NCBI GenBank assembly: GCA_030156535.1
Contig: JASGMJ010000005.1
Location: forward strand, 104,930 to 168,929
Direction of reading: 5' to 3'
Source of the DNA: Candidatus Sumerlaeota bacterium
Lineage (GTDB): Bacteria; Sumerlaeota; Sumerlaeia; SLMS01; JAHLLQ01
Length of the DNA stretch: 64,000 nucleotides
Program-made: the position numbers and the translations under genes
Part shown: piece after piece, positions 1-64,000 of the stretch
Layout: each line of letters begins with the position of its first letter
Position numbering within the stretch: position 1 is the stretch's first letter
Notes under the pieces: generated by a model
Seen by the model: the letters and a program-made list of their open reading frames with translations, nothing else
What the model was told of the DNA's origin: nothing
Database searches by the model: none

Positions 1-182
1 ACCCCCATCCGCACCAGAATCCGGCCGATCTCCTCGCCCGACTTGTGACTCTCGCGCACGGCCATCTCGAAGTCGTCGGGGTCCACAATTCCCTTTTCGA
101 GCAGTTCCACGAACCGCTCGGTGTGCATCTTCAGATGCGTGGTCCGCCCCGCGGCAATTCCATCTGGTGCAAGTTCACTCAT
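1..182 (-). CDS. Partial CDS (5' end only; gene continues past the window start) encoding a GspE_N/MshEN-like N-terminal domain
   Basis: ATG on the minus strand at 182..180. Hand translation gives MSELAPDGIAAGRTTHLKMHTERFVELLEKGIVDPDDFEMAVRESHKSGEEIGRILVRMGV, which resembles the T2SS-E N-terminal/MshEN fold pattern (R-x-x-E-L-L-x-x-G-I-V ... G-x-x-I-G-x-I-L-V). There is no stop codon before the window edge. Confidence 0.4.
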   Translation of the reverse strand, partial: MSELAPDGIAAGRTTHLKMHTERFVELLEKGIVDPDDFEMAVRESHKSGEEIGRILVRMG

Positions 183-331
183 GTCTGCTTCTGCCTCGGG
201 TAAAATGGCGCTGTCTCGTTCCTGGGATCGGACCCCGTGCCGGGCCCGGCTGTTTGGCCTGTGGATAACTGCTGGCATTCGAGTTGGCCGACCGCAAAAC
301 CACGGTTTTCGGTCGGTGATTCCACGGCCCG

Positions 332-2293
332 TCAGCCCCTTTCGGGGCCTTCGGACGCTTTCTCCCTCCAGAGGAGCAACAGGAGAGCCAACACGCCCGC
401 AAGAACGATCCCTTTTCTCCGCCAGACAAACGTGGCGGCCCGCTCCACGGCGGTCAGCTCGCGCGGCAGGACGTACTCCCCGCCCACCGGCTGGAGCACC
501 GTCCCCTCACCGGGCCATGTCCAGTAGAGATGGAAGTAGTGCTCGCCGCCGCCCGCAGGATCGTACTCAACCTCCGCCAAACGCAAGCATGACTGCTTGA
601 CACCAAGCACCCCTCTGAAAATATGACGATCCAAGGCTTCCGTTTGTTCCACGAGGGGAGAACCGTCGACGGCCAAACGGTACGTTCCCCCTGCCGCCTT
701 GCCATACAGCCAGTACGTTCCGTGCGGCCGCAAGTCCAGCAGCGCGGAAACCCGGCGCACGGCCGCGTCGTCACGTAAACGCAGATACGTCAAATCTTCA
801 TGATGTTTCCCGTCCTCGCCATCCACGGCCCATCCGCGTGGCCCCCGGAAGGCTCCGGACGCAGCAATCACCACAAGGACCCCGACGAGCGCCGTCCAGC
901 GCCTGTCCCAGGTTCCCCCCTTTTTCGCCCAGTGCCCAAAGAGGAAGATCACGCAGCTCATCGCGATCAGATAGCCAGCGGTGTGCAGCGCCGCATTGCC
1001 GGCTCCGAAGGCTCGCTCGGAAAGCCCGTACGCCCAGCGAAGCCAGACGGGTTTCCACGCGCCGTCCTGGAGCACCACGTACCAGTTCGCCCAGAGGCTG
1101 AGCTGGGGTTCGAATTGCCAGCGGCTCTCCACTTCGTGAAAGCGCCAGATTTCCTGCCACCACGCCACGGGGCTGAACAGCGAGTAGAGCACCGCACCCC
1201 ACAGCCCCCAGAAGAAGGCCGCGCCGAGCGCCCAACGCTCCATCCTCCGCAGGTTCCCCAACTGGCCCAGCGCGCCCGCGGCGACTGGCATCCCCAGCGC
1301 AATCGCGGGCAGCAGAAAGCGCGGCCCGGGCGACCAGCCGCCGTGCCACGTCCAAAACCGCGCATGGAATACGAGGGTGAAGATCAGGACCCCGCCAGCG
1401 AGCAGGCGATAGCTGCGAGCCGCCTGCCCGTAGGGCCGGAGCACCAGCATGGCCAACGGGAGCAGCGGAAAAAAGACCAGTATACCGCGCTCGGGCGCCA
1501 GCAACAAGCCGTGCAAACCGGTCAGCAGCGGCGTCACAAATTCCTGACCGTCGTACCCCTGGGCGAAGGGCGATCCGCGCAGAACGGCGTTCTGCACCCC
1601 GCGCGCCACCACAGCCAACGCCAGCCCGATTCCCGCCCCGGCCAGCCGCCGACGCGGCACTCCCATCGTCCATCCCCACACCACCACCAGCGCCGCCACC
1701 GGCAAAATCGCCAGCCGAGCCAGCACCGCCGCCGCCGCAAAACCCACCGCTCCGGCAAGAGCCAGCCGCACGCCACGCCCGGTCGCCCCCTGCGCCATGG
1801 ACCACGCCAGCCCCACCAGCCCCACGGCCGTCAGCATCTCGCTCCCGAACGTCGCCGATGCAGGAAGGAGCGGACTCGCCAAAAGGACGATCGACGTCAA
1901 GCACTCAGGCTTTCCATTTGTCCCAGTTGTCTCGCCATCGATCCGCCTCAGCACTCCCGCCGCCAGCATCCCCAGCCAGGCAAACAACAGCAGGTTTGCC
2001 AGCGGAAGCAGCGACCACCCCGCCGGGCGCACGATCCCTTCGATCCAGGCCAGCGGCACTCCCGCCAGCGGCGTCCCGATCCCGTAACCCGTGAACGTCT
2101 GGCCATACATTTCGGCGAACCGCAGGCTGCCGCGCCAGGCCAGCGCGTGGCTGGTCGCCGCCATCAATTGCTCGTCGCTCGTCTCCAGTCTGCCGCTGAA
2201 CACGGCCAGCCCCGCGCCGAACAGCACAAGAAACAACAGTGCGCGCGGCCGCCGGGCGAACAATTCGGAGAGGCTGTCGAGAAGGGGCACCAT
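332..2293 (-). CDS. Polytopic membrane protein, putative GT-C fold glycosyltransferase (ArnT/PMT, GT39/83-like)
   Basis: ORF track 332..2353 minus, 673 aa, with more than 10 predicted TM helices and periplasmic loops. The start is trimmed to the internal ATG (MVPLLDSL...) at 2293. Family assignment is by architecture only. Confidence 0.45.
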   Translation of the reverse strand: MVPLLDSLSELFARRPRALLFLVLFGAGLAVFSGRLETSDEQLMAATSHALAWRGSLRFAEMYGQTFTGYGIGTPLAGVPLAWIEGIVRPAGWSLLPLANLLLFAWLGMLAAGVLRRIDGETTGTNGKPECLTSIVLLASPLLPASATFGSEMLTAVGLVGLAWSMAQGATGRGVRLALAGAVGFAAAAVLARLAILPVAALVVVWGWTMGVPRRRLAGAGIGLALAVVARGVQNAVLRGSPFAQGYDGQEFVTPLLTGLHGLLLAPERGILVFFPLLPLAMLVLRPYGQAARSYRLLAGGVLIFTLVFHARFWTWHGGWSPGPRFLLPAIALGMPVAAGALGQLGNLRRMERWALGAAFFWGLWGAVLYSLFSPVAWWQEIWRFHEVESRWQFEPQLSLWANWYVVLQDGAWKPVWLRWAYGLSERAFGAGNAALHTAGYLIAMSCVIFLFGHWAKKGGTWDRRWTALVGVLVVIAASGAFRGPRGWAVDGEDGKHHEDLTYLRLRDDAAVRRVSALLDLRPHGTYWLYGKAAGGTYRLAVDGSPLVEQTEALDRHIFRGVLGVKQSCLRLAEVEYDPAGGGEHYFHLYWTWPGEGTVLQPVGGEYVLPRELTAVERAATFVWRRKGIVLAGVLALLLLLWREKASEGPERG

Positions 2294-2378
2294 GGGGGGG
2301 CAGGCATCCGGGGGAAGGGGATTGGGCGGCGGACATTGTGTGGGGGGTCTCACCGGATTCCGCCCCGGCGCCCGGCCA

Positions 2379-3395
2379 TCACCCTTTGCGCAGGCGCGGA
2401 TTCAGCACGGGATAGAGCGAGTCGGCGATCAGATTCGCGGAAACCAGAATGCCGCAGTAGAAGACCGTAATCCCCAGGATCAGGGGCATGTCGCGATTCT
2501 GAACGGAAACGACGAACATGTCGCCAAGCCCGGGAATGTTGAAGATCGTCTCCACCACCAGGCTTCCCACCAACATCCCCGCCGCAACGGGCATCACGTA
2601 TGTCACCACGGAACTGAGCGAGTTGCGCAGCGCGTGCCGGAAGACGACCTTCCATTCCGAGACGCCCTTTGCCCGCGCCGTACGCACGAAGTCCTCGCGC
2701 AGTGCTTCGAGCATCGAAACCCGCGTCAGCCGCAGAATCGCCGCGAACGAAAAGGCGGAAAGACACACGCCCGCCAGCCACAGGTTCTTGTCACTCTGCC
2801 AGTGCGACGGCTGGATCCACTGCATCTTGCGCGAGAAGAAGTAAATGGCCAGCGATGCGAGAATGAAATTGGGGACGGACATTCCCAGCAACGCCAGCAG
2901 CCGCCCCAGCTGGTCGGGCCAGCGATGATGGTAAACGGCCGTGAAGACACCCATCGGAATCCCAAGCAGCACCGCGATCATCAACGCGCGCCACGCCAGC
3001 CGCGCCGTGTTCGGGGCGTGCTCGGCCGCAATCTCGCGGAACGTGCGCTGGTTCTGGTGGCGCGAGGGAATCGTGTCGAGCACCACGAGCTTGCTCATCT
3101 GCATGAAGTATTGTTTGTACAGCGGCTCATCGAGCCCGAACTGCTCGCGCAGGTTTGCATACGTGCGCGCGTCCATGCGCCCTTCCTTCAGCAGCGCATC
3201 CTCCTCGCCGCCCGCGGCCTTCGCCAGAAAGAACACCGTCGTCGCCACCACCCACATGGTGAACAACGCCATGGGGAGCCGCTTGAGAAAGTTGGGAAGG
3301 AAGAGTTTGAGGAACAAGGCGACGCTGCGATGGCCCCAGATCAGCAGTCCGGCAACAACGACCAGCAGCACCATGGTGGAAATATCGAGCGGCAT
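2379..3395 (-). CDS. ABC transporter permease, OppB/DppB (binding-protein-dependent) family
   Basis: ORF track 2379..3527. It has multiple TM helices and the permease EAA-like region (ARAKGVSEWKVVFRHALRNSL). The start is trimmed to ATG (MPLDISTMVLLVVVAGLL) at 3395. No cognate ATPase or substrate-binding protein is adjacent. Confidence 0.75.
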   Translation of the reverse strand: MPLDISTMVLLVVVAGLLIWGHRSVALFLKLFLPNFLKRLPMALFTMWVVATTVFFLAKAAGGEEDALLKEGRMDARTYANLREQFGLDEPLYKQYFMQMSKLVVLDTIPSRHQNQRTFREIAAEHAPNTARLAWRALMIAVLLGIPMGVFTAVYHHRWPDQLGRLLALLGMSVPNFILASLAIYFFSRKMQWIQPSHWQSDKNLWLAGVCLSAFSFAAILRLTRVSMLEALREDFVRTARAKGVSEWKVVFRHALRNSLSSVVTYVMPVAAGMLVGSLVVETIFNIPGLGDMFVVSVQNRDMPLILGITVFYCGILVSANLIADSLYPVLNPRLRKG

Positions 3396-3400
3396 TGCGA

Positions 3401-3958
3401 TCAGCCCCCTGCCGCCCCGCCCGCTTGCAGCAACCGAATCTGCACCTGCTCCTTCGCGCCATAATTCGAGAAGCACGACGCGCGGTAGCGGTACGCCGAA
3501 CGCGGCCGCGCCGTGGCGCGTGCCCATTCCGTGGTGTCGAGCAGTGTGCCGTCCTCGCGGAAGAACAACGTGCGGATTTCAAACGCGAGCGGCTTGTCCT
3601 CCAGCAGGTTGTAGACTTCGAGGTGGACGAACGGCTTGTCGTCGAAGCGCGAACGCTGGAATTCGTAGTGGCGGATTTCCAGGGTGTTCTTCAGTTCGTC
3701 GGGCACCTGGCCGGAGACGACGGTGAGAAAGTCATCGAGCTTCGGCCATTGGTTGCGGGGAACGGCCTGGTTGACGGGGCGGGTGGCCAAGAGATCGTCG
3801 GTGCGCGTTTTTCCTGCGGGCACGGCGGCGGGAGTATCCGCCGCGTCAGCAGCGAGTGCCGCCTGGGGGGAAGCAGCGGCAGGTTCCTTGGGGGCGCGGG
3901 CGCATCCAGCGGCCAGGGCCGCCCCCAGAAAAATCGTTGCGAGTCGTTGTCCGCGCAT
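3401..3958 (-). CDS. Lipoprotein, YcfL/DUF1425-like hypothetical
   Basis: Starts MRGQRLATIFLGAALAAGC with a lipobox LAAGC; a small soluble domain follows. The start at 3958 is the internal ATG of ORF 3401..4060. Confidence 0.5.
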   Translation of the reverse strand: MRGQRLATIFLGAALAAGCARAPKEPAAASPQAALAADAADTPAAVPAGKTRTDDLLATRPVNQAVPRNQWPKLDDFLTVVSGQVPDELKNTLEIRHYEFQRSRFDDKPFVHLEVYNLLEDKPLAFEIRTLFFREDGTLLDTTEWARATARPRSAYRYRASCFSNYGAKEQVQIRLLQAGGAAGG

Positions 3959-4102
3959 CGTGGTCCACCAGATCGCCATGCAGATTGCCCCTATTACGGA
4001 CCGCCCGGCGGGGAGACGCAAGGGCATTGCCCGGCAGGAGGGCTCCGTTTTCCGCCTCATGCTTCGTCGTCCCCGGCTCCCCGTTCGCTCAGCGTGACTC
4101 CG

Positions 4103-4696
4103 TTACGCCCCCGCGCACTCCAGCAGCCGCAGCGCCAGGCGTGCGTTGGTGCGCACGCGTTCGGCTCCCTGAACCTTGCCGACCACATTGTTTGCATGAG
4201 CCACACTTGCCAGAAACGACGCCAGTTGCCGCAGGTCTTCGCGTGTGGCGATCTCCCCCCCGCCGCGCGCCCGCACCAGCGCCCCGTAGAACGCGTTCTC
4301 CACCTGTGTGGAGAATTGCAGCGCCCCGCGCCGGATTTCCTCGTCGTGGACGGCCTTCTCCACCAGCGCGTTTGTCATCAGGCATCCCCCCCTTCCCGCC
4401 TCCGATGCATAGTAGTCCTCCTGAATGCGGAAGAACCTGCGGATCGCCTCCAGCCCCGAGGCTGTGTGGCGCAACGCCCCGAGCGCCGAGCGGTTCATCA
4501 TCGCGCGATAGCGCTCGCACGCCGCCAGATAGAGGCGGTGCTTGTCGCCGAATGTGGCGTAGAGACTGAACCGGTTGATTCCCATCGCATCGACGAGGTC
4601 CTGAATTGAGGTGGCCTCGTAGCCGTTGGCCCAGAAGACTTGAAGAGCCTTGTCGAGAACGGCATCGGGATCGAATTCCCTGGGACGGGGGGACAT
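4103..4696 (-). CDS. TetR/AcrR family transcriptional regulator
   Basis: N-terminal HTH (LDKALQVFWANGYEATSIQDLVDAMGINRFSLYATFGDK) and an all-helical C-terminal domain. ATG (MSPRPREF) at 4696 within ORF 4103..4774. Confidence 0.8.
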   Translation of the reverse strand: MSPRPREFDPDAVLDKALQVFWANGYEATSIQDLVDAMGINRFSLYATFGDKHRLYLAACERYRAMMNRSALGALRHTASGLEAIRRFFRIQEDYYASEAGRGGCLMTNALVEKAVHDEEIRRGALQFSTQVENAFYGALVRARGGGEIATREDLRQLASFLASVAHANNVVGKVQGAERVRTNARLALRLLECAGA

Positions 4697-4888
4697 GGCG
4701 TGGCTCCGGGATCGGATTGCGGAATGTTCGGTCAGAAACCGTGGAACGTCAAGTGCCACACGTGCACCCCACACGTTTTTTGCACAGGGGCTTCGGTTCG
4801 TCCTTTACAGGGCCGCCGTTTACCGCTTAGGTATCAACATTGGTCGGCCTTCTTTTGCGCGCGGACAGGAACACGTTAGTCCTCCGTG

Positions 4889-4919
4889 AAGCACCGTGAG
4901 AATTTTGCGAACGGTGCTT
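4889..4919. promoter_or_regulatory. 9-bp inverted repeat AAGCACCGT-N13-ACGGTGCTT in the TetR/prepilin-like intergenic region; candidate operator or RNA hairpin
   Basis: Perfect 9-bp inverted repeat read directly from the sequence, about 135 bp upstream of the prepilin-like gene start and about 190 bp from the divergent TetR start. Confidence 0.3.
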
Positions 4920-5053
4920 CAGGGCTTGGCAGACGGCGCTTCTTTTTTCTACCGTTCCACGCAGCGCGCCGAGGAAGTCAGGCTTCCCCCAGCGCCGCCC
5001 GGCACTTGCCAACCCGGCCCGGGAATTTCCAACTCGCTCCAAAGGAGAGCACC

Positions 5054-5788
5054 GTGAAAAAAAAAGCATTTACCCTGATCGAACTTCTTATCGTTGTTGC
5101 CATCATCGCGATTCTGGCGGCAATTGCCGTGCCGAACTTCCTTGAAGCTCAGGTTCGCTCGAAGGTCTCCCGTGCCAAGTCCGACATGCGTACCACGGCA
5201 ACCGCTCTTGAAGCCTACGCCGTTGACTACAACTCCTACCCGCAGTGCAACGCCCGTGCGACGGCCATCGCCTATAACGAGCCGCCCTCCTTCCCGCCCA
5301 GCAGCGATGGCGATTTCCGTATCCTCGAGCGCCTCTCCACCCCCGTGGCCTACATCACCACGGGCGCTTTCCGCGATCCCTTTGCCGTGCTGACCCGCAA
5401 GTCCGCCGCCACGGCCAGCGCCATGGTCGCCAGCGCCCCCATCACCGTCAGCCCGACGACCGACGTTGCCGCCAAAGTGAACTCCTATCTGTATCAGGCG
5501 GTGAACTCCGAGCAGCGCGCCACCGTCACCACCGGTTCCTACGAGCCGAACCTGGTCAAGGCACGCGGCTGGTTCCTGCAGTGCGTCGGTCCCGACAGCA
5601 ACTACTACAACCTTGGTGGCGTTCTTGACACCCACTATACGCCGGACGAGCCGATCCTGCTGATCTACGATCCGTCCAATGGCACGGTGTCCGAGGGCAG
5701 CGTGTGGCGCGCGGGCGGCTCGACCCAGGGCGGCGCCGACTACGCCGCAGGCCAGGGCCTTGCCACCGCGATCACCAACGCCAACTAA
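5054..5788 (+). CDS. Prepilin-type N-terminal cleavage/methylation domain protein (DUF1559/H-X9-DG-like pseudopilin)
   Basis: GTG start preceded by AAGGAG. N-terminus VKKKAFTLIELLIVVAIIAILAAIAVPNF is a class III signal and pseudopilin helix. The C-terminal region is typical of the planctomycete DUF1559 family. Confidence 0.8.
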   Translation: MKKKAFTLIELLIVVAIIAILAAIAVPNFLEAQVRSKVSRAKSDMRTTATALEAYAVDYNSYPQCNARATAIAYNEPPSFPPSSDGDFRILERLSTPVAYITTGAFRDPFAVLTRKSAATASAMVASAPITVSPTTDVAAKVNSYLYQAVNSEQRATVTTGSYEPNLVKARGWFLQCVGPDSNYYNLGGVLDTHYTPDEPILLIYDPSNGTVSEGSVWRAGGSTQGGADYAAGQGLATAITNAN

Positions 5789-5816
5789 GCCCATCCCGCC
5801 TCAACAGATCACTCCG

Positions 5817-5854
5817 CCGGCCGGGAGCCCAGCGCTCCCGGCCGGTTTTCTGTT
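5817..5854 (+). terminator. Rho-independent terminator after the prepilin-like gene
   Basis: Perfect 12-bp GC stem CCGGCCGGGAGC / GCTCCCGGCCGG with loop CCAGC, followed by TTTTCTGTT. It begins about 29 nt after the TAA at 5786-5788. Confidence 0.7.
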
Positions 5855-5917
5855 GGAGCGCACCGCCTCGCCACGGCAGGCTCCGTGCCTCAACGCCCCG
5901 GGGAGCGGCACTGCTGC

Positions 5918-7009
5918 ATGACTTCCGACGGAATGCTCAAACGCCTGGCCCAACGCACGTTCCGCGTGCGGCGCCACCTGCACGCCCTCGCACGCTACGG
6001 CAGCCCGCGCCGCTATGCCAACATCGCAATCACCGAGGCCGAACGCCTCCTGCGCCGCGACCACCTCGCCGGCCGCCCCTACATCCTGCTCGTCGATCCC
6101 GTGAATGCCTGCAACCTGCGCTGCCCCTGCTGCCCCACCGGACGCGGCGACCTCCCCCTCAAGACCGGCAAGATGCGCTTGGAGCAGTTCCAGGCCCTCG
6201 TCGACCAAATCGCCCCGCACACCGTCAAAATGCTCCTCTATAACTGGGGAGAGCCCTTCCTCCACAAAGACATCCTCCCCATGATCCGCCACGCCCACGG
6301 CCATCGCATCGCCACCGGCGTCAGCTCCAACCTCAACATCCTCCCCGAAGGCGGCGCCGAAGCCGTCGTCGCCTCAGGGCTCGACGATCTCATCGTCAGT
6401 TGCGACGGACTCGAACAGGCCACCTACGAAAAGTACCGCGTGCGCGGCAACGTCGAGACCGTCCTCGCCAACATGAAAGCCATCGCCGACGCCAAGCTCC
6501 GCCTCGGCCGCAAGACCCCCGTCATCGAATTCCAGTATCTCGTCTTTGCCCACAATGAACACGAGGTGAACGACGTCGAACGCACCGCCCGCTCCCTTGG
6601 CGCGAACTTCGTGCGCCTGATGACGCCCTACATTAATTTCCGTGAATCCGACGTCCGCCCAGCCACCAACCCCAAGTACCGCAAGGCGTTCTACGAGGAC
6701 GACGAAACCGAGAAGGCGAAGATCGATCCGTTCGAGCGCGACGCCGATCTCGACGCCTGTGCCGCGCAGAACCCACCGCCGCTCTCATGCTTCTGGCCAT
6801 GGCGCTCGATTGTCATCAACTGGAACGGGCAGGTGGACCCGTGCTGTTTCAAGAATTACCACGATGCGTTCGGCAATGCTTTCGAGACACCGTTCGCGGA
6901 AATCTGGAACGGCGAGGTGTACCGCGACGCGCGGCGCTGGATCGCGGGCAAGCCACTCGCCGACCCCGCCCGCCGCATTGTCTGCCGGGGCTGTGCGGGG
7001 TATCGGTAG
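5918..7009 (+). CDS. Radical SAM enzyme with C-terminal truncated SPASM (twitch-like) auxiliary cluster domain
   Basis: Radical SAM motif CNLRCPCC (Cx3Cx2C) plus GEPFLHK. C-terminal Cys set C-x12-G-x4-CC ... CRGCAGYR. Paralogous to the CDS at 24858..26072. The start is ambiguous (GTG 5885, ATG 5918 or ATG 5933). Confidence 0.8.
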   Translation: MTSDGMLKRLAQRTFRVRRHLHALARYGSPRRYANIAITEAERLLRRDHLAGRPYILLVDPVNACNLRCPCCPTGRGDLPLKTGKMRLEQFQALVDQIAPHTVKMLLYNWGEPFLHKDILPMIRHAHGHRIATGVSSNLNILPEGGAEAVVASGLDDLIVSCDGLEQATYEKYRVRGNVETVLANMKAIADAKLRLGRKTPVIEFQYLVFAHNEHEVNDVERTARSLGANFVRLMTPYINFRESDVRPATNPKYRKAFYEDDETEKAKIDPFERDADLDACAAQNPPPLSCFWPWRSIVINWNGQVDPCCFKNYHDAFGNAFETPFAEIWNGEVYRDARRWIAGKPLADPARRIVCRGCAGYR

Positions 7010-7261
7010 CGTCAGGCGCTGGCACGGTGCTGATCATGCTCCGCACTGCCTGGAGCGGGGTTGCCGCGCAGCGGGCCTTCGAGGCTGAGGTCTTCGTCAA
7101 GGTCCGGCCAGTGAACGCCTTCTCCACCGCCAGGCAGGCGCCAGTTCTCCCGCCGAGATGGACTGGCAGCCAACAGCCGGGGATAGCACTTCAGGGCGGC
7201 CTTCACGAAAAGCGACGCCCATGTATCCTGAGGACAGCTGGCAACCGGTCTCCCCTCCGCC

Positions 7262-10054
<2,793 letters not shown>

Positions 10055-10130
10055 TCACCCCTAGAACGCTGATTTTGCTAAACTTGAAAGCGCCCGCAAA
10101 AATGCCGCCGAACGCTTTGAAAACCGGATC

Positions 10131-11150
10131 CTAATTGGCCGGTTTTGAGGCCCTGGCGCCGCTGGAAGCGGGTGCCTTTCCCGCCAGAATTTCGTCGAGC
10201 AGCGTCGGGGAAATCGCCAGTTCCAGCGGGTGTCCCTGCCAGACGACGATGCCCTCGGGGTTCTGGATGAAGGCGAAGGGAATCCCGTAGACCCCGATGC
10301 GGTTGGCCGTGCGGCGCTGCGAGTCCGTCCCCAGTGGATAGGTGAACTCCGTGTCGCGCAGGAAGGCGGAAACGTCGGTCGCAGGCTCGTCGGAAATCGA
10401 ACGGATCACCAGCCGGCCCTCGTACTTCTTCGACCACTCCTGCAGGTACGGCATCGCCTCGTGGCAGGGGCCGCACCACGTGGCCCAGAACTCGGTCATG
10501 ACGTACTTGCCGGTGAGGTCGCCGGGCTCACGTGTGATCCAGCGCTCGACGTCGAGCTGCGGGGCTTTCTGGCCAAGCATGCTGGCCTCCGATTGCGGCC
10601 TTCCGGCGGAAGGCCCGGCCTGCCCAAGGCTGGGCATCATGCGCCCTTCGGCGAGCGCCTCGGCGACGCGGACGAACTCGGCCTCGCGCCCGATGCGATA
10701 GCCTGCGTGCAGGTAGGCCACGCGTCCTTCGGGTCCGGCGATCAGTGTGCGCGGGACGCCCTTGCCCAGTTCGGCAAACCAGGCGGCCTTCTCGCCCTCT
10801 GGATCGGCGATCACGGGGAACGTCCACCCGTTGCTTTCGGCGAAGGCCCGCGCCGCGGCATCGTCCGCGCCTCTCAGAATGACGGCCATGCGGGCGCCTT
10901 TCGGAGCCACCTGCTCCCAGAGATACTGCGACGCCGGTGCCATCTGGCGGCAGACGGCACTCTCGGGGGCGAGCACCTGGATGATCGTCACGGGCGCCGC
11001 GTCGCCCGAGGACCAGTCGCTCCCCGCGACCGTTCGAGCCGTGAAACGGGGCAGTGTCTCGCCGGTTTGCACGATGAAATCGGCTGCCGACACGGCGGCA
11101 AGGCAGAGAAGAAAAAGCGCGAGGAGGGCCGAACGCCGAAGTGGAATCAT
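10131..11150 (-). CDS. TlpA/ResA-family thiol:disulfide oxidoreductase with an N-terminal redoxin-like domain lacking CxxC
   Basis: Signal peptide MIPLRRSALLALFLLCLAAVSA. C-terminal thioredoxin fold with WATWCGPC. ATG at 11150 within ORF 10131..11576. Confidence 0.75.
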   Translation of the reverse strand: MIPLRRSALLALFLLCLAAVSAADFIVQTGETLPRFTARTVAGSDWSSGDAAPVTIIQVLAPESAVCRQMAPASQYLWEQVAPKGARMAVILRGADDAAARAFAESNGWTFPVIADPEGEKAAWFAELGKGVPRTLIAGPEGRVAYLHAGYRIGREAEFVRVAEALAEGRMMPSLGQAGPSAGRPQSEASMLGQKAPQLDVERWITREPGDLTGKYVMTEFWATWCGPCHEAMPYLQEWSKKYEGRLVIRSISDEPATDVSAFLRDTEFTYPLGTDSQRRTANRIGVYGIPFAFIQNPEGIVVWQGHPLELAISPTLLDEILAGKAPASSGARASKPAN

Positions 11151-11375
11151 GGGAGGGGCGTGGTTCGTGGTTGGGGGTTGGAGAGAGTCTTCAGTTCTCC
11201 GTTTCGAGTCTTCCGTTTCGTGGCAGATGGATGCGGGATGAGAAGAGCATCCCGCACTTGGTGAACACCCGGGCGGCAAACACGGCAAGGGAAACCCGAC
11301 GGAAGAGCGCACCTGGGGGCGGCCGAACTCGCTTTTCCGATTGCCGCCCCGAGGCCCGGCCGAGGGGATTGCCCC

Positions 11376-12257
11376 ATGCAGCCCATCAGCCTGGTCATTC
11401 CCGTCTACAATGAAAAGCGCTCGTGCGCGAAAACGGTGCACCGCGTGCGTGCTGTGCTCGCAACGTTGCCGGAAGGCTCCGAGGCCCTGTTCGTCAACGA
11501 TGGCTCGCAGGACGGGTCGGGCGAGGCGCTGGCCGGTGCCCTGCGCGAAGGCGAGCCTCTGCGCCTGATCACCCACATCCGCAACAAGGGCTATGGCGCG
11601 TCACTGAAGACCGGCATCCGCGCCGCCAGCCATGCGTGGATCGCCATTGCGGACGCCGACGGCACGTACCCCATCGAGGACCTTCCGAAGTTGCTGGCGG
11701 CGATCGACGGCGGCGCGCGCATGGCCGTCGGCGCGCGCCCTCTCGGCCAGCAGCCCACCGTGCGCCGCCCCGCCAAAGCCTTCCTCAACGCCTATGCGTC
11801 CTATCTGGCGGGCACGCGCATCCCCGATCTGAACAGCGGCCTGCGCGTCTTCCATCGCGACGACGCCCTGCGCCTCGAACGCCTTCTGCCCGACGGCTTT
11901 TCCTTCACCTCGACGATCACCATGGCGCTGGCGAGCGCGGGCGAGCCGGTCGTCTTCCTGCCGATTCGCTATCGCGAGCGCGTGGGGAAGTCCAAGATCC
12001 GCCCCGTGCGCGACATGGGGGGCTTTATGCTGCTCGTTTGCCGTCTGGCGATGGCGTTCAACCCGCTGCGGATCTTCGGTCCGGCGAGCGCGGCGTTGCT
12101 CGCCCTCGGTGTCGTGCTCCTGTCCGCCCGCTTCTTCATGGCCGACAAGCCCTTCGGGCTGGCCACGACGATCATCCTGCTCGTCGGCGGAGTGCAGTTG
12201 CTTGCCGTTGGGTTGCTGGCCGACCTGATCAACCGGCGCGGCGGGGGCGGAACGTGA
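11376..12257 (+). CDS. GT2 polyprenol-phosphate glycosyltransferase (DPM1/ArnC/GtrB-like)
   Basis: SLVIPVYNE, VNDGSQDGS and IADADGTYP (DxD) motifs, with 2 C-terminal TM helices. ATG at 11376. Confidence 0.8.
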   Translation: MQPISLVIPVYNEKRSCAKTVHRVRAVLATLPEGSEALFVNDGSQDGSGEALAGALREGEPLRLITHIRNKGYGASLKTGIRAASHAWIAIADADGTYPIEDLPKLLAAIDGGARMAVGARPLGQQPTVRRPAKAFLNAYASYLAGTRIPDLNSGLRVFHRDDALRLERLLPDGFSFTSTITMALASAGEPVVFLPIRYRERVGKSKIRPVRDMGGFMLLVCRLAMAFNPLRIFGPASAALLALGVVLLSARFFMADKPFGLATTIILLVGGVQLLAVGLLADLINRRGGGGT

Positions 12258-12739
12258 TTCCCCCGTCCGGGCAGCCCGAGGCGGACGCCTTCTGGATGGA
12301 CCGTGCGCTGGGGCAGGCGCGTCTGGCCGCCGGGCGCGGCGAAGTCCCCATCGGCTGCGTCATTGTGCGCGGCGGCGAACTCCTCGCCAGCGCCCACGAC
12401 GGCAAGGAACTCTTCTGGGAACCCACGGCGCACGCGGAGATTCTCGCCATCCGTCAGGCGGCAGCCCGCGCGGGCGACTGGCGCCTGGATGGCGCCACGC
12501 TCTACGTGACGCTCGAGCCCTGCCCCATGTGCGCCGGGGCGATGCTCCACGCGCGCATTGCCCGGCTCGTGTACGGCGCCTCCAACCCACGCTGGGGCGC
12601 GTGCTCGGGCGCGTGCAACCTGCTGGCGGACACGCGGTTCAATCATCGAGTGGAAATTCATGCAGGGGTGCGCGAGGAGGCCTGCGCGGCGCTGCTGCGC
12701 GAGACCTTTCGCCAATGGAGGCGTGCCAAGCGCGGCTAG
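12254..12739 (+). CDS. tadA: tRNA-specific adenosine deaminase
   Basis: HAEILAI and PCPMCAGA zinc-binding motifs. The N-terminus AFWMDRALGQARLAAGRGEVPIGCVIV aligns with E. coli TadA ([26 protein letters not shown]). The GTG at 12254 overlaps the upstream TGA; an alternative ATG is at 12296. Confidence 0.8.
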   Translation: MIPPSGQPEADAFWMDRALGQARLAAGRGEVPIGCVIVRGGELLASAHDGKELFWEPTAHAEILAIRQAAARAGDWRLDGATLYVTLEPCPMCAGAMLHARIARLVYGASNPRWGACSGACNLLADTRFNHRVEIHAGVREEACAALLRETFRQWRRAKRG

Positions 12740-13324
12740 AAAGTCTCTTTTCGAGACTCTCATTTGCCGAATGTTGTCGGTTTGCAAAGAATTTCCCCTC
12801 GACCTCGGTCTCGAAATTGGATAACTGGGCAGCGGTTTCTCCCCTCGTTTCCGATGGTGTGGCGCGCGGTTCCAGCATTCAAGAGAGGCACTCCGGGAGC
12901 CTCCGTGTCGTCTGTGGAACGAGCAGACTCCCTCTCATCTGGCAGCGGGACGCCTTGAGAAAAGCCAAGTTGCCTCATCATTTCGAGCGCCGGGCGGACG
13001 GCGTGAGCAGCACCAGGGAGGGGCGGTTGTCCGATTACAAATGCCCAACTCGATACCGTTCACAGAACTGGTTGCCGGAAATCAGGATTGAGAGCGTGAG
13101 GGCAAATGTGAATGGCACAGGATTCGTTCATATGATCTCAGACGCGTTACCGGATACTTGTTCCAAATCAACGAGTGGACGGCAACGTTGCAGGTGAAGG
13201 GTAGAAGTCCCGCACCCGGCAATCAAGAGTCTCTTGGCAGAACGGAAATTCGGTCTTCCGACAGAAATTCCGTTTTCGTCTTCTCCCGGACTCTTTGGTG
13301 CAGGCACCACAGCTTCCAGACAGG

Positions 13325-14122
13325 ATGAAGTCTACAATGAGCACGAATTTTTTTCAGGACGCTTTGCGTCAGGCCATGACAAGCCGACACTTCAATCAGG
13401 CGCAGCTTGCCGAATTCCTGCGTGTTGACCCCGCCTACGTTTCGCGCTGGCTCAAAGGGTCGAGTCCCCGCATCGACCAGATGCGCGCCGTCCTGATCGC
13501 GCTGGGTTGGGATTTGGACCGGGCGCGCCCGGACTATGATGCCTTCAACGATGCGCTGGCGCAGTTGTCAACGCAACCGGGCGCCGTGCTCCCCGGCGAA
13601 AAGGGGAAGAGCAAGTCCCCCGAAAACGTGAAGGAAATCAAGAGCCTGCTGGAGAACGCAGCCGTTCAACACAAGCGCCTCGCTTCTCCCCCGGTGGAAA
13701 ACATCGGGATTCTCAAGGCTGAGACGGCCACGTTGGTCCTCAATGAGGCCAAGCCCACCGAGAGCTTCGAGTCCCTCAGCGAAATGTTTCCGCCCATCGA
13801 CTTCGCCGCCAACGAGCTGGTGATCGTCACCGTCGAGGGAGACGAACTCGCCCCGGTTCACACAGCCGGAACACGTCTGGTGCTACGGAAGATCCTCAAG
13901 CCCAATGGCGTACCCAACGACACGCAGGTCGCGATGGAGCCGGTGCACCAGACCGGAACATTCCATCTGCGCCGGCTCGTGCGGGTGGAAGTGGGACGCT
14001 CAGGGCGGGTCGACCGCCTCATGGGACTGCCGCTGACGGATCGCCAGGACTACCTGTTCTTCAAGCCCCGCGAGGTGCGTCTGGCCTGGGCTGTGGTCGG
14101 CGCCATCGAGAAACTGGCGTAA
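13325..14122 (+). CDS. XRE-family HTH regulator with a C-terminal LexA/S24-like domain that appears catalytically inactive
   Basis: N-terminal HTH FNQAQLAEFLRVDPAYVSRWLKG. The C-terminal beta-domain aligns by eye to the LexA S24 fold, but the Ser-Lys dyad positions read GDEL and LRRL instead of GxSM and VKRL. Confidence 0.6.
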   Translation: MKSTMSTNFFQDALRQAMTSRHFNQAQLAEFLRVDPAYVSRWLKGSSPRIDQMRAVLIALGWDLDRARPDYDAFNDALAQLSTQPGAVLPGEKGKSKSPENVKEIKSLLENAAVQHKRLASPPVENIGILKAETATLVLNEAKPTESFESLSEMFPPIDFAANELVIVTVEGDELAPVHTAGTRLVLRKILKPNGVPNDTQVAMEPVHQTGTFHLRRLVRVEVGRSGRVDRLMGLPLTDRQDYLFFKPREVRLAWAVVGAIEKLA

Positions 14123-14155
14123 CGGCCCACCTGACAACGACACGAAAAGTTCAAC

Positions 14156-14190
14156 GGGCCGGCCTTGCGCCGGCCCTTGCGTTTTTGCCC
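14156..14190. terminator. Bidirectional intrinsic terminator between convergent genes
   Basis: Stem GGGCCGGC / GCCGGCCC (8 bp) with loop CTTGC, followed by TTGCGTTTTTGCCC. It lies between the stop at 14122 (+) and the stop at 14197 (-). Confidence 0.6.
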
Positions 14191-14196
14191 CCGAAG

Positions 14197-15501
14197 CTAC
14201 TCGGCGAGCAACTCGTCGAGGGCGTTCGGAATTGCGATCCCCGGCAGGTCCATCGCCGCAATGCGTCCCGAGCGATCCACGAGCACAACGCGCGGCAGGC
14301 GACTGACTCCCAGCATCTGCGCCGCCTCCGAGTGGAAACCGTTCCCCTCGAAAATCTGCCGGTCCGTGAAACCCGATTGATCCTGATAGCGCTTCAGGGC
14401 CTCCGCGGTGCGGTCGAGACTGACCCCGACGACCTTGACTCCGTTGGTGCGGTAAGGCTCGACGAGTGGGAGGAGTTGATCGATCAGTTCGCGTGATTCC
14501 GGGCTCCATGATGCCCAGTAGACAAAGAGGACCGGCGCGCCGCGGAACTGATCGATGTTGACGAGTTCCTTGTTCAGGTCGTCTGACTTCTGAAAACGCG
14601 GGAAGTACGTCCGGCGTGCCGGGGGGATCAGCAGGCTCCCGCGGGTCAGGGGTTCCTTGCGGTCGCTGGCGCTGTACAAACGGCGCATGGTCGCCAAACG
14701 GTCGGCGAGCAGATCGGACGACGGATTCTCGATGATGCGGTCCACCTCGCGGGGCGAGAGCGTGGTGGCCTGCGTGCCCGATTCCGCGAAGGCGCTGGCT
14801 TCCGAAGTGCCGGGTGATGGCGTCGGGTTCCCCGCCGAGTCGCGAAAGCTGCGCGCCCACAGCACGAACGTCAACGCGTTGTGCTGGGTCTGTCCCGAAC
14901 GGCGGTCAAGTTCGTCCGTCCCCGAGAGAACGATCAGCCCCTTGCCCCAACGACGCGTCACAATCACCGGATGCTTTCCCACCGCCGTGCGGTAGTGGGC
15001 CTGCCAGGTGCCGTCCTCCAACTCGAAGCGCCGGATGCCTTTCGCGCAATGCCAGACGTTGCCGTCCAGCGGCCCCTGGCCCACCTTCTCCGGGATGATC
15101 TCGCCCTCGACAATCGTGTCCGTGCAGCGGAATCCGAAGCGTTTGCCCAGGTAGTTGAAGTTTTCCAGCGTGACGGGAGTCGCACCCGGCGATGCGATCA
15201 GGATAATCACCGAGCCCGTCGTTGCCGCGCTGTCGAAGGCTTCCATGTCGTCGCGGAACAACTCCGCGCCCGGCGGAAACTGATCGGCGTAAACAACTGC
15301 CGAAGAGTACACCCGGGGACGATCCAGCGGAAAGCCGGCGGCCACCAGGCGCAGGCGCGTATTCCCGACGCGGATTTCCTTCTCCCCCTCGGGCCGTGCA
15401 TAGAAGCCCAGGAGAATGGAGACGGCACTCTGCGGGAGGACGGGAACCGTCAGCAGGGCGAAAAGAAGAGCGGAAATCAGGGTGCGGCAACGAAGGTTCA
15501 T
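14197..15501 (-). CDS. Secreted protein with a C-terminal thioredoxin-like fold whose CxxC is degenerate
   Basis: Signal peptide MNLRCRTLISALLFALLTVPVLPQSAV. The C-terminal TlpA-like region reads VYWASWSPES in place of WCxxC. ATG at 15501. Confidence 0.6.
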   Translation of the reverse strand: MNLRCRTLISALLFALLTVPVLPQSAVSILLGFYARPEGEKEIRVGNTRLRLVAAGFPLDRPRVYSSAVVYADQFPPGAELFRDDMEAFDSAATTGSVIILIASPGATPVTLENFNYLGKRFGFRCTDTIVEGEIIPEKVGQGPLDGNVWHCAKGIRRFELEDGTWQAHYRTAVGKHPVIVTRRWGKGLIVLSGTDELDRRSGQTQHNALTFVLWARSFRDSAGNPTPSPGTSEASAFAESGTQATTLSPREVDRIIENPSSDLLADRLATMRRLYSASDRKEPLTRGSLLIPPARRTYFPRFQKSDDLNKELVNIDQFRGAPVLFVYWASWSPESRELIDQLLPLVEPYRTNGVKVVGVSLDRTAEALKRYQDQSGFTDRQIFEGNGFHSEAAQMLGVSRLPRVVLVDRSGRIAAMDLPGIAIPNALDELLAE

Positions 15502-15542
15502 GGTGGTCGTGTCGGCCGCGCCAAACCACGACGCGGACTGCG

Positions 15543-16682
15543 TCACTTGCCTCCGAGCACCAGGAGCCCGATAATGATGCCAATGCTCAGCATCGCAACT
15601 CCCACGAGGATGGCCACCATGATCGTGGTCTTCATCGAGGAAGGCGCGGCGGGCACCGGTGCCTGCGCGGGTGTGGATGCCGGCGCGGAAGCGGCGGCGG
15701 GCTTTGCTGCGGGGGCCTTGGCTTCCTGCGGCGGCGCCTGGGCGGGGTCGAAGGCAGCGAGGGAATCGGGAAGTTTCTTGCCGTTGAGCCAGCGGTCCAA
15801 CAGGTCCGCCACCACTCCGGCGTCGCCAATGCGGTCCTTGGGGTGCTTGGCCAGCATCCCGAGGACGACCTGCTCGACCACTTCCGGAATGCCTGGTTCG
15901 ATCTCACGCAGGGGCTTGGGCGCTTTCTGGACGATGTTGCGCATCGTCTTCAGATCGTCGGGCCCGATGAACGGGTGTTCGCCCGTCAGCATTTCGTAGC
16001 ACACCGTGCCGAGCGAAAAGACGTCGGCACGGCCGTCGGGCTGGACCTTGAACTGATCGGTGATCTGCTCGGGGGCCATGTAGGCGGGCGTACCGACGGC
16101 AAAGCCACTTGCTGTCAGCGTTTCGTCCTTCTGCCCTTTTGCGAGACCGAAGTCGGTGAGCACCACGCGGTCGGTGCCGCGCTCGATCAGAATGTTGCCG
16201 GGCTTGATGTCGCGGTGCAGGATGCCCTTGCTGTGCGTGTACTGCAACGCACCGGCGACGGTCTGAACGACACGGGCGGCCTCGCGGGGGTCCCACTTCT
16301 TGCCGCGCCGGCGCTCGCTTTCCAGATCGTAGCCGTCGATGTATTCAAGCGCGAGAAACTGAATCGGGCCGTCGTCGGCGAACTCATAGAGAGTCGCAAT
16401 GTGCGGATGGCGAATCTGGGCGAATGTGCGGGCTTCACGCTCGAAGCGCGCCAAGCTGTTGTCGCGCGTTGCGCGGTCGGGCGAGAGCGTCTTGAGGGCG
16501 ACTTTGCGGCCCAGCTTGGTGTCCCGGGCGAGATAGACAACGCCCATGCCGCCGCGGCCCAGCTCGCCGAGCAGCTCGTAGTTGCGTTGCGCAAAGACAG
16601 CCGCCAGACGATCGGAAGCCGACCCTCCGGGGTTGGCCTTGGTCACTGCGGGGTGTCGCTTGGGTCCGGGAGGGGTGGTCAT
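15543..16682 (-). CDS. Ser/Thr protein kinase with a C-terminal transmembrane anchor
   Basis: Gly loop LGRGGMGVVY, VALK, HRDIKPGNIL, DFG and APE motifs. It ends with a Pro/Ala-rich linker and the TM segment IMVAILVGVAMLSIGIIIGLLVLG. Confidence 0.85.
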   Translation of the reverse strand: MTTPPGPKRHPAVTKANPGGSASDRLAAVFAQRNYELLGELGRGGMGVVYLARDTKLGRKVALKTLSPDRATRDNSLARFEREARTFAQIRHPHIATLYEFADDGPIQFLALEYIDGYDLESERRRGKKWDPREAARVVQTVAGALQYTHSKGILHRDIKPGNILIERGTDRVVLTDFGLAKGQKDETLTASGFAVGTPAYMAPEQITDQFKVQPDGRADVFSLGTVCYEMLTGEHPFIGPDDLKTMRNIVQKAPKPLREIEPGIPEVVEQVVLGMLAKHPKDRIGDAGVVADLLDRWLNGKKLPDSLAAFDPAQAPPQEAKAPAAKPAAASAPASTPAQAPVPAAPSSMKTTIMVAILVGVAMLSIGIIIGLLVLGGK

Positions 16683-16991
16683 TGAAAATCCTCGGCGGAG
16701 GTTCGGTCGAGTGGATGAATACCGCCGTGCGTTTAGACCTCGAAAGATCGGAGAGGGAGCGGTGCAGGGCAATCAAAAGGCGACCATGCCAGTGGGAATT
16801 GCGGAATGGCCCGGAGGAAATGCAGCCAATCCGGCCGGATACCCAAACGCAATCACCTCCGATAATTCAAAAATAGGTCTGCGGGCTCGCCCTGCGTCAA
16901 GCCAACAGTCCAACCGGAGACGGACAACCCGATAACCCGGTTTCATCCCAAGAGCCCGCTGCATCCGCCGCCAACGGGATGCGCATCCGGC

Positions 16992-17816
16992 CTACCGCGG
17001 TGTTTCGCGCAGCAGCAGGCTCTTCTCGAAGGCCTGGAGCATGACGACGACGATGCCCACAGTCAGCACGCCAAGAGGCAGGACGAACCCGGCCAGCGCC
17101 ACGCTCTTGAGAAACGCCACGTTGGTCAGCGCCGTCAGCCACAGCCCCAGCGCGAAAACCTCCGCCTTGCCATAGGGCAGACTCCGCCGCGCCACGCCAT
17201 CGGCCAGCGCACGCCCCAGCACCGCCCCCGCCACCATCCCAGCCAGCGTGTACGAGGCGACCGTCTGCTGGCTTCCCCCGCTCAGCCACACGACCCCGGA
17301 GAGGGCCAGGCCGAACAGCGGTGCCCCCATCGGAACGAGGCTGACCAACTCCACGATGCTCGACAGCAGAAAGAGCCACAGCACCGTGAAGACGACGACC
17401 AGCAGCGGCGCGAGCGAGACCGTGCCGCTCCACGGCGCCGTAATGATGAAGACGGAAAAGCCGACGAAGCTGAGCACGATGCCGCTGCCCAGCAGGCCGA
17501 GCAGATGGCGCTCGCTCTTGGGGCGGCCAAAGTCACTCTTCAGTGCGGCGGCCAGCAGCGGTAGCGCAGCCAGCAGCAGCGGCCACAGGGCGGGACCCAC
17601 GCCGCGATTCTCGCCCGGCGGCAGGGGAAGCCGCTGCTGGAATGCGCCGAGCAACGCCGTCGCCACCGCCAGCCCCACCCACAGCCCCATGCCAATGCGC
17701 GTGGATCGCCCGCCCGGTTCGCCGTGCAAGGGCTTCTGGGTGCCGGCCGGGAGCACGGCGTGGGCCAGCGCCGTTGCCGCCAATGCCACGAGCAGGCTGA
17801 TCGGATAGGAGGTCAT
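16992..17816 (-). CDS. Polytopic membrane protein, function unknown
   Basis: About 8 TM helices. Its start overlaps the stop of the upstream GT2 gene by 4 nt (coupled). Confidence 0.55.
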   Translation of the reverse strand: MTSYPISLLVALAATALAHAVLPAGTQKPLHGEPGGRSTRIGMGLWVGLAVATALLGAFQQRLPLPPGENRGVGPALWPLLLAALPLLAAALKSDFGRPKSERHLLGLLGSGIVLSFVGFSVFIITAPWSGTVSLAPLLVVVFTVLWLFLLSSIVELVSLVPMGAPLFGLALSGVVWLSGGSQQTVASYTLAGMVAGAVLGRALADGVARRSLPYGKAEVFALGLWLTALTNVAFLKSVALAGFVLPLGVLTVGIVVVMLQAFEKSLLLRETPR

Positions 17817-18751
17817 GGCCTGCCCCCCTTCGCCGCCGCCTGGGCCGCATCGGGGGACTTGCGCCCCAGACGCTTGAGCCAGACCGCCCCAAGCTGCAGC
17901 ACGCAGCGCGTCGAGACCATTGCGATCGTCGCGAGATCAAGGAACAGCAGCTCGCGGCTGTAGTGCTTCTTGTAATACAAGTACATCGAGCGATGCCGCT
18001 CGAAGATCGGCATGAAGGGAAACGCCGAGGACGTTTGCCCAATGAAGTGCATGACCGTGGAGACGGGCAGGTAGGCCACACGCCACCCGGCCTCCCAGAC
18101 GCGCAGGCAGTAGTCCACGTCCTCGCTGTACATGAAGAAGCGCTCGTCGAGTCCGCCGATCTGCTCGTAGACGTCGCGGCGGATGATGAGGCACGCGCCG
18201 CTGACCCAATCGACGTCGCGGATTTCGTCCTCATCGAGATCGGTCATCAGGTAGCCGGCCGAGTAGGGGTTGTTCGGAAACAGACGGGTCAGCAGGCTGT
18301 AGCGGTTGAAAAGCGCCTGCTGGAAACTGGGGAAGCGGCGGCAGGACAACTGGCGCGATCCGTCGGGGTTGAGCAGCTTGAGGCCGGAGGCGCCGATGTC
18401 GCTGCGGGCATCCATGGCCCGGACGGCCTCGGCAAAGCAGCCGGGACTGCTGACCGTGTCGTTGTTGAGCAGAACGAGGTAGCGTCCGGCCGCCACGGCC
18501 AGCCCCTGGTTGTTGGCGCCGGTAAAGCCCCGGTTCTCGCCGTTGGCGATCAGACGGACTTTGGGGAACTCGCGACGCACCATCTCCTGGCTGCCGTCGG
18601 TGCTGCCATTGTCGACGACGATGGCCTCCCACGTTACGCCCTCGCAGGCGGGGGCCAGACTCTGGAGGCAGGCCCGCAGCAACTCCACGCCGTTGCGATG
18701 GACGACAATCAGCGAAACATCGCACGCCCCCCTGGCTTCCCGCTGCTGCAT
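17813..18751 (-). CDS. GT2 family glycosyltransferase
   Basis: SLIVVHRNG, VVDNGSTDGS and the DxD-like NNDTV. The ATG (MQQREARG) at 18751 overlaps the stop of the upstream GT2 gene (TGATG). Confidence 0.8.
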   Translation of the reverse strand: MQQREARGACDVSLIVVHRNGVELLRACLQSLAPACEGVTWEAIVVDNGSTDGSQEMVRREFPKVRLIANGENRGFTGANNQGLAVAAGRYLVLLNNDTVSSPGCFAEAVRAMDARSDIGASGLKLLNPDGSRQLSCRRFPSFQQALFNRYSLLTRLFPNNPYSAGYLMTDLDEDEIRDVDWVSGACLIIRRDVYEQIGGLDERFFMYSEDVDYCLRVWEAGWRVAYLPVSTVMHFIGQTSSAFPFMPIFERHRSMYLYYKKHYSRELLFLDLATIAMVSTRCVLQLGAVWLKRLGRKSPDAAQAAAKGGRP

Positions 18752-19722
18752 CACTTTCGGCTCCGGCCCTTCCCCGGTGGCTCCAGGCGGACTGTGCGGT
18801 CGCGGAATCCCCACGCGAGCGTGCGCTTCTTCAGCCAGAAGCGCGCGCCGCTGAGCAGGTGCTCGACCGTCAGGCGATTGAAGCCTTCGGCGCTCTTGCG
18901 CTGCACCTTGTGAATGATGCGCGCTTGGGGGTTGAACGCAATTTTCCACTTCAGCCGCTTGGCCCGCCAGCACCAGTCGGTGTCCTCGAAGCCGAAGTAG
19001 TAGCGGTCGTCGAAGAGGCCGACCTGTTCGATGGCCTCGCGCCTCATGCAGAAGCAGGCCCCCGCCACCCAGTCGCCGTAGTAGGGATGCTCGGGGTCGC
19101 GGTCCATCATCAGGTGGCGCCGGTTCCAGGGGTTCTCCGGCCAAATTTTGGCGATCAGCGAGCGGCGCGCGATGATCGTCGGGAGCGTGTAGAAGCGCTT
19201 GACGTTGCGCTCGAGCGATCCGTCCAGGCGGTGCGTGTTCCCCCCGCAGGCCCCCACCTTCGGATAGAGGTCCATGAACTGCACCAGGGCGTCGAAGCAC
19301 CCGGGCAGCACCTCGGTGTCGGCATCGAGCATCAGGCAGTAGCGCCCGCGTGCCGCGCGAATACCCACGTTGCGCATCTCGGCAATACCAAAGACGTCGT
19401 GGGAAATCAGGCGCATCCACGGATTGGCGGCGCACAACTCCTCGGTGCCGTCGCCGCTGGGTTTGTTGACGACGATCACCTCGACGCCACAGGAAACCTG
19501 ATGATGCCGAATGCTCGGCACGACCCCTTGAAGGTCTTTCCCCATGCGCCAGTTAATCAGCACGACCGAGAGGTCGGGCCGGGGGGCGTTTTCCCGCACA
19601 AAGGCCGCTGCGGATGCCTCCACAGTGGTCACGGGGGGAGCGGCTGTCCTCTCCGCAAGACGGGGAGCGGAAACCGGCAAGGCGTTTGCATCATGTGGTG
19701 CGGCGGAGGGTTCCACGGCCAC
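18751..19722 (-). CDS. GT2 family glycosyltransferase
   Basis: LSVVLINWR, VVNKPSGDG and the DxD motif LDADTEV. The start is uncertain: GTG at 19722 or one of several internal GTG/TTG codons. Confidence 0.7.
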   Translation of the reverse strand: MAVEPSAAPHDANALPVSAPRLAERTAAPPVTTVEASAAAFVRENAPRPDLSVVLINWRMGKDLQGVVPSIRHHQVSCGVEVIVVNKPSGDGTEELCAANPWMRLISHDVFGIAEMRNVGIRAARGRYCLMLDADTEVLPGCFDALVQFMDLYPKVGACGGNTHRLDGSLERNVKRFYTLPTIIARRSLIAKIWPENPWNRRHLMMDRDPEHPYYGDWVAGACFCMRREAIEQVGLFDDRYYFGFEDTDWCWRAKRLKWKIAFNPQARIIHKVQRKSAEGFNRLTVEHLLSGARFWLKKRTLAWGFRDRTVRLEPPGKGRSRK

Positions 19723-19810
19723 CTTTTCCTGCCAAAACTGTCATTTTGCCCGGCAGCACCACGGCGCGTACCGAACTCTCCCGGAACATAAAAACACCAG
19801 GAGTCACCAA

Positions 19811-20437
19811 ATGGTTGGGACATTGAGAGCATGGGATGGAGCCGAAACAACGGAAAAGGCTCAGCGGGCGCTCGAACGCCTGAAGGAAACATTCAAGGTG
19901 GAAAGCCTTCCGGCAAGTCTGGCAGAGCTGGCCCATTCGGAATCGGGCATCAATGATCTGTACATGAATTTGAAGCGTCAGCTCGAAGGCGGCAAGGTGG
20001 AGCAGAAAGACAAGCTCCTGATCGCCATTGGCGTGGCCACTGCCGCGGGCTCGCGCGACGCAGTGACCTTCCTCGGCGCCGCCGCCCGCGAGGCAGGCGT
20101 CACGCCCCAGCAGATCGCCGACGCCATTGGCGTGGCCACTGTCTGCACCCTGTTCAACAGCTACTACAAGTTCCGCCATCTGGCGCAGGATGAGGCATTC
20201 GAAGCCTTCAAGGCGCCGTTCAATGCGAACTCCTTCATGAAGACGGAACTCTCGCCCGTCCAGACGGAACTGCTCAACATCGCGATTTCCACCTTCAACG
20301 GCTGCGACGTCTGCGTGAAGGGGCACCTGAACAAAACCCGTGCGCTCGGCGTGAGCGACGAGCAGATTGACGAGACCATCAAGGTCGGCGCCATCGCCAC
20401 CGCCCTTGCCGCCGCCTGCGGAGCCATGAGCGCCTGA
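19811..20437 (+). CDS. ahpD: AhpD-like alkylhydroperoxidase / carboxymuconolactone decarboxylase family protein
   Basis: AhpD catalytic motif C-x2-C-x3-H present as NGCDVCVKGH. AGGAG sits 8 nt before the ATG at 19811. It lies immediately upstream of the peroxiredoxin gene. Confidence 0.7.
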   Translation: MVGTLRAWDGAETTEKAQRALERLKETFKVESLPASLAELAHSESGINDLYMNLKRQLEGGKVEQKDKLLIAIGVATAAGSRDAVTFLGAAAREAGVTPQQIADAIGVATVCTLFNSYYKFRHLAQDEAFEAFKAPFNANSFMKTELSPVQTELLNIAISTFNGCDVCVKGHLNKTRALGVSDEQIDETIKVGAIATALAAACGAMSA

Positions 20438-20541
20438 GCCACCCGCAAAACACGGCCGCCCCGCGGCCGGAACAGAGATCGCGACCACCCCGGGCAAGAC
20501 CCGGTTGTCGGCAACAAACTGCATCCCAAGGAGACACGTAA

Positions 20542-21066
20542 ATGATTCAGATCGGCCAAAAGGCCCCGGAATTCGAGTGCAAGGCCCTCGTCGGGACCGA
20601 GTTCAAGTCCATCAAACTGAGCGACTACAAAGGCAAGTGGGTCTGCCTTTACTTCTACCCCCTCGACTTCACGTTCGTCTGCCCCACGGAAATCAAGGCA
20701 TTCAGCGACATGGTCCCCGAGTTTGAGGATCGCGACTGCGTCGTGCTCGGCGGAAGCTGCGACAGCGAGTTCAGCCACCTGGGCTGGGTAAACTCCAAGA
20801 GCGAGCTGAAGGACCTGAAGCACCCCCTCATCTCCGACTACACCAAGCAGATCTCCGCAAGCCTCGGCATCCTTGACGCCGCCAAGGGCGTCTCGCACCG
20901 CGCCACGTTCCTCATCGACCCCGAGGGCATCGTGCGTTTCATCTACGTCACCGACCTCAACGTGGGCCGCAGCCCCGACGAGGTGATCCGCGTGCTCGAC
21001 GCTCTGCAGACCGACGAGCTGTGCCCGTGCAACTGGAAGAAGGGCGCGGAGACGATCAGCGTCTGA
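20542..21066 (+). CDS. ahpC: 2-Cys peroxiredoxin (AhpC/Tsa family)
   Basis: Peroxidatic motif FTFVCPTEI, resolving Cys in DELCPCNW, and AGGAGA before the ATG. Confidence 0.9.
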   Translation: MIQIGQKAPEFECKALVGTEFKSIKLSDYKGKWVCLYFYPLDFTFVCPTEIKAFSDMVPEFEDRDCVVLGGSCDSEFSHLGWVNSKSELKDLKHPLISDYTKQISASLGILDAAKGVSHRATFLIDPEGIVRFIYVTDLNVGRSPDEVIRVLDALQTDELCPCNWKKGAETISV

Positions 21067-21096
21067 TCCGGATACCGCGCAACGTCCAAGCTCCGG

Positions 21097-21128
21097 CCGG
21101 CCCCGCAACGGGCCGGTCGTTTTTGTTT
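21097..21128. terminator. Intrinsic terminator between the convergent ahpC gene and the membrane protein gene
   Basis: Stem CCGGCCC / GGGCCGG with loop CGCAAC, followed by TCGTTTTTGTTT. Confidence 0.6.
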
Positions 21129-22714
21129 CAGGCCCGCCGCCGCCCCGCCACCGGAGGCGGAGCCGCCGTTCCGTCGAAGTTCACCAGCGGCACTTCGAGG
21201 CGCTCGTAGGGGAGGTGCTTCTCCGGCAGCACACGCGCCGCGGCCGCCAGAATCGCCCCGGCCAGCACAAGGCCCGCCAGCGGCAGGTAGCGCCAAATCT
21301 CGCGCGGCACGTCCTCGGGCGGAAAGAACCACTGGCCCGTGTAGAAAACTTTCAGAAACGTGAACTGCGGAATCGCCAGCTTCGTGGCGAAACCGGCCGC
21401 GTCGAGCACCTCGTGCGGATTGCCCTGCGGCAACTGTGGGTCCATCAGCGCCAACGGCACGTTGAGCGCCAACGCAACGACACCTGCGCCAACAAAGGCC
21501 CACCACAGCCACGCGGGGCGGTCGCGGCGACACACTTCCGCCAACCCCATCGGCAGCGCCACCATCATCGGCAGCATCAGCCGCGGGCCCATCGCCCAGC
21601 CACCCCACCACATGTAGTAGCCGCTGTTGAAGACCAGATACGCCACGAAGGCCCACAGCCCCAGCCAGCCCCACAGCCTCCGCCGTCCGGCCGAGCGCGT
21701 TCCGAGTACGCAACCCGCCAGCGCCAGCACGATCCACGGCGACCAGAAGAGCACGCCCCGGTAGGGGTGCAGCGTCAGGAACCACGCGTTTGCGGGCTTC
21801 GGCGTGCGGATTCCCATGAAGCCCTGCTGCATCGCCTCGCGGAACAGCGGCCACGCTTCGTACTCGTAGGGAATACCCACGCGCCCGAAAATCGCATAGG
21901 TGTAGGCGAAGAACAGCACGAGCGGCAGGGCCCCGGCCACGGCTCCGGCGGCCAGCAGCACTCCCCCGCCACGCACCGCCGTGCGCGGTCCCTGCATCTC
22001 CGCAAAGCACCGCATTCCCTTCAGCCCGGTTTGGTCCGCCAGCCGCAGCAGGTACACCACCCCGATGCCGATGACCATCAGCCCGAAGATGAAATCGCAG
22101 ATCATGGCAAAACCGCACAGCAGCCCAATCGCAGCGCTGTTGCGCACGGTCAACCGGTTCGCAGGGGGGTAGAGCAGCACGTACAACGCCCCCAGGCACG
22201 CCGCGATCCCGGGAATGTACGGCATGAAAATCGTCGCGTACCCAAACCACATCGAGCCGAAGAGCGCGGCCATGACGGCGAACAGGGCACGGCGCGGAGG
22301 AGCGCCGCCGCGTACGAGCAGCAGCCACAGCAGCGCCGCCGAAATCGCCCCCGGCAACGAAACGGCCAGCAGGCGCAGCACGTAGACCTTCGCCCAGAAG
22401 GACCACTCGACGTTGAACAACGCCCCGGCCGCCTGCATCGCCGCGTAGGGGGGCACCGCCAGCAGGCTGACGCCAAACACCTTGTCGCTGTAGTAGCGGT
22501 CCTCGAAGACGGCTTTGTCCATCGTGTGCGTAATGGTGCCTTCCTCGTGGTAGCCGTCGATGGAGAAGGAACCCTCGTCGACGATGGCAAAGACCAGCGC
22601 GAGGCGGCTGTTGACGTTCCAGCCCGTACTGCGCTGGTGAATCAGCCCCAAAATCACCAGCGTGGCGGCGAAAACGGCGAGGGCGCCGAGCTTCATCCAG
22701 GGCGGAAGCACCAT
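21128..22714 (-). CDS. Polytopic membrane protein, putative GT-C-type glycosyltransferase
   Basis: More than 12 TM helices, an aromatic-rich periplasmic loop and a C-terminal soluble segment. ATG (MVLPPWMKLGAL) at 22714 within ORF 21128..22807. Family assignment is weak. Confidence 0.45.
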   Translation of the reverse strand: MVLPPWMKLGALAVFAATLVILGLIHQRSTGWNVNSRLALVFAIVDEGSFSIDGYHEEGTITHTMDKAVFEDRYYSDKVFGVSLLAVPPYAAMQAAGALFNVEWSFWAKVYVLRLLAVSLPGAISAALLWLLLVRGGAPPRRALFAVMAALFGSMWFGYATIFMPYIPGIAACLGALYVLLYPPANRLTVRNSAAIGLLCGFAMICDFIFGLMVIGIGVVYLLRLADQTGLKGMRCFAEMQGPRTAVRGGGVLLAAGAVAGALPLVLFFAYTYAIFGRVGIPYEYEAWPLFREAMQQGFMGIRTPKPANAWFLTLHPYRGVLFWSPWIVLALAGCVLGTRSAGRRRLWGWLGLWAFVAYLVFNSGYYMWWGGWAMGPRLMLPMMVALPMGLAEVCRRDRPAWLWWAFVGAGVVALALNVPLALMDPQLPQGNPHEVLDAAGFATKLAIPQFTFLKVFYTGQWFFPPEDVPREIWRYLPLAGLVLAGAILAAAARVLPEKHLPYERLEVPLVNFDGTAAPPPVAGRRRA

Positions 22715-22964
22715 GCGGTTGCGGGGGTCGTTGGCTGGTTCGGGCAAAGGAAGTCCACCTTCAGGTTTCGCCGGTTGTGCCGGGAGGCACGGCGGGCGAC
22801 AAGGCAAAGGAGCGGGAGAAGTCTTCAGTTCTCGGTTCTCGGTTTTCCGTCTTGATCCCGCCGGGCCGCACGTTGCGCTTACAAAACAGAGATCGAGGGC
22901 TTTGAGAGCCTCCTGCTGAGAAGGATTGCCTTCCCCAAAGGACCGTGCTAACAGGCAGACCTTG

Positions 22965-23678
22965 ATGGAGGGTGGCTTAATGCTTCCAGGGATACTTCAT
23001 TCAGGCTGCGAGCCGATTCCCGTGCTGTTCTTTCTGTGGAGCGGCCCGGCGAATGGTGCGGGATTCCTTGCGGGTTCGCTCGCCGTCTTCGTGCTTGTGA
23101 TTGCGGCGAAATGCGCGATCTTCGGCAGGCTCGGGCCCGAAGGGTTCGGCGTGAATGCCTGGCGGATGCTCCTCGCCAATATCGTATCGACGGTGGCGGG
23201 ACTGTTCGTCGGGGGCTCATTTGCAAGCAGCGCGTTTTCCTTGCTGATGCTCTTGGCCCTGATCGTCCTGGCGTTTCCCGCCGGGCGGATTCTGACTCAG
23301 GGTCTGGCGGGGACGAAGTGGGAGAAGACCAGCGGCGCGAAGTTGGCGGGGATTCTGCTGGTCCTCGCGATCTTCTCCTCCGTGGCGTTCACCGTCTTCC
23401 TGATAAGCATTCATCCCGACCTGCATATCGTTCTGTATTGGACCGTGAAGGTCGCCACTCTCTTCTGCGGACTGGGGACTTCGATCGTCCTGACGTCGAT
23501 CCTGGAGGCTCTGGTCATTGCGAGAATCTCTCCGGTGAATGATCATGGGGAGATTCTCCGCGCCGCCGTTGCAGCGAACCTTTGGACGTTCTTCGGCGTT
23601 TTCCTGATCGGCGCGATCATCGCGTTTCCCGTCCGGATGAAGCGCCCCCGGGATTTCCTGATGCCGCGCTCGTGGTAG
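22965..23678 (+). CDS. Membrane protein, hypothetical (6-7 TM)
   Basis: Hydrophobic helices throughout. ATG at 22965 (alternative at 22980). Immediately upstream of the sulfotransferase gene. Confidence 0.45.
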   Translation: MEGGLMLPGILHSGCEPIPVLFFLWSGPANGAGFLAGSLAVFVLVIAAKCAIFGRLGPEGFGVNAWRMLLANIVSTVAGLFVGGSFASSAFSLLMLLALIVLAFPAGRILTQGLAGTKWEKTSGAKLAGILLVLAIFSSVAFTVFLISIHPDLHIVLYWTVKVATLFCGLGTSIVLTSILEALVIARISPVNDHGEILRAAVAANLWTFFGVFLIGAIIAFPVRMKRPRDFLMPRSW

Positions 23679-23784
23679 GCACGGGCGCGTTTCGCTTGCC
23701 GCGTCTTGCGCGCCCGCTTAGTTCCGGAGGTCTCCAGCCGACGCGCGAAATGGCAAGCAGGGCGGAAGAGGCAGTCCGGACTTC

Positions 23785-24651
23785 ATGACACTCCCGAACT
23801 TCATCATCGGCGGCGCCCCCAAAACGGGCACGACGTCGATCTATCATTACCTGCGCCAGCACCCCGACATCTATATGCCGGCCGACCGCAAGGAGCCGCA
23901 CTACTTCACGCACGCCTGCCACGAACCCGTGTCGTGGTACGAGGCGTTCTTCGAGGCCGCGCGCGGCGAGAAAGCCATCGGCGAGGCCAGCACCTGGTAC
24001 ATGAGCGACAACGAAGCACCCGGGCGCATCGCCGCGCTGCTCCCTGATGTCCGGATGATCTTCCTGCTTCGTCAGCCTGCCGAGCGCGCCTACTCGCACT
24101 ACTGGTACCGCGTCGCGCGCAGCACCCACGTCGCCGCCACGTCCTTCTCCGACGCCATCCGCAGCAACGACTTCGACGCCAAGGCCTACGTGGGCAGCAG
24201 CCTGTACGCCGACCACCTGAAGCGATGGGTGGAAGTCTTCGGCCGCGAGCGCGTACTCGTGCTCCTGCAGGACGATCTGAACGCCGACACGCAGGGGGTT
24301 CTCCGCCGCATCTACGAATACCTGGACGTCGATCCGTCCTTTCAGGCCGACACCCAGCGGCGCCACAACGTGACGTACTACCCGAAGAACATGCACCTGT
24401 TCCGCGCCGTGATCGGGCTGTACGAACCCGTCGAGCGCCTGATGGAGCGCGGACCGCTGCGCCGCGCCTGGTCGAGCACGCGCCGCCTCCGCCAGATCGG
24501 CCGCGATATGCTCTACACGCGAGACCGCAAGCGCCCCCCCGAGCCCATGTCCGAATCCGACCGCGCCTACCTGCGCGAACTCTTCCTCCCCCAGATCGAA
24601 TGGGTGGAGGAGTTCCTGCAGCGCGACTTGACGGCGTGGAAGGAATACTGA
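23785..24651 (+). CDS. Sulfotransferase (PAPS-dependent, Sulfotransfer_1-like)
   Basis: 5'-PSB motif GGAPKTGTTS at residues 9-18, 3'-PB-like RQPAERAYSHY, and conserved YEY...D elements. Confidence 0.8.
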   Translation: MTLPNFIIGGAPKTGTTSIYHYLRQHPDIYMPADRKEPHYFTHACHEPVSWYEAFFEAARGEKAIGEASTWYMSDNEAPGRIAALLPDVRMIFLLRQPAERAYSHYWYRVARSTHVAATSFSDAIRSNDFDAKAYVGSSLYADHLKRWVEVFGRERVLVLLQDDLNADTQGVLRRIYEYLDVDPSFQADTQRRHNVTYYPKNMHLFRAVIGLYEPVERLMERGPLRRAWSSTRRLRQIGRDMLYTRDRKRPPEPMSESDRAYLRELFLPQIEWVEEFLQRDLTAWKEY

Positions 24652-24857
24652 CCCGGAAACCGCGTGGGTCGTTCCGGCCTTCGCACGAGCGACGGCACTC
24701 CCACGACAAGTTCCCGTTCCCGATACCCGGAGTGTCTCGGAACTTCGGAAACCGAACCGCGAACCACGCGCCACGAATCACGCGCCCCCTCCCCTTTTGC
24801 CCTTGCGAAAGGCCCACTCCCCGCCAGTCTTGAGGCAGCACTCATTCGGGACGCGCC

Positions 24858-26072
24858 ATGATCGAACTCGACAAGGAGATGATCGCCTCGACGGCCGATT
24901 CGGCCGTTGACGATCCGCGTGCCCTCAACGAGGTCCTCGCGCTTCTCGACTCCACCTGGCTCGATCCCGAGGTCCACGCCCGTCCGACGCACTACAACAT
25001 CGCAACGTCGGTGGTGTGTAACATCAAGTGCGTCTTCTGTCCCCGCCAGACGTTCGGCCCCGAGATTGATTCCGGGTTCCTGAAGCCCGAGTTCTACGAG
25101 CCCGTCGTTCCGCATTTCGAAGCGGCGCTGCGCACGGGGCTGTTCGGACTCGGCGAGCCGTTTCTGAACAAGAAGTTCTTCGACTTCGCCGCCGACGCCA
25201 GCGCGCGCGGCACGTACACGATGACCTCCAGCCACGGGATGTCGCTCACCCCGGCGGTGATCGACAAGGTGATCGACTGCGGGCTGAACGAGTTGTGCGT
25301 CTCCTTTGACGGCGCGACGCGGCGGACGACGAACTTCCTGCGCAACGCGGCGGACTTCGACACGATCGTCGCGAACGTGACGGCGCTGCTGGCGCGCCGG
25401 CGCGAACTGGGCCGCAAGTATCCCCGCGTCCACATCAGCTTCACCGTCTCGAAGTACAACGTGTGGGAGATGACGAAAATCGTCCGGCTGGTGAAGCGCA
25501 TGGGCGCCGATCAGCTGGCGTTTTCCAACCTCGTGCTCGACCACCCCGAGCACGCCCACGTTTCCGCCGTCGGCACCAAGGTGTTCGACTTCAACCTGAA
25601 GCGCGCCCTGCGTCTGGCCGAGCAACTGGGCGTGAAGGCGAGCTACTTCCCCCAGATTCCCTTCCCGTTCCAGGAACAGCCGCAGCCTGCCATCGAGCCC
25701 ACCCAGCGCTGGGGATGCCCCGAAGCGTGGCGCGCCCTGATCGTCGAGAAGGACGGCACGCTCAAGCCGTGCTGCTACCTGAAGAACACGTTCGGCAACG
25801 TGCGCGACGGCGAGCTGCCGGAGTTGCTGAACGCGCCCAAGGCCGTCAATTTCCGCAAGCTGTTCACCGAGCGCCGCTACCTGAACACGTGCCGCGGCTG
25901 CGGGCAGTTCTACCGCATTTCCGACGAGGAGACGCTCGGGATTCTGGACACGGTGCAGCAGCGCATCGAAGCCGGAAACTTCAGCGCCGCAGGGCGGATT
26001 CTGCTGGAAGAGAAGCTCGCGTACTTTCGTGCGCTGTTCGAACAGTCGAAGGCCGAACGCAACGTCAGCTAA
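24858..26072 (+). CDS. Radical SAM enzyme with truncated SPASM (twitch-like) domain; paralog of 5918..7009
   Basis: CNIKCVFC (Cx3Cx2C), GEPFLNK, SFDG, and the C-terminal Cys set C-x17-CC ... CRGCGQ. It aligns along its whole length with the first radical SAM. Confidence 0.8.
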   Translation: MIELDKEMIASTADSAVDDPRALNEVLALLDSTWLDPEVHARPTHYNIATSVVCNIKCVFCPRQTFGPEIDSGFLKPEFYEPVVPHFEAALRTGLFGLGEPFLNKKFFDFAADASARGTYTMTSSHGMSLTPAVIDKVIDCGLNELCVSFDGATRRTTNFLRNAADFDTIVANVTALLARRRELGRKYPRVHISFTVSKYNVWEMTKIVRLVKRMGADQLAFSNLVLDHPEHAHVSAVGTKVFDFNLKRALRLAEQLGVKASYFPQIPFPFQEQPQPAIEPTQRWGCPEAWRALIVEKDGTLKPCCYLKNTFGNVRDGELPELLNAPKAVNFRKLFTERRYLNTCRGCGQFYRISDEETLGILDTVQQRIEAGNFSAAGRILLEEKLAYFRALFEQSKAERNVS

Positions 26073-26145
26073 GGACAAGGGAACGTGGCGGTGTCCCGTC
26101 CCGTCATGGATCGAGACCCGCACGGCCTTTCCGAATCAACGACTC

Positions 26146-27018
26146 TCACCGCACTGCGTTGAACAAAAGTTCCGCCTGCTCGGGGATTGCGGGGCCGGGA
26201 ATCGTGACGTGGGGATCGTCGAGCATCACGACGCGCGTCCTCCCTTTTGCGGCGGGGCCGAGGTACTCCAGCCACAACGTGCGCAGATGCGCGCGCTCCT
26301 CGTCCGTCCACGGTTCGCCGGTAGGCTTGTGTTCGATCACGACATCCGGGGGCTGGCGCATGAGAGCCTCGCGCGAGACGACGGGATAGCGAATCGCCGC
26401 TCCGGCCATGGCGTTGCGCGCGCCCACGAGGGCGAGCAGCTCGTCGAGGAACGTGTTCGGGCCCGCCGCGTAGACTTCGCGCAAAACACCGGGGGGATGT
26501 CCGACGACAAAGAGCACGGTGATGGGGTCGCTCGCCGCGGCCCGCTGGCGAACAGCAGCAAGACGCGCGTCGAAGTCCTTCACGAGTTCCTTCGCACGCG
26601 CGCCGCGGCCGATGCGTTCGCCCATCGAGAGAATCCCGGCACGCACGTCGGCGATTGTCTCGGCCTGCACGTTGATCGTCTCGATTCCGCGTTTGTCGAG
26701 TTCGTGCAGAACATCCGTTGTCGAAGCGAAGTAGAATACAAGGTTGGGGCGCAGCGCGAGAACCTGCTCCAGGCGAAGATCGTGCAGCCCGCCAACACGC
26801 GGCTTGGTGCGGGCCTCGGCGGGGTACTGGCAGAAGTCTGTGACGCCGACGAGTTGATCTTCGGCGCCGAGAGCATAGAGCGTTTCCGTCAGGCTCGGCG
26901 CGAGCGACAGAATGCGCAGCGACGCCGTCGTCGGCTGGTCGTTCGCGTTGGCCAGTGAACAGACCAGCGTGATGGCAACGGCGAACAGCGTTCGCAGGAA
27001 AGCGCGAAGACGGATCAC
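26146..27018 (-). CDS. Periplasmic substrate-binding protein, BtuF/FecB (Peripla_BP_2) family
   Basis: GTG start giving the signal peptide MIRLRAFLRTLFAVAITLVCSLANA. Class III binding-protein pattern LRILSLAPSLTETLYALGAEDQLVGVT. The start overlaps the stop of the upstream gene. Confidence 0.7.
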   Translation of the reverse strand: MIRLRAFLRTLFAVAITLVCSLANANDQPTTASLRILSLAPSLTETLYALGAEDQLVGVTDFCQYPAEARTKPRVGGLHDLRLEQVLALRPNLVFYFASTTDVLHELDKRGIETINVQAETIADVRAGILSMGERIGRGARAKELVKDFDARLAAVRQRAAASDPITVLFVVGHPPGVLREVYAAGPNTFLDELLALVGARNAMAGAAIRYPVVSREALMRQPPDVVIEHKPTGEPWTDEERAHLRTLWLEYLGPAAKGRTRVVMLDDPHVTIPGPAIPEQAELLFNAVR

Positions 27019-27701
27019 TTCGCCACTGCCCCGGGCTCCATGTCTGTTCCGCCCACAACGGTGCGCACGGAAAAGTCGGAGTACATCGCATGTTCGAGAC
27101 GGCCCTCGTCTTCGCCTTCGCCCCACGGGTATCCATAGTCCGCCGGGTAGGCCGGATACGACGACGCATACCATCCCATCTCGGGCGGCAGGAACAGATT
27201 GCGCAGAATCCACACGTCGCCGTTTTCAATGTTTCCCATGCCGCCCGCATGCCCGCCCGAGGAGAGCGCGGAACTGTTGTAGGCGTAGCGGAAATTGTGG
27301 AAGCGCGGATAATCGTTCTTAATCGTCTTCCCGCCCTGGTAGAGCTTGAGGTACTTCGGCGTGAAGAGCGTGTGCCAGTCGGAGATGTACTTGTAGTCAA
27401 CGAGCACCCAGGGCACGCCGTCCCATGATCCGCCGGCGGCGGGGCCGTTGCCCACAGGCGAGCCGAGGCCCGTGTGCGAGGAGAACGGCCCGGCTTCGCG
27501 GTCGGCGGGCGGCAGGTGCCCCCAGTCCGTCAGGTACATTTGGAGGGCCGATCCGACGACCTTCATGTTCGCCGCGTCGGCGGCCTTGCGCGAGCGTTCG
27601 ATCGCCAGACGCATGTTCACCATTCCGATGGCCGCCAGGATGGCGATGATGGCCACGACGATCAGCAACTCGATCAGGGTGAAGGCATTCTTTCTCATCA
27701 C
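27015..27701 (-). CDS. Prepilin-type N-terminal cleavage/methylation domain protein (DUF1559/H-X9-DG family)
   Basis: MMRKNAFTLIELLIVVAIIAILAAIGMVN followed by the typical DUF1559 body. Starts and stops are coupled on both sides. Confidence 0.8.
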   Translation of the reverse strand: MMRKNAFTLIELLIVVAIIAILAAIGMVNMRLAIERSRKAADAANMKVVGSALQMYLTDWGHLPPADREAGPFSSHTGLGSPVGNGPAAGGSWDGVPWVLVDYKYISDWHTLFTPKYLKLYQGGKTIKNDYPRFHNFRYAYNSSALSSGGHAGGMGNIENGDVWILRNLFLPPEMGWYASSYPAYPADYGYPWGEGEDEGRLEHAMYSDFSVRTVVGGTDMEPGAVAK

Positions 27702-29023
27702 TCGTACCTCTGCCAGTGGCGGGCTGCGGCGGGTTCATACGCGCGCACAAACCAGAGCGCGCCCGTCACGGAATCGACCTGTTCCTCGTAGATGACGGTC
27801 GGTTCGCCGGCTGCGTTGAGCACGAGCTCGGGGCGGAAGTACGCGCCCGCGTGATCGCTCAGCGCCAACTCTTCCTCACGCGTCCACGTTCCGGCGGCGA
27901 AGCGTGCGTAGTAGACTTGGGCACTCGCTGCGCCGTCGCGGTAGTCCACCCACACGGCGTGCAGATTTCCGTCGGCGTCAACTTCGAGATCACCGCTCTC
28001 CTCCGCGTAGGCGGGATTCGCGGCGATGTCGATGGCGGCCTCGAACGTGGACGTTCCAGCGGGGCGCCGAATCGCGCGCACGTCGGAGGCGGCCCCCACG
28101 CGGTCGGTGGCGACAACCCACACGTCGCCGTTGGGCGCGGCGGTGATCTTCGAGGCGAAGTCGTGCCCGCCCGTGGCCGTGCGGATCGTCTGCACCGTAA
28201 CGGGTGCCGAGGGATTCGGAAGCGCGGCGAAGTACGTCGGCGCGGCCCCGCCAAAGCCCGACGTCCACACGCCGTACAACGTGCCGTCCGCGGCGCGGAC
28301 GATGTCGGGCGTGGAGTACGCGAAGAGCGCTCCCTGCGCGGCGGCGTCCGTCAGGCGCAGCGTATCGAGCGCCTCGGCTGCGTTGAATACGCCGCTGGCG
28401 TCCGAGTGCTTCGCGTAGATGTCGGCGTTGCTGCCGCTGCCGCGTGCGAAGTCGTACCACACGATGCTCACGCGCCCCTGGCTGTCGATCGCCACGCGTG
28501 GCGTGTAGCCGTTGTCGCCCGTCAGCAGCGCGTTGTTCGTTTCCGTGATGCGGATGTCGGCGGTGGAGAAGTTGCCCCCGGCGGGTTTGCGGTCCGCGTA
28601 AATTTCGATGTTGTCGATGGAGTTGCCTGCGGTGCTCGTGTGGCGGTAGTCGTGCCAGACGACCCAGACGTCGTCGTTGGGTGCGATGGCAAGCGAGGGA
28701 TGGCGTCCGCCGATGTGCACGGGGCCGCTGCCCTGATCGGCTGTGGAGTCGTCGATGGCGGTTTGCGCCGACCATCCTGACGCCTCGGTCCATTCGCGGT
28801 GGTAGACATGGGAAGGTTCGGCGGCCGACGTGGCGAAGGCGCCGGACCAGTAAACGAGATGCAGGGCACCGGTGCTGTCGAAAGCCGCCGTGTGATTGGG
28901 GTTCTTGCTCATCTCGTACTTGGCGGCGCCATCGGTCAGGAGTTCGGGCGCCGTGAAGAGCGTCTGGGCGCCCACGGTGGCGGGCGCGAGCGCCGCGATT
29001 GCGAGTGCGGAAAACTTGTTCAT
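27698..29023 (-). CDS. Secreted beta-propeller-like repeat protein (W-x-D/V-W/Y repeats)
   Basis: Signal peptide MNKFSALAIAALAPATVGAQT. Recurring blades WVVWHDYR, SIVWYDFA, YGVWTSG and HAVWVDYRDG. Confidence 0.55.
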   Translation of the reverse strand: MNKFSALAIAALAPATVGAQTLFTAPELLTDGAAKYEMSKNPNHTAAFDSTGALHLVYWSGAFATSAAEPSHVYHREWTEASGWSAQTAIDDSTADQGSGPVHIGGRHPSLAIAPNDDVWVVWHDYRHTSTAGNSIDNIEIYADRKPAGGNFSTADIRITETNNALLTGDNGYTPRVAIDSQGRVSIVWYDFARGSGSNADIYAKHSDASGVFNAAEALDTLRLTDAAAQGALFAYSTPDIVRAADGTLYGVWTSGFGGAAPTYFAALPNPSAPVTVQTIRTATGGHDFASKITAAPNGDVWVVATDRVGAASDVRAIRRPAGTSTFEAAIDIAANPAYAEESGDLEVDADGNLHAVWVDYRDGAASAQVYYARFAAGTWTREEELALSDHAGAYFRPELVLNAAGEPTVIYEEQVDSVTGALWFVRAYEPAAARHWQRYE

Positions 29024-29110
29024 CAACGCATTGTTCATCAACGCAGCCAATCCCTTCGGGAAGATCCCGGCGCTCCGATGGTGGGGAGCGCCGGGAGGTC
29101 GAGGGTTGTG

Positions 29111-30454
29111 TTACTCAAGAACGAGCCAGTCGGCGACGCCTGCGGAGGCCGGCACGGCAAGTGCCGTGAGGTTGCCGCCCGCGCGGAACGTGAAGACCGA
29201 TCCGTCGTCGTCGATGCTGACGGTGCCCGTGTAGTTTTCGGCGGCCGCGGAGCTGCTGGCCACCGCACCGTTCACGGGATCCAGCCGGAGCAGGAACGTG
29301 TTCGCCGCCGACCCGAAGCCGTTGTCTGTCGCGCAATACAGCGCGTCGTTCACGGCGACGACGTAGTTGCGGAAGATGTACTGCCCGCCGCCAAAGAGAT
29401 CGGCGGAGAACGTCTGCGCTCCCGTTGCCGGATTGTAGCCGCGAAGGTCCGCGTCACCGTAGGAACCGCCGATGCCGTAGAGCGTCCCGCCGGCGAGAAG
29501 CGGCGGCGAGTCCGTGCCGATGGCCGGGTAGAGCGACGCCGCGCCCGTTGCCGCGTCCACGACAACGAGGTCGCCCGTGGCACTGAAATCGTAGCTGAAG
29601 GCATAGACGGTGCCGCCATCGAGCACGAGATCGCCGTAGAACTGGCGCCCCCCCGTGTTCCACGGTGAAGCCACCGTCGCGTGGTTCCAGACCTCCACTC
29701 CCGTCGCCGCGTCATACGCAACGAGGCCGCCGTTGCCCGAGCCGTCCTGCGCGTCGGTGATGACGAGTTGCGTTGCTCCAAGATCGGCGAACAACGGACT
29801 CATCTGCCCCGGTCCGCCGGGAGCGGCGAACCACTCGACGCTGCCCGTTGCCTGGTCCAGCGCGACGATCTGGCTGTCTCGCGTCGAGCCGAACCCCTTG
29901 TACGTCTTGATGAACACGTTGCCCGCGCCGAGCGAAGCCGAACTGTTGATGATGTCGTACTCGCCGTTGGCATCGGTGTTCGTGGCAGTGAGGGGCGTTG
30001 ACCAGACGGCCGTGTTGGCGGGCACCGTTTCGTCGAGATCGAACTTTGCGACCTGTGTTCCGCAGCCGTAGTAGAGTGCGCGTCCGGCCGGATCGATGAC
30101 GGGCGCCGCAACCGAGCCGTAGCTGATCGAGTTGCCCGCAGGGAGATCGGCGCTCGTCCACGCGGACGAGCCGTCCGCCTTGTTGAACCCTTGGATGCGG
30201 ACGGCCGTGTCGAACTCGACGGCGTAGACAACGCCATCGAAAACCAGGGGCTGAGCCCCGGCATTGAGGTTGCCCGTGCCCGTCGACCACGACGGAACGG
30301 CGGTGGCAAGATCGGTGAGCTGTGCGTTCACCGCGACGGCGGCGTTGTTCGTGCCGTCGCGATGCGCGCCGAGCCAGTCGGCCTGGGCTCCGGCCGCGAG
30401 ACCGGAAACGAGAAGACCGAAGGCGAAAGTGCGTAATGCGTGAATTCGTGGCAT
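29111..30454 (-). CDS. Secreted PQQ/BamB-like beta-propeller repeat protein
   Basis: Signal peptide MPRIHALRTFAFGLLVSGLAAGAQA with AGGGGA before the ATG. Repeated blades of the form G-x-VYA/ALD-x-ATG-x-x-xW. Confidence 0.6.
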   Translation of the reverse strand: MPRIHALRTFAFGLLVSGLAAGAQADWLGAHRDGTNNAAVAVNAQLTDLATAVPSWSTGTGNLNAGAQPLVFDGVVYAVEFDTAVRIQGFNKADGSSAWTSADLPAGNSISYGSVAAPVIDPAGRALYYGCGTQVAKFDLDETVPANTAVWSTPLTATNTDANGEYDIINSSASLGAGNVFIKTYKGFGSTRDSQIVALDQATGSVEWFAAPGGPGQMSPLFADLGATQLVITDAQDGSGNGGLVAYDAATGVEVWNHATVASPWNTGGRQFYGDLVLDGGTVYAFSYDFSATGDLVVVDAATGAASLYPAIGTDSPPLLAGGTLYGIGGSYGDADLRGYNPATGAQTFSADLFGGGQYIFRNYVVAVNDALYCATDNGFGSAANTFLLRLDPVNGAVASSSAAAENYTGTVSIDDDGSVFTFRAGGNLTALAVPASAGVADWLVLE

Positions 30455-31065
30455 GATGCCATCCCCTAGAAGAATGAGTGCGTCCGTCCCGGCCTGCCGG
30501 GAGGCGGACCCGTCCGCGCTGGGGCGGACGGCGTACACTGACTCACTCCTTTGATGGGGAGAAGAACCGGACCGTGCGGCTGGCGCCATTTCATGAACCG
30601 CCGGATGACAGTTCGACTCCCGCTCCCGCGAGCGAGCACGGAACCTGGGGCGGAGAAAGGCGCGGCGTCGGCCGCACAGGGATGGCGTTTGAGGGGGAAC
30701 TTGGGATTCTTTGGGCGGAACCCGGGTACCCATCGCACGACCCTGCCTTTCCCGCGAAGGCTCCAGTCGATGCATTCAACGCCGGTATTCGGCAGGTCTT
30801 CGGACTCGTGGACATTGCGGCCGTCGCCGCTTTCCTACTGGCCGTCGCTTCCCGGCTCCTGGGGAGCCAGTGCTTGTTGACGGCGGTCGTTTCCACTCAC
30901 CGCTGCGGGGCAGTTCCGGATTCTCACCGGATTCCCTCTTTCAACGGGGAAGGCGCCAATGCCGCACTCTTCCCCGTACCGATCCGGCCTTACAGCCGAA
31001 TGCGCGCAGAACGTCCCGCTGCGGTGCGTGCGATGTCAAGCCGACTTCCCGGCACCGGCAGGACA

Positions 31066-31770
31066 TCAGCCACCCGCCACCGACTCCAGATGCAGCGCCA
31101 GCCACCAGAAGCGCAGCGCAAACCACGTCATCACCACGCCGCCCAGCAGCGAAATCGTCCCGAACAGCCTGGGCCCTATCCACCGGCGCCCCGCCGTCAG
31201 AAGCGCCATCAGCGTCAGCACCCACGAAATCGTCCCCAGCCACACGAATAACGTCGCCTGCACGATCTCGCCCGCACCGGGAACCCGACCGGGGAAGAGC
31301 TGGCCCGCGATCGTCATCCAGAACACAAGCGTCATCGGATTCGTCAGCGTGATTCCCACGCCCAGCAAATAGTGGCGCGGCAGCGAGACGCGTGCGCCTC
31401 CGCCGGCTGGGGGGTCTCCGCCGGCAGACACCTTGTCGAACGACGGCAGCGGCTCGGCCGTCCCACGCAGGTACTTCCACGCATCGCGCCCCGCCAGAAA
31501 CGACAGCCAGCCCAGCAGCGCTCCGCCCACCACGAAACACACGAGCAGCACCGCCGGCGACTGCAGGAAGCGCGAAAGCCCGAAGCTGGTCGCCAGCATG
31601 TAGATCGTGTCCGCCGTCGTCGCCCCCAGGCCCACGCACAACCCCGCCGCCAGCCGATGGCGCAGGCTGCGTCGGATGATCTCCAGGTTCACCGGTCCGA
31701 CCGGCGCCGCGACCGCCCAGCCCAACAGATAGGCTTGCAGCAACAGTTCGAGAGGAATCAGGGCGGGCAT
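31066..31770 (-). CDS. LysE/RhtB family amino-acid exporter
   Basis: N-terminal GWAVAAPVGPVNLEIIRRS (GPVN motif), 6 TM helices. ATG at 31770 within ORF 31066..31965. Confidence 0.7.
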   Translation of the reverse strand: MPALIPLELLLQAYLLGWAVAAPVGPVNLEIIRRSLRHRLAAGLCVGLGATTADTIYMLATSFGLSRFLQSPAVLLVCFVVGGALLGWLSFLAGRDAWKYLRGTAEPLPSFDKVSAGGDPPAGGGARVSLPRHYLLGVGITLTNPMTLVFWMTIAGQLFPGRVPGAGEIVQATLFVWLGTISWVLTLMALLTAGRRWIGPRLFGTISLLGGVVMTWFALRFWWLALHLESVAGG

Positions 31771-32036
31771 CGGCAACCTCCGCAAAACGCAACAATGCCG
31801 GGCAGGGTGAGCGGCCGTCCGGCGGAGGGCAACGGCGGGATACCGTGCCGAACGAAGGCCGCTTCCAGCCTGCGCAACGTTTGCACACCCTTCGGGAACT
31901 CTTCTGTGCAATTCATGCCGCCTCCCCGCCCGAAACCCCGCTTTCCCGCGTCCTTTTGCTGTCATGCCTCCTGCTTATGGGAAGGCTGGCACCGCCATGT
32001 GCGGTCCAGACTTCCCCGCTCTCAAGGAGACCTTCG

Positions 32037-32687
32037 ATGCAAGCACGTTGGACCATCCTGGCAGGAGGCGTGGCGCTCATGGCCCTCGCTCTGGCCACCC
32101 CGATGCATGTCGATGCGCAGAATAACCCGGGCCGCCGAGGCGGCCGCGGCAACTTCGACCCCTCTGAAATGTTCGACCGCATGGACATCAACGGTGACGG
32201 CTCGCTCGACGCCACCGAGTTCCGCGGCGGCGAAGAACGTCTGAAGGAAGCTGACACGAACGGCGACGGCAAGGTCTCGAAAGAGGAATTGAGCGCGGCC
32301 TTCCAGGCACGCATGGCAGGCGGCCAGCGCGAGGGCGGCCCCGAAGGCCGGCCCGGCCCCGGAGTGGACCGTTTCAAAGAGGAGCTTGGCCTGAGCGACG
32401 ACGAGTGGGCCGTACTGAAGCCCCGCATCGAGAAAGTCATCGCGCTCCAGAGCGAGATGCGCGGCGGCGGACGCGGCAACACCGCGTCGATGCCCGAAGT
32501 CGAGGCTCTGCGCACCGCGCTCGAGAATCCCGAAGCCACCAACGATGAAATCACCCAGCGCGTGGCCGAACTGCGCAAGGCCCGCGAGGAGAAGCAGGCC
32601 GAACTCAAGACCGCCCGCGAAACGCTGCGCGAACTCCTCACGCCGCGCCAGGAAGCCCTCCTCGTTCTCAACGGTCTCCTCGACTAA
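32037..32687 (+). CDS. Secreted EF-hand calcium-binding protein
   Basis: AAGGAGA before the ATG, a signal peptide, and two canonical EF loops (DINGDGSLDATE and DTNGDGKVSKEE). Confidence 0.7.
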   Translation: MQARWTILAGGVALMALALATPMHVDAQNNPGRRGGRGNFDPSEMFDRMDINGDGSLDATEFRGGEERLKEADTNGDGKVSKEELSAAFQARMAGGQREGGPEGRPGPGVDRFKEELGLSDDEWAVLKPRIEKVIALQSEMRGGGRGNTASMPEVEALRTALENPEATNDEITQRVAELRKAREEKQAELKTARETLRELLTPRQEALLVLNGLLD

Positions 32688-32696
32688 AGCTCAATC

Positions 32697-32724
32697 GTCC
32701 CTTCGGGACTCCGGTTCCTTTTTG
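32697..32724 (+). terminator. Possible terminator or RNA hairpin upstream of gspE
   Basis: GTCCC-TTCG-GGGAC (UUCG tetraloop) followed 9 nt later by TTTTT. An alternative longer pairing with the downstream GGTCCC is also possible. Confidence 0.35.
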
Positions 32725-32797
32725 GGCCGGGGTCCCATGACTGATAGATCGCAACTCAAGCCACAAACAACAAACCACGAACCACGGCCTCAAGCCA

Positions 32798-34486
32798 ATG
32801 TCCGATACCATCACCCGTATGATCGCCGCACGCCAGCTTCTCCAGGCTGACGCACGAGCATTTGCAGACGCACATCCCGGAGTGGAGGAACCGGCGGAAG
32901 AGGAAGTTCTCCGCTGGCTGGCCGAGGAGTATGGCTGCCGCTTCAGCGATCTGACCGACGTCTCCCTCGAACGTGAAACGCTGGCGCTCTTTCCACCTCG
33001 CCTGCTGCTCCGGGAAGAGGTTCTCCCCCTCGTGCGTTCCGGCAATGTCGTCGAAGCAGCAACAAGCAGACTCTTCGCCCCCGAGGCCTTCGAGGGCCTG
33101 CGCCTTGTCACCGGCCTGACGATTCGTCCGGTGCTTGCTCCTTCCACGGCGATTCAACGCGAAATCAAGAAGTGGCTCGGCGTTGGCGCCGACACGATCG
33201 GCTCGATCGAGGAAGAGGAAGGCATCCAGGTCGTCAGCGATTCCGACGAGGACGAGGGCAATCTCGACGAAGCCGCCGAGGACGCCTCGATCATCCGCTT
33301 TGTCAATCAGGTGCTGACCGATGCCATCAACCTGCGGGCCTCCGACATTCACCTCGAACCGTTCGAGGACGAACTGCGGCTGCGCTACCGCGTCGATGGC
33401 GTCCTGCAGGAAATCCCCGTTCCCGCCAGTCTGAAACGCTTTCAGCCTGCCATCGTCTCGCGCATCAAAATTTTGAGTCACCTGGACATCGCGGAGAAAC
33501 GCCTGCCGCAGGACGGCCGCATCAAGATCCGCCTGGAGCAGCAGGAAGTCGACGTCCGCGTGTCCCTGATCCCCATGATCCACGGCGAAGGCGTCGTCAT
33601 GCGCCTGTTGCGCCAGGATCGCTCGCTCCAGTCCGTCGCCGATCTTGGCATGGCACCACACACCGAGGAGACCTTCCGCACGTTGCTGCGGCTGTCCCAC
33701 GGCATCGTACTCGTGACGGGGCCGACGGGGAGCGGCAAGTCCACCACGCTCTATTCCGCACTCACGGAAATCAACGACAGCATCCGCAAGATCATCACGA
33801 TCGAAGATCCCGTTGAGTACCACATCAAGGGCATCAACCAGATTCAGGTGAGCGAGAAGACCGGAATGACGTTCGCGCGTGGGCTGCGCTCGATCCTGCG
33901 TCACGATCCCGACGTGGTGCTTGTCGGCGAAATCCGCGACGCGGAAACGGCGCGCATCGCCGTGCAGGCATCGCTCACCGGGCACCTGGTTTTCTCCACG
34001 CTGCACACGAACGACGCGCCCACCGCTCCGACGCGCCTGGCCGACATGGGCATCGAGCCGTACCTCGTGGCCTCGTCACTCGAAGGCATTCTGGCCCAGC
34101 GTCTCGTGCGTGTTCTGTGCATGGAGTGCCGCGTCGAGGATCACAGCAGCGCCAGCGCCGCCTTCCGGAGCCAGATCGGCATGCCCGCCGGAGCGCACGT
34201 TTATGCTCCCGGCGGCTGCGAGCGTTGCCGCAAGACGGGGTTCTTTGGCCGGCGCGGCATCTTCGAGATGGTGCGCATCGACGACGAGTTTCGCGAACTG
34301 ATCCTGCGCACAAACTCGGCGCCTGCCCTTCGCGCGGAAGCACGCCGCAAGGGTATGCAGACGCTGGCCGAGGACGGCTGGCGGCTCGTTGCGCAGGGAG
34401 TCACTTCCCTCGACGAGGTTCTTCGTGTCAGCCAGGCGGACATCAGTTCGCTCGAGGCACTCCCAAACGGACATGGGGGCAAGTAG
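32798..34486 (+). CDS. gspE: Type II secretion / type IV pilus ATPase GspE/PilB family
   Basis: N-terminal GspE_N domain, Walker A GPTGSGKST, and the Asp/His boxes. C-terminal tetracysteine CMECRV...CERCRKTG. Confidence 0.9.
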   Translation: MSDTITRMIAARQLLQADARAFADAHPGVEEPAEEEVLRWLAEEYGCRFSDLTDVSLERETLALFPPRLLLREEVLPLVRSGNVVEAATSRLFAPEAFEGLRLVTGLTIRPVLAPSTAIQREIKKWLGVGADTIGSIEEEEGIQVVSDSDEDEGNLDEAAEDASIIRFVNQVLTDAINLRASDIHLEPFEDELRLRYRVDGVLQEIPVPASLKRFQPAIVSRIKILSHLDIAEKRLPQDGRIKIRLEQQEVDVRVSLIPMIHGEGVVMRLLRQDRSLQSVADLGMAPHTEETFRTLLRLSHGIVLVTGPTGSGKSTTLYSALTEINDSIRKIITIEDPVEYHIKGINQIQVSEKTGMTFARGLRSILRHDPDVVLVGEIRDAETARIAVQASLTGHLVFSTLHTNDAPTAPTRLADMGIEPYLVASSLEGILAQRLVRVLCMECRVEDHSSASAAFRSQIGMPAGAHVYAPGGCERCRKTGFFGRRGIFEMVRIDDEFRELILRTNSAPALRAEARRKGMQTLAEDGWRLVAQGVTSLDEVLRVSQADISSLEALPNGHGGK

Positions 34487-34489
34487 CTC

Positions 34490-35722
34490 ATGGGAGTCTT
34501 CGTCTACAAGGCGTTCAGCGAAACGGGGCAGATGACCGAGGGGCGCGTCGATGCTCCCGGCCGCCGCGAAGCGCTGCGGCTTCTTGAAGAACGCGGCCTG
34601 CGCCCCGTGCGCGTGGAGGATGCGGCGGGGCGTCCAGCCGAAAGCGAAACGGGTGGGTGGGATCCGTTGGCGATGCTGCGCGGACGCGTCACCGCGCGCG
34701 ACCGCGAACAGTTCACGCGCCAGCTTGCCAGCCTTCTCGCCGCCGGTGTTTCCCTCAGCCGTGCGTTGCAGATTCTTTCGCGCGAAAGCTCGCGCCCTCT
34801 CATTGCCGCGCGGTGGAAACGCCTGCGCGAGATGGTGGTCGATGGCATGTCGCTGGCCGATGCGATGGCACGCCAGCCCGACGTTTTCCCGCGGATCGAC
34901 ACGGCCATGGTGCGCGCGGGTGAAACGGGCGGCTTCCTGCCGCTGGTTCTCGGGCAGGTGGCGGATTTTCAGTCGCGCGACCGCGAAGTGCGTTCGCGTC
35001 TCGTGTCGGCGATGACGTACCCGGCGGTGCTGATGGCGCTGACCGTGGCGGTGGTCATCTTCCTGATGACGTTCTTCATTCCGCGTTTCCAGACGATGTT
35101 CGAAGGACTGGGCGCGCCGTTGCCGTTGCTGACGCGGGCAATCATCGCGGCGAGCGAAGGCGTGCGCGACTGGGGACTGGTCGTGGCGGCGGTGCTGGTG
35201 ATTGCGCTGGTGGCCGCGCGGCAATGGATCGCATCGCCGGCGGGGCGGCGTTCCTGGCAGACCTTCGCCCTGCGCATGCCGCTCTTCGGTTCGCTCGCGG
35301 CACGTTTCGCCGCCACGCGCTTCTGCCGGATGCTCGGGACGCTCAGCCGCTCGGGCGTCGAACTCATCACGGCGTTGCAGGTTTCGCGCGAATCGCTCGG
35401 CAATCAGGTGCTGATCGACACGCTGACATCCTCCATCGAAAACGTGCGCAAGGGCGAGTCGCTGGCGCGCAGCCTGGCCGCCTGCGAGCGCCTGTTCCCC
35501 CCTTCGACGATCGAGATGATCGCCGTGGCCGAGGAATCCAGCCGCCTCGATCAGGAACTCGTGCGCATCGCCGAGGAATCCGAGAAGGATCTCGACGGGC
35601 AACTGCGGCTCGCCGTCGCCCTCGCCGAGCCGGCCTTGCTCTTCGTGATGGCGGCGGTCATCGGCACGATTTTTATCGGCATGGTCCTGCCGATCTTCAC
35701 CATCCAGGACTACATCAAATAA
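34490..35722 (+). CDS. gspF: Type II secretion system platform protein GspF/PilC family
   Basis: Two T2SSF repeats and 3 TM helices; begins 4 nt after the gspE stop. Confidence 0.9.
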   Translation: MGVFVYKAFSETGQMTEGRVDAPGRREALRLLEERGLRPVRVEDAAGRPAESETGGWDPLAMLRGRVTARDREQFTRQLASLLAAGVSLSRALQILSRESSRPLIAARWKRLREMVVDGMSLADAMARQPDVFPRIDTAMVRAGETGGFLPLVLGQVADFQSRDREVRSRLVSAMTYPAVLMALTVAVVIFLMTFFIPRFQTMFEGLGAPLPLLTRAIIAASEGVRDWGLVVAAVLVIALVAARQWIASPAGRRSWQTFALRMPLFGSLAARFAATRFCRMLGTLSRSGVELITALQVSRESLGNQVLIDTLTSSIENVRKGESLARSLAACERLFPPSTIEMIAVAEESSRLDQELVRIAEESEKDLDGQLRLAVALAEPALLFVMAAVIGTIFIGMVLPIFTIQDYIK

Positions 35723-35745
35723 CCCTCGGAAGAAGGAGTGGCACC

Positions 35746-36174
35746 ATGAGTCTGTTGCATCGCACCACGCGCGTTTCGCGGCGGGCCTTCTCGCTCGTCG
35801 AAATGCTTCTGGTCCTCGTGATCCTCGCGACGCTGGCGGCGATCGTGATTCCGCGCTTTGCGGGACGCAGCGAGCAGGCCAAGGAAACCGCCGCCAAGAC
35901 GCAGATCAGCGCGCTTTCCACCGCACTCGATTCCTTCGAGGTCGACAACGGCTACTTCCCCAGCAGCAGCGACGGTCTCAACGAACTCATCGTGCAACCC
36001 GATGGCGCAACGAACTGGCGCGGGCCCTACATGAAGCAGGGAATCCCCAATGATCCCTGGGGCGCGGCCTACCTGTACGAATATCCCGGCACGAACAACG
36101 CCGACGGATACGACCTCTCCTCGATGGGGCCGGACGGCCGCGCGGGCACGGAAGACGACATCACGAATTGGTAG
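35746..36174 (+). CDS. gspG: Major pseudopilin GspG
   Basis: GAAGGAG before the ATG. Prepilin leader and helix RRAFSLVEMLLVLVILATLAAIVIPRFAG. GspG signature QISALSTALDSFEVDNGYFPSS. Confidence 0.85.
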   Translation: MSLLHRTTRVSRRAFSLVEMLLVLVILATLAAIVIPRFAGRSEQAKETAAKTQISALSTALDSFEVDNGYFPSSSDGLNELIVQPDGATNWRGPYMKQGIPNDPWGAAYLYEYPGTNNADGYDLSSMGPDGRAGTEDDITNW

Positions 36175-36183
36175 GCGAAAGCA

Positions 36184-36675
36184 ATGACTCGGCGGCAACA
36201 CATCGCGGCACGCGGGCAAGAGGGCTTCACGCTGATGGAGCTGATGGTGGTGCTCGCCCTGCTGTCGGTGATCGCGGCGCTCGTTGCTCCGCAGCTTCGC
36301 GGTTTTGTCACCGGGCGCGCGAGCACCGAGGAGTGCCGCCGCTTTGCCGCACTTACCGAGTACGCGCGCGAGCACGCCATCGGCAACGCCGTGCGTGTGG
36401 CGCTCTGGGTTGACGAGGACGGCGATTCCTATGGCCTGCGCGACACGCGCACCTCGCGCGACATCTATACGTACCAAACCGCGACCGGCCTGACGATCAC
36501 GCCCTTCGACGAGGAAGGGGAAGCCCTTGAGGAGGATACGGAACTCGTGATCTGGCCGGATGGCGAAATCGACTTCGAAAGTCCCGCTTCCTACCACATC
36601 GACGAGAAGGGAACGACGGTCTTCGTCATTGAGCTGAACGAGAACGGAACGCGCTACGAGGTGACGACGCCATGA
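36184..36675 (+). CDS. Minor pseudopilin, GspH-like
   Basis: Class III signal G-FTLMELMVVLALL; size and operon position match GspH. Confidence 0.6.
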   Translation: MTRRQHIAARGQEGFTLMELMVVLALLSVIAALVAPQLRGFVTGRASTEECRRFAALTEYAREHAIGNAVRVALWVDEDGDSYGLRDTRTSRDIYTYQTATGLTITPFDEEGEALEEDTELVIWPDGEIDFESPASYHIDEKGTTVFVIELNENGTRYEVTTP

Positions 36676-37058
36676 GACTCGCGCTCCATCCACGCGGAAT
36701 GACGTTCGTCGAGCTCCTTGCCTCGATGCTGCTGCTCTCCATCGTGCTGCCCGTCACGGTCGGCGCGATTCTGTACGCGAACCGTACCTCCTCCATGGCC
36801 GTGCGCAAACGCGACGCGGCGTTCCTGGCCGACCAGATTCTCCAGGAAGTCATCGGCACGGAGTCGTGGGAGGATGGCGATCAGAGCGGCGAGTTCGAGG
36901 ACGACTTTGCGGGATGGACCTGGGAGATGACCGTTTCGTCATGGGACGTCGAAGCCATGCAGCAGGTCGACGTCACGGTGTTCTATCCCGTGCAGGGCAC
37001 GACATACTCCGAAACGCTCACACGCCTTGTGATGGCGGAGGAGGAAGAGGAGTCGTGA
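36672..37058 (+). CDS. Minor pseudopilin, GspI-like
   Basis: G-MTFVELLASMLLL prepilin motif. The ATGA start overlaps the upstream stop. Confidence 0.55.
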   Translation: MRLALHPRGMTFVELLASMLLLSIVLPVTVGAILYANRTSSMAVRKRDAAFLADQILQEVIGTESWEDGDQSGEFEDDFAGWTWEMTVSSWDVEAMQQVDVTVFYPVQGTTYSETLTRLVMAEEEEES

Positions 37059-37738
37059 AACGCACCCGTGGCTTCACGCTGATTGAGACGCTGCTCGCGC
37101 TGGGCATCGCCGCCACTCTGCTGGCCGCGGCGGTCTCCGTGCTCTTCGGTGCGGTGCGGATGCGCAGCGCGGCGGCCGAGCTCTCCGAGGAGAAGGGCGG
37201 CACACATCGCATTGCTTCCGTGATTCGCAGCGACCTCCAGAACGCGGTGGTGCCCGCCGGATTGCTCGCGGGCACGATGCTCCTGGAGTCCGACGGCTCC
37301 GAAGACACCGCGATGGACACACTGGAATTTTACACCGCCTCAGGAACATTGAACGACAGCGAACCCTGGGCTGACATCCGCCGCGTGGAGTACCTCCTCG
37401 ACACCGAGAGCGAAAGCGCGACCGGCGGGGCCTATCCGTTCATCCGCCGCGAAACGGTGAACCTGCTCGCCTCCACCGAGGACGACGAGGACACGCGCGA
37501 CACCGTGCTGCTTGCCGAAGCAACCGGCCTTTCCATCGAGTGCTTCGACGGCGAGGTCTGGTCGGAAACGTGGGACTCCACGGTGGTCGAAAACGAAAAC
37601 CCGGTTCTCGTGAGTCTGACCGTGACACCCGCCGAGGGCAATTCCCTGGTTTTTCTTCAGCATCTGACGACTCAGCCCCGCCCCACTGCCACGGCAGCGG
37701 CAGCGGCTCCATCCCAACAAACGGGAGATGAGCCATGA
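37055..37738 (+). CDS. Minor pseudopilin, GspJ-like
   Basis: GTG start overlapping the upstream TGA and preceded by GGAGGAGGAAGAGGAG. Prepilin motif G-FTLIETLLALGIA. Confidence 0.55.
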   Translation: MKRTRGFTLIETLLALGIAATLLAAAVSVLFGAVRMRSAAAELSEEKGGTHRIASVIRSDLQNAVVPAGLLAGTMLLESDGSEDTAMDTLEFYTASGTLNDSEPWADIRRVEYLLDTESESATGGAYPFIRRETVNLLASTEDDEDTRDTVLLAEATGLSIECFDGEVWSETWDSTVVENENPVLVSLTVTPAEGNSLVFLQHLTTQPRPTATAAAAAPSQQTGDEP

Positions 37739-39072
37739 TGCCGCGCCGCCGCCGTGCCATTGTCTTTGTCGTGCTTCTCTGGGTCATCTCCACGATGGTT
37801 TCCACGGCAATCTACTTTGGTCATTCCGCCCGCATGGCCTACCTCGCGAGCGAGAACAGCGTCGCCGGTCTTCAGGCGGTGCATGCCATCGACTCCGCCA
37901 TCGAGTACGTGCGCTTTGCACTCGAAACCATCGACGAAACCGGCAAAGTGCCGGACCTCGAAGAGGAGGGGTACGCCGTCGAGAACGTTGCTGTCGGTGA
38001 AGCGCACTTCTGGCTGCTTGGCATGGATCATGACGCCCTCCAGACACCGACGGAGTTGACCTTCAGTCTCGTCGATGAAGCATCGAAACTGAACATCAAC
38101 ACAGCGGAACTTGAAATGCTCGAAGCGCTCCCCGATATGACGGCTGAGTTCGCCGCCGCCATCGTGGACTGGCGCGACGAGGACAGCGACCTCACCACCA
38201 ACGGCGCCGAGTCCCAGGACTACCTCCTTCTCGACACGCCGTACCTTTGCAAGGATGCGCCCTTCGAAAGCGTCGAGGAATTGCGCCTCGTCCAGGGCGC
38301 CGATCTTACCCTGCTCTTCGGGGAGGATGAAAACCGCAACGGTATCCTCGATCCCAACGAGGACGACGGCGACGAACTGTGGCCGCCCGACGACGCCGAC
38401 GGCCAACTCGACACCGGGATCGTGCGTTTTCTGACGGCGCATTCACGCGAACCGAACACGCGCGATGACGGCAGCGCGAAGGTGAACCTCAGGGGGGAGT
38501 CTGCGCGCGTTGATCTGCAACAGCTTCTTATCGAAACCCTCGGCCAGAGCGTTGCCGACCGGGTGATGGAAAGCCTTGGTCCCGAGCTCACCGATGTCGG
38601 CAGTCCGCTGGAGTTCTACCAACTCAGTGGCCTCTCGGCGACAGAGTTCGCGCAGATCGAGGACGCCCTCACGATTGAGAGTGGCGATTACCGTACGGGT
38701 CTCGTGAACGTGGCGACGGCACCGAGTGAAGTGCTCGCGTGCCTGCCCGGTATGACGTCGGAGAAGGCGATTGAACTCGTTGAAGCAAGAGCATCCCTCG
38801 ACGAAACCACACTCGAAAGCACCGCCTGGCTGACCACCGTCCTCGACGCGGACACCGTCGCACTGGTGGGTCCGTTCGTCACGAGCCGCTCCTATCAGTT
38901 CGGCCTCGACATCGCCGCAACGGGACGGAACGGGCGCGGCGTGCGCCGCACGTTCGCGGTGCTCGACGTGGAGGACGAGGCGCGGGTGATTTACCGACGC
39001 GATCTGGCCCGCGCCGGATGGCCACTGGACGACGACACCATGGCGGCACTGCGCGAAGGGACGGAACAATGA
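37735..39072 (+). CDS. gspK: Minor pseudopilin GspK
   Basis: N-terminal hydrophobic helix lacking Glu5. The GspK-characteristic KLNINTA motif is present, plus an acidic calcium-site-like region. Confidence 0.7.
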   Translation: MMPRRRRAIVFVVLLWVISTMVSTAIYFGHSARMAYLASENSVAGLQAVHAIDSAIEYVRFALETIDETGKVPDLEEEGYAVENVAVGEAHFWLLGMDHDALQTPTELTFSLVDEASKLNINTAELEMLEALPDMTAEFAAAIVDWRDEDSDLTTNGAESQDYLLLDTPYLCKDAPFESVEELRLVQGADLTLLFGEDENRNGILDPNEDDGDELWPPDDADGQLDTGIVRFLTAHSREPNTRDDGSAKVNLRGESARVDLQQLLIETLGQSVADRVMESLGPELTDVGSPLEFYQLSGLSATEFAQIEDALTIESGDYRTGLVNVATAPSEVLACLPGMTSEKAIELVEARASLDETTLESTAWLTTVLDADTVALVGPFVTSRSYQFGLDIAATGRNGRGVRRTFAVLDVEDEARVIYRRDLARAGWPLDDDTMAALREGTEQ

Positions 39073-40463
39073 CTGGAAGCATGACGCCCATGCGACGCAA
39101 GAACTCGCGCCTGCTGGTTATCGAGCTTCGGCCCGGCTGGGTGCGGGCCACCGAATGCCACGCGGGAAACACAACGGACGCTCCATTGCGCTCGGTTATG
39201 GGCGAACTCTCGTGTGATCCCTTTGGGGGCGATCCCGAAACGGCGGGAGCGGAAATTCGTCTCTTGCTGGAACAGGGTGGTCTTCGCCCTGGCGCTGCCA
39301 TCGTCACGGTGCCCATGGCATGGACGATGACGCACGCCTTCGAAGCCCCCGAGCTTTCCGCCGAGGATTTTGCCAGTCTCCTGGAACTCGAAGCAGAAAA
39401 GGCGTTCCCCTACCCGCCGGAGGACATGGTCCTCTCGCAGACGCGCTGCACGCGCGCGGACGCACCGGATATCGCCATTGCCGCGGCCATGCCGACAGCG
39501 AAGCTCGACGCGCTCGAAGCCGTTCTGCGCGCTGCCCACATCGCGCCTTTGGCCATCGTTCCCGCCTGCGTCCATGCACACGGCGAAGCCGCCAATGGCG
39601 TGTCCCTCATCGCCGAAGGGCACGACCTGGTGCTTTGCATCGCGTCGGACGGCGGGTTGCTGGCCCTGCGCGTTCTCTGCAAGATGGAACCCGGCGCGGG
39701 CATCGAGGACGAAGCACTGCGTGCCGACATTCTCAGGGAACTGCGCGTGGCCCTGCGCACGCTGCCCGAGGAATTGGCGGAAGCGAGGACAACCGTTGCG
39801 GTTCACGCGCCGCTGGAACTTGCCGCACGCCTCGCCGAGCAGCTTGGCCCGCAGGCCGGACGCATGGGCATTTCCGTCAAGGCCGTGCCATCGCCACCCG
39901 ACGAAATTGCAAGGAGGCTTTCCGCCGCCGCTTTTGAGGGCCAGGCGTTGACGGTCAATTTCCTCCGTCCCCGCATTACGCGCTGGCAACGGCACCTGGC
40001 ATCAATGCGCCGCAAGGGCTTCGTCGTCCGCGCCGCGATCGTGGGCGCCTCGCTTCTTGCCATAGCCGTGCTCGTCTTCGCCGCACACACGTGGCGGGCA
40101 CGTTATCTCGATGCGAAGTGGCTCGCCATGCGCGACGGCGTTGCCAGCGTCGAAAGCTATGAGAAGGACATCCGCGCATGGCGTCCGTGGAACGATGCGA
40201 GCGCACCAAGCCTCGACCTGCTCAAGAGCATCACCGAGGCCTTTCCGGTATCCGGCGAAGTAACCGCGAGCACGCTGCACATTAAGGACCAAACGACGGT
40301 GACCTGCACGGGCACGGCAACGTCGGCGAGTAGTTTCAGCCGATTCCAGGAAGCGCTCGGCGCACGCCCGGGAGTCTCCAACTTGAAAGTGCAACAAATG
40401 CGGGGAGACTCACCCGTTCAGTTCAGCCTGTCGTTTACGTGGAACCCCAGGGGGAAGACATGA
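39069..40463 (+). CDS. T2SS inner-membrane component, GspL / PilM-PilN-like (actin-fold N-domain + TM + periplasmic domain)
   Basis: ATGA overlap with gspK. A cytoplasmic actin-like domain is followed by the TM segment VVRAAIVGASLLAIAVLVFAA and a periplasmic C-terminal region. Confidence 0.55.
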   Translation: MTGSMTPMRRKNSRLLVIELRPGWVRATECHAGNTTDAPLRSVMGELSCDPFGGDPETAGAEIRLLLEQGGLRPGAAIVTVPMAWTMTHAFEAPELSAEDFASLLELEAEKAFPYPPEDMVLSQTRCTRADAPDIAIAAAMPTAKLDALEAVLRAAHIAPLAIVPACVHAHGEAANGVSLIAEGHDLVLCIASDGGLLALRVLCKMEPGAGIEDEALRADILRELRVALRTLPEELAEARTTVAVHAPLELAARLAEQLGPQAGRMGISVKAVPSPPDEIARRLSAAAFEGQALTVNFLRPRITRWQRHLASMRRKGFVVRAAIVGASLLAIAVLVFAAHTWRARYLDAKWLAMRDGVASVESYEKDIRAWRPWNDASAPSLDLLKSITEAFPVSGEVTASTLHIKDQTTVTCTGTATSASSFSRFQEALGARPGVSNLKVQQMRGDSPVQFSLSFTWNPRGKT

Positions 40464-40993
40464 GAGCGGACAAACGCCGACGGCTTCTGCTGATACTCGC
40501 CGCCTGTGGATTGGGCGTGCTGCTGCTCGACGCAGTTGTCGTGCGACCCTTGCTTGCCATTTGGGACAAGCAGGCGGCGCGCATCGTGCAACGCACGCAG
40601 GACATCGAGCGCGGCACCGCCCTTCTCGAACGAGAGGAAGACATCGCCGCGCGCTGGAAGGAAATGCGCGAGAGTTCGCTTCCCGCCGACACGGCGCGAG
40701 CCGAGGCACTCGTGCTCGATGCCATGACGAAGTGGGCGTCAGCCAGCGGCCTGAGCATTTCAAGCGTCCGCCCCCGGTGGGTCGAGATGAAGGACGTGGG
40801 CGACCGCTTCGAGATTCGCCTCTCGGCGGAAGGCGACATCGCGGCGCTGACGCGCTTTCTCTTTGAACTGGAAACCGCCAAGCTCCCGCTCTATCTCGAC
40901 GAAACACAGATTCGCGCACGCGACGAAAACGGCAGGAGCCTGGGAGTGGATCTCGTTTTCTCCGCGCTGCGCATCGAGGGGGCAAATACATGA
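40460..40993 (+). CDS. T2SS GspM/PilO-like bitopic protein
   Basis: ATGA overlap with the upstream gene. Short cytoplasmic N-terminus, a single TM (LLLILAACGLGVLLL) and a periplasmic ferredoxin-like region. Confidence 0.5.
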   Translation: MRADKRRRLLLILAACGLGVLLLDAVVVRPLLAIWDKQAARIVQRTQDIERGTALLEREEDIAARWKEMRESSLPADTARAEALVLDAMTKWASASGLSISSVRPRWVEMKDVGDRFEIRLSAEGDIAALTRFLFELETAKLPLYLDETQIRARDENGRSLGVDLVFSALRIEGANT

Positions 40994-41535
40994 AGCGCCG
41001 AAACCTCGCCGTTCTTGTCCTTGCACTGATCGCGTTCTCCGGCCTGCTGGCTGCGCAGTCGGGCACAACGAAGAATGCCTCATCAGGCACGACCCTATCG
41101 CTCGATACGTACAGCATCATCATCGAGCGCAACATCTTCAACCCCACGCGCCGCGCTCCCAGTTCACGTCCCGCACCGCCCGTCTCAAGGGCTCCGGCCG
41201 TCACGACGATCACGCTGATCGGTGCCGTCGTGAAGGAGGACGAGCGGACGGCGATCTTCTCGTCCGCCGTCACCGAGCACGCGGGGCATCGCAAGACGGG
41301 CGACAGCATCGCGGGCTTTACCATCGAATCCATCGACACGAAGGGCGTCACCATCTCGATCGACGGCGATACGAAGCTCTGGGCCGTTGGCTCGATCCTC
41401 CGCCGCATCGACGACGGCGACTGGTACCTCCCCCAGGCCGCCGGTGCCGCCACGGACATCACGAAAGACCCAGCCGCGGAAGCGGCCATTCTGAAACGCA
41501 TGCGCGAACGCCGCGAGCAGGAGAAGGCAAAATGA
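40990..41535 (+). CDS. Periplasmic T2SS accessory protein (GspC/PilP-like)
   Basis: Signal peptide MKRRNLAVLVLALIAFSGLLAAQ, a Pro-rich linker and a small beta domain. Both ends are coupled by overlap. Confidence 0.4.
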   Translation: MKRRNLAVLVLALIAFSGLLAAQSGTTKNASSGTTLSLDTYSIIIERNIFNPTRRAPSSRPAPPVSRAPAVTTITLIGAVVKEDERTAIFSSAVTEHAGHRKTGDSIAGFTIESIDTKGVTISIDGDTKLWAVGSILRRIDDGDWYLPQAAGAATDITKDPAAEAAILKRMRERREQEKAK

Positions 41536-42998
41536 CCACCCGACGCCACATTGCCGGTTTGCTGATGATCGGTTTTCTCGCCACGGCTTCACTGGCGGCC
41601 CAGGAACCCGACACCACCACCGGGATACTCGGCACCACCGAGGCATCCCCCGATACCACGACGCCACAGACAGCTGAAATCAGCTTCAACTTCCGCGGCG
41701 CCACCATCGACACCGTGCTCGACTACCTCAGTGAGGCCGCGGGGTTTGCCGTCGTCACCACGGTTCCGCTCAGCGGAACCATCGACGTCATCAGCCACCG
41801 TCCCCTCAATCCCGAGGAGTCGCTCGAACTCGTGACGACGATCCTTCACGAGAAGGGCTATGCGGCGTTGAGATCGGGGAACACGCTGACCATCGTCAGC
41901 CGCGAGGATGCCAAGCAGCGCGACATTCCCGTGCGCCAGGGCTCGGACCCGTTGACCATTCCGAAAAACGACGAAATGGTGACGCAGATCATTCCGATCC
42001 GCTACAGCCAGGCATCCGAACTCGTCGAGAACCTGCGCCCCCTCCTGCCGTCCTACTCCACGATCTCGGCCAACGAGGGAAGCAACGCGATCCTGCTGAC
42101 GGACACGCAGGCGAACATCCGCCGCGTCGCTGAGATTATCACGGCACTCGACAAGTCCTTCAGCGAGATCACCACCGTGAAAGTCTTCCAGCTTCGTCAT
42201 GCCGATGCCAAGGAGACCGCAACTCTCATCACCGAACTCTTCGAGCAGGAAACGACGAGCGGCAGTAGCAGCAACAGCCGCCAGCTTCCGCCGTTCTTCC
42301 GGCGCGGGGGCGACGACGGCGACAGGCAGAGCAGCAGTAGCACCCAGAATGCCGTCGTCCAGGCATCCTCGCGCGTGACTGCAACCGCCGACGAACGCAC
42401 CAACTCCCTCGTCGTCGCGGCGCCTCCGCAACTCATCACGACCATCGAGGAGCTTATCGCCACCCTCGATCTTTCCACGGAAATCCTCACCGAGGTGCGC
42501 GTCTTCCCCCTGAAGTACGCCGACGCCGAGGAGATGGCGGACGTCATCACGGAGATCTTCGCGGCCGATTCCACCACACAATCCACCACGAACTCCCGCA
42601 GCAATGTGCGCATCGGCTTTCGTGGGCCAGGGGGGAGAGCTCCGGGAGGAAACACCGTAAGCAACAGCGAGCAGAGTGAACGCGAGCAGGAATCCGCCAC
42701 CGTCCTCGCCGTCGCCGACACGCGCACCAACAGCGTCGTCGTCAGCGCCGTCAGCGATGTGCTGACCCAGATCGCCGGCGTCGTCCATGAACTCGACCGC
42801 GATCCCGCCGGCACGAAGAAGGTCTACGTCTATTCCCTGAAGAACGCCAACCCCGAGGAAGTTTCCGAGCTCCTCGACGAAATGTTCGGCAGCACCAGCA
42901 GCTCCAGCAGCTCACGAACAAGTACGAGCAACACCAGCTCCCGCAACACCACGAACACCACCAACACAAACCGCAATACGAACACAACCAACCGCTAA
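41532..42998 (+). CDS. Secretin N-terminal domains protein (N0-N1-N2-N3) with a Ser/Thr/Asn-rich C-terminal tail; lacks the secretin channel domain
   Basis: Signal peptide MTTRRHIAGLLMIGFLATASLAAQEP. N0-like domain ISFNFRGATIDTVLDYLSEAAGFAVV...GYAALRSGNTLTIV, followed by three secretin_N-like repeats. Low-complexity tail STSSSSSSRTSTSNTSSRNTTNTTNTNRNTNTTNR, then TAA. Confidence 0.7.
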   Translation: MTTRRHIAGLLMIGFLATASLAAQEPDTTTGILGTTEASPDTTTPQTAEISFNFRGATIDTVLDYLSEAAGFAVVTTVPLSGTIDVISHRPLNPEESLELVTTILHEKGYAALRSGNTLTIVSREDAKQRDIPVRQGSDPLTIPKNDEMVTQIIPIRYSQASELVENLRPLLPSYSTISANEGSNAILLTDTQANIRRVAEIITALDKSFSEITTVKVFQLRHADAKETATLITELFEQETTSGSSSNSRQLPPFFRRGGDDGDRQSSSSTQNAVVQASSRVTATADERTNSLVVAAPPQLITTIEELIATLDLSTEILTEVRVFPLKYADAEEMADVITEIFAADSTTQSTTNSRSNVRIGFRGPGGRAPGGNTVSNSEQSEREQESATVLAVADTRTNSVVVSAVSDVLTQIAGVVHELDRDPAGTKKVYVYSLKNANPEEVSELLDEMFGSTSSSSSSRTSTSNTSSRNTTNTTNTNRNTNTTNR

Positions 42999-43030
42999 AC
43001 ATGCCGCCAGAAACGCGAGGAACAGACATC

Positions 43031-44080
43031 ATGGCCAGCATCCGCTCCGTACTCCAACCCGCCCTCTGCACCACTGCCCTTCTTCTTGCGGGCACACTGG
43101 CATCGGCTCAGGAGCCCACCTTGGAACCTTCCGGGGTGCGCGGCAATCTCGGCACCAACCTCAGCGGCGATACCATTGTGCGCTACGACCTCGAAACGGA
43201 CTCGATCATCGTCATCACCGACGAGGAAACAAATGCACAGATCGCCTCGCTGATCGAAACGCTCGATCGCCCCGTTCCCCAGGTTCTCATCAAGGTGCTC
43301 TTCCTCGAAGTCACACACACGGACGACCTCGATCTTGGAGTCGAAGCCAGTTACTCGTTCGACGCTGGGACCGACTCGCTGCTCACGGATTTCGGAGTCG
43401 CCAGCGCCTCGCGCGGCGGCTTCCTCAAAATCATCGAGGACGACCTCAGCGTCACGCTCCGCGCCCTTGCCGGTCAGGGGAAACTTGAAGTCCTCTCGCG
43501 CCCCTCTGTCATCGCGCGGAACAATGAACTCGCGACGATCACCATCGGCCAGGAAGTCCCCTTCATCCGCAACTCCCGCGTCACCGACAGCGGCCAGACG
43601 ATCAACACGATCGAGTACGAGGACATCGGCATCATCCTGGAAGTGACGCCACACATCACGCCCGACCGCCTGGTCGAAATGGAAGTTGCTCCGGAGATCT
43701 CGACGCTGACCAGCGAGTCCGTCGCCATTACCGACACAACCGATGCCCGGGTGATTGCCAAGCGCTCGGCGAGCACCCGCGTCGTCGTCGCCGACGGAAA
43801 GACCGTTGTCATCGGCGGGCTGATGGAGGACAATATGACTGAGTCTGTCTCCAAGGTCCCCCTGCTCGGCGACATTCCCCTTGTCGGTGCCCTCTTTCGC
43901 AGGACGATCAAGGAGAAGAGCAAGACGGAGCTTCTGATCTTCCTGACGCCGACGGTGGTGACGGGGGTCGAAGATCTGGAGACGCTGACCGATTCAGAGC
44001 GCGCGCAGTTCGACATCGTTCCCACCGCCTTCGATGGCGTTGACATGCCGGACTACCTCCCTCCGCTGCCCGAGGATTGA
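43031..44080 (+). CDS. gspD: Secretin (GspD/PilQ family) C-terminal channel protein with its own signal peptide and one N-domain
   Basis: GAGGAA sits 9 nt before the ATG. Signal peptide MASIRSVLQPALCTTALLLAGTLASAQEP. Secretin core VLSRPSVIARNNELATITIGQEVPFI...VVIGGLMEDNMTESVSKVPLLGDIPLVGALFRRT. Confidence 0.85.
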   Translation: MASIRSVLQPALCTTALLLAGTLASAQEPTLEPSGVRGNLGTNLSGDTIVRYDLETDSIIVITDEETNAQIASLIETLDRPVPQVLIKVLFLEVTHTDDLDLGVEASYSFDAGTDSLLTDFGVASASRGGFLKIIEDDLSVTLRALAGQGKLEVLSRPSVIARNNELATITIGQEVPFIRNSRVTDSGQTINTIEYEDIGIILEVTPHITPDRLVEMEVAPEISTLTSESVAITDTTDARVIAKRSASTRVVVADGKTVVIGGLMEDNMTESVSKVPLLGDIPLVGALFRRTIKEKSKTELLIFLTPTVVTGVEDLETLTDSERAQFDIVPTAFDGVDMPDYLPPLPED

Positions 44081-44083
44081 CGC

Positions 44084-45568
44084 ATGGTGCACGCCGAGCC
44101 CAAGGAACGTTTGCTCTGGCCCATCCGCATCGGCCTCGCCGGCGTCTGGATCGGCATCGTCGTCCTTCTGGCCGTCGAATACGGCCGCGTGCGCGAGCAG
44201 GCGCGCGACAACCTGCTCCAGCGTGCCCGCGACATCAGTGATACGATCGCCCTCATCAGCCGCTCGGGCCGCATCGGCATGATCCGCGAGGATCGCCTGA
44301 AGGCCACCCTCGATGAGCTCGTTCGCGGCGAACTCCTGCGCTCCGTGATGCTTGTCAACGCCCTGGGCGAAACGGTTGTCGCGGCTGGAGAGCCCGGCGC
44401 CAGCCCCCCCCAACTCCCTCACTCGGGCGTCCGATGGGAGCCCGACCGCGTCATCGTGACCAACGTCGTGGACCTCGGTGCCGACGAGGCCAGCGACTCG
44501 CGCCCGCGCAACCCGACCATCGTCATCCCTGAGTCCAAGGACGACGAGCGCATACGCCCTCCCCGTCCCGAGGATGCCCCCACGTCGCCGACTACCGAGG
44601 CGCCGCCACCGGGCGACGGAGGATGGGATCGCAAGCGCCATCCGTTTGGCCGCCCTCCCTGGATTTCCGAATCAGAGTTCCGCGATCTGATTGAACGCCG
44701 CGGCGTTCACGGTTTCGTCCTGACGCTGAATACGGCGGGCATGAACCGCGAACTGAACCGCGATCTCCGGATGCGCACGCTGCTCGCGTTTGTCGCGTTG
44801 CTTGCCGTCGGCGGCATTGGCGTCGCTGTCTCCTCCTGGAGCCGGTTCAACCGTCTGCTTCTCCGGCTTGTCCGCAGCCAGCAGCAGAACGAGCACCTGA
44901 AGGAAATGAACCTGGCCGCCGCTGGCCTTGCCCACGAAACGCGCAATCCCCTGAATCTGATTCGGGGCCTGGCACAGACAATGGCCCAGCAGGAAGACAC
45001 CTCGCCGGAGACCCGCGACCGCTCGCGCCAGATCGTCGAGGAACTCGACAGAGTCACTTACCGCCTCAATGAGTTCATCCGCTACTCCAAGCCGCCGCAG
45101 CCACGCCTCGCGCCTGTCGATCCCTCAGCCGTCGCGGAGAACGTGCGCGATGCCCTGGCCGCGGACCTCGAAGAGAGACACGCAGCCATCCGCTTCGAAG
45201 GCGGCCCCGCAACCGTCGAGGCCGACGAGATGCTCCTGCGCCAGTTGCTCTTCAACCTGTTGCTCAACGCTGTCCAGGCCGTGGGCGAGGAGGGTGAAAT
45301 CGTCGTGACAACGAAGCAGCAGGCGGACCGCACTCTCACGCTCTCCGTCGAAGACAACGGTCCCGGGGTCCCGGCGGAACTGCGCGACGAAATCTTCCGT
45401 CCCTACATGACAACGAACGCCGCGGGGAGCGGCCTTGGCCTTGCCGTGGTCCGCCAGATTTGCGCTGCCCACGACTGGCGAATTGTGTGTACGGAATCGG
45501 CACTGGGCGGCGCGTGCTTCACCGTCAGCGCCATGCGGCCGGGTGGGAAGGCGAGTCCGGCTTCATGA
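44084..45568 (+). CDS. Sensor histidine kinase (PilS/NtrB-like) with a periplasmic sensor domain
   Basis: Two TM helices flank a periplasmic region of about 200 aa. H-box LAHETRNPLNLIRGL. HATPase N, G1 and G2 boxes (NLLLNAVQA, DNGPGV, GSGLGLAVV). Confidence 0.85.
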   Translation: MVHAEPKERLLWPIRIGLAGVWIGIVVLLAVEYGRVREQARDNLLQRARDISDTIALISRSGRIGMIREDRLKATLDELVRGELLRSVMLVNALGETVVAAGEPGASPPQLPHSGVRWEPDRVIVTNVVDLGADEASDSRPRNPTIVIPESKDDERIRPPRPEDAPTSPTTEAPPPGDGGWDRKRHPFGRPPWISESEFRDLIERRGVHGFVLTLNTAGMNRELNRDLRMRTLLAFVALLAVGGIGVAVSSWSRFNRLLLRLVRSQQQNEHLKEMNLAAAGLAHETRNPLNLIRGLAQTMAQQEDTSPETRDRSRQIVEELDRVTYRLNEFIRYSKPPQPRLAPVDPSAVAENVRDALAADLEERHAAIRFEGGPATVEADEMLLRQLLFNLLLNAVQAVGEEGEIVVTTKQQADRTLTLSVEDNGPGVPAELRDEIFRPYMTTNAAGSGLGLAVVRQICAAHDWRIVCTESALGGACFTVSAMRPGGKASPAS

Positions 45569-46932
45569 CCACACCTGCCCCTCCCAAAGTTCTTGTCGTC
45601 GACGACGACGCTGGCAATCGCCGCCTGCTGTCCGGGTGCCTGACGCATCACGGCTACGAGGTCGTTCAGGCCACCGACGGCGAGAATGCCCTCGAAGTGT
45701 TGCGCTCAACTCCTGCCAGCCTGGTTGTCTCTGACATTCGAATGCCACGCATGACGGGGCTCGATCTTCTGCACGCCCTGCGCGATGCCGGCTCCGGCGT
45801 TCCCGTGCTCCTCGTCACGGCCTACCCCGACGTGCGCGATGCCGTCGGCGCCATGCGCGACGGCGCCGTGAACTACCTGGAGAAGCCGATCGACCTCGAC
45901 GAGTTCCTCGCGTCGGTGCGCAATGCCCTGAAGACGCCAGCCGGCGCGGCGCCCGCCTCGGATTTGAGTGCGCTCGTGCCGCCCCATGGCATGATCGCCG
46001 AGAGCCCCGCCATGAAGGCCATCCTGCGCGACATCGCGATCGCCGGGCCGTCGGACTCGCGCGTGTTGCTCACGGGCGAGAGCGGCACGGGGAAGGAAGT
46101 TGTGGCCGACGCGCTGCATGCGGCCAGCCCGCGCGCCTCCGCGCCCTTCATCAAGGTCAACTGCGCCGCGATTCCCGAGCACCTTCTCGAAAGCGAGCTC
46201 TACGGCCACGAGAAGGGGGCGTTCACGGGAGCCGTGGCGCGCCGCATTGGTGTCTTCGAGGAAGCCCGCGGGGGCACGATCCTGCTCGACGAAATCGCGG
46301 AGATGCCCGCCTCGCTCCAGGCCAAGCTTCTGCGTGTGATTCAGGACGGCACTTTTCGCCGGATCGGCGGCTCGCAAACGCTCCAGACCGACGTGCGCCT
46401 GCTCGCCTCCACCAACCGCGATCTCGAGCAGGAAATGAGCGCGGGGCGCTTTCGCGAGGATCTCTTCTTCCGCCTCAACGTCTTCGAGATCCATCTGCCG
46501 CGCCTGCGCGACCGCCCCGAGGACATCGTCCCGCTGGCCACCCATTACGCCTCGCAGTTTCTCGGCGCCCGGGTACGCTTCTCCCCCGCCGCGATGGCGT
46601 TGCTGTGCACCTACACTTGGCCAGGCAATGTGCGTGAGCTGCGCAACGCGATGGAGCGCGCCGTGCTTCTCTCGCGCAGCGAAGTCATCATCCCGGAACA
46701 CCTGCCGCCACGCCTGCGCAGCGCCGCTCCTCCAGCGGACGAGCCTGCTCCGTCCGAGTCGTCCGGTGGCGTCATGGCCGAGGTCGAGCGCTCGGTGATT
46801 CTGGAGACCCTACGCAACAACCGGTTCAACCGCTCGGAGACGGCCCGCGCGCTCGGCATCAGCCGCCGCGCCCTGATCTACAAGCTGCAACGCTTCCGCG
46901 AGCAGGGCCACGCCGTGGATGAGGGAATGTGA
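45565..46932 (+). CDS. Sigma-54-dependent response regulator (NtrC/PilR family)
   Basis: REC domain [14 protein letters not shown]...D. AAA+ Walker [15 protein letters not shown] sigma-54 contact motif. C-terminal Fis-type HTH. The ATGA start overlaps the kinase stop. Confidence 0.9.
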
Positions 46933-47047
46933 GAGCGGTTCGGGGTTCGTGAGGGGCGCCCTCCTCGCAGTCATCCCTTCGTGCCAGATCATGTGATTCG
47001 CGGCCCCATTCTCATCGACTCGCAAATAAGTGTTTCCAAACTCTTTG

Positions 47048-47091
47048 AACTTTGAGTTGGCGGACAACTTCAAAAGTCCCATGCTTTGAGT
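47048..47091. promoter_or_regulatory. Repeat element CTTTGAGTTG-N5-CAACTTCAAAAG-N7-CTTTGAGTTG (two direct repeats flanking an inverted copy); candidate binding site for the adjacent NtrC-family activator
   Basis: Read directly from the sequence at 47048-47057, 47063-47074 and 47082-47091. It lies between the regulator stop (46932) and the start of the ELWxxDGT gene. Confidence 0.3.
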
Positions 47092-47133
47092 TGCAGGGTG
47101 GCAAGAACGCCGTCCTGGGGGAAACTCTTGGGG

Positions 47134-50100
47134 ATGCCTGATCGCATGAGCTGGGCTGGACAAACCTTAGCCGCCGGGATGCTGGCGGCGGCCTTCGGCG
47201 CGAGCGCGGCAGCGCAGCCCGCCGGCAATGCCTATCTGATCAAGGATTTCGCACCCGGCCCGGACCCGGAGCTGCGCGCCGCCAGCCACGGCCCCCTGGA
47301 GGGCATGGCCCACCGCGGAAAGTTCTACTTCGAGGGTTCCTACACGCCAACGTATGATGAGGGAGTGGGCGGCACGAGCATCTATCCCGGCATGTTGGTC
47401 GTCAGCGATGGAACAACCTACGGAACACTGCCGCTGAAGACGATGGACAACCTGCGCTTTCTTGGTCCGCTGGGCGACCATGTGGTCTTCGCGGACTCGG
47501 ATTTTGGCGCGGAAACGGGACGGCGCATTAACGTCACCGACGGATCGGTCAAGAATACGAAGGAACTTCGCCTGATCCGCGACGCCGTGGAAATCCTGCC
47601 GGGGATGGAGGCGGGCGGATGGTACTACTTCTTCGCTCTCTTCGAGGATGGACGCACCGAATTGTGGCAGACCGACGGAACCGTGGACGGAACGAGGAGC
47701 GCGCAGGCGCTGCTGCCGCCGGGATACACGGCCGACGCTTCGGTGCCGATTGCGGGCTGGGACGCGAGCCAGTTGCTGCTTCTGGCGCACGACGCGAATG
47801 GCGTTGGGAATCTGGTGCTGGTCAATGGCGGAACCCAGAGCGCGCGGCGCATCTTCTCCGACAACTTCCTGGCAACATTTGGCGCACCGGATGACTTCGT
47901 GGTGGCCGACGGCACGATTCTCTACCGCTCGGGCCGCCGGTTCTTCTCCAGCGACGGCACCGAAACGTTCACCCAGATCGTGGGAGACCTCCCGCTCATG
48001 GAAGGAGCATCGGAGGAAATCCGCCTGATTCCGGCGGACACGCGCTTCTTCCTGCTGACGAACTTCACCAGCTCGTTCTACGAAGTCTGGTCCACCGATG
48101 GATCACCCGGGAGCCTGGGGCTCGCACGGCGTCTCGACTGGTCGTGGAGCGGCGCGCCGACCATTGGCGAGACGGCCACATGGAACGACAAGCTGTACTT
48201 CACAGAGTCCGGGCTCCCTTCCTCGTCGGGGAGCGAACGCCGCGGCAAACTCTGGGTCTCGGATGGCACAACACTGGGGACTTTCGAGCTCTGGGCCCAG
48301 TTGCGCGAGATCGATGGTCTGCTGGCGACGACACGCGGTGTGATCTTCGGCGTGGACCAGAGCGCGGGGCCACCCGGGCTCTACATCACGCAGGGCGTGG
48401 CGGGCGAAACAGAGAACCTGCGTCCCGGCTACTGGCGGCCGCTGGCGGAAACCGATTCCGACGGCGTGCCCGGCGGCGAGCGTCTCTTCCTCACCGGCAA
48501 ACAGTTCACCGACACGACCTATGGCCGCGAACTCTGGGTGTCGGACTGGACGGATTACGGCTGGTATCTGCCCAAAGACCTCTCGGCCTCGGGGCGCACG
48601 TCCGTTGCCTTCAACCCTCTTGGCGCGTTTGGCCGGTACGTCTTCTTCAACGACGGTTACCAGGGACACGTCTGGATCACCGACGGCACGGAGGCAGGAA
48701 CGCAACCCATCGGCAGCATCCTCGGCGACTTCTATATCAACATGGCCGGCGATTTGGACATCGTGGCCGAGGAACTTCAGGCCATTTTGCACGGCGATCT
48801 TCTGATCATTTATGTGCGTGGAATCATGTGCACCAACGACGAGTGCTGTGGAGACGGCCCGGATGAGGACCAATCGTTACTCGACTTTCTGAACGACCTT
48901 CTCGAAGACGATGAATGCAAGGATGCAATGAAATACGTGACGAGCGTCTGGAGAACCGATGGAACCCTGGCGGGCACTTACTCAACGGGAGTCATTGAGA
49001 ACGAATGGCTCTGGTTTCCCACCACGTTCAACCACCGGATCATGCTCTACGCTCAGGCGTTCATCGACCACGACACGGAGCCTCCGACGATCTATCCGCC
49101 GGGCCTTTGGGCCAGCACGGGCACGCGGGCAACGACCAGTGAAGTCCGAACGTTCCCCTGCAACGCCGAAAACGTCGCCGACAAGGGAGTCAGCCCCTTT
49201 GGCACCGTCCTCGGCGAGGCCTGCTCCGCCGAGTTCATCCCACTCGGAAACACTTCCTCGCACTTCTTCTTCTCGCTCCGCGAACCGATCTACGAAAACG
49301 ACCCCACGCAGGACAGGCAACTGTGGGTGTCCGACACCACGGCCACCGGTACGTTCCCGCTGGTGCCGCTGCTGACGGCCGACGGAATTTCGGAAACGAT
49401 CCATCTGACGGGTGCAACGTATCAGGACAAGTTCTTCTTCTCCCCCACCATCATGCCCCCCGTCGGCTCGGGAAGTGTTCCTCTGGTCGAAGGCGAACTT
49501 TGGGAGACCAACGGCACGATGGCGGGAACGCAGCGCATGACGGTTGTGCAGTGGGAGGGGCAGGACCAGGCAATTCGCAACCTGACGAAAGCGGGGAACT
49601 ACCTCTTCTTCACGGGCAACGGCGGAGAACTCTGGGTGTCGGATGGAACGGATCTGTTCACGCTGCCGATGACGTACATCACGGGCCGCGAGTCCGTGCA
49701 CGCGGACGCGTTGCTCGGCGAAGTCAACGGCCGCCTGGTTTTCTCCAGCGACGGCAATCTGTGGTCCACCGACGGCACGAAGTTCGGAACGATGCGCCTG
49801 CCCGACGCCGTACGCGGCCCGGAGACCGCACCCATTCAGGAGTTCACACCCATCAAGGACAAACCCTTTGCCATGTTCAGTTCCGGCACGGCGGCCACCG
49901 GTCTGGAAATGTGGTACACTGACGCCACGGCATCGGGAACGTATCCGGTCTTCGAGATGACCCCGGGGCCGTACTCCTCGCATCCGCGCAGCTACGTGGG
50001 GGCGCTGGGCAACGTGTACTTCCAGGCCTCCACACCGGAAGGCGGAAACGAACTCTGGCAACTCTCAACAAGCCAGATCAAGAAACCGGCGAGCAGCGGC

Positions 50101-50193
50101 TGGGCCACACGCGACATCATCATCGAGTTCGGGAAGGATGGAGAAGCCGCCGAGTCGCAACCCGGCGGCCAGCAGGAACAACCGGCGGAATAG
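47134..50193 (+). CDS. Large secreted ELWxxDGT-repeat (beta-propeller-like) protein
   Basis: Signal peptide MPDRMSWAGQTLAAGMLAAAFGASAAAQP. At least 11 repeats of the E-L-W-x-S/T-D-G-T-x-x-G-T type (ELWQTDGTVDGT, KLWVSDGTTLGT, HVWITDGTEAGT, QLWVSDTTATGT, ELWVSDGTDLFT, NLWSTDGTKFGT ...). The start is ambiguous among 47086, 47134 and 47146. Confidence 0.7.
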   Translation: MPDRMSWAGQTLAAGMLAAAFGASAAAQPAGNAYLIKDFAPGPDPELRAASHGPLEGMAHRGKFYFEGSYTPTYDEGVGGTSIYPGMLVVSDGTTYGTLPLKTMDNLRFLGPLGDHVVFADSDFGAETGRRINVTDGSVKNTKELRLIRDAVEILPGMEAGGWYYFFALFEDGRTELWQTDGTVDGTRSAQALLPPGYTADASVPIAGWDASQLLLLAHDANGVGNLVLVNGGTQSARRIFSDNFLATFGAPDDFVVADGTILYRSGRRFFSSDGTETFTQIVGDLPLMEGASEEIRLIPADTRFFLLTNFTSSFYEVWSTDGSPGSLGLARRLDWSWSGAPTIGETATWNDKLYFTESGLPSSSGSERRGKLWVSDGTTLGTFELWAQLREIDGLLATTRGVIFGVDQSAGPPGLYITQGVAGETENLRPGYWRPLAETDSDGVPGGERLFLTGKQFTDTTYGRELWVSDWTDYGWYLPKDLSASGRTSVAFNPLGAFGRYVFFNDGYQGHVWITDGTEAGTQPIGSILGDFYINMAGDLDIVAEELQAILHGDLLIIYVRGIMCTNDECCGDGPDEDQSLLDFLNDLLEDDECKDAMKYVTSVWRTDGTLAGTYSTGVIENEWLWFPTTFNHRIMLYAQAFIDHDTEPPTIYPPGLWASTGTRATTSEVRTFPCNAENVADKGVSPFGTVLGEACSAEFIPLGNTSSHFFFSLREPIYENDPTQDRQLWVSDTTATGTFPLVPLLTADGISETIHLTGATYQDKFFFSPTIMPPVGSGSVPLVEGELWETNGTMAGTQRMTVVQWEGQDQAIRNLTKAGNYLFFTGNGGELWVSDGTDLFTLPMTYITGRESVHADALLGEVNGRLVFSSDGNLWSTDGTKFGTMRLPDAVRGPETAPIQEFTPIKDKPFAMFSSGTAATGLEMWYTDATASGTYPVFEMTPGPYSSHPRSYVGALGNVYFQASTPEGGNELWQLSTSQIKKPASSGWATRDIIIEFGKDGEAAESQPGGQQEQPAE

Positions 50194-50202
50194 CCGCCTC
50201 TG

Positions 50203-51195
50203 CTACAGTCCCGGCACGGGCGGACGCGTGCGTGGATTCTCGTCGTCGCGCTCGGGCGGTGGTGGCGCCGTGCGCTGGCGGGGAGCCGACGCGGGCATCG
50301 CCGGTCCCGCACTACCAGCTTCCTCGCCGCCGCGTGCCACATAGTCGGACGCAATGTTGCCCAGCATGATGCTCGACCGAATCTGCTCGGAGAAGTCCCC
50401 GATGCTCCCGGGTGTGTGCGGAATCATCAGCGTGTTCGTCTTCGACTGACCGCCAATTTCCTTCAGCGTGTCGAAATACTGCGTCATGATGACGATCTGC
50501 ATGACCTCTGCGGCGGACGTGCCGGGAACGGACTTCTGGAATTCCTCGACGCTCTGGCGCAGGCCATCGACGATCGCCTTGCGCTGGCCGGCGATCCCCT
50601 GGCCGCGCAGAATCGACGCCTGTGCCTCGGCCTCGGCCTGCTTGACGCGCAGAATCTTCTCGGCCTCGCCGCGCTCCTCCGACGCACGCCGGATGCGTTG
50701 CGCCGCGTTGATTTCGTTCATGGCCTGTTTGACCTTCGGGTCGGGGTCGATGTCGGTCACGAGCGACTTCACGATCTCGTAGCCGTACTGATTCATCGTC
50801 TCCGTCAACCCCTTGCGCACCGCGTCGGCGATGTCGTCCTTGTTGCGGAACACATCGTCGAGCTTCATCTTGGGCACCTGCGCGCGTACTTCGTCGTACA
50901 CGAAGGAGGTGATCTGGCGCTCGGGATAGGAAAGCTCGTAGAAGGCCTCGCGGATGCGCGAGACCATCACGGCGTACTGAACGGCCACGGTGACGTGGAC
51001 GAAAACGTCGTCGAGTGTCTTTGTCTCGATCTTGACGGGGATCTCCTGGATTTTCAGATCGATCCTGCCCGCGATTTTCTCAAACGGCATGATGATGTGA
51101 AAGCCCGGCGGGCAAATTCGGTTGAACCGCCCCAACCGCTCGACAACCGCAGCGGATTTTTCCTGGACGACGAGGGGAAAAGGCAGGGGAACCAT
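50203..51195 (-). CDS. SPFH/Band 7 (stomatin/prohibitin-like) domain protein
   Basis: SPFH core (VVQEKSAAVVERLGRFNRI...), a coiled-coil EAEKILRVKQAEAEAQASILRGQG, and a Pro/Arg-rich C-terminus. GGAG sits before the ATG. Confidence 0.85.
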   Translation of the reverse strand: MVPLPFPLVVQEKSAAVVERLGRFNRICPPGFHIIMPFEKIAGRIDLKIQEIPVKIETKTLDDVFVHVTVAVQYAVMVSRIREAFYELSYPERQITSFVYDEVRAQVPKMKLDDVFRNKDDIADAVRKGLTETMNQYGYEIVKSLVTDIDPDPKVKQAMNEINAAQRIRRASEERGEAEKILRVKQAEAEAQASILRGQGIAGQRKAIVDGLRQSVEEFQKSVPGTSAAEVMQIVIMTQYFDTLKEIGGQSKTNTLMIPHTPGSIGDFSEQIRSSIMLGNIASDYVARGGEEAGSAGPAMPASAPRQRTAPPPPERDDENPRTRPPVPGL

Positions 51196-51332
51196 GGGAA
51201 ACTCCTTGAATCGTGATGGCTGCAGGCTGGCACGTAAAAATGCAACGCGTCAATCAGACGCTCCTCCCTTGAGTACGCACCCCGCCCGCCGGTATTCATT
51301 CGCCCATCAGTTCCCGGCGGGAAGGAAAATCG

Positions 51333-52253
51333 ATGCCCGGATTCTTTAATGCACATTGCCATCTTGAGCTGGGCTTCCTGCGCGGAGCCATCCCGCCCTC
51401 CACGCCTTTCGTGGAATGGCTGGGCCAGATCGCCCGGCGCAAGCGCGCAGCACGCCCGGAAGACGCCCAGTCCGCCATCGCGGCCGGGCTGTTTGAGTTG
51501 CGCGAATCGGGGACGCAGGCGCTGCTCGACATCGACAGCATGCGGATCGCCCCCGACCTGATCCGGGCCGTGGAGATGCCCTGCCTTTCGTTCACCGAGA
51601 TCATTGCCTTCGACCCGGCCGAGGCCGTTGCCCGCCTGAACGAAACCGTTGCGTGGCAGAACGCGCAGCCCGCCCTCGCCGCCGGACAGGGCTTCGGACT
51701 CTCGCCCCACGCGCCATACACGACAACGCCCGAACTGCTCGCCACCGCCGCCCAAGCAGCCCGTGAAGCGGGGCAATGGCTGTGCATCCACGCGGCCGAA
51801 ACGCCGGAAGAGACGGAAATGCTGCTGCACGGGCGCGGTGCGCTGCACGATTTTCTGAACGACTTTGGCTCCTTGCCGCAGGGGTGGAAGCACCCGGGCA
51901 TGAGGCCCGTCGAGTACCTCGCCGCGTCTGGCGTTCTCGGGCCCCACACACTGCTCGCCCATTTGAACGAGGTGACGGACGAGGAGATCGCGTTGCTGGC
52001 GAAAACGCAAACGCGCGCGGTCGTCTGTCCCGGCACGCACGTGTATTTCGGACGCGGGGCCTTTCCATTGAAGCGCCTGCTCGACGCGGGCGTCGCGACA
52101 TATTTGGGGACGGACTCGCTCGCGAGCAACGAGTCGCTGAGCATGATGCGCGAAATCGATCTGGCCTGCGAACTCGAACCCGCATTGGAGCCGCGCCGCG
52201 TCGCCGCGCTCGCCGATGCCCAACGCGCGCGCGACTTCGGACTGACGCCCTAG
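51333..52253 (+). CDS. Amidohydrolase-family metal-dependent hydrolase (chlorohydrolase/deaminase-like), minimal form
   Basis: HxH at residues 9-11 (FFNAHCHLE), HAAET, and the C-terminal GTDS Asp ligand. The protein begins only a few residues before HxH, and no in-frame upstream start is possible. Confidence 0.65.
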   Translation: MPGFFNAHCHLELGFLRGAIPPSTPFVEWLGQIARRKRAARPEDAQSAIAAGLFELRESGTQALLDIDSMRIAPDLIRAVEMPCLSFTEIIAFDPAEAVARLNETVAWQNAQPALAAGQGFGLSPHAPYTTTPELLATAAQAAREAGQWLCIHAAETPEETEMLLHGRGALHDFLNDFGSLPQGWKHPGMRPVEYLAASGVLGPHTLLAHLNEVTDEEIALLAKTQTRAVVCPGTHVYFGRGAFPLKRLLDAGVATYLGTDSLASNESLSMMREIDLACELEPALEPRRVAALADAQRARDFGLTP

Positions 52254-53257
52254 TCCTCCGCCGACAGCCACGCATTCATCCGCCCCGTCACGGTGAGCCA
52301 ATGGCGGCGAATCAGCCACGTCTCGAAGGGGAGCACGAGCGCGAACCAGACCGCATTGCCCGCCAACAGGTCCAGCCCCGGCGAACGCATCAGCGCAAAG
52401 TTCCACTCCGTCGGAAGCACCAGCACCAGCAGCATGTACGCCCAACTGCACGCAACGATGCCCGTGCCAGCCAGGACCATCCAGCCGAGAGCGCGGAACG
52501 TGGCAACCAGCGGGTCGCGGCGGAAGAGATACTCGCGCAGCGCGATCAACACGATCAGCGCAGCGTACAGGAAGTCCTCGATTACGGCAAAAAAGATGAT
52601 GGGAAGGGCTCCATTGAAGGAAAAGGCGGAAGGTGTTTTGCTCCGTCCCTGATTTTCTCCGGCTGGCGGTGAGGCATCGCCGGAGCGAATGCTTTCGCGT
52701 GGCTGAAGATCGTAAACGAGGTTCCCGTCCTCGTCGTAAACGAGCGGAACATTGAAAGGGCTGTCCGGTTCGTCCGGAGCCGTCAGGCGCCCATCAGTGC
52801 GGATGGCGACCTGGAAGACCGGGTCCATGACCATGGGGCCGTAGATCACCCACAACGCAAACAGGTTGAGGAAGAAGAGCACGAGGAACGGCACGGCTGC
52901 CTTGCCGATGACGATCTGGCGCGGCGTCAGTGGTGTAACGGCGTGCTCGTCACGGGCACCGGGCTTCTGGAGCATCAGAGCCGCCCGGTACACCAGGAAG
53001 AACCCGACGATCAGGTCGGGACGGAAGACCATCCCGAGCATGTCGAAGACGATCGCCTGCGTCGTTGTCAGAAAAGTTGTGGGAGGCGTGAGGCCCATCG
53101 AGGCGAGAACCCCGGGCGACGAACGCAGAAGCAGCGTCAGCGGAACCCACGCGACGAGAACCAGCAGCACCCACGCCCACCAGCGGCGGCGGAAGCGGCG
53201 CGTCTCGCGCTGGAGCACGGGGTTCTCGCGAAACACCAGATTGCCGCTGGCCGCCAT
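52250..53257 (-). CDS. ABC-2-type permease-like membrane protein
   Basis: N-terminus NPVLQRETRRFRRRWWAW, characteristic of ABC-2 permeases; 6 TM helices with a large extracytoplasmic loop. Confidence 0.5.
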   Translation of the reverse strand: MAASGNLVFRENPVLQRETRRFRRRWWAWVLLVLVAWVPLTLLLRSSPGVLASMGLTPPTTFLTTTQAIVFDMLGMVFRPDLIVGFFLVYRAALMLQKPGARDEHAVTPLTPRQIVIGKAAVPFLVLFFLNLFALWVIYGPMVMDPVFQVAIRTDGRLTAPDEPDSPFNVPLVYDEDGNLVYDLQPRESIRSGDASPPAGENQGRSKTPSAFSFNGALPIIFFAVIEDFLYAALIVLIALREYLFRRDPLVATFRALGWMVLAGTGIVACSWAYMLLVLVLPTEWNFALMRSPGLDLLAGNAVWFALVLPFETWLIRRHWLTVTGRMNAWLSAED

Positions 53258-53264
53258 CAGGACC

Positions 53265-54164
53265 TCACTCTTCGCCGCCGCTCAGCAGGCGCGTGCATCG
53301 CCACCAGAGGAGCAGACTCAGGGCCAGTTTGGGCGCCCCGCTCACCACGTAGGTCCACAACGCGCGAATGTAGGGAATGGCGCCGCGCAGACTCCGGTCG
53401 AGTTCCTGCGCCCCCGCGTCGTCGTACCACACCAGCAGCTTGGCGAGCGCATCGGGAAACCGCTGGGCGAAGGCCGCCCAGCTCGTGGCAGGCCGCGCCA
53501 GCCATTCCTGCACGCTCCCCGCACCGAGAAACAGGACCGCGTGCCCGCTCTGGATCAGCAGGACGCCGACCAGCACGGGCACCAGCGCCACCAGCCGTGC
53601 CCTCCCCCGCAGTCCGAAGTACAGCGCGACAAAGCAGATCAGCACGCCATTGAGCGAACCCTCGAAGAGAATCGCCAGAATCTGCCAGTACGGATGAACC
53701 TGGCGCAGATCGGGGGTCAGTTGAAAGTGGTACTGGATCAGCCTCGGCGAGAGCACCAGACCCGTGTACCCGACGAGAATCAGCGCGCCCGCAAGAAAGG
53801 GCACGGCAATGATGCCCCAGAGGAACTCGCCCGGCGTCAGGAACGTCGTGCGGAACGGGCGGTAGAGCCCGCCGTCGCGGAAACTCACGAGCGCCCGCCA
53901 CACCATCATCAGGGGGAGCAGCGTGCTGGGGCGCACGACGAGCTGGATCATCAGCTCCAGGTACTGCAACCAGGCGTTCGCCGGGTTGATGCTGCCGGGC
54001 AGCAGGCCGATGCGAATCAGCCAGGGAACCGCGCCGCCCTTGTTGAAATGCAGGTAGCAGATTCCACCCAGAGCCACGGCCACCATGCCGAGATACAGCA
54101 CCGGCCGCGCCCGCCAGCGGCGAAATTCCGCCCAGACGATCGGGTTGAAAACGCGTCCGGCCAC
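53265..54164 (-). CDS. ABC-2-type permease-like membrane protein (paralog of the downstream gene)
   Basis: Inferred GTG start giving MAGRVFNPIVWAEFRRWRARPVLYLGMVAVALGG. The track ORF extends to 54341, but that would overlap the divergent HAD gene start at 54277. Confidence 0.45.
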   Translation of the reverse strand: MAGRVFNPIVWAEFRRWRARPVLYLGMVAVALGGICYLHFNKGGAVPWLIRIGLLPGSINPANAWLQYLELMIQLVVRPSTLLPLMMVWRALVSFRDGGLYRPFRTTFLTPGEFLWGIIAVPFLAGALILVGYTGLVLSPRLIQYHFQLTPDLRQVHPYWQILAILFEGSLNGVLICFVALYFGLRGRARLVALVPVLVGVLLIQSGHAVLFLGAGSVQEWLARPATSWAAFAQRFPDALAKLLVWYDDAGAQELDRSLRGAIPYIRALWTYVVSGAPKLALSLLLWWRCTRLLSGGEE

Positions 54165-54276
54165 ACCGGGCGAAAGAATCAGGCTTTCATCGATGAGAGG
54201 GGTGCCATAGAACTCGCTGCCATCGTCGGCTGCAGAGCGATTCCGCCCTGCCGAATCTTCTCCCCGAGGAACTCCT

Positions 54277-54930
54277 ATGGCATCGCGCGGCGTGGTCATC
54301 TTCGATCTGGACGGAACCCTGGTGGATGCGTTTGGCGACATCCGCGCGGCTCTGAATCATGCACTGGCAGAGCAGGGGTTGCCGCTTCACTCCATGCAAG
54401 CGGTGCGGGGCTTCGTTGGCAACGGGCTTTCCCAACTCGTGCGCCGCGCCGTCCCCCCCGCCCACGCGGCGCTCTGCCCCGCCGTGGAGGAAAGCCTGCG
54501 CGCTTACTACGCCGCCCATCCCGCCGACCATGCCAGCGTGTACGACGGAATGCGCGAGGCCGTCGTCACCCTGCGCGCCGAAGGCTTTTCGACCGCCATC
54601 CTGAGTAACAAGGCAGACGACCTCGTGCAGGCGATCACCAAGCGCCTGGAGCTGAATCCGCTCTTCGATGCGATTTGCGGCGAGCGCCCCGGCGTCCCCC
54701 TCAAGCCCGATCCCGAAGCCGTGCGCCCGCTCCTGCGCGCGTTCGACACCCAGCGCGGTGTTTTCGTGGGCGATGGCGTTCCCGATGGCGAAGTGGCGCG
54801 CAACGCGGGCCTGCCGTTCGTCGGAGTGACATGGGGGCTGGGGACGGAGGAGGAACTCGAACGCTTTGGCCGAATTGCCCTCACGGGCGGAGAGGTGGCC
54901 AAACTGGTGCTGGAATACATGGGGAAGTGA
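54277..54930 (+). CDS. HAD-superfamily hydrolase (phosphoglycolate phosphatase-like)
   Basis: Motif I DLDGTLVD, motif II ILSNK, and motifs III/IV K...GDGVPD. Confidence 0.85.
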   Translation: MASRGVVIFDLDGTLVDAFGDIRAALNHALAEQGLPLHSMQAVRGFVGNGLSQLVRRAVPPAHAALCPAVEESLRAYYAAHPADHASVYDGMREAVVTLRAEGFSTAILSNKADDLVQAITKRLELNPLFDAICGERPGVPLKPDPEAVRPLLRAFDTQRGVFVGDGVPDGEVARNAGLPFVGVTWGLGTEEELERFGRIALTGGEVAKLVLEYMGK

Positions 54931-55069
54931 GAGGGCCGTGGGACTCCAAACTTTTTATCCCTAATTGCGCATGGCTGAACATTTCCTTGTCGCCAAGCGC
55001 ACGAGAGGTTAGCCATTTGTCAAACAGCAGCAAAGGGCCAAGACGATCGCGCAGTGATGGGCGGAAGGC

Positions 55070-58891
<3,822 letters not shown>

Positions 58892-59246
58892 GAGCCGCGC
58901 ACCCGTAGCAGCCGGCCGCCCCGGCGAAGAAAAAGCATAGCGCAATAAAAAAGAAACGGGCACCGATCCTCCGCCGCTCGGGCCCATGGAGGACAGGTGC
59001 AGACGCACTGCGAAATCCAGTCATCCCCATCCTCCCCCATGCCCAACGCCTCAATTCGGACAAGACAACTCTTGACCCCGGATTAAGCCGAGGGCAGACA
59101 AAACGCCAATTGCGGAGCCCTAAGTCTGACTTATCCGTTTTCGGCATATTTAAGTATCGGTTTATTGCCATAATAGGCTGAAAAGCGGTGCCCAAAGAGT
59201 TTCACAAGGTTCCGCCAAACCAGCCCCTTCTGGAGGCCCCTCTCCC

Positions 59247-60356
59247 GTGTTTCCGGCTGTCGACCCCATTCCTCTCCCAGCGCCCGTCTGGCTGTTCAGA
59301 GTTCTCCACGTCACGACTTTGGCGCTCCACTTCCTCTCTCTGCATCTTCTGGTCGGCGGCCTGCTCATGGCGTCGATCTGGACGTTGATGGCGCGTGGCG
59401 GCCGTAACGCGCCGATGCGCGATGCTGCCGGCGCCGTGGCCAACCGCCTGCCGATCATCATGACGTTTGTCATCAATCTGGGCGTGCCGCCGCTGCTGTT
59501 TACGCAGGTGCTGTACGGCCGGGCCCTGTATACGAGCAGCGTGCTGATCGGCGCATGGTGGATCGCGGTGATCGGGCTGCTGATGGCGGCGTACACGCTG
59601 CTGTATGTGGCCAACGCGCGCTCCACCAGGGGGAAGGGCTGGGGCTGGATCGGGCTGGTGGCGCTCCTGCTGATTTTCAAGATCGCGTTCATCTATTCCT
59701 CGAACATGACGCTGATGCTGCGCCCCGAGGTCTGGCCCGCCATGTATCAGGACAATCCGTCGGGGGTGCAGTTCAACAGCGGCGATCCGACTGTGATGCC
59801 GCGCCTGATCTTCATGCTGGCGGGGTCGCTGGCAGTGGGTGGCGTGGGGATGATGTTTCTGGGGCTGAAGAAGTTTCTGGCGGCGGAGACGACGCTGTTT
59901 CTGCGGCGCTGGGGTGCCCGGTTGGCGGCCATCGGAATCGTGGCGCAGGCGGGTGCGGGTTTTTGGGTGATGAGCACCCAGCCCGAGGCCGTGCGCGAGG
60001 GCCTGGCGGCCAGCAGTGTGTACTCGGGGTGCCTGATCGCATGGGGCGCGACGGCGGTGCTGCTGCTGGGCGTGGGCGTGGTGGCCCAGTTGAAGGCGTC
60101 GGCGCCCGGCTGGCTGATGCCCTCGGTGGCGGGTCTTCTGGCGTTCGTAAACGTGGCCGCGATGACGCTCTTCCGCGATGGTATCCGCGAGGTAACTCTC
60201 GGGCTTCATGGCTTCGACGTGTGGGATCGCGCAGTCGCGACCAACTGGATCGTCGTGGGCGTGTTCCTTGTTTTGTTCGTGGCGGGGTTGGGAGTCATTT
60301 TCTGGCTGGGCAGCGTCGTGGCCCGGGCCAAGGGAGTTGAGGAAAGGTATGCCTGA
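59247..60356 (+). CDS. Polytopic membrane protein (about 10 TM) encoded immediately upstream of the Rieske/cytochrome b genes and overlapping them
   Basis: Hydrophobic throughout, with no recognisable motif. Its stop overlaps the Rieske start by 8 nt. Confidence 0.5.
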   Translation: MFPAVDPIPLPAPVWLFRVLHVTTLALHFLSLHLLVGGLLMASIWTLMARGGRNAPMRDAAGAVANRLPIIMTFVINLGVPPLLFTQVLYGRALYTSSVLIGAWWIAVIGLLMAAYTLLYVANARSTRGKGWGWIGLVALLLIFKIAFIYSSNMTLMLRPEVWPAMYQDNPSGVQFNSGDPTVMPRLIFMLAGSLAVGGVGMMFLGLKKFLAAETTLFLRRWGARLAAIGIVAQAGAGFWVMSTQPEAVREGLAASSVYSGCLIAWGATAVLLLGVGVVAQLKASAPGWLMPSVAGLLAFVNVAAMTLFRDGIREVTLGLHGFDVWDRAVATNWIVVGVFLVLFVAGLGVIFWLGSVVARAKGVEERYA

Positions 60357-60840
60357 CTCGGTGTTTGATGACGGTCTGACCCCCGCAGAGGAGAACGACG
60401 ACGGCCTCGTGTCGCGGCGCTCGTTCATCAAGGTGGTGGGCGGCTGCGTGGGAGCTGCTTATGCCGGAGCAATCGGGTACCCGGTGTATCGCTACCTGGC
60501 GACTCCGGTGACGCGGGCAGCGGCCGCCACTGCCGTCACGGAAGTCGAGCTCGACGCCACTGAACTCGAACCGGGCTCCGTGCTCATGTTCAGGTTCGGC
60601 ACGTCTCCCGGTATCCTGATCCACCACAAGGACGGCTCGTGGGTAGCGTTCAGCGCGGTGTGCACGCATCTGGGCTGCACGGTGCAGTACGAACTGGACA
60701 ACGATCGAATTTTCTGCGCTTGCCATGGCGGGGTCTACGATCCCCACACGGGCGATGCCGTTTCCGGTCCCCCGCCGAAGGGGCTTACTGTATTCCGAGT
60801 GGAGGTCGGCGATGCAAAAGTCATCGTGTCCCGTTCGTAA
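60349..60840 (+). CDS. Rieske [2Fe-2S] iron-sulfur subunit of a cytochrome bc-type complex
   Basis: Tat-like leader RRSFIKVVGG; Rieske boxes CTHLGC and CACHGG. Confidence 0.85.
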   Translation: MPDSVFDDGLTPAEENDDGLVSRRSFIKVVGGCVGAAYAGAIGYPVYRYLATPVTRAAAATAVTEVELDATELEPGSVLMFRFGTSPGILIHHKDGSWVAFSAVCTHLGCTVQYELDNDRIFCACHGGVYDPHTGDAVSGPPPKGLTVFRVEVGDAKVIVSRS

Positions 60841-61915
60841 CCGCTATGCCACTGCGGTGTGGAACTATGCGGACGAGCGCCTGGGCCTGTCGGAGCTTCT
60901 GGCCTTCGCGGGCAAGAAGCAGGTCCCCCAGCACAAGCACTCGTTCTGGTACTACTGGGGCGGCATTTCGCTGTTCTTCTTTCTGGTGCAGTGCCTGACG
61001 GGCGTGCTGCTGCTCGTGTACTATCGTCCGGGCGCCGAGGCCTATGAATCCGTCCGCCAGATCACCTACGACATCGAGTTCGGCTGGCTGGTGCGTTCGG
61101 CGCATTCGTGGTCGGCGAACCTGATGGTGTTCGCCGTCTTCGTCCACATGTTCTCGGTGTTCCTGATGAAGGCGTACCGCAAGCCACGCGAGTTCGGCTG
61201 GTGGTCGGGGCTGGGCCTGCTGGGGCTGGCGATGGTGTTCGGATTCAGCGGCTACCTGCTGCCCATGGATGAGTTGGCGTACTTTGCGACGAAGGTCGGG
61301 CTGGAGATTCCGATGTCCACCCCGGTGATCGGCCCGTTCCTCGGGGATCTGATTCGCGGGGGCCCGGAAGTGGGCGAGCACACAGTGCAGCGTTTCTTCG
61401 CGCTTCACGTCGTGATCCTGCCCGCGCTGTTCGTTCCGCTGCTGATGTTCCATCTGTGGCTGGTGCAGCGTCACGGCAACGCCATTCCCCCGGGTGAGGA
61501 AGCCGTCCCCGCCGCGGAACGCGAGTCGATTCCCTTCTTCCCGAACTTCATGATGAAGGATGTCGCGATGTGGCTGATCGCGTTGAACGTGCTGGCGCTG
61601 CTGGCCTCGGTGTATCCGTGGCAACTGGGCCCGCCCGCCAACCCGATTGCTCCGGCGCCGCTCGGCATTCACCCCGAGTGGTATTTCATGAGCCAGTTCC
61701 AGTTGCTCAAGGTGCTCGGCAACTGGTTCCCGGGCATCACGGGCGAGATCCTGGGCATCGGACTTTTCACCATTGGCGGTATCGTGTGGGCAGTGATTCC
61801 GCTCTACGACAACGACAGCCGCAACGGCCGGCGCGGCCGCATCGCCACCTATATCGGGTTCGGCGCGATTGCCGGACTCATTGCCCTGACTGCCTGGGGG
61901 TACTGGGTACTCTGA
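60812..61915 (+). CDS. Cytochrome b (fused b6/subunit IV-type) of a bc-type complex
   Basis: VWNYADERLGLSELLAFA...HSFWYYWGGISL, heme-ligand His pairs in helices B and D, and the PEWY motif (IHPEWYF). Confidence 0.9.
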   Translation: MQKSSCPVRNRYATAVWNYADERLGLSELLAFAGKKQVPQHKHSFWYYWGGISLFFFLVQCLTGVLLLVYYRPGAEAYESVRQITYDIEFGWLVRSAHSWSANLMVFAVFVHMFSVFLMKAYRKPREFGWWSGLGLLGLAMVFGFSGYLLPMDELAYFATKVGLEIPMSTPVIGPFLGDLIRGGPEVGEHTVQRFFALHVVILPALFVPLLMFHLWLVQRHGNAIPPGEEAVPAAERESIPFFPNFMMKDVAMWLIALNVLALLASVYPWQLGPPANPIAPAPLGIHPEWYFMSQFQLLKVLGNWFPGITGEILGIGLFTIGGIVWAVIPLYDNDSRNGRRGRIATYIGFGAIAGLIALTAWGYWVL

Positions 61916-61952
61916 CGCCCGGCGACCCTGACCTTCGAGGAGACGTTCTCGC

Positions 61953-63458
61953 ATGAACTACCCTGTCTGGGATGTCCCGATCATTGGAAGCGGATGGGTG
62001 ATCGGCATGATCGCCATCTTCCACGTCATGATCTCGCACTTCGCGATCGGCGGCGGAATCTATCTTCCGTTCGCCGAGGCCCGCGCCCTCAAGAGAGGGC
62101 GCAAGGACTGGCTGGAGTTCCTCCCGCGCCACTCCAAGTTCTTCCTGATCCTGACGGGTGTGTACGGCGCCGTTTCGGGCGTCGGCATCTGGTTTGCCAT
62201 CGGGTTGGCCGCGCCGGAAGCCACCAGCACGCTGATCCACAACTTTGTCTTTGGGTGGGCGATCGAGTGGGTGTTCTTCCTCATCGAGCTTTCCACTGCG
62301 GCGGTGTACTACTACACGTGGAACCGCATTCCGGACAAGTTGCACCTCAAAGTCGGCTGGCTGTACGCTGGCACGTCGATCATGACGCTGGTCATCATCA
62401 ACGGTATCCTGACGTTCATGCTCACGCCCGGCGAGTCCTGGCTCGCGGTTGCCGGAACGGGGAAGGAGTCAGCCCACTTCTTCCAGGCGTTCTTCAATCC
62501 GACCTATTGGCCGAGCCTGTTCCTGCGCACATTGGTCTGCCTGTCGCTCGCGGCCGTGTGGGCGCTCGTCACCGGCAGTCTGATCAATGGCCGCAAGCAG
62601 CCCGAGCTGAAGACCGAAGTCATTCGCTTCTCGACGAAGTGGCTGCTCCCTGCATTCTTCCTGATGCCGCCGTGCTTCGTGTGGTACCTGCTGATGGTGC
62701 CTGAATCGCAGCGGGCGCTGCTTGAACTCGGCATCTCGACGATCGGCGCCGGGACGTTCACGCAGGTCACGCGCATGGTGCTCGTCAGCATCATGACGTC
62801 GGCCACGATTCTTGGCGTTGTTTACTTCATTGCCTACCGCGACCCCAAGACGTTCCGCGTCGGCTATGCGTGCGCGGTGGTGTTCCTCGCGCTGGCGGCA
62901 ACGGGCTCGACCGAGCAGGCCCGCGAGATGCTCCGCAAGCCCTACGTCGTCGTCGATCACATGTACTCCAACGCCGTGCGCAAGACGCCGGTGAACGTGA
63001 ACGGCGAGGCGATCAAGGAAGTCGATCGCTTCAACCGCGACGGCTACCTGACGAACTCGATCTGGGCAACGGAGCAGGAAAAGGCAGCCTGGGCACAGTG
63101 GGACCGCCAGCGCGAAGCCGCGCAAGTCGTCAATGCCTCCACGGACGAGCAGCCCGCCGCCCCGAACGTCACGCCGGAGATTCTCCGCCGCGGCGAGCTC
63201 ATGTTCCGTGGCCAGTGCATGGCCTGCCACACCACCGACGGCTATCGCGCCATGCGCGGCTTCCTCAATGAACGCGACTTGCAGTCGATCAAGAACATCC
63301 TCGGGATGCTGCACGGCTACGAGGAAACGTCCCCTTACCGCACCTACATGCCACCGCTCGTCGGCACGGAGCAGGAGATTGAGGCACTCGCGATCTACCT
63401 CGACAACATGGTCAACGGCACGCAAGCACAGACCGAGAACGTCGCCAGCGCGCAATAG
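61953..63458 (+). CDS. Membrane-anchored mono-heme c-type cytochrome with a large (about 9 TM) N-terminal membrane domain
   Basis: CMACH heme-binding motif near residue 415; N-terminal 330 aa are polytopic. Confidence 0.7.
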   Translation: MNYPVWDVPIIGSGWVIGMIAIFHVMISHFAIGGGIYLPFAEARALKRGRKDWLEFLPRHSKFFLILTGVYGAVSGVGIWFAIGLAAPEATSTLIHNFVFGWAIEWVFFLIELSTAAVYYYTWNRIPDKLHLKVGWLYAGTSIMTLVIINGILTFMLTPGESWLAVAGTGKESAHFFQAFFNPTYWPSLFLRTLVCLSLAAVWALVTGSLINGRKQPELKTEVIRFSTKWLLPAFFLMPPCFVWYLLMVPESQRALLELGISTIGAGTFTQVTRMVLVSIMTSATILGVVYFIAYRDPKTFRVGYACAVVFLALAATGSTEQAREMLRKPYVVVDHMYSNAVRKTPVNVNGEAIKEVDRFNRDGYLTNSIWATEQEKAAWAQWDRQREAAQVVNASTDEQPAAPNVTPEILRRGELMFRGQCMACHTTDGYRAMRGFLNERDLQSIKNILGMLHGYEETSPYRTYMPPLVGTEQEIEALAIYLDNMVNGTQAQTENVASAQ

Positions 63459-63496
63459 TCTCCACTCAATCGAAGGTAAATTCATGAGCGCCGCGT

Positions 63497-63536
63497 TCAG
63501 AGAGAACGCGGCGCTTTGTTGTTCTGAAAAACAGAA
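63497..63536. terminator. Strong bidirectional intrinsic terminator
   Basis: Perfect 12-bp stem AGCGCCGCGTTC / GAACGCGGCGCT with loop AGAGA, followed by TTGTTGTTCTG. It lies between the cytochrome c stop (63458) and the DoxX stop (63548). Confidence 0.7.
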
Positions 63537-63547
63537 CCTACCGGCAA

Positions 63548-64000
63548 TCAGTCCGCCTTGCAGGCGCCGCACTTCTTCATCAAGAGGGCATCCACGGAAT
63601 AACGTCCCGCGCCCGTGAACAACAGCGACACCGTGGTCAGGAACAGGAAGAACACATACTCCGCCCCCTTGGGGAGGAAGAACCCGCCGTCCTTGTGAAC
63701 GAACAGGAACGCGACGACCATTGTGAACGCCAGAGGGACGGAGATCCAGCGGGTCAGTACGCCGGCGATCACCATCAGTCCACCGGCAAACTCGGTGAAG
63801 GTGGCAAGGTACGCCGAGATCGCGGGGAGCGGAATGCCCAGCCCATCAAAGCCCTTCGCGACGTTTCCGACGCCCTTGTCGAACAGTTTTGACGCACCGT
63901 GCGCGGCGAAGATCACCCCCACGGCGATCCGCAGCGTGAGCAGCCCCAAGTCCGCTCGCCGCGCGAGCAGTCGGTCGGGGAGATAGAGGAACTTTTTCAT
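63548..64000 (-). CDS. DoxX family membrane protein
   Basis: LRIAVGVIFAAHGASKL DoxX signature and 4 TM helices. The ATG sits exactly at the window edge (64000). Confidence 0.7.
   Translation of the reverse strand: MKKFLYLPDRLLARRADLGLLTLRIAVGVIFAAHGASKLFDKGVGNVAKGFDGLGIPLPAISAYLATFTEFAGGLMVIAGVLTRWISVPLAFTMVVAFLFVHKDGGFFLPKGAEYVFFLFLTTVSLLFTGAGRYSVDALLMKKCGACKAD

Follow-up and report, generated by a model that had tools for sequence, protein, structure and literature searches.

A type II secretion operon of Candidatus Sumerlaeota with a two-gene secretin and a putative control circuit of its own

In type IVa pili, pilA is under sigma-54 two-component control, and GspL of type II secretion systems (T2SS) is known to be related in structure to PilM plus PilN. 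A description of a T2SS operon that is self-regulated and has a split secretin was not found in the searchable literature. The window analysed here, a stretch of 64,000 nucleotides, comes from Candidatus Sumerlaeota and not from a planctomycete-like organism as the original prediction had it. It carries a genuine type II secretion operon with a two-gene secretin, its own sensor/regulator pair and matching promoter signals. We read this fifteen-gene operon, with a probability of about 0.68, as encoding a type II secretion system and a circuit that controls its transcription, the latter being deduced from comparative cis-element evidence.

All fourteen plus-strand genes of the predicted T2SS-type operon, which is complete, were found, tightly packed at 32798-46932 in the order E, F, G, H, I, J, K, L-like, M, C-like, D1, D2, kinase and regulator, and the proposed translational coupling is borne out by eight 4-nt overlaps (ATGA or GTGA) and five gaps of 2, 3, 3, 9 and 23 nt. 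The predicted extent holds for these genes only, as the functional unit begins earlier, at about 31871 upstream of gspE, and 32037-32687 is its fifteenth gene. The gene models of D1, kinase and regulator are identical to the deposited MDK2971073, MDK2971075 and MDK2971076 of a Candidatus Sumerlaeota MAG. The genes are as follows.

32037-32687, plus strand: first gene, periplasmic protein, 216 aa; signal peptide, two EF-hands (Pfam), C-terminal helical domain
32798-34486, plus strand: gspE, secretion ATPase, 562 aa; Pfam T2SSE (453 bits) and MshEN
34490-35722, plus strand: gspF, inner-membrane platform protein, 410 aa; Pfam T2SSF in two stretches (184 bits)
35746-36174, plus strand: gspG, major pseudopilin, 142 aa; Pfam T2SSG (112 bits) and N_methyl
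36184-36675, plus strand: gspH-like minor pseudopilin, 163 aa; N_methyl motif, operon position kept in relatives
36672-37058, plus strand: gspI, minor pseudopilin, 128 aa; Pfam T2SSI (25.2 bits, at the cut-off of 25)
37055-37738, plus strand: gspJ, minor pseudopilin, 227 aa, GTG start; Pfam T2SSJ (37.3 bits, cut-off 28) and N_methyl
37735-39072, plus strand: gspK, minor pseudopilin, 445 aa; Pfam T2SSK_1st (48.7 bits), T2SSK and HHH_3
39069-40463, plus strand: GspL-equivalent, 464 aa; PilM-like cytoplasmic domain, membrane segment, PilN-like periplasmic part
40460-40993, plus strand: gspM, 177 aa; Pfam T2SSM_b (27.2 bits, cut-off 21.7)
40990-41535, plus strand: tentative GspC-like periplasmic protein, 181 aa; operon position, sole match NF041515 GspC_delta (22 bits, cut-off 150)
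41532-42998, plus strand: D1, secretin N-terminal half, 488 aa; Pfam type_II_gspD_N0 and four Secretin_N stretches
43001-44080 (deposited start 43031), plus strand: D2, secretin C-terminal half, 359 aa; Pfam Secretin (172 bits)
44084-45568, plus strand: sensor histidine kinase, 494 aa; Pfam HisKA and HATPase_c
45565-46932, plus strand: sigma-54-dependent response regulator, 455 aa; Pfam Response_reg, Sigma54_activat (230 bits), AAA_lid_14 and HTH_8

The predicted component families were recovered in HMM searches in which Pfam matches were counted above curated cut-offs: T2SSE, T2SSF, T2SSG, T2SSI, T2SSJ, T2SSK, T2SSM_b, GspD N0, four Secretin_N stretches and Secretin in the machine, HisKA and HATPase_c in the kinase, and Response_reg, Sigma54_activat and HTH_8 in the regulator. 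The gspH-like protein is assigned by N_methyl only (44.9 bits against TIGR01708 GspH, below the cut-off of 80), the GspL-equivalent has no Pfam match and the GspC-like protein scores below its cut-off. GspF (359 bits against TIGR02120, cut-off 424) and GspM (47.5 bits against NF040576 GspM/XpsM, cut-off 60) fall below those further models. The GspC-like assignment is tentative because it is based on operon position; a gene stands at this position in related loci too. By homology, the machine comprises the GspE ATPase, the GspF platform, a pseudopilus of GspG with H, I, J and K, the L-like, M and C-like assembly proteins and a secretin of two polypeptides. Neither rpoN nor a prepilin peptidase gene was found in the 64 kb window, with four candidate ORFs lying outside the scan.

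In the kinase, two transmembrane helices flank a periplasmic alpha/beta domain that spans about 190 aa and contains a Pro-rich insert; HisKA and HATPase follow the second helix. Its residues 1-270 were modelled in AF2 with a pLDDT of 85, and the sensor fold weakly resembles the extracytoplasmic sensor domains of WalK, KinD, DctB and CusS (best E 0.003). Orthologs align over the full length and stand directly behind the split secretin in all nine contexts examined. The regulator consists of a REC domain, an AAA+ domain in which the predicted GAFTGA is read in the translation, and a Fis-type HTH.

About 85 related loci from Sumerlaeota, Verrucomicrobiota, Hydrogenedentota, Omnitrophota, Kiritimatiellae and Phycisphaerae were compared, 80 of them genome loci retrieved with a GspK alignment. 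Gene order is kept amid unrelated flanks in Sumerlaeota, Hydrogenedentota, Omnitrophota-labelled, Verrucomicrobiota and other loci, and the order from E to D2 followed by kinase and regulator recurs in 35 of the loci with unrelated flanks, in agreement with the predicted tie between the two-component system and the operon; six loci have the kinase with no adjacent regulator. Upstream of the first gene and in the spacer behind it, the following elements were found.

31871-31887, plus strand: upstream activator-like dyad TGCGCAACGTTTGCACA, consensus TGCGCA-N5-TGCGCA, proposed regulator site
31905-31921, plus strand: degenerate second dyad TGTGCAATTCATGCCGC with 3 mismatches, tentative, 55 nt before the -24 element
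31960-31975, plus strand: -24/-12-type element TGTCATGCCTCCTGCT, sigma-54-like, 61 nt upstream of the ATG at 32037
32705-32736, plus strand: stem-loop of 13 bp, GGGACTCCGGTTC / GGGCCGGGGTCCC, loop CTTTTT, inside the 110-nt spacer before gspE

A direct sigma-54 consensus search of the window gave nothing above chance. TGTCATGCCTCCTGCT occupies the position at which related loci carry TGGCAC/T-N5-TTGCT elements. When 1.3 Mb was searched for such strong motifs, 16 of the 36 top-scoring sites lay just 5' of the first gene. In related loci the strong motifs are preceded by dyads at constant distances, 88-91 nt and about 58 nt. The first dyad of the window, one mismatch away from the consensus and the sole match with at most one mismatch in the 64 kb, stands 89 nt upstream of the -24 element, within the offset of 88-91 nt kept in about 15 related loci; the second, which in many of them stands about 58 nt upstream of the -24 element, is weak here and its register is off by 3 nt. 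Of 20 loci that have the kinase/regulator pair, 19 carry the dyad, compared with one of 12 without it (absence judged by tblastn within the fetched flank only) and 30 of 2021 background windows of 650 nt. Dyad and strong -24/-12 motif occur together in 14 of the 20; neither occurs in 11 of the 12 loci lacking the pair by the same flank-limited tblastn, and both are present in one such locus, L074. The strong motif occurs in 75 of the 2021 background windows.

Based on these comparisons, the regulator most likely binds to the dyad and activates the entire operon, its own gene included. The last two genes would encode a periplasmic-sensor kinase and a sigma-54 activator which, once phosphorylated, would bind one or both TGCGCA-N5-TGCGCA dyads, which lie 89 nt and about 55-58 nt 5' of a -24/-12 promoter placed before the first gene, that of the EF-hand and LTxxQ periplasmic protein. 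Transcription would then run through the whole operon with its kinase and regulator genes, resulting in positive autoregulation. It may be speculated that the kinase responds to a small molecule in the periplasm or outside the cell, for instance one released when secreted hydrolases degrade polymers, or else to the state of the first-gene protein as a CpxP/ZraP-like accessory, these two being the most plausible inputs.

Alternatively, and in our view unlikely, the two-component system may control the first gene only, as ZraR does zraP, or distant targets, with the T2SS transcribed from a promoter of its own in the spacer and the kinase and regulator genes riding along. The pair is indeed most similar to ZraS/ZraR, and the first-gene protein (AF2 pLDDT of 82) is weakly CpxP/ZraP-like in fold, with CpxP 3itf_A matched at a probability of 0.98, TM of 0.50 and E of 0.1; some of its homologs carry the JGI label 'Spy/CpxP family'. 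It has LTPRQ, of the LTxxQ domain, at residues 201-205, and L, Q and E are invariant and T nearly invariant in the C-terminal alignment. The 110-nt spacer with its stem-loop, with a predicted RNA fold of -32.8 kcal/mol, could also speak for separate transcription, as could the 80-480 nt spacers with strong hairpins in several relatives. However, the spacer is 0-15 nt in many relatives, and 9 nt in the closest genome, leaving no room for a promoter or terminator. The stem-loop is not a classical terminator because its T-run lies in the loop, and the number of terminator-like sites does not exceed chance. Across the 110-nt spacer and its stable stem-loop, read-through into gspE is an assumption here. 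Moreover, the first gene, kept directly 5' of gspE in about 48 related loci, is also kept in loci without the two-component system, and so belongs to the secretion cassette and not to the regulator. The window holds no second dyad with at most one mismatch, and regulation of distant targets only, the scenario named as refuting the original prediction, is contradicted by the dyad and -24/-12 element at the operon head, which track the two-component system across genomes.

Decay of the cis elements in this genome, with the operon under another sigma factor and the two-component system a relic or rewired, appears improbable. Sigma-54 promoters have a near-invariant GG at -24, and TGTCATGCCTCCTGCT has GT where the canonical element has GG; the mismatch in the first dyad, the three mismatches and shifted register of the second, and a TGGCAC with a non-canonical 11-nt spacing 27 nt downstream would also fit decay. 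Against this, the four closest genomes (the window, L006, L090 and L091) all keep TGTCAY-N5-NTGC unchanged, with the GT common to the window and its three closest relatives, while identity between their first-gene proteins is only about 50% and the rest of the spacer has diverged. An invariant element and a dyad-to-element distance held at 88-91 nt in a diverged spacer point to selection and not decay, and both proteins of the two-component system are intact, no catalytic motif having been lost.

The original prediction had further proposed a type IV pilus, or a hybrid of pilus and secretion system, with control of the PilS/PilR type, a reading we regard as very improbable. What favours it is the sigma-54 two-component logic as for pilA, the score of GspE against PilB (536 bits), and the L-like protein, of which a six-ortholog profile matched the PilM structures 5eox/5eou over residues 8-199 (E 2.5e-11), with a weak PilN match in one ortholog. 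Yet the relationship of GspL to PilM plus PilN is already known, and the GspE model TIGR02533 outscores the PilB model, at 600 bits (cut-off 630). GspG exceeds the cut-off of the NCBIfam equivalog TIGR01710 (133 against 88.85 bits), and GspI, J, K and M exceed those of their Pfam families. The cluster has the GspH-I-J-K set, and a Pfam search of it revealed neither PilT/PilU nor a PilA-type pilin, nor anything else specific to type IV pili, which together with the GspG equivalog leaves a hybrid without basis. The kinase, with two transmembrane helices around its periplasmic sensor, is ZraS/AtoS-like by its best curated matches, which do not support the predicted PilS-like identity, and the regulator best matches AtoC, NtrC and ZraR.

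By homology, the secretin is divided between two polypeptides. D1 comprises a signal peptide, N0 and four Secretin_N domains, ends in roughly 35 S/T/N/R-rich residues, and aligns with N0-N1-N2, and weakly N3, of the solved GspD 5wln. D2 carries a separate signal peptide, an N3-like domain and the pore domain of the secretin, lacks an S-domain, and aligns with residues 285-576 of GspD 5wq7, which are N3 and the secretin domain. Each half would be exported by its own signal peptide, D1 providing periplasmic N0-N1-N2-type domains and a disordered polar tail, D2 providing N3 and the outer-membrane pore. A frameshift, pseudogene or assembly error, for which the mere 2 nt between the D1 stop and the D2 ATG might speak, has a negligible chance and is already refuted by the comparative data: two ORFs at variable spacing in about 55 or more of 62 independent loci, which are spread over several phyla, a hydrophobic signal-like segment at the N-terminus of the pore half in 109 of the 120 closest D2 homologs in the database, a polar low-complexity tail ending D1 in most split loci, and a fused secretin in three Planctomycetota loci only. 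Outside Planctomycetota, almost every locus compared has a split secretin. The T2SS layout with split secretin, sensor/regulator pair and promoter signals is conserved in several poorly known bacterial phyla. The 120 D2 homologs are 306-443 aa in length.

Fourteen consecutive genes were found on the plus strand from 32798 to 46932 by ORF listing and translation, with eight junctions formed by 4-nt ATGA/GTGA overlaps and the remaining five by gaps of 2, 3, 3, 9 and 23 nt. The models of D1 (the N-terminal half of the secretin), the kinase and the regulator are identical to deposited Candidatus Sumerlaeota MAG proteins. The agreement of ORFs, Pfam and NCBIfam matches and deposited proteins therefore confirmed the original prediction of a fourteen-gene T2SS-like operon with sigma-54 two-component genes. 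The planctomycete-like host proposed at the same time was not borne out, as the closest database proteins come from Candidatus Sumerlaeota and not from Planctomycetota. The unit begins further 5', with an additional gene upstream of gspE (the first gene).

Features of the cassette and its 3' neighbour
32037-32687, plus strand: first gene, 216 aa, with a signal peptide, two EF-hands and a C-terminal helical domain ending LR.LLTPRQEA
32798-46932, plus strand: the fourteen T2SS-type genes, which include the next six entries
39069-40463, plus strand: L-like protein
40990-41535, plus strand: C-like protein (181 aa)
41532-42998, plus strand: D1, N-terminal half of the secretin
43001-44080, plus strand: D2, C-terminal half of the secretin
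44084-45568, plus strand: kinase
45565-46932, plus strand: regulator, a sigma-54 activator
47086-50193, plus strand: ELWxxDGT-repeat protein, ~1000 aa, with four repeats (TIGR04534, 145 bits) and a signal peptide; start probably near 47146

HMM searches of the ORFs gave matches to the T2SS, secretin, HisKA and Sigma54_activat families above the curated Pfam cut-offs, with the L-like and C-like proteins left without a Pfam match. The ATPase and the platform protein matched T2SSE (plus MshEN) at 453 bits and T2SSF at 184 bits, respectively, and the major pseudopilin GspG matched T2SSG at 112 bits, plus N_methyl. The minor pseudopilins scored 25.2 (cut-off 25) for T2SSI, 37.3 (cut-off 28) for T2SSJ and 48.7 (cut-off 26.2) for T2SSK_1st, and the H-like pseudopilin matched N_methyl alone in Pfam, with a sub-threshold NCBIfam match to GspH. 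The M protein was assigned to T2SSM_b (27.2 bits, cut-off 21.7) and also matched GspM/XpsM in NCBIfam. Against the NCBIfam equivalog cut-offs, only GspG passes (TIGR01710, 133 bits, cut-off 88.85), and E, F, H, I, J, K, M and D miss; the GspE ORF reached 600 bits of the required 630 (the PilB model gave 536 bits), GspF 359 of 424, and the two secretin halves 232 and 237 bits for TIGR02517 with a cut-off of 351. In Pfam, D1 contains GspD N0 and four Secretin_N stretches and D2 contains Secretin, so that the GspD domain set (N0, N-domains and secretin domain) is complete but spread over two genes. The L-like protein gave no match to GspL, and a profile built from six of its orthologs matched PilM crystal structures with an E value of 2.5e-11; because GspL is known to be structurally related to PilM plus PilN, the L-like protein fits a GspL equivalent. 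The C-like protein gave a weak NCBIfam match to GspC_delta (22 bits). No RNA family was detected inside the operon in Rfam. Neither a prepilin peptidase (GspO/PilD) nor rpoN was found among the ORFs scanned in the 64-kb window, four candidate ORFs lying outside the scan; the peptidase may be encoded in another part of the genome. Homology shows that the cluster encodes a T2SS-type machine with a two-piece secretin, and the cassette is, as judged from these matches, a divergent member of the Gsp T2SS kind.

The likeness to classical Gsp systems (Klebsiella Pul, Vibrio Eps, Pseudomonas Xcp and Xanthomonas Xps) extends over GspE-K, M and the GspD-type secretin domains, the organisation as a single large operon and the absence of a retraction ATPase. 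The cassette departs from them in its secretin, which is split into N-domains and N3 plus pore with a signal peptide on each half, carries no S-domain and is accompanied by no cluster protein recognised as a pilotin. Moreover, L resembles a PilM/PilN fusion, the short C-like protein can hardly be recognised as such, the first gene is a conserved addition, and the kinase and the sigma-54 regulator are encoded inside the operon.

Both secretin halves occur in 62 loci, of which three, all from Planctomycetota (L051, L081 and L082), encode a single fused ORF and nearly all of the others encode two ORFs. The 120 closest D2 homologs are 306-443 aa in length, and 109 of them have a signal-peptide-like hydrophobic N-terminus. 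On these comparative grounds (two ORFs across loci, D2 homolog lengths and D2 signal segments), a frameshift or pseudogene as the origin of the split was rejected. In alignments to solved GspD structures, D1 covers N0-N1-N2 and weaker N3-like repeats, and D2 covers N3 through the secretin domain, without the S-domain, which places the split point where the flexible periplasmic rings meet the rigid N3/pore core. A low-complexity tail rich in Ser, Thr, Asn, Arg and Gly closes D1; its length is ~35 residues in the window, and most split loci have a tail of ~40-50 residues. The only 'split secretin' in the searchable literature was the RhcC1/RhcC2 pair of the rhizobial T3SS. In this rhizobial-type T3SS, the secretin gene is divided into N- and C-terminal ORFs family-wide (PMC3574062), as in the cassette; unlike the cassette, in which the two halves are adjacent with 2 nt between them, the rhc genes stand apart with other genes between, and the system is a T3SS. 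The split secretin offers a natural experiment on whether the periplasmic N0-N2 rings must be covalently joined to the N3/pore core, and D1 and D2 are a ready-made protein pair for structural work.

Five contexts of secretin homologs, from a Sumerlaeota-like genome, a second Sumerlaeota, Hydrogenedentes, an Omnitrophota-labelled MAG and a JGI metagenome, all read E-F-G-H-I-J-K-L-M-C-D1-D2-kinase-regulator, with unrelated flanking genes in each. For a wider scan, the L-like alignment was unusable, having no conserved stretch, and the GspK alignment was taken instead with one genome per species. This gave 80 loci, mostly from Verrucomicrobiota, the others being from Sumerlaeota, Omnitrophota, Hydrogenedentota, Kiritimatiellae and Phycisphaerae/Planctomycetota. 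Gene order was kept throughout the related loci in tblastn searches with the fourteen window proteins. No description of the cassette was found in searches of an incomplete library for T2SS or secretion in Sumerlaeota, Verrucomicrobia and PVC phyla, and with sigma-54.

The kinase is composed of two transmembrane helices around a ~190-aa periplasmic domain with a proline-rich insert, followed directly by HisKA and HATPase domains, and its orthologs align over the full length with 38-56% identity. In two further contexts it again lies directly 3' of a split secretin. Its sensor domain gave no NCBIfam match, and a fold search returned weak matches to PDC/PAS-like extracytoplasmic domains (WalK, KinD, DctB and CusS; best E value 0.003). 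The best curated matches of the whole kinase were ZraS and AtoS, with ZraS at 164 bits compared to an equivalog cut-off of 479. The regulator contains Response_reg, Sigma54_activat (230 bits), AAA_lid_14 and HTH_8 in Pfam and GAFTGA in its translation, and its best curated matches were AtoC, NtrC and ZraR (ZraR 405 bits, equivalog cut-off 760); its domain content makes it a typical activator of the NtrC class. In the deposited entries, the kinase and the regulator are named HydH and HydG, respectively. In some Verrucomicrobiota cassettes (L018, L027, L050, L054, L072 and L086) the kinase gene follows the split secretin with no adjacent sigma-54 regulator, and in L086 a convergent GTPase gene takes the place of the regulator after the kinase. 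L050 and L054 retain TGCGCA-N5-TGCGCA dyads and a -24/-12 promoter, and therefore their regulator is probably encoded elsewhere.

ZraPSR is an enterobacterial envelope-stress system consisting of the kinase ZraS, the sigma-54 activator ZraR and the periplasmic CpxP-family protein ZraP. The cassette resembles it in that the best curated match of the kinase is ZraS, ZraR is among the top three of the regulator, and a periplasmic helical LTxxQ protein is encoded behind a putative sigma-54-type promoter. It differs in that twelve secretion genes lie between the gene of the periplasmic protein and that of the kinase, and in that the periplasmic protein has EF-hands and persists in loci without the two-component system. 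The regulatory module is ZraPSR-like in its parts list and stands outside the ZraPSR family. The names of NCBIfam NF038348 (T2SS_HK) and of the Verru_Chthon cassette families (TIGR02596 and TIGR02598) also suggest a tie between a kinase and a T2SS and pseudopilin cassettes of Verrucomicrobia, respectively. Membership of the kinase in T2SS_HK was rejected, its match being to generic catalytic domains (66 bits, cut-off 450), and the best E value of this model against 45 kinase orthologs was 3e-24; likewise, H and J were rejected as Verru_Chthon members at 30 and 16 bits, with cut-offs of 70 and 51.

The PilS/PilR-type sigma-54 link put forward in the original prediction was retained in part. A two-component system with a sigma-54 activator is indeed tied to a machine of the type IV filament family, by analogy with the governance of such genes in the PilS/PilR-pilA system, but the PilS-type kinase and the pilus-specific genes were not recovered. 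The best matches to ZraS/AtoS and the two transmembrane helices around a ~190-aa periplasmic domain speak against a PilS-like kinase. Compared to PilS/PilR-pilA of type IVa pili, the target would be the whole operon from the first gene instead of a major pilin gene; the F-G spacer is 23 nt, and a -24/-12 motif before gspG was flagged by a high-threshold scan in two related loci alone (L002 and L009). The reading of the machine as a type IV pilus falls with the finding that the cluster holds no gene specific to such pili.

The C-terminal domain of the first-gene product is encoded directly 5' of gspE in ~48 related loci, including loci without the two-component system, and LTPRQ at residues 201-205 is conserved. 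Between the first gene and gspE, many loci have a spacer of 0-15 nt (9 nt in the closest genome), compared to 110 nt in the window, where the spacer contains a 13-bp stem-loop with a T-run inside the loop; given this position of the T-run, a canonical terminator was rejected. Scanned with terminator and promoter consensuses, the operon yielded matches no commoner than chance. The first-gene product matched neither CpxP nor Spy nor ZraP in Pfam or among PDB sequences. In Foldseek, its AF2 model (pLDDT 82) resembled EF-hand proteins and CpxP (3itf_A; probability 0.98, TM 0.50, E value 0.1), both weakly, and some homologs are annotated as Spy/CpxP by JGI. The evidence is mixed, and a CpxP-like identity of the protein is no more than suggested.

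A weighted scan for -24/-12 elements, run over 1.3 Mb of retrieved loci, returned 36 top-scoring sites, 16 of which cluster ~550-1080 nt before the gspE match, that is, upstream of the first gene. The clustered element reads TGGCAC/T-N5-(T/G)TGCT and is preceded by one or two TGCGCA-N5-TGCGCA dyads at fixed offsets of 88-91 and ~58 nt. Both elements follow the presence of the kinase and regulator pair, with one exception, L074, which lacks the pair yet carries both.

Dyad (at most 1 mismatch) and strong -24/-12 motif by locus class; absence of the two-component system was judged within ~4-5 kb of flank
Loci with kinase and regulator (n = 20): dyad in 19; strong -24/-12 motif in 14, all 14 dyad-bearing
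Loci without the pair (n = 12): dyad in 1; strong -24/-12 motif in 1 (the same locus); neither in 11
Background 650-nt windows (n = 2021): dyad in 30; strong -24/-12 motif in 75

In the window, no dyad other than that at 31871-31887 matches with 1 mismatch or fewer over the 64 kb. With as many as 2 mismatches allowed, TGGCAC-N5-TTGC matched the window at 72 sites, compared to 74 expected, and at no site in the relevant spacers, and the weighted promoter scan of the window gave nothing convincing. The candidate promoter of the window was recognisable only through comparison of related loci. It reads TGTCAT-N5-CTGCT, with GC retained at -12 and GT instead of GG at -24, and the three closest genomes (L006, L090 and L091) carry the same GT variant.

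Putative promoter elements of the window and its closest genomes
Window, 31960-31975, plus strand: TGTCATGCCTCCTGCT, 89 nt after the dyad and 61 nt before the ATG at 32037
L006: TGTCATACAATCTGCT, GT variant, 88-91 nt from a perfect dyad
L090: TGTCACGGCTCTTGCC, GT variant, 88-91 nt from a perfect dyad
L091: TGTCATGGTCCGTGCG, GT variant, 88-91 nt from a perfect dyad

In the alignment of these four sequences, the columns without variation are found chiefly in the dyad and in TGTCA...TGC.T. TGTCAY is found at the -24 position throughout one Sumerlaeota subclade, and the canonical GG in other Sumerlaeota (L034) and other phyla. The conservation of the variant hints at a lineage-specific promoter recognition in this subclade and bears on the strictness of sigma-54 promoter recognition. 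On the opposite strand, the longest form of a divergent LysE-type translocator ORF (31066-31965, minus strand) overlaps the dyad and the promoter. In this long ORF the Pfam match does not start until residue 85, and therefore the gene most likely starts near 31770, at the internal Met of MPALIPLE, which would leave the dyad and the promoter element entirely within a 266-nt intergenic region.

From the comparative cis-elements, it is proposed that the activator encoded in the operon switches on the -24/-12 promoter ahead of the first gene by binding the dyads, with transcription running through all fifteen genes, read-through of the 110-nt spacer being assumed. Since this one transcript would include the kinase and regulator genes, the system would amplify itself. 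The signal of the kinase might, speculatively, be a periplasmic ligand of the PDC-like domain or, on the model of CpxP and ZraP, the condition of the EF-hand/LTxxQ protein. Taken together, one may envisage a distinct T2SS lineage spanning Sumerlaeota, Verrucomicrobiota, Hydrogenedentota, Omnitrophota and Kiritimatiellae, with a secretin assembled from two polypeptides that are exported independently (one a soluble N0-N2 ring subunit bearing a disordered tail, the other carrying N3 and the pore), which would sense its own periplasmic state via a calcium-binding CpxP-like first-gene product acting on the ZraS-like kinase, amplify itself via a dedicated sigma-54 activator on TGCGCA-N5-TGCGCA and, in one Sumerlaeota subclade, rely on a sigma-54 holoenzyme shifted to a -24 GT. 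We give this joint reading a chance of roughly one in four.

The non-classical features of the cassette are, on comparative sequence evidence, the split secretin, the conserved first gene and the embedded sigma-54 two-component system with its putative operator and promoter. T2SS regulation is usually indirect and species-specific; to our knowledge, no T2SS has been described with a dedicated in-operon kinase and activator and identifiable binding sites, and literature searches gave no counter-example. The interest lies chiefly in a split secretin and a self-contained regulon kept across several little-studied phyla. With the regulator, the probable operator and the promoter all mapped by comparative genomics, the circuit is directly testable, for instance in a cultivable Verrucomicrobium with the cassette.

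A role in exoenzyme export is suggested by circumstantial evidence. Pullulanase is the classical T2SS substrate, and in the closest related genome (locus L001, on the same contig as L006) a pullulanase gene at 16446-19028, with PUD, CBM_48, Alpha-amylase and Pullul_strch_C domains, lies two genes 3' of the regulator. In the window, the gene directly 3' of the regulator encodes the ELWxxDGT-repeat protein, a possible T2SS substrate; the gene is not kept beside the cassette in relatives. A 10-nt direct repeat, CTTTGAGTTG, precedes this gene at 47050-47059 and 47084-47093, 34 nt apart. Members of the Sumerlaeota are predicted to live by scavenging polymers and proteins, with hydrolases that carry signal peptides (PMC8092238). 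In abundant uncultured phyla that degrade polymers, the cassette probably serves as the principal route for exporting exoenzymes, which bears on carbon turnover and secretome prediction.

Several other genes of the window were noted. A cobalamin riboswitch (30774-30992, minus strand; Rfam RF00174, 95.5 bits, gathering score 31.5) lies immediately 5' of a minus-strand ORF (29111-30775) for a PQQ_2/BamB-like beta-propeller protein, an unusual gene class behind a B12 riboswitch. A protein with a prepilin-type N-terminal methylation motif (4886-5788, plus strand) is followed by a radical SAM/SPASM enzyme (5885-7009, plus strand), and a second radical SAM/SPASM gene adjoins a sulfotransferase gene (23785-24651 and 24858-26072, plus strand); in each case the two genes might act together in modifying a peptide or protein. 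At 55070-58891 (plus strand), a Ser/Thr protein kinase of 1273 aa is fused with multiple WD40 beta-propellers, and a second Ser/Thr kinase gene shares a 4-nt overlap with the gene for a protein whose C-terminal domain is thioredoxin-like (Redoxin/AhpC-TSA) (15543-16772 with 14197-15546, minus strand). Such eukaryote-like signalling proteins are also known from PVC-type bacteria.

Follow-up and report, generated by a model that had tools for sequence, protein, structure and literature searches.

GspD forms a roughly 15-mer channel in the outer membrane through which folded proteins are secreted, and secretins are regarded as homomultimers of one long chain, with the N-domain rings covalently tied to the channel. 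In the stretch of Candidatus Sumerlaeota DNA analysed here (64,000 nucleotides, referred to as the window), the parts of such a protein are found in two consecutive genes, which raises the question of whether these are a recently broken gene or a secretin genuinely made as two polypeptides and, if the latter, where the chain is divided. A sequence-only reading had favoured two polypeptides, with the break between the N domains and the channel.

The two genes, ORF1 and ORF2, close a complete T2SS operon on the same strand, the preceding members of which were identified by Pfam and NCBIfam searches:

32798-34486, + strand, GspE gene (Pfam)
34490-35722, + strand, GspF gene (Pfam)
~35740-36174, + strand, GspG gene (Pfam)
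36184-36675, + strand, GspH-like gene (N-methyl pilin-like candidate)
36672-37058, + strand, GspI gene (Pfam)
end at 37738, + strand, GspJ gene (Pfam)
37735-39072, + strand, GspK gene (Pfam)
end at 40463, + strand, GspL-like gene (weak PilM-like match, NCBIfam)
40439-40993, + strand, GspM gene (Pfam)
40990-41535, + strand, weak GspC-like gene (weak GspC_delta match, NCBIfam)

Components E, F, G, I, J, K and M, as expected of a gsp operon, are all recognised by Pfam, and the GspC and GspL-like matches are weak. The start codon of ORF1 shares an ATGA overlap with the stop of the preceding gene, and domain searches found no further secretin within the 64-kb window. The features of ORF1, ORF2 and their junction are as follows:

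41532..42998, + strand, ORF1, secretin N-piece, 488 aa (ATG 41532, TAA 42996-42998, frame 0)
41532..41600, + strand, predicted signal peptide of ORF1, aa 1-23, cleavage between LAA and QEP (sequence and heuristic)
41685..41885, + strand, N0 domain, ORF1 aa 52-118 (Pfam PF21305, E 4.8e-9)
41976..42794, + strand, three complete Secretin_N domains of ORF1 (Pfam PF03958, AF2)
42819..42887, + strand, first half of a split fourth Secretin_N domain (beta1-alpha1, KVYVYSLKNANPEEVSELLDEMF), ORF1 aa ~430-452 (Pfam, AF2)
42888..42998, + strand, S/T/N-rich tail, ORF1 aa 453-488, with the TAA (sequence)
42999..43030, + strand, intergenic spacer of 32 nt with a GAGGAA RBS at 43017-43022 (sequence)
43031..44080, + strand, ORF2, secretin C-piece, 349 aa (ATG 43031, TGA 44078-44080, frame 2)
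43031..43108, + strand, predicted signal peptide of ORF2, aa 1-26, cleavage between ASA and QEP (heuristic)
43109..43174, + strand, variable linker of the mature C-piece, ORF2 aa 27-48 (alignment; pLDDT <50)
43175..43267, + strand, second half of the split Secretin_N domain (beta2-beta3-alpha2), ORF2 aa 49-79 (Pfam, PDB alignment)
43280..43960, + strand, secretin channel domain, barrel from ORF2 aa ~84 (Pfam PF00263, PDB phmmer, AF2 and Foldseek)
43961..44080, + strand, C-terminal tail, ORF2 aa 311-349, moderately conserved among C-pieces (alignment consensus)

ORF1, whose product is identical to the NCBI MAG protein P0121, has an N-terminus resembling a Sec signal peptide (MTTRRHIAGLLMIGFLATASLAA, followed by QEP), as judged by a heuristic of hydrophobicity, charge and a small-x-small motif rather than by SignalP. 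Its N0 domain aligns with the N0 of XcpQ and EpsD, as that of a GspD should, and secondary structure and pLDDT in AlphaFold2 (AF2) models delimit N1 (aa ~149-210), N2 (~215-314) and N3 (~321-421), with a low-complexity alpha1-beta2 loop in both N2 and N3. PF03958 matches the protein at 156 bits in four stretches. The signal peptide, N0 and three repeats described previously are thus all present, but half of a fourth Secretin_N domain at the end of the protein had been missed. The S/T/N tail beyond it is predicted with pLDDT <50.

ORF2 opens in another frame behind its GAGGAA sequence, just as had been read, across a gap of 32 nt; the GAGGAA ends 8 nt 5' of the ATG. Another in-frame ATG, at 43001, lacks a GAGGAA-like RBS, and NCBI annotates the identical protein (P0001) with a length of 349 aa, which corresponds to the 43031 start. 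A sequence pattern scan found no terminator-like or promoter-like site between ORF1 and ORF2. By the same heuristic, again not SignalP, the N-terminus of ORF2 resembles a Sec signal peptide (MASIRSVLQPALCTTALLLAGTLASA, followed by QEP), in agreement with the claim of an intact downstream signal peptide; a lipobox is absent from the N-termini of both proteins. The channel expected of a GspD is present (PF00263 at aa 145-310, E 7e-51), and phmmer matches ORF2 to GspD, XcpQ and PulD in the PDB at 1e-38 to 1e-42.

The GspD model TIGR02517 is covered only by the pair: ORF1 matches positions 1-335 with 232 bits and ORF2 positions 296-600 with 237 bits (NCBIfam), and neither reaches the equivalog cut-off of 351 bits. 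There is no single GspD polypeptide here; ORF1 and ORF2 jointly are one GspD secretin, with three complete Secretin_N repeats and one that is split. Because each half falls below the family threshold, automated surveys label such proteins 'hypothetical' or 'secretin N-terminal domain-containing protein'. The pair is not a type III secretin, as its context is a T2SS operon and GspD models score 232-237 bits against 51-119 bits for SctC models.

The position of the break is seen in the partial domain matches. The region before the ORF1 tail matches only positions 2-34 of the Pfam Secretin_N model (22.8 bits), and the head of ORF2 only positions 27-69 (21.1 bits; 25-69 in the search with the whole protein), both below the threshold of 28.2 bits; joined in silico, the two give one match over positions 2-69 at 45.4 bits. 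The gene break therefore runs through the last Secretin_N domain, in the loop between alpha1 and beta2, and not along the boundary between the N domains and the channel as had been supposed. As the break lies inside an N domain, each protein bears an incomplete half-domain, and the "one N-domain" assigned to ORF2 is only a second half, beta2-beta3-alpha2, which aligns with the second half of N3 in XcpQ and GspD. The hydrophobic pattern of both half-domains is retained in 51/51 paired loci.

AF2 modelling of a tethered single-chain chimera of the two window proteins, with an alignment combining fused, N-piece and C-piece sequences (natural fused homologs being taken from a third protein search), is consistent with this division. 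Beta1 spans residues 386-391 of the chimera and alpha1 residues 397-408 (pLDDT blocks 74/90/86), the ORF2 half has pLDDT 77-90, and Foldseek returns classical GspD structures as the best fold matches. With ORF1 alone, beta1 is missing and the same blocks fall to 56/68/70, although alpha1 is still predicted to be helical and the intact N domains are unchanged; as fused homologs were in the chimera alignment but not in that of the control, the alignment may explain part of this pLDDT difference.

This arrangement is not peculiar to one assembly. The 120 best relatives of ORF2, like those of ORF1 MAG or metagenome gene calls, are all separate proteins of 306-443 aa, and the 120 best relatives of ORF1 all lack PF00263 and are 446-612 aa long except for one of 789 aa; all 120 of the latter keep the beta1-alpha1 half at their C-terminus. 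Among 80 GTDB species-representative genomes surveyed, the secretin is encoded by two genes in 50 and by one fused gene in 27, the latter mostly Planctomycetota. Genomes with the split form belong to Sumerlaeota, Verrucomicrobiota including Akkermansia, Lentisphaeria, Kiritimatiellota and Omnitrophota. The N-piece gene is adjacent to the C-piece gene in every one of the 50 split loci, at a distance of 3-159 nt (median ~38) and with all three stop codons represented, and in about 46 loci the N-piece carries an S/T/N tail of 31-57 aa. Each of the 50 C-pieces starts with ATG or GTG and has a signal-peptide-like N-terminus, a feature that the heuristic also detects in 117/118 full-length C-piece relatives. 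The hydrophobic window of C-pieces has a median of 2.74, compared with 2.71 for bona fide signal peptides of N-pieces; in 93 fused proteins, the corresponding loop has no hydrophobic segment (median 0.94, maximum 1.74). The second signal peptide might have originated as a duplicate of the first, but the similarity of the two is just slightly higher within the same genome (24.4) than across genomes (21.0), a difference that may reflect composition alone.

In a neighbour-joining tree of the channel domain, split and fused forms fall into two clean clades, which would fit one ancient event; as the tree is midpoint-rooted, it does not prove whether the split form came from the fused one or the reverse. 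A continuous junction without the signal peptide occurs only in the separate fused clade and not within the split clade. The fused Planctomycetota proteins (P0393-P0511; L072 from Phycisphaerae, 815 aa; L035, 837 aa; L066, 924 aa) have ~50% channel identity and the same N0 and four N domains. They differ in being encoded by a single ORF, with an S/T/N/R/G loop at the exact break site that lacks a stop, a start codon and any hydrophobic segment; in L072, L035 and L066 this loop, of 33-90 aa, lies between the two halves in one chain. By these alignments, the S/T/N tail of ORF1 and the linker of ORF2 are remnants of the long, disordered alpha1-beta2 loop that is continuous in the fused relatives. 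Secretins in three pieces are also found, in Verrucomicrobiales (L062, L065 and L079) and in Sumerlaeota (L018 and L027), and in these a second N domain is cut at the same alpha1-beta2 loop, with another new signal peptide.

Several explanations of the two reading frames have to be set against these data. The differing frames, the 32 nt gap and the indel-prone low-complexity sequence are what a recent frameshift or nonsense mutation would leave, or an error of assembly, the source being a metagenome-assembled genome. We regard such a broken gene as extremely improbable, as 50 species-level genomes, drawn from at least five phyla, share this architecture, as do hundreds of protein clusters that come from independent assemblies, with evident purifying selection on both halves and conservation of the C-piece start codon, RBS and signal peptide. 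The reading of the pair as a true secretin of two polypeptides, and not as a frameshifted pseudogene, is thus upheld, both by the 50 of 80 genomes and by the 120 best relatives of each half. Programmed recoding, by a -1 frameshift or stop-codon readthrough, could alternatively produce one fused secretin of which the separate ORFs are a by-product. Frame 2 is open from ~42790, such that the proteins would be joined by a -1 shift in the tail, and 27 of the 50 split loci have both genes in the same frame with a single stop between them, a higher share than the expected one third (P = 0.002 in a binomial test without correction for phylogeny). However, descent from an in-frame ancestor explains this excess equally well, the other 23 loci are out of frame, and among the split loci as a whole the gap varies from 3 to 159 nt and all three stop codons are in use. 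Fusion would moreover place a hydrophobic signal-peptide segment inside a periplasmic loop, and the conserved start codon and n-, h- and c-regions of the C-piece would be without purpose in a readthrough product. We therefore consider recoding very unlikely.

It is also conceivable, though in our judgement unlikely, that both proteins are made but share no domain, the C-piece being a self-sufficient minimal secretin and the N-piece a separate ring or adaptor in the periplasm whose contact with it is loose, made through other surfaces, or absent. Short secretins with few N domains, such as RcpA and phage pIV, are known and were among the PDB matches, binding of the half-domains to each other is a prediction, and alpha1 is modelled as a helix with ORF1 alone. 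Against this, neither the beta-alpha unit of 23 residues nor the beta-beta-alpha unit of 31 can form a Secretin_N domain by itself, yet the conserved hydrophobic pattern of that domain is retained in both across phyla. The break falls in the same loop at three independent positions or lineages, beta1 and the higher confidence are obtained in AF2 only with the partner half, and the two genes are always adjacent.

The explanation that we consider likely is that the GspD of Candidatus Sumerlaeota is produced from two genes, the products of which are exported separately and rebuild the split domain in the periplasm. In this model both secretin genes would be co-transcribed, and each piece would be exported by Sec by way of its own cleavable signal peptide. 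The C-piece would form the outer-membrane channel, and the N-piece would contribute rings of N0 and three N domains reaching down toward the inner-membrane platform. The two would be joined non-covalently through the last N domain, contiguous with the channel, in which beta1-alpha1 of the N-piece would complement beta2-beta3-alpha2 of the mature C-piece to give one Secretin_N fold, presumably at 1:1 stoichiometry in the multimer, while the two low-complexity ends, as loop remnants, would be left free. More generally, we are inclined to think, with somewhat less assurance, that secretin N domains are natural split-and-reassemble modules, and that two separately exported chains, or three in certain lineages, dock through complementary half-domains at the alpha1-beta2 loop in the large clade of Verrucomicrobiota, Lentisphaerota, Kiritimatiellota, Omnitrophota and Sumerlaeota.

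Among known systems, the best sequence and fold matches are to classical GspD (PulD, XcpQ, EpsD and E. coli GspD; PDB 6hcg, 5wln, 5wq7 and 5wq8), which shares the gsp E-M operon context and the order of N0, Secretin_N repeats and channel; in XcpQ the channel-proximal N domain likewise has a loop after alpha1. Classical GspD is, however, one chain, whereas the Sumerlaeota secretin is two, with a second signal peptide, and has an additional N domain (N0 plus four), the last of which is bisected. Divided secretins have been described in Rhc-type T3SS, as rhcC1/nolW and rhcC2 in rhizobia and hrcIIC1/hrcIIC2 in Pseudomonas syringae, with three ORFs in Bradyrhizobium elkanii (PMC3574062, PMC3973906). 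[quoted passage not shown] Searches of full texts for a T2SS secretin in split or bipartite form gave only these Rhc T3SS papers. In the Akkermansia literature, the MUL2/Amuc_1098 PilQ cluster is a different system, and no mapping to the C-piece was obtained for Amuc_1638, from the outer-membrane proteome.

One practical consequence is that surveys may score T2SS of this kind as lacking an intact secretin. Akkermansia, whose secretion and pilus machines are actively studied, lies in the split clade, and the half-domains could become natural split-protein tags for the periplasm. For the secretin family, a conserved, phylum-scale secretin of two or three chains would show that covalent continuity is dispensable and that a break in the alpha1-beta2 loop is tolerated, and it would offer a natural system for the study of secretin ring assembly, peptidoglycan crossing and docking to the inner-membrane platform. 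If the more general view of N domains as split-and-reassemble modules is correct, each subunit would have two ends rich in S/T/N/G, free and disordered, in the periplasmic vestibule or near it, and the pore and the periplasmic rings could assemble from opposite sides of the cell wall, possibly being coupled or uncoupled on demand.

The operon for type II secretion is complete (GspE, F, G, a GspH-like pilin, I, J, K, a GspL-like protein, M and a weakly GspC-like protein) and ends with the secretin genes; no other secretin was found in the 64-kb window. The secretin genes and those that follow them are:

41532-42998, + strand: ORF1, ATG at 41532 to TAA at 42996-42998, 488 aa, frame 0
between ORF1 and ORF2, + strand: 32-nt spacer, with GAGGAA at 43017-43022, 8 nt 5' of the ORF2 ATG
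43031-44080, + strand: ORF2, ATG at 43031, 349 aa, frame 2
44084-45568, + strand: histidine kinase, directly 3' of the secretin genes
45565-46932, + strand: sigma-54-dependent response regulator, after the histidine kinase

By Pfam, ORF1 carries N0 and Secretin_N repeats, and ORF2 a secretin channel domain and, of Secretin_N, no more than model positions 25-69. On the 600-position GspD equivalog model of NCBIfam, ORF1 covers positions 1-335 (232 bits) and ORF2 positions 296-600 (237 bits), each below the cut-off of 351 bits; judged from these alignments, the proteins complement each other as parts of a single GspD. Genes of the operon often overlap by 4 nt (ATGA or similar; 36672-36675, 37735-37738, 40990-40993, 41532-41535), which suggests translational coupling. 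Unlike these overlaps, the ORF1-ORF2 junction has a spacer with its own Shine-Dalgarno site, and no terminator-like or promoter-like site was found within it. In an Akkermansia locus (L011:7049-8686) a homologous kinase also follows the gene for the channel-bearing C-piece, and a two-component system may be a conserved partner of this T2SS.

Proteins identical to ORF1 and ORF2 are encoded on a 178-kb contig of an NCBI MAG of Candidatus Sumerlaeota. Among database relatives, the best 120 of ORF2 all measure 306-443 aa, and the best 120 of ORF1 all lack a channel domain (446-612 aa, apart from one of 789 aa); several such N-piece/C-piece pairs have consecutive locus tags in NCBI records. A C-piece alignment was searched against a single genome of each GTDB species, and the 80 best loci were retained; by ORF and BLAST analysis they comprise 50 split, 27 fused (a single ORF of 630-1214 aa) and three cut by contig ends. 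Every one of the 50 split loci has the N-piece gene directly 5' of the C-piece gene, with 3-159 nt between them (median about 38). Split secretins occur in Sumerlaeota, Lentisphaeria, Kiritimatiellota, Omnitrophota and Verrucomicrobiota (Akkermansia, Opitutaceae, Chthoniobacterales, Pedosphaera/Limisphaerales); a continuous junction is found only in a separate fused clade, mainly of Planctomycetota. When the channel domains are placed in a neighbour-joining tree, split and fused proteins separate without exception into these two clades, which fits one ancient event, the direction of which is not fixed by the root of this midpoint-rooted tree.

This conservation excludes a recent frameshift or assembly error as the origin of the two ORFs, and the proposal of the sequence-only reading, a genuine two-polypeptide secretin rather than a pseudogene, is borne out; that ORF1 and ORF2 are such a secretin we regard as very nearly certain. 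Programmed recoding, which would yield one fused secretin, draws some support from the 27 of 50 split loci in which both pieces share one frame with a single stop between them, against an expected one third (binomial P = 0.002, uncorrected for phylogeny), although we read this excess as a likely vestige of a split that began in frame. Recoding is nevertheless unlikely, as frames, gap lengths and N-piece stop codons (TAA, TAG and TGA are all used) vary among split loci, whereas the downstream start (ATG, with one GTG) and the signal peptide of the C-piece are conserved.

The signal peptide that had been read on ORF2 is also predicted by a hydrophobicity heuristic (a 10-residue window, Kyte-Doolittle value at least 1.8). 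The ORF2 N-terminus is MASIRSVLQPALCTTALLLAGTLASA followed by QEP, with predicted cleavage between the two, and contains no lipobox. In all 50 split loci the C-piece begins with positive charge, then a hydrophobic stretch, then small-x-small, usually ending in AQ. The 1.8 threshold is reached by 117 of 118 full-length C-pieces, with a median best value of 2.74 versus 2.71 for the undisputed N-piece signal peptides, and in 0 of 93 fused homologs over the 70 residues before beta2 (median 0.94); a hydrophobic N-terminus therefore marks the split clade alone. It is conserved as a feature and not as a sequence, as is general for signal peptides.

The position of the break was misjudged in the sequence-only reading, which placed only whole N domains on either side of it, at the end of ORF1 and at the start of ORF2. 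ORF1 aa 420-488 match only Secretin_N positions 2-34 (22.8 bits), a beta1-alpha1 half, and ORF2 aa 28-90 only positions 27-69 (21.1 bits), the second half; each lies below the Pfam threshold of 28.2 bits, and joined in silico they match positions 2-69 at 45.4 bits. The alignment of ORF2 with XcpQ likewise begins inside the XcpQ N3 domain. All N-pieces end in a conserved beta1-alpha1, LD.NPAK.KKV[FY]VY.L.NAD...V..IL..MF, and an S/T/N/G/R-rich tail of 31-57 aa; all mature C-pieces open with a variable linker, followed by ..GDA.I.YDPETGSLIVITDEETN..I...I..LD.P.PQVLIKV, which is beta2-beta3-alpha2 leading directly into the channel. Fused Planctomycetota homologs (loci L072, L035 and L066) have both halves in one chain with a 33-90-residue S/T/N/R/G-rich loop between them, and the ORF1 tail and mature ORF2 linker are therefore the stumps of this loop. 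Of 120 N-piece relatives (P0121-P0240), 71 have Arg as their last residue and 16 have Phe, in tails of 12% Arg and 2% Phe; ORF1 also ends in Arg (codon 42993-42995).

At five loci the secretin is in three pieces, the N-piece being two genes:

L062:3908-7017, Verrucomicrobiales
L065:3892-7017, Verrucomicrobiales
L079:3850-6999, Verrucomicrobiales
L018:3474-7062, Sumerlaeota
L027:313-2679, Sumerlaeota

Here piece A ends in beta1-alpha1 of the N2 domain and a G/R/S-rich tail, and piece B has its own predicted signal peptide, starts at beta2-beta3-alpha2 and ends in the usual beta1-alpha1 and tail. The N2 halves match Secretin_N positions 2-26 and 25-65, and joined 2-65 (52 bits, Pfam), placing the second break in the alpha1-beta2 loop of N2. 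Because a similar break recurs at the matching loop of a different N domain, the comparison argues that this loop tolerates discontinuity of the chain through reassembly of the halves.

We modelled a chimera of ORF1 aa 45-488 and ORF2 aa 28-349, joined through their natural disordered ends, for which natural fused homologs serve as bridges in the alignment. In the model (mean pLDDT 75.9), N0 is followed by three complete beta-alpha-beta-beta-alpha domains whose loops are disordered, and these by the split domain, with beta1 at residues 386-391, alpha1 at 397-408 (pLDDT blocks 74/90/86), disorder at 414-460, and beta2, beta3 and alpha2 (pLDDT 77-90) before the barrel. Foldseek ranks PulD, GspD, ExeD and EpsD at the top (E down to 7e-38). 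With ORF1 alone the intact domains retain confidence, the blocks fall to 56/68/70 and beta1 loses its strand assignment; as DSSP requires a hydrogen-bonded partner, this points to pairing of beta1 with the ORF2 half-domain in the model, the comparison being of one tethered chain with alignments that differ between runs.

We propose that Sec would export both chains, each of which would then lose its signal peptide by cleavage, that the C-piece would insert in the outer membrane and form the channel there, its incomplete N domain hanging beneath, and that the N-piece (N0 and three N rings) would dock by donating beta1-alpha1 to this domain. The comparisons show that there are two genes, where the break lies and that it is conserved; cleavage, docking and stoichiometry are what we infer here. 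N0 of classical GspD is the docking domain for the platform and GspC. Complementation of the split domain in trans by the two chains is probable. Independent function of the two proteins, which would leave the conservation of two unfoldable half-domains unexplained, seems to us improbable.

Two genomes labelled Sumerlaeota (L020:4873-6960, L023:4843-6960) have a shorter fused secretin (696-706 aa, N0 and three N domains); it groups with sequences from Planctomycetota and could reflect a paralogous second system, transfer or mis-binning. Giant proteins of about 1500-5500 aa (P0282, P0316, P0321, P0334, P0336, P0341 and others) carry a C-terminal channel domain 31-43% identical to ORF2, some with up to 13 matched stretches.

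Jointly, ORF1 and ORF2 have every domain of classical GspD and are predicted to work alike, although the family model expects one polypeptide and each of the two scores below its cut-off. When full texts were searched for split or bipartite secretins of the T2SS, only papers on the Rhc-type T3SS came up, a different secretion system in which a split secretin is documented as rhcC1/nolW and rhcC2, genes that are not adjacent; there the secretin can also be three ORFs (B. elkanii, one P. syringae strain), and the significance of the split is stated as unknown (PMC3574062, PMC3973906). An entry in a supplementary table of PMC4960237 may be a C-piece ortholog and, if so, would provide protein-level evidence. 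Databases already carry these genes as 'secretin N-terminal domain-containing protein' or 'hypothetical protein'. The two-gene T2SS secretin is real and widespread, apparently undescribed in the literature searched, and the mechanism proposed for it is specific and testable.

Follow-up and report, generated by a model that had tools for sequence, protein, structure and literature searches.

An ELWxxDGT-repeat gene next to a T2SS sigma-54 regulator in Candidatus Sumerlaeota: a predicted exported beta-propeller protein with no recognised sigma-54 promoter

The locus analysed here, part of a window of 64,000 nucleotides from a Candidatus Sumerlaeota bacterium, raises the question of whether a gene that follows the sigma-54-dependent regulator of a T2SS cluster is controlled by this regulator, and whether its product is cargo of the adjacent secretion machine. 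The gene (47134-50193, + strand; ELW gene hereafter, for the ELWxxDGT repeats of its product) was assigned from its open reading frame, the translation and a match to TIGR04534. The + strand is open across 47086-50193 according to the ORF listing and translation, and the product has 1,019 aa from the ATG at 47134, exactly the length given in the initial annotation, or 1,015 aa from the database-annotated ATG at 47146; in a database search the 1,015-aa form exactly matched a 'hypothetical protein' of a Candidatus Sumerlaeota MAG. As had been described, the gene lies 3' of the regulator gene (45565-46932, + strand) and on the same strand; calling a protein of about 1,000 aa 'giant' was an overstatement. 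GC3 of the ELW gene is 0.79, similar to that of the neighbouring genes, and no GC anomaly was seen in it.

The N-terminus of the ELW protein, MPDRMSWAGQTLAAGMLAAAFGASAAAQP, was found by inspection and hydropathy analysis to have a hydrophobic core rich in Ala as well as AXA motifs. The predicted Sec signal peptide (47134-47214, + strand; MPDRMSWAGQTLAAGMLAAAFGASAAA, followed by QP) agrees with the signal peptide reported initially, and was called heuristically from hydropathy, the AXA motifs and the lack of other TM-like windows. No lipobox Cys and no further TM-like segment were found in the protein by the same means, and residues 3-22 form a helix in the AlphaFold model. Heuristic hydropathy and this modelled helix thus give the ELW protein the features of a T2SS substrate, i.e., a putative Sec signal with neither a lipobox nor a TM anchor; we know of no linear sequence signal by which T2SS substrates could be recognised.

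At least 11 ELWxxDGT-type repeats had been counted initially, a lower bound that holds, with 12 clear W-containing motifs found by regex and 16 repeat units (12 strong and 4 weak) detected by a self-derived repeat HMM between 47401 and 50154 (+ strand). Approximately two more degenerate blades are visible by eye. The TIGRFAM check proposed for these repeats has been run and gave a match of the ELW protein to NCBIfam TIGR04534 ('ELWxxDGT_rpt') with 145.4 bits (E = 3.6e-43), where the curated NCBIfam cutoff is 65 bits. Many of the 242 homologs found are named 'ELWxxDGT repeat protein', and the family consensus was recovered in an alignment of the ELW protein with 61 homologs. The protein itself is a sequence singleton; its next-best homolog is no more than 27% identical, its distant homologs show 24-27% identity and no paralog was found within the window. 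Homologs carry T9SS C-terminal, cadherin, PKD, HYR, SLH, Calx-beta or RTX domains, which suggests that they are extracellular proteins. In the literature searched, neither a characterised function for the TIGR04534 family nor a paper on 'ELWxxDGT' was found. Judged by its sequence, the ELW protein is an ordinary, lineage-specific new member of a known, uncharacterised ELWxxDGT-repeat family.

The AlphaFold model of the ELW protein (pLDDT 74.8, pTM 0.64) consists almost entirely of strands. Foldseek searches with the model and with its C-terminal segment returned only beta-propellers, including the YWTD propellers of LRP4/LRP2/LRP6, GH74, PorZ and sortilin; TM-scores did not exceed 0.31 when the whole model was used or 0.56 when the segment was used. 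This single segment (residues 695-1003), modelled alone to fix the number of blades, reached a pLDDT of 79.9, and its matches were generic. The best match of the sequence to solved structures had E = 0.079 and was spurious. Between the repeat matches at residues 498-540 and 593-619, the repeat HMM leaves a gap that corresponds to an acidic, Cys-containing insertion between blades (48766-48921, + strand; residues ~541-592 of the 1,015-aa form). The insertion is modelled with low confidence (pLDDT 37-64 over residues 521-600) and with helices at 578-592; Cys residues are found at 566, 571, 572 and 595 in the 1,019-aa numbering. Overall, a beta-propeller of many blades is predicted for the ELW protein, and no closely related structure has turned up among those solved. 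That the propeller is the scaffold of an enzyme (e.g., a glycosidase of the GH74 type or a PQQ-type dehydrogenase) and not of a binding protein is extremely improbable. GH74 xyloglucanases do give the best whole-model Foldseek TM-scores (0.29-0.31), weak matches to PQQ_2 (PF13360) occur in some homologs and, reportedly, in one study, Sumerlaeota are polysaccharide degraders, but these TM-scores are far under fold-level identity, the PQQ_2 matches are generic propeller matches, the best solved-structure match is as poor as stated above and no catalytic Pfam or NCBIfam family was matched by the ELW protein.

The regulator upstream of the ELW gene, with whose gene the conserved part of the T2SS cluster ends, contains receiver, Sigma54_activat, AAA lid and HTH_8 domains as well as a GAFTGA loop, which makes it a genuine sigma-54 activator (bEBP). 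Its partner sensor histidine kinase (44084-45568, + strand) was identified by domain search and conserved linkage. What a promoter under sigma-54 control may look like in this cluster is suggested by the head of the gspE...gspD-kinase-regulator operon, where an EF-hand gene (32037-32687, + strand) is preceded by a candidate UAS dyad, TGCGCAACGTTTGCACA (31871-31887, + strand), and a -24/-12-type element, TGTCATGCCTCCTGCTT (31960-31976, + strand), each of them a unique pattern in the window. The 17-bp dyad (TGCGCAA-N3-TTGCRCA) lies ~82 nt upstream of the -24/-12-type element, and this layout, with the dyad ~80-90 nt upstream, is kept in four related loci (L082, L083, L087 and L088), two of which have a canonical TGGCAC-N5-TTGC. 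The -24 element at the operon head of the genome studied here has GT in place of GG, a dinucleotide that is near-invariant in sigma-54 -24 elements. On the basis of its conserved position, the operon-head dyad TGCGCAA-N3-TTGCGCA is putatively assigned to the neighbouring regulator.

No such arrangement was found upstream of the ELW gene. The initial annotation had seen no convincing sigma-54 promoter by eye, and the computational searches came back equally empty: TGGCAC-N5-TTGC with up to two mismatches does not occur in 46933-47146, and the best score upstream of ELW in a scan with a sigma-54 PWM, whose frequencies approximate the published consensus, was 4.3 bits, a chance-level value matched by 0.3% of window positions. 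A sigma-54 candidate picked by eye, TGGCAAGAACGCCGT at 47099, was rejected since its score of 2.4 bits is not above background; the best -24-like element, TGGCAAG at 47099, is likewise at chance level. The operon-head dyad is absent from the ELW intergenic region, where its best match has 5/14 mismatches.

The intergenic region between the regulator and the ELW gene (46933-47133, + strand) has an AT-richer core at ~47020-47095, and it is here that a repeat occurring twice with an inverted-like copy in between had been reported. This observation stands, in that two exact copies of CTTTGAGTTG are present at 47050-47059 and 47084-47093 (+ strand) and nowhere else in the window, with an imperfect inverted copy, CAACTTCAAAAG (reverse complement CTTTTGAAGTTG; 47066-47077, - strand; inverted repeat of 9 nt, 89% complementary), between them. 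The centre of the inverted copy is ~17 bp from either direct copy, and a partial copy, CTTTGAA (47043-47049, + strand), directly precedes the first one. The repeat statistics are modest: direct repeats of 10 nt or more arise in 2.5% of cases when the intergenic region is dinucleotide-shuffled (0.2% for the 81-nt core), and 64 of the 638 overlapping 200-nt tiles that cover the window (10%) contain one as well. Homologs were too divergent for a comparison of the intergenic region, the ELW gene having no orthologs. Neither a sigma-70 promoter nor an intrinsic terminator was found in 46800-47300. An RNA element was considered and rejected, as folds of 47020-47110 and 46925-47045 gave z = -0.39 and +0.05, respectively, and no Rfam match was obtained at E <= 1. 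A repeated or mobile element was also rejected: the repeat palindrome had no exact match in a metagenome collection, none of the 87 other loci fetched contains the 10-mer, no tRNA genes were found in the window and the GC content of the ELW gene is normal.

The resemblance to an enhancer-binding-protein site that had been seen in these repeats is not supported by a comparison with the operon head. Their sequence is unrelated to the operon-head dyad, they have no -24/-12 partner and, located 40-90 nt before the ELW start codon and ending ~6 nt before the best -24-like element, they are too close for a typical UAS. Enrichment upstream of other genes was not seen either, with the exact 10-mer confined to this site in the window and missing from the other fetched loci. 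The 8-mer TTGAGTTG also occurs once on the opposite strand ~40 nt before gspE, and its 4 matches against 1.2 expected were equalled in 7% of shuffles. As a motif shared with the T2SS promoter it was rejected, given that the gspE-proximal match is not kept in a strain with a 96%-identical GspE and that the operon does not begin with gspE. It is accordingly very improbable that the CTTTGAGTTG direct and inverted repeats are the UAS through which the adjacent sigma-54 regulator switches on the ELW gene as T2SS cargo. A genuine bEBP does adjoin the gene on the same strand, the repeat array is real and has dyad character and the TTGAGTTG match before gspE could be read in the same direction; however, a looping UAS plus promoter does not fit into the space available, and it is the other dyad, absent upstream of ELW, that holds the UAS position at the operon head in five genomes. 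The view that the ELW gene is a regulated target of the neighbouring regulator has therefore been given up for want of a -24/-12 element, a UAS dyad and a conserved linkage; nothing ties ELW expression to the neighbouring secretion-system regulator.

The lack of conserved linkage is evident from related loci. The secretin-kinase-regulator cassette is found in more than 50 loci from several phyla, and in 53 related loci a two-gene secretin lies directly upstream of kinase and regulator; an ELW homolog downstream of the regulator was found in none of these 53, and no T2SS was found near two ELW homologs in other genomes. Synteny is lost at the 3' end of the conserved T2SS operon, and the ELW gene stands at precisely this point. 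Genes after the regulator are variable and often convergent, and because about two thirds of the loci have a convergent or housekeeping gene there (DnaE, E1 dehydrogenase, xylose isomerase), the idea of a generally conserved 'cargo slot' was rejected. In the closest relative (L002), a gene for a secreted 765-aa protein and a pullulanase gene follow 48 nt after the regulator, which keeps the idea of cargo at the operon tail alive, and a rhamnogalacturonan lyase follows it in L013.

Two further readings of the locus were considered. If the ELW protein were a genuine T2SS exoprotein encoded by the last gene of the operon, read-through from the sigma-54 promoter at 31960 would mean that the gene needs no promoter of its own, and the repeats would be irrelevant or modulatory. 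The shared strand, a gap of ~200 nt with neither an intrinsic terminator nor a significant hairpin, the predicted Sec signal, the lack of an alternative sorting domain, the genes after the regulator in L002 and L013 and the classical precedent of the pullulanase PulA, encoded beside the Klebsiella pul T2SS genes, all argue for this reading. We nevertheless regard it as unlikely, given what follows the regulator in most related loci and given that a gap of 200 nt that is also AT-richer fits a separate transcription unit better. In a tentative alternative, the intergenic array, viewed as three or four alternating TTTGAR half-sites with ~17-bp spacing, serves as operator or promoter element of a regulator whose gene lies elsewhere in the genome, and is unrelated to the T2SS two-component system. 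Two exact copies of a 10-mer that is otherwise missing from the window, their position in the sole AT-richer stretch just before the start codon and the low frequency of such repeats in the shuffles point in this direction, but equal or longer direct repeats are found in a tenth of the window tiles, sigma-70-like hexamers are lacking, the palindrome has no counterpart in the metagenome collection and, with a singleton gene, there is no conservation of the array to compare. The repeats are real, and they either arose by chance or serve another factor as its private operator or promoter feature; chance alone does not explain the regular ~17-bp spacing of three alternating half-sites.

The explanation that we consider rather probable as a whole is that of an exported propeller protein encoded by an accessory gene with no regulator-driven sigma-54 promoter. 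The ORF product would be a Sec-exported, soluble protein of ~1,000 aa made up nearly entirely of ELWxxDGT repeats, with roughly 16-18 four-stranded blades forming tandem beta-propellers. Its gene would be a lineage-specific accessory gene at the tail of a T2SS operon whose last two conserved genes encode a histidine kinase and a sigma-54 activator. The surface or secretion domains of distant family members in other phyla and the generic fold suggest that the protein probably has an extracytoplasmic role in binding or adhesion. The adjacent T2SS may carry it across the outer membrane, a possible route in view of the adjacency and the lack of any other sorting domain. Transcription would not start at a sigma-54 promoter driven by the neighbouring activator, and we infer either read-through of the T2SS operon or an unrecognised promoter in the AT-richer intergenic core. 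A more specific version, in which ELW is a recently acquired, species-specific T2SS exoprotein, a three-propeller adhesin or ligand trap carried on the operon transcript, with the CTTTGAGTTG half-sites as the operator of a second regulator gating read-through, appears quite unlikely. If true, the 3' end of a T2SS operon widespread in Sumerlaeota and PVC-type phyla would be a variable 'cargo slot', occupied by a pullulanase in the nearest relative.

The finding itself is of little consequence: a large and uncharacterised family of exported repeat proteins gains one divergent member, and a regulatory link from the regulator to ELW, attractive but unsupported, falls away. Some value may lie in a candidate T2SS substrate from the uncultured phylum Sumerlaeota, in which, to our knowledge, no secreted proteins have been assigned so far, and in the indication that the C-terminal sorting domains usual for ELWxxDGT proteins can be missing from them. 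More useful by-products are the apparently conserved sigma-54 promoter and UAS dyad heading this T2SS operon family, the EF-hand gene conserved as the first gene of the operon and the secretin split into two genes in 53/53 related loci.

Among known systems, the PulA/pul cluster resembles this locus in that the ELW protein is putatively Sec-dependent and soluble and is encoded beside a complete gsp cluster, with a pullulanase at the equivalent position in L002, but the ELW protein has no catalytic domain and the linkage is not kept in ~50 related loci. Promoters of NtrC-family bEBPs, e.g., PilR-pilA, combine TGGCAC-N5-TTGC with 17-bp TGC...GCA dyads that lie ~80-150 bp further upstream. This architecture is seen at the T2SS operon head (31871-31976) and in relatives, whereas the repeats upstream of ELW differ in sequence, lie at most 90 nt from the start codon and are not paired with a -24/-12 element. 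With the TIGR04534 family, the ELW protein shares the ~47-aa repeat with the consensus LxFxA...G.ELWxSDGTxxGT, 16-18 units in ~1,000 aa and the predicted N-terminal signal peptide, present in most of the 242 homologs. It differs in lacking the sorting and adhesion domains common at the C-terminus in the family (T9SS CTD, cadherin, PKD, HYR, RTX, SLH) and in having the acidic Cys-containing insertion and several degenerate blades. YWTD/LDL-receptor class B six-bladed propellers (LRP4, LRP2/megalin, LRP6, ROS1/Sevenless) ranked first among the Foldseek matches of the full model (E = 4e-15 to 1e-13), although sortilin, BtuG and Cdc20 propellers score as well or better. The similarity to YWTD propellers is limited by TM-scores that reach only 0.12-0.16 with the whole model and 0.36-0.40 with the C-terminal segment, by the absence of EGF modules and by the lack of a match to Pfam Ldl_recept_b (PF00058) or any other Pfam family at E <= 0.01. 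By eye, the blade motif ELW-x-S/T-D nevertheless recalls YWTD, and the YWTD propellers are tandem, extracellular and ligand-binding, a tandem propeller arrangement that is also predicted by the model of the ELW protein.

The gene directly downstream of the sigma-54 response regulator (45565-46932, + strand) lies in an ORF at 47086-50193 on the same strand, with two candidate ATG codons, one at 47134 (1,019 aa, the length given in the initial annotation) and one at 47146 (1,015 aa, used in the database annotation). The 47146-50193 product has identical counterparts in a MAG, where it is listed as a "hypothetical protein", and on a Logan contig that was assembled independently. The source is an uncultured Candidatus Sumerlaeota bacterium with high-GC DNA (64% G+C in the window), and the GC3 of the gene (0.79) is in line with that of its neighbours. 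The protein matched NCBIfam TIGR04534 (ELWxxDGT_rpt) with 145.4 bits (cutoff 65); 12 W-containing ELWxxDGT motifs were found with a regular expression and 16 repeat units (nt 47401-50154) with an HMM built from its own repeats, and two more degenerate units could be seen by eye. Its identification as an ELWxxDGT-repeat protein was therefore correct, although "giant" is too strong a term for about 1,000 aa. A Pfam search returned no match and no paralog was found elsewhere in the window. The N-terminus, MPDRMSWAGQTLAAGMLAAAFGASAAAQP, resembles a Sec signal peptide, with no lipobox, and no TM-like segment was found in the remaining protein.

An AlphaFold2 model based on an alignment of 61 homologs (mean pLDDT 74.8, pTM 0.64) was nearly all beta-strand, with low-confidence insertions at residues 191-246 and ~524-592 (the latter acidic, with four Cys) and a disordered C-terminal tail (residues 984-1015). 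Within the gene, the acidic insertion at 48766-48921 (+), with a Cys-x4-Cys-Cys...Cys pattern and predicted helices, breaks the blade array; model confidence is low here and the blade consensus stops short of spanning it. Foldseek comparison with the PDB returned only beta-propeller proteins. The YWTD propellers of LRP4, LRP2, LRP6 and ROS1 led by E-value (4e-15 and weaker), whereas the best TM-scores for the whole model, all ≤0.31, belonged to GH74, PorZ and Elp2. Residues 695-1003 modelled alone (pLDDT 79.9) matched generic propellers (sortilin, LRP6, BtuG, Cdc20) with TM ≤0.56, and a sequence search found no credible PDB match. We conclude that the predicted architecture is a tandem multi-blade propeller with no close solved relative. 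The analyses show an all-beta, multi-propeller protein of the ELWxxDGT family with a Sec-type leader. Elsewhere in the window, the product of 55070-58891 (+) is 1,273 aa long and combines a Ser/Thr protein kinase with two beta-propeller regions of the WD40 type.

The intergenic region upstream of this ELW gene (46933-47133) carries repeats that had been proposed as an enhancer-binding-protein site, with the gene as its regulated target. The direct repeat CTTTGAGTTG is found at 47050 and 47084, and nowhere else in the window as an exact match. An imperfect inverted copy, CAACTTCAAAAG, lies at 47066 and a partial one, CTTTGAA, at 47043; the three full half-sites are spaced ~17 bp apart. Statistical support for this array is modest; a 10-nt direct repeat occurred in 2.5% of shuffles of the intergenic region, and one at least as long in 10% of the window's 200-nt tiles. 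No copies of CTTTGAGTTG were found in 87 other loci, and the palindrome had no match in a metagenome collection. Neither a sigma-70-like promoter, an intrinsic terminator, a significant RNA fold nor an Rfam match was found in the intergenic region.

The head of the T2SS operon provided a positive control. Upstream of its first gene, which encodes an EF-hand protein, a 17-bp dyad, TGCGCAACGTTTGCACA (31871-31887), is followed 82 nt beyond by a -24/-12-type element, TGTCATGCCTCCTGCTT (31960-31976). A dyad with the consensus TGCGCAA-N3-TTGCGCA, ~80-90 nt 5' of a sigma-54-type promoter, was found in the window and in related loci from other genomes (L082, L083, L087 and L088). Among these, the two closest relatives are L082 (2160-2267) and L083 (2096-2200), in which TGCGCAATTCCTGCGCA precedes TGTCATACAATCTGCTT and TGCGCAATACTTGCGCA precedes TGTCACGGGTCTTGCCT, respectively. 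In the more distant L087 (2207-2315), TGCGCAAGAGTTGCGCA precedes the canonical promoter TGGCACTGGAATTGCTC; in L088 (~2170-2277), also more distant, the canonical TGGCACTGGTCTTGCGT follows the dyad-like CGCGCAACCGTTGCGCA and the weaker TGCGCAAATCTTGCCCA, both read by eye and unflagged by the pattern search. The canonical form in L087 and L088 is TGGCAC-N5-TTGC, and in the window, L082 and L083 the GG at -24 is replaced by GT (TGTCAY-N5-YTGC). The dyad and promoter pattern was not seen in L085 or L086; at ~1750-1860 in L086, an intergenic tandem array of ~10-nt CACATTCTCA / CACGTTCTCA units, 5' of the EF-hand/gspE operon, occupies the place of the dyad. A dyad upstream of a -24/-12 promoter is how sites for NtrC-family activators are classically arranged, and the regulator encoded in the operon probably acts on the operon-head dyad.

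Within the window, the dyad has one site with 1 mismatch and no other with fewer than 3. The best match in the ELW intergenic region has 5 mismatches, the CTTTGAGTTG array shows no sequence relationship to the dyad, and no -24/-12 element is found in 46933-47146, in agreement with the initial annotation, which had seen none. Moreover, the array lies only 40-90 nt before the start codon, leaving no room for a looping UAS and a promoter. The regulatory reading of the repeats is therefore not supported; they may represent a private operator or chance. Read-through of the T2SS operon could account for transcription of the gene, as could an unrecognised promoter within the AT-richer stretch at 47020-47095. 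An initial lead for a motif shared with the T2SS promoter, TTGAGTTG ~40 nt before gspE, was rejected; it was not retained in a strain carrying a 96% identical GspE, and gspE is not the operon's first gene.

Genes 32037-46932 form one single-strand (+) T2SS cluster. It encodes a secreted EF-hand protein, GspE, F, G, an H-like pseudopilin, I, J, K, a 464-aa protein without assignment, M, a 181-aa protein without assignment, and a GspD N-domain protein followed by the secretin domain as a product of its own; a histidine kinase (44084-45568) and the sigma-54 activator, which has a GAFTGA loop, complete the set. The EF-hand gene (32037-32687; 216 aa, small and secreted, with Pfam EF-hand_5/1/6 matches) lies directly 5' of gspE, as in four of six relatives examined (L082, L083, L086, L087); in the remaining two, the gene at this position is small and has no recorded Pfam match. 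Further upstream, a cobalamin riboswitch (Rfam RF00174, 95.5 bits; 30774-30992, -) precedes a 554-aa ORF (29111-30775, -). The secretin is encoded by two adjacent genes, 41532-42998 (N0, four Secretin_N domains and an S/T/N-rich tail) and 43031-44080 (a secretin-domain protein of 349 aa that begins with a signal-peptide-like sequence of its own). Among 80 loci fetched with the activator as probe, 53 carry a two-gene secretin directly 5' of kinase and regulator; their record titles include Sumerlaeota, Hydrogenedentota, Verrucomicrobiota, Lentisphaerota and Omnitrophota. The halves are parted by at least one stop codon in all 53 (L002-L063, L079) and lie in different frames in 30, so the split is a conserved trait of the clade rather than an assembly artefact. 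The split secretin, the EF-hand first gene and the sigma-54 promoter with GT at -24 may merit separate follow-up.

No ELW homolog was detected 3' of the regulator in any of the 53 two-gene-secretin loci (tblastn, 1e-5), where downstream genes are variable and often convergent (e.g., rhamnogalacturonan lyase, DnaE, E1 dehydrogenase, xylose isomerase), and no T2SS or sigma-54 neighbours were found around two ELW homologs in other genomes. The ELW gene thus lies at a synteny breakpoint and is no conserved partner of the T2SS; the gene is lineage-specific and lacks the sigma-54 and UAS signals of the operon head.

A large protein search yielded 242 homologs, many named "ELWxxDGT repeat protein", from Bacteroidota, Planctomycetota, Myxococcota, Chloroflexota, Verrucomicrobiota, Cyanobacteria and further groups. 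Leaving aside the self-match, identity was ≤27% across most of the query and ≤34% in short local segments. The repeat was not mentioned in the literature library searched, and the protein adds a new, divergent sequence to a known but uncharacterised family. Homologs are often fused to T9SS C-terminal, cadherin, PKD, HYR, SLH, Calx-beta or RTX domains, which indicates an extracellular or surface location that would be reached by different export routes, whereas the protein studied here has none of these domains. It is probably exported by Sec and would then act as a binding or adhesion module outside the cytoplasm, and might be a T2SS substrate, because it has no other sorting domain and a complete T2SS adjoins it. 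In the nearest relative, L002 (regulator 69-71% identical), the regulator is followed (11380-16362) by a signal-peptide-bearing 765-aa protein without known family and then by a pullulanase (PUD, CBM48, alpha-amylase and pullulanase C-terminal domains), which recalls the classical pulA-pul T2SS linkage.
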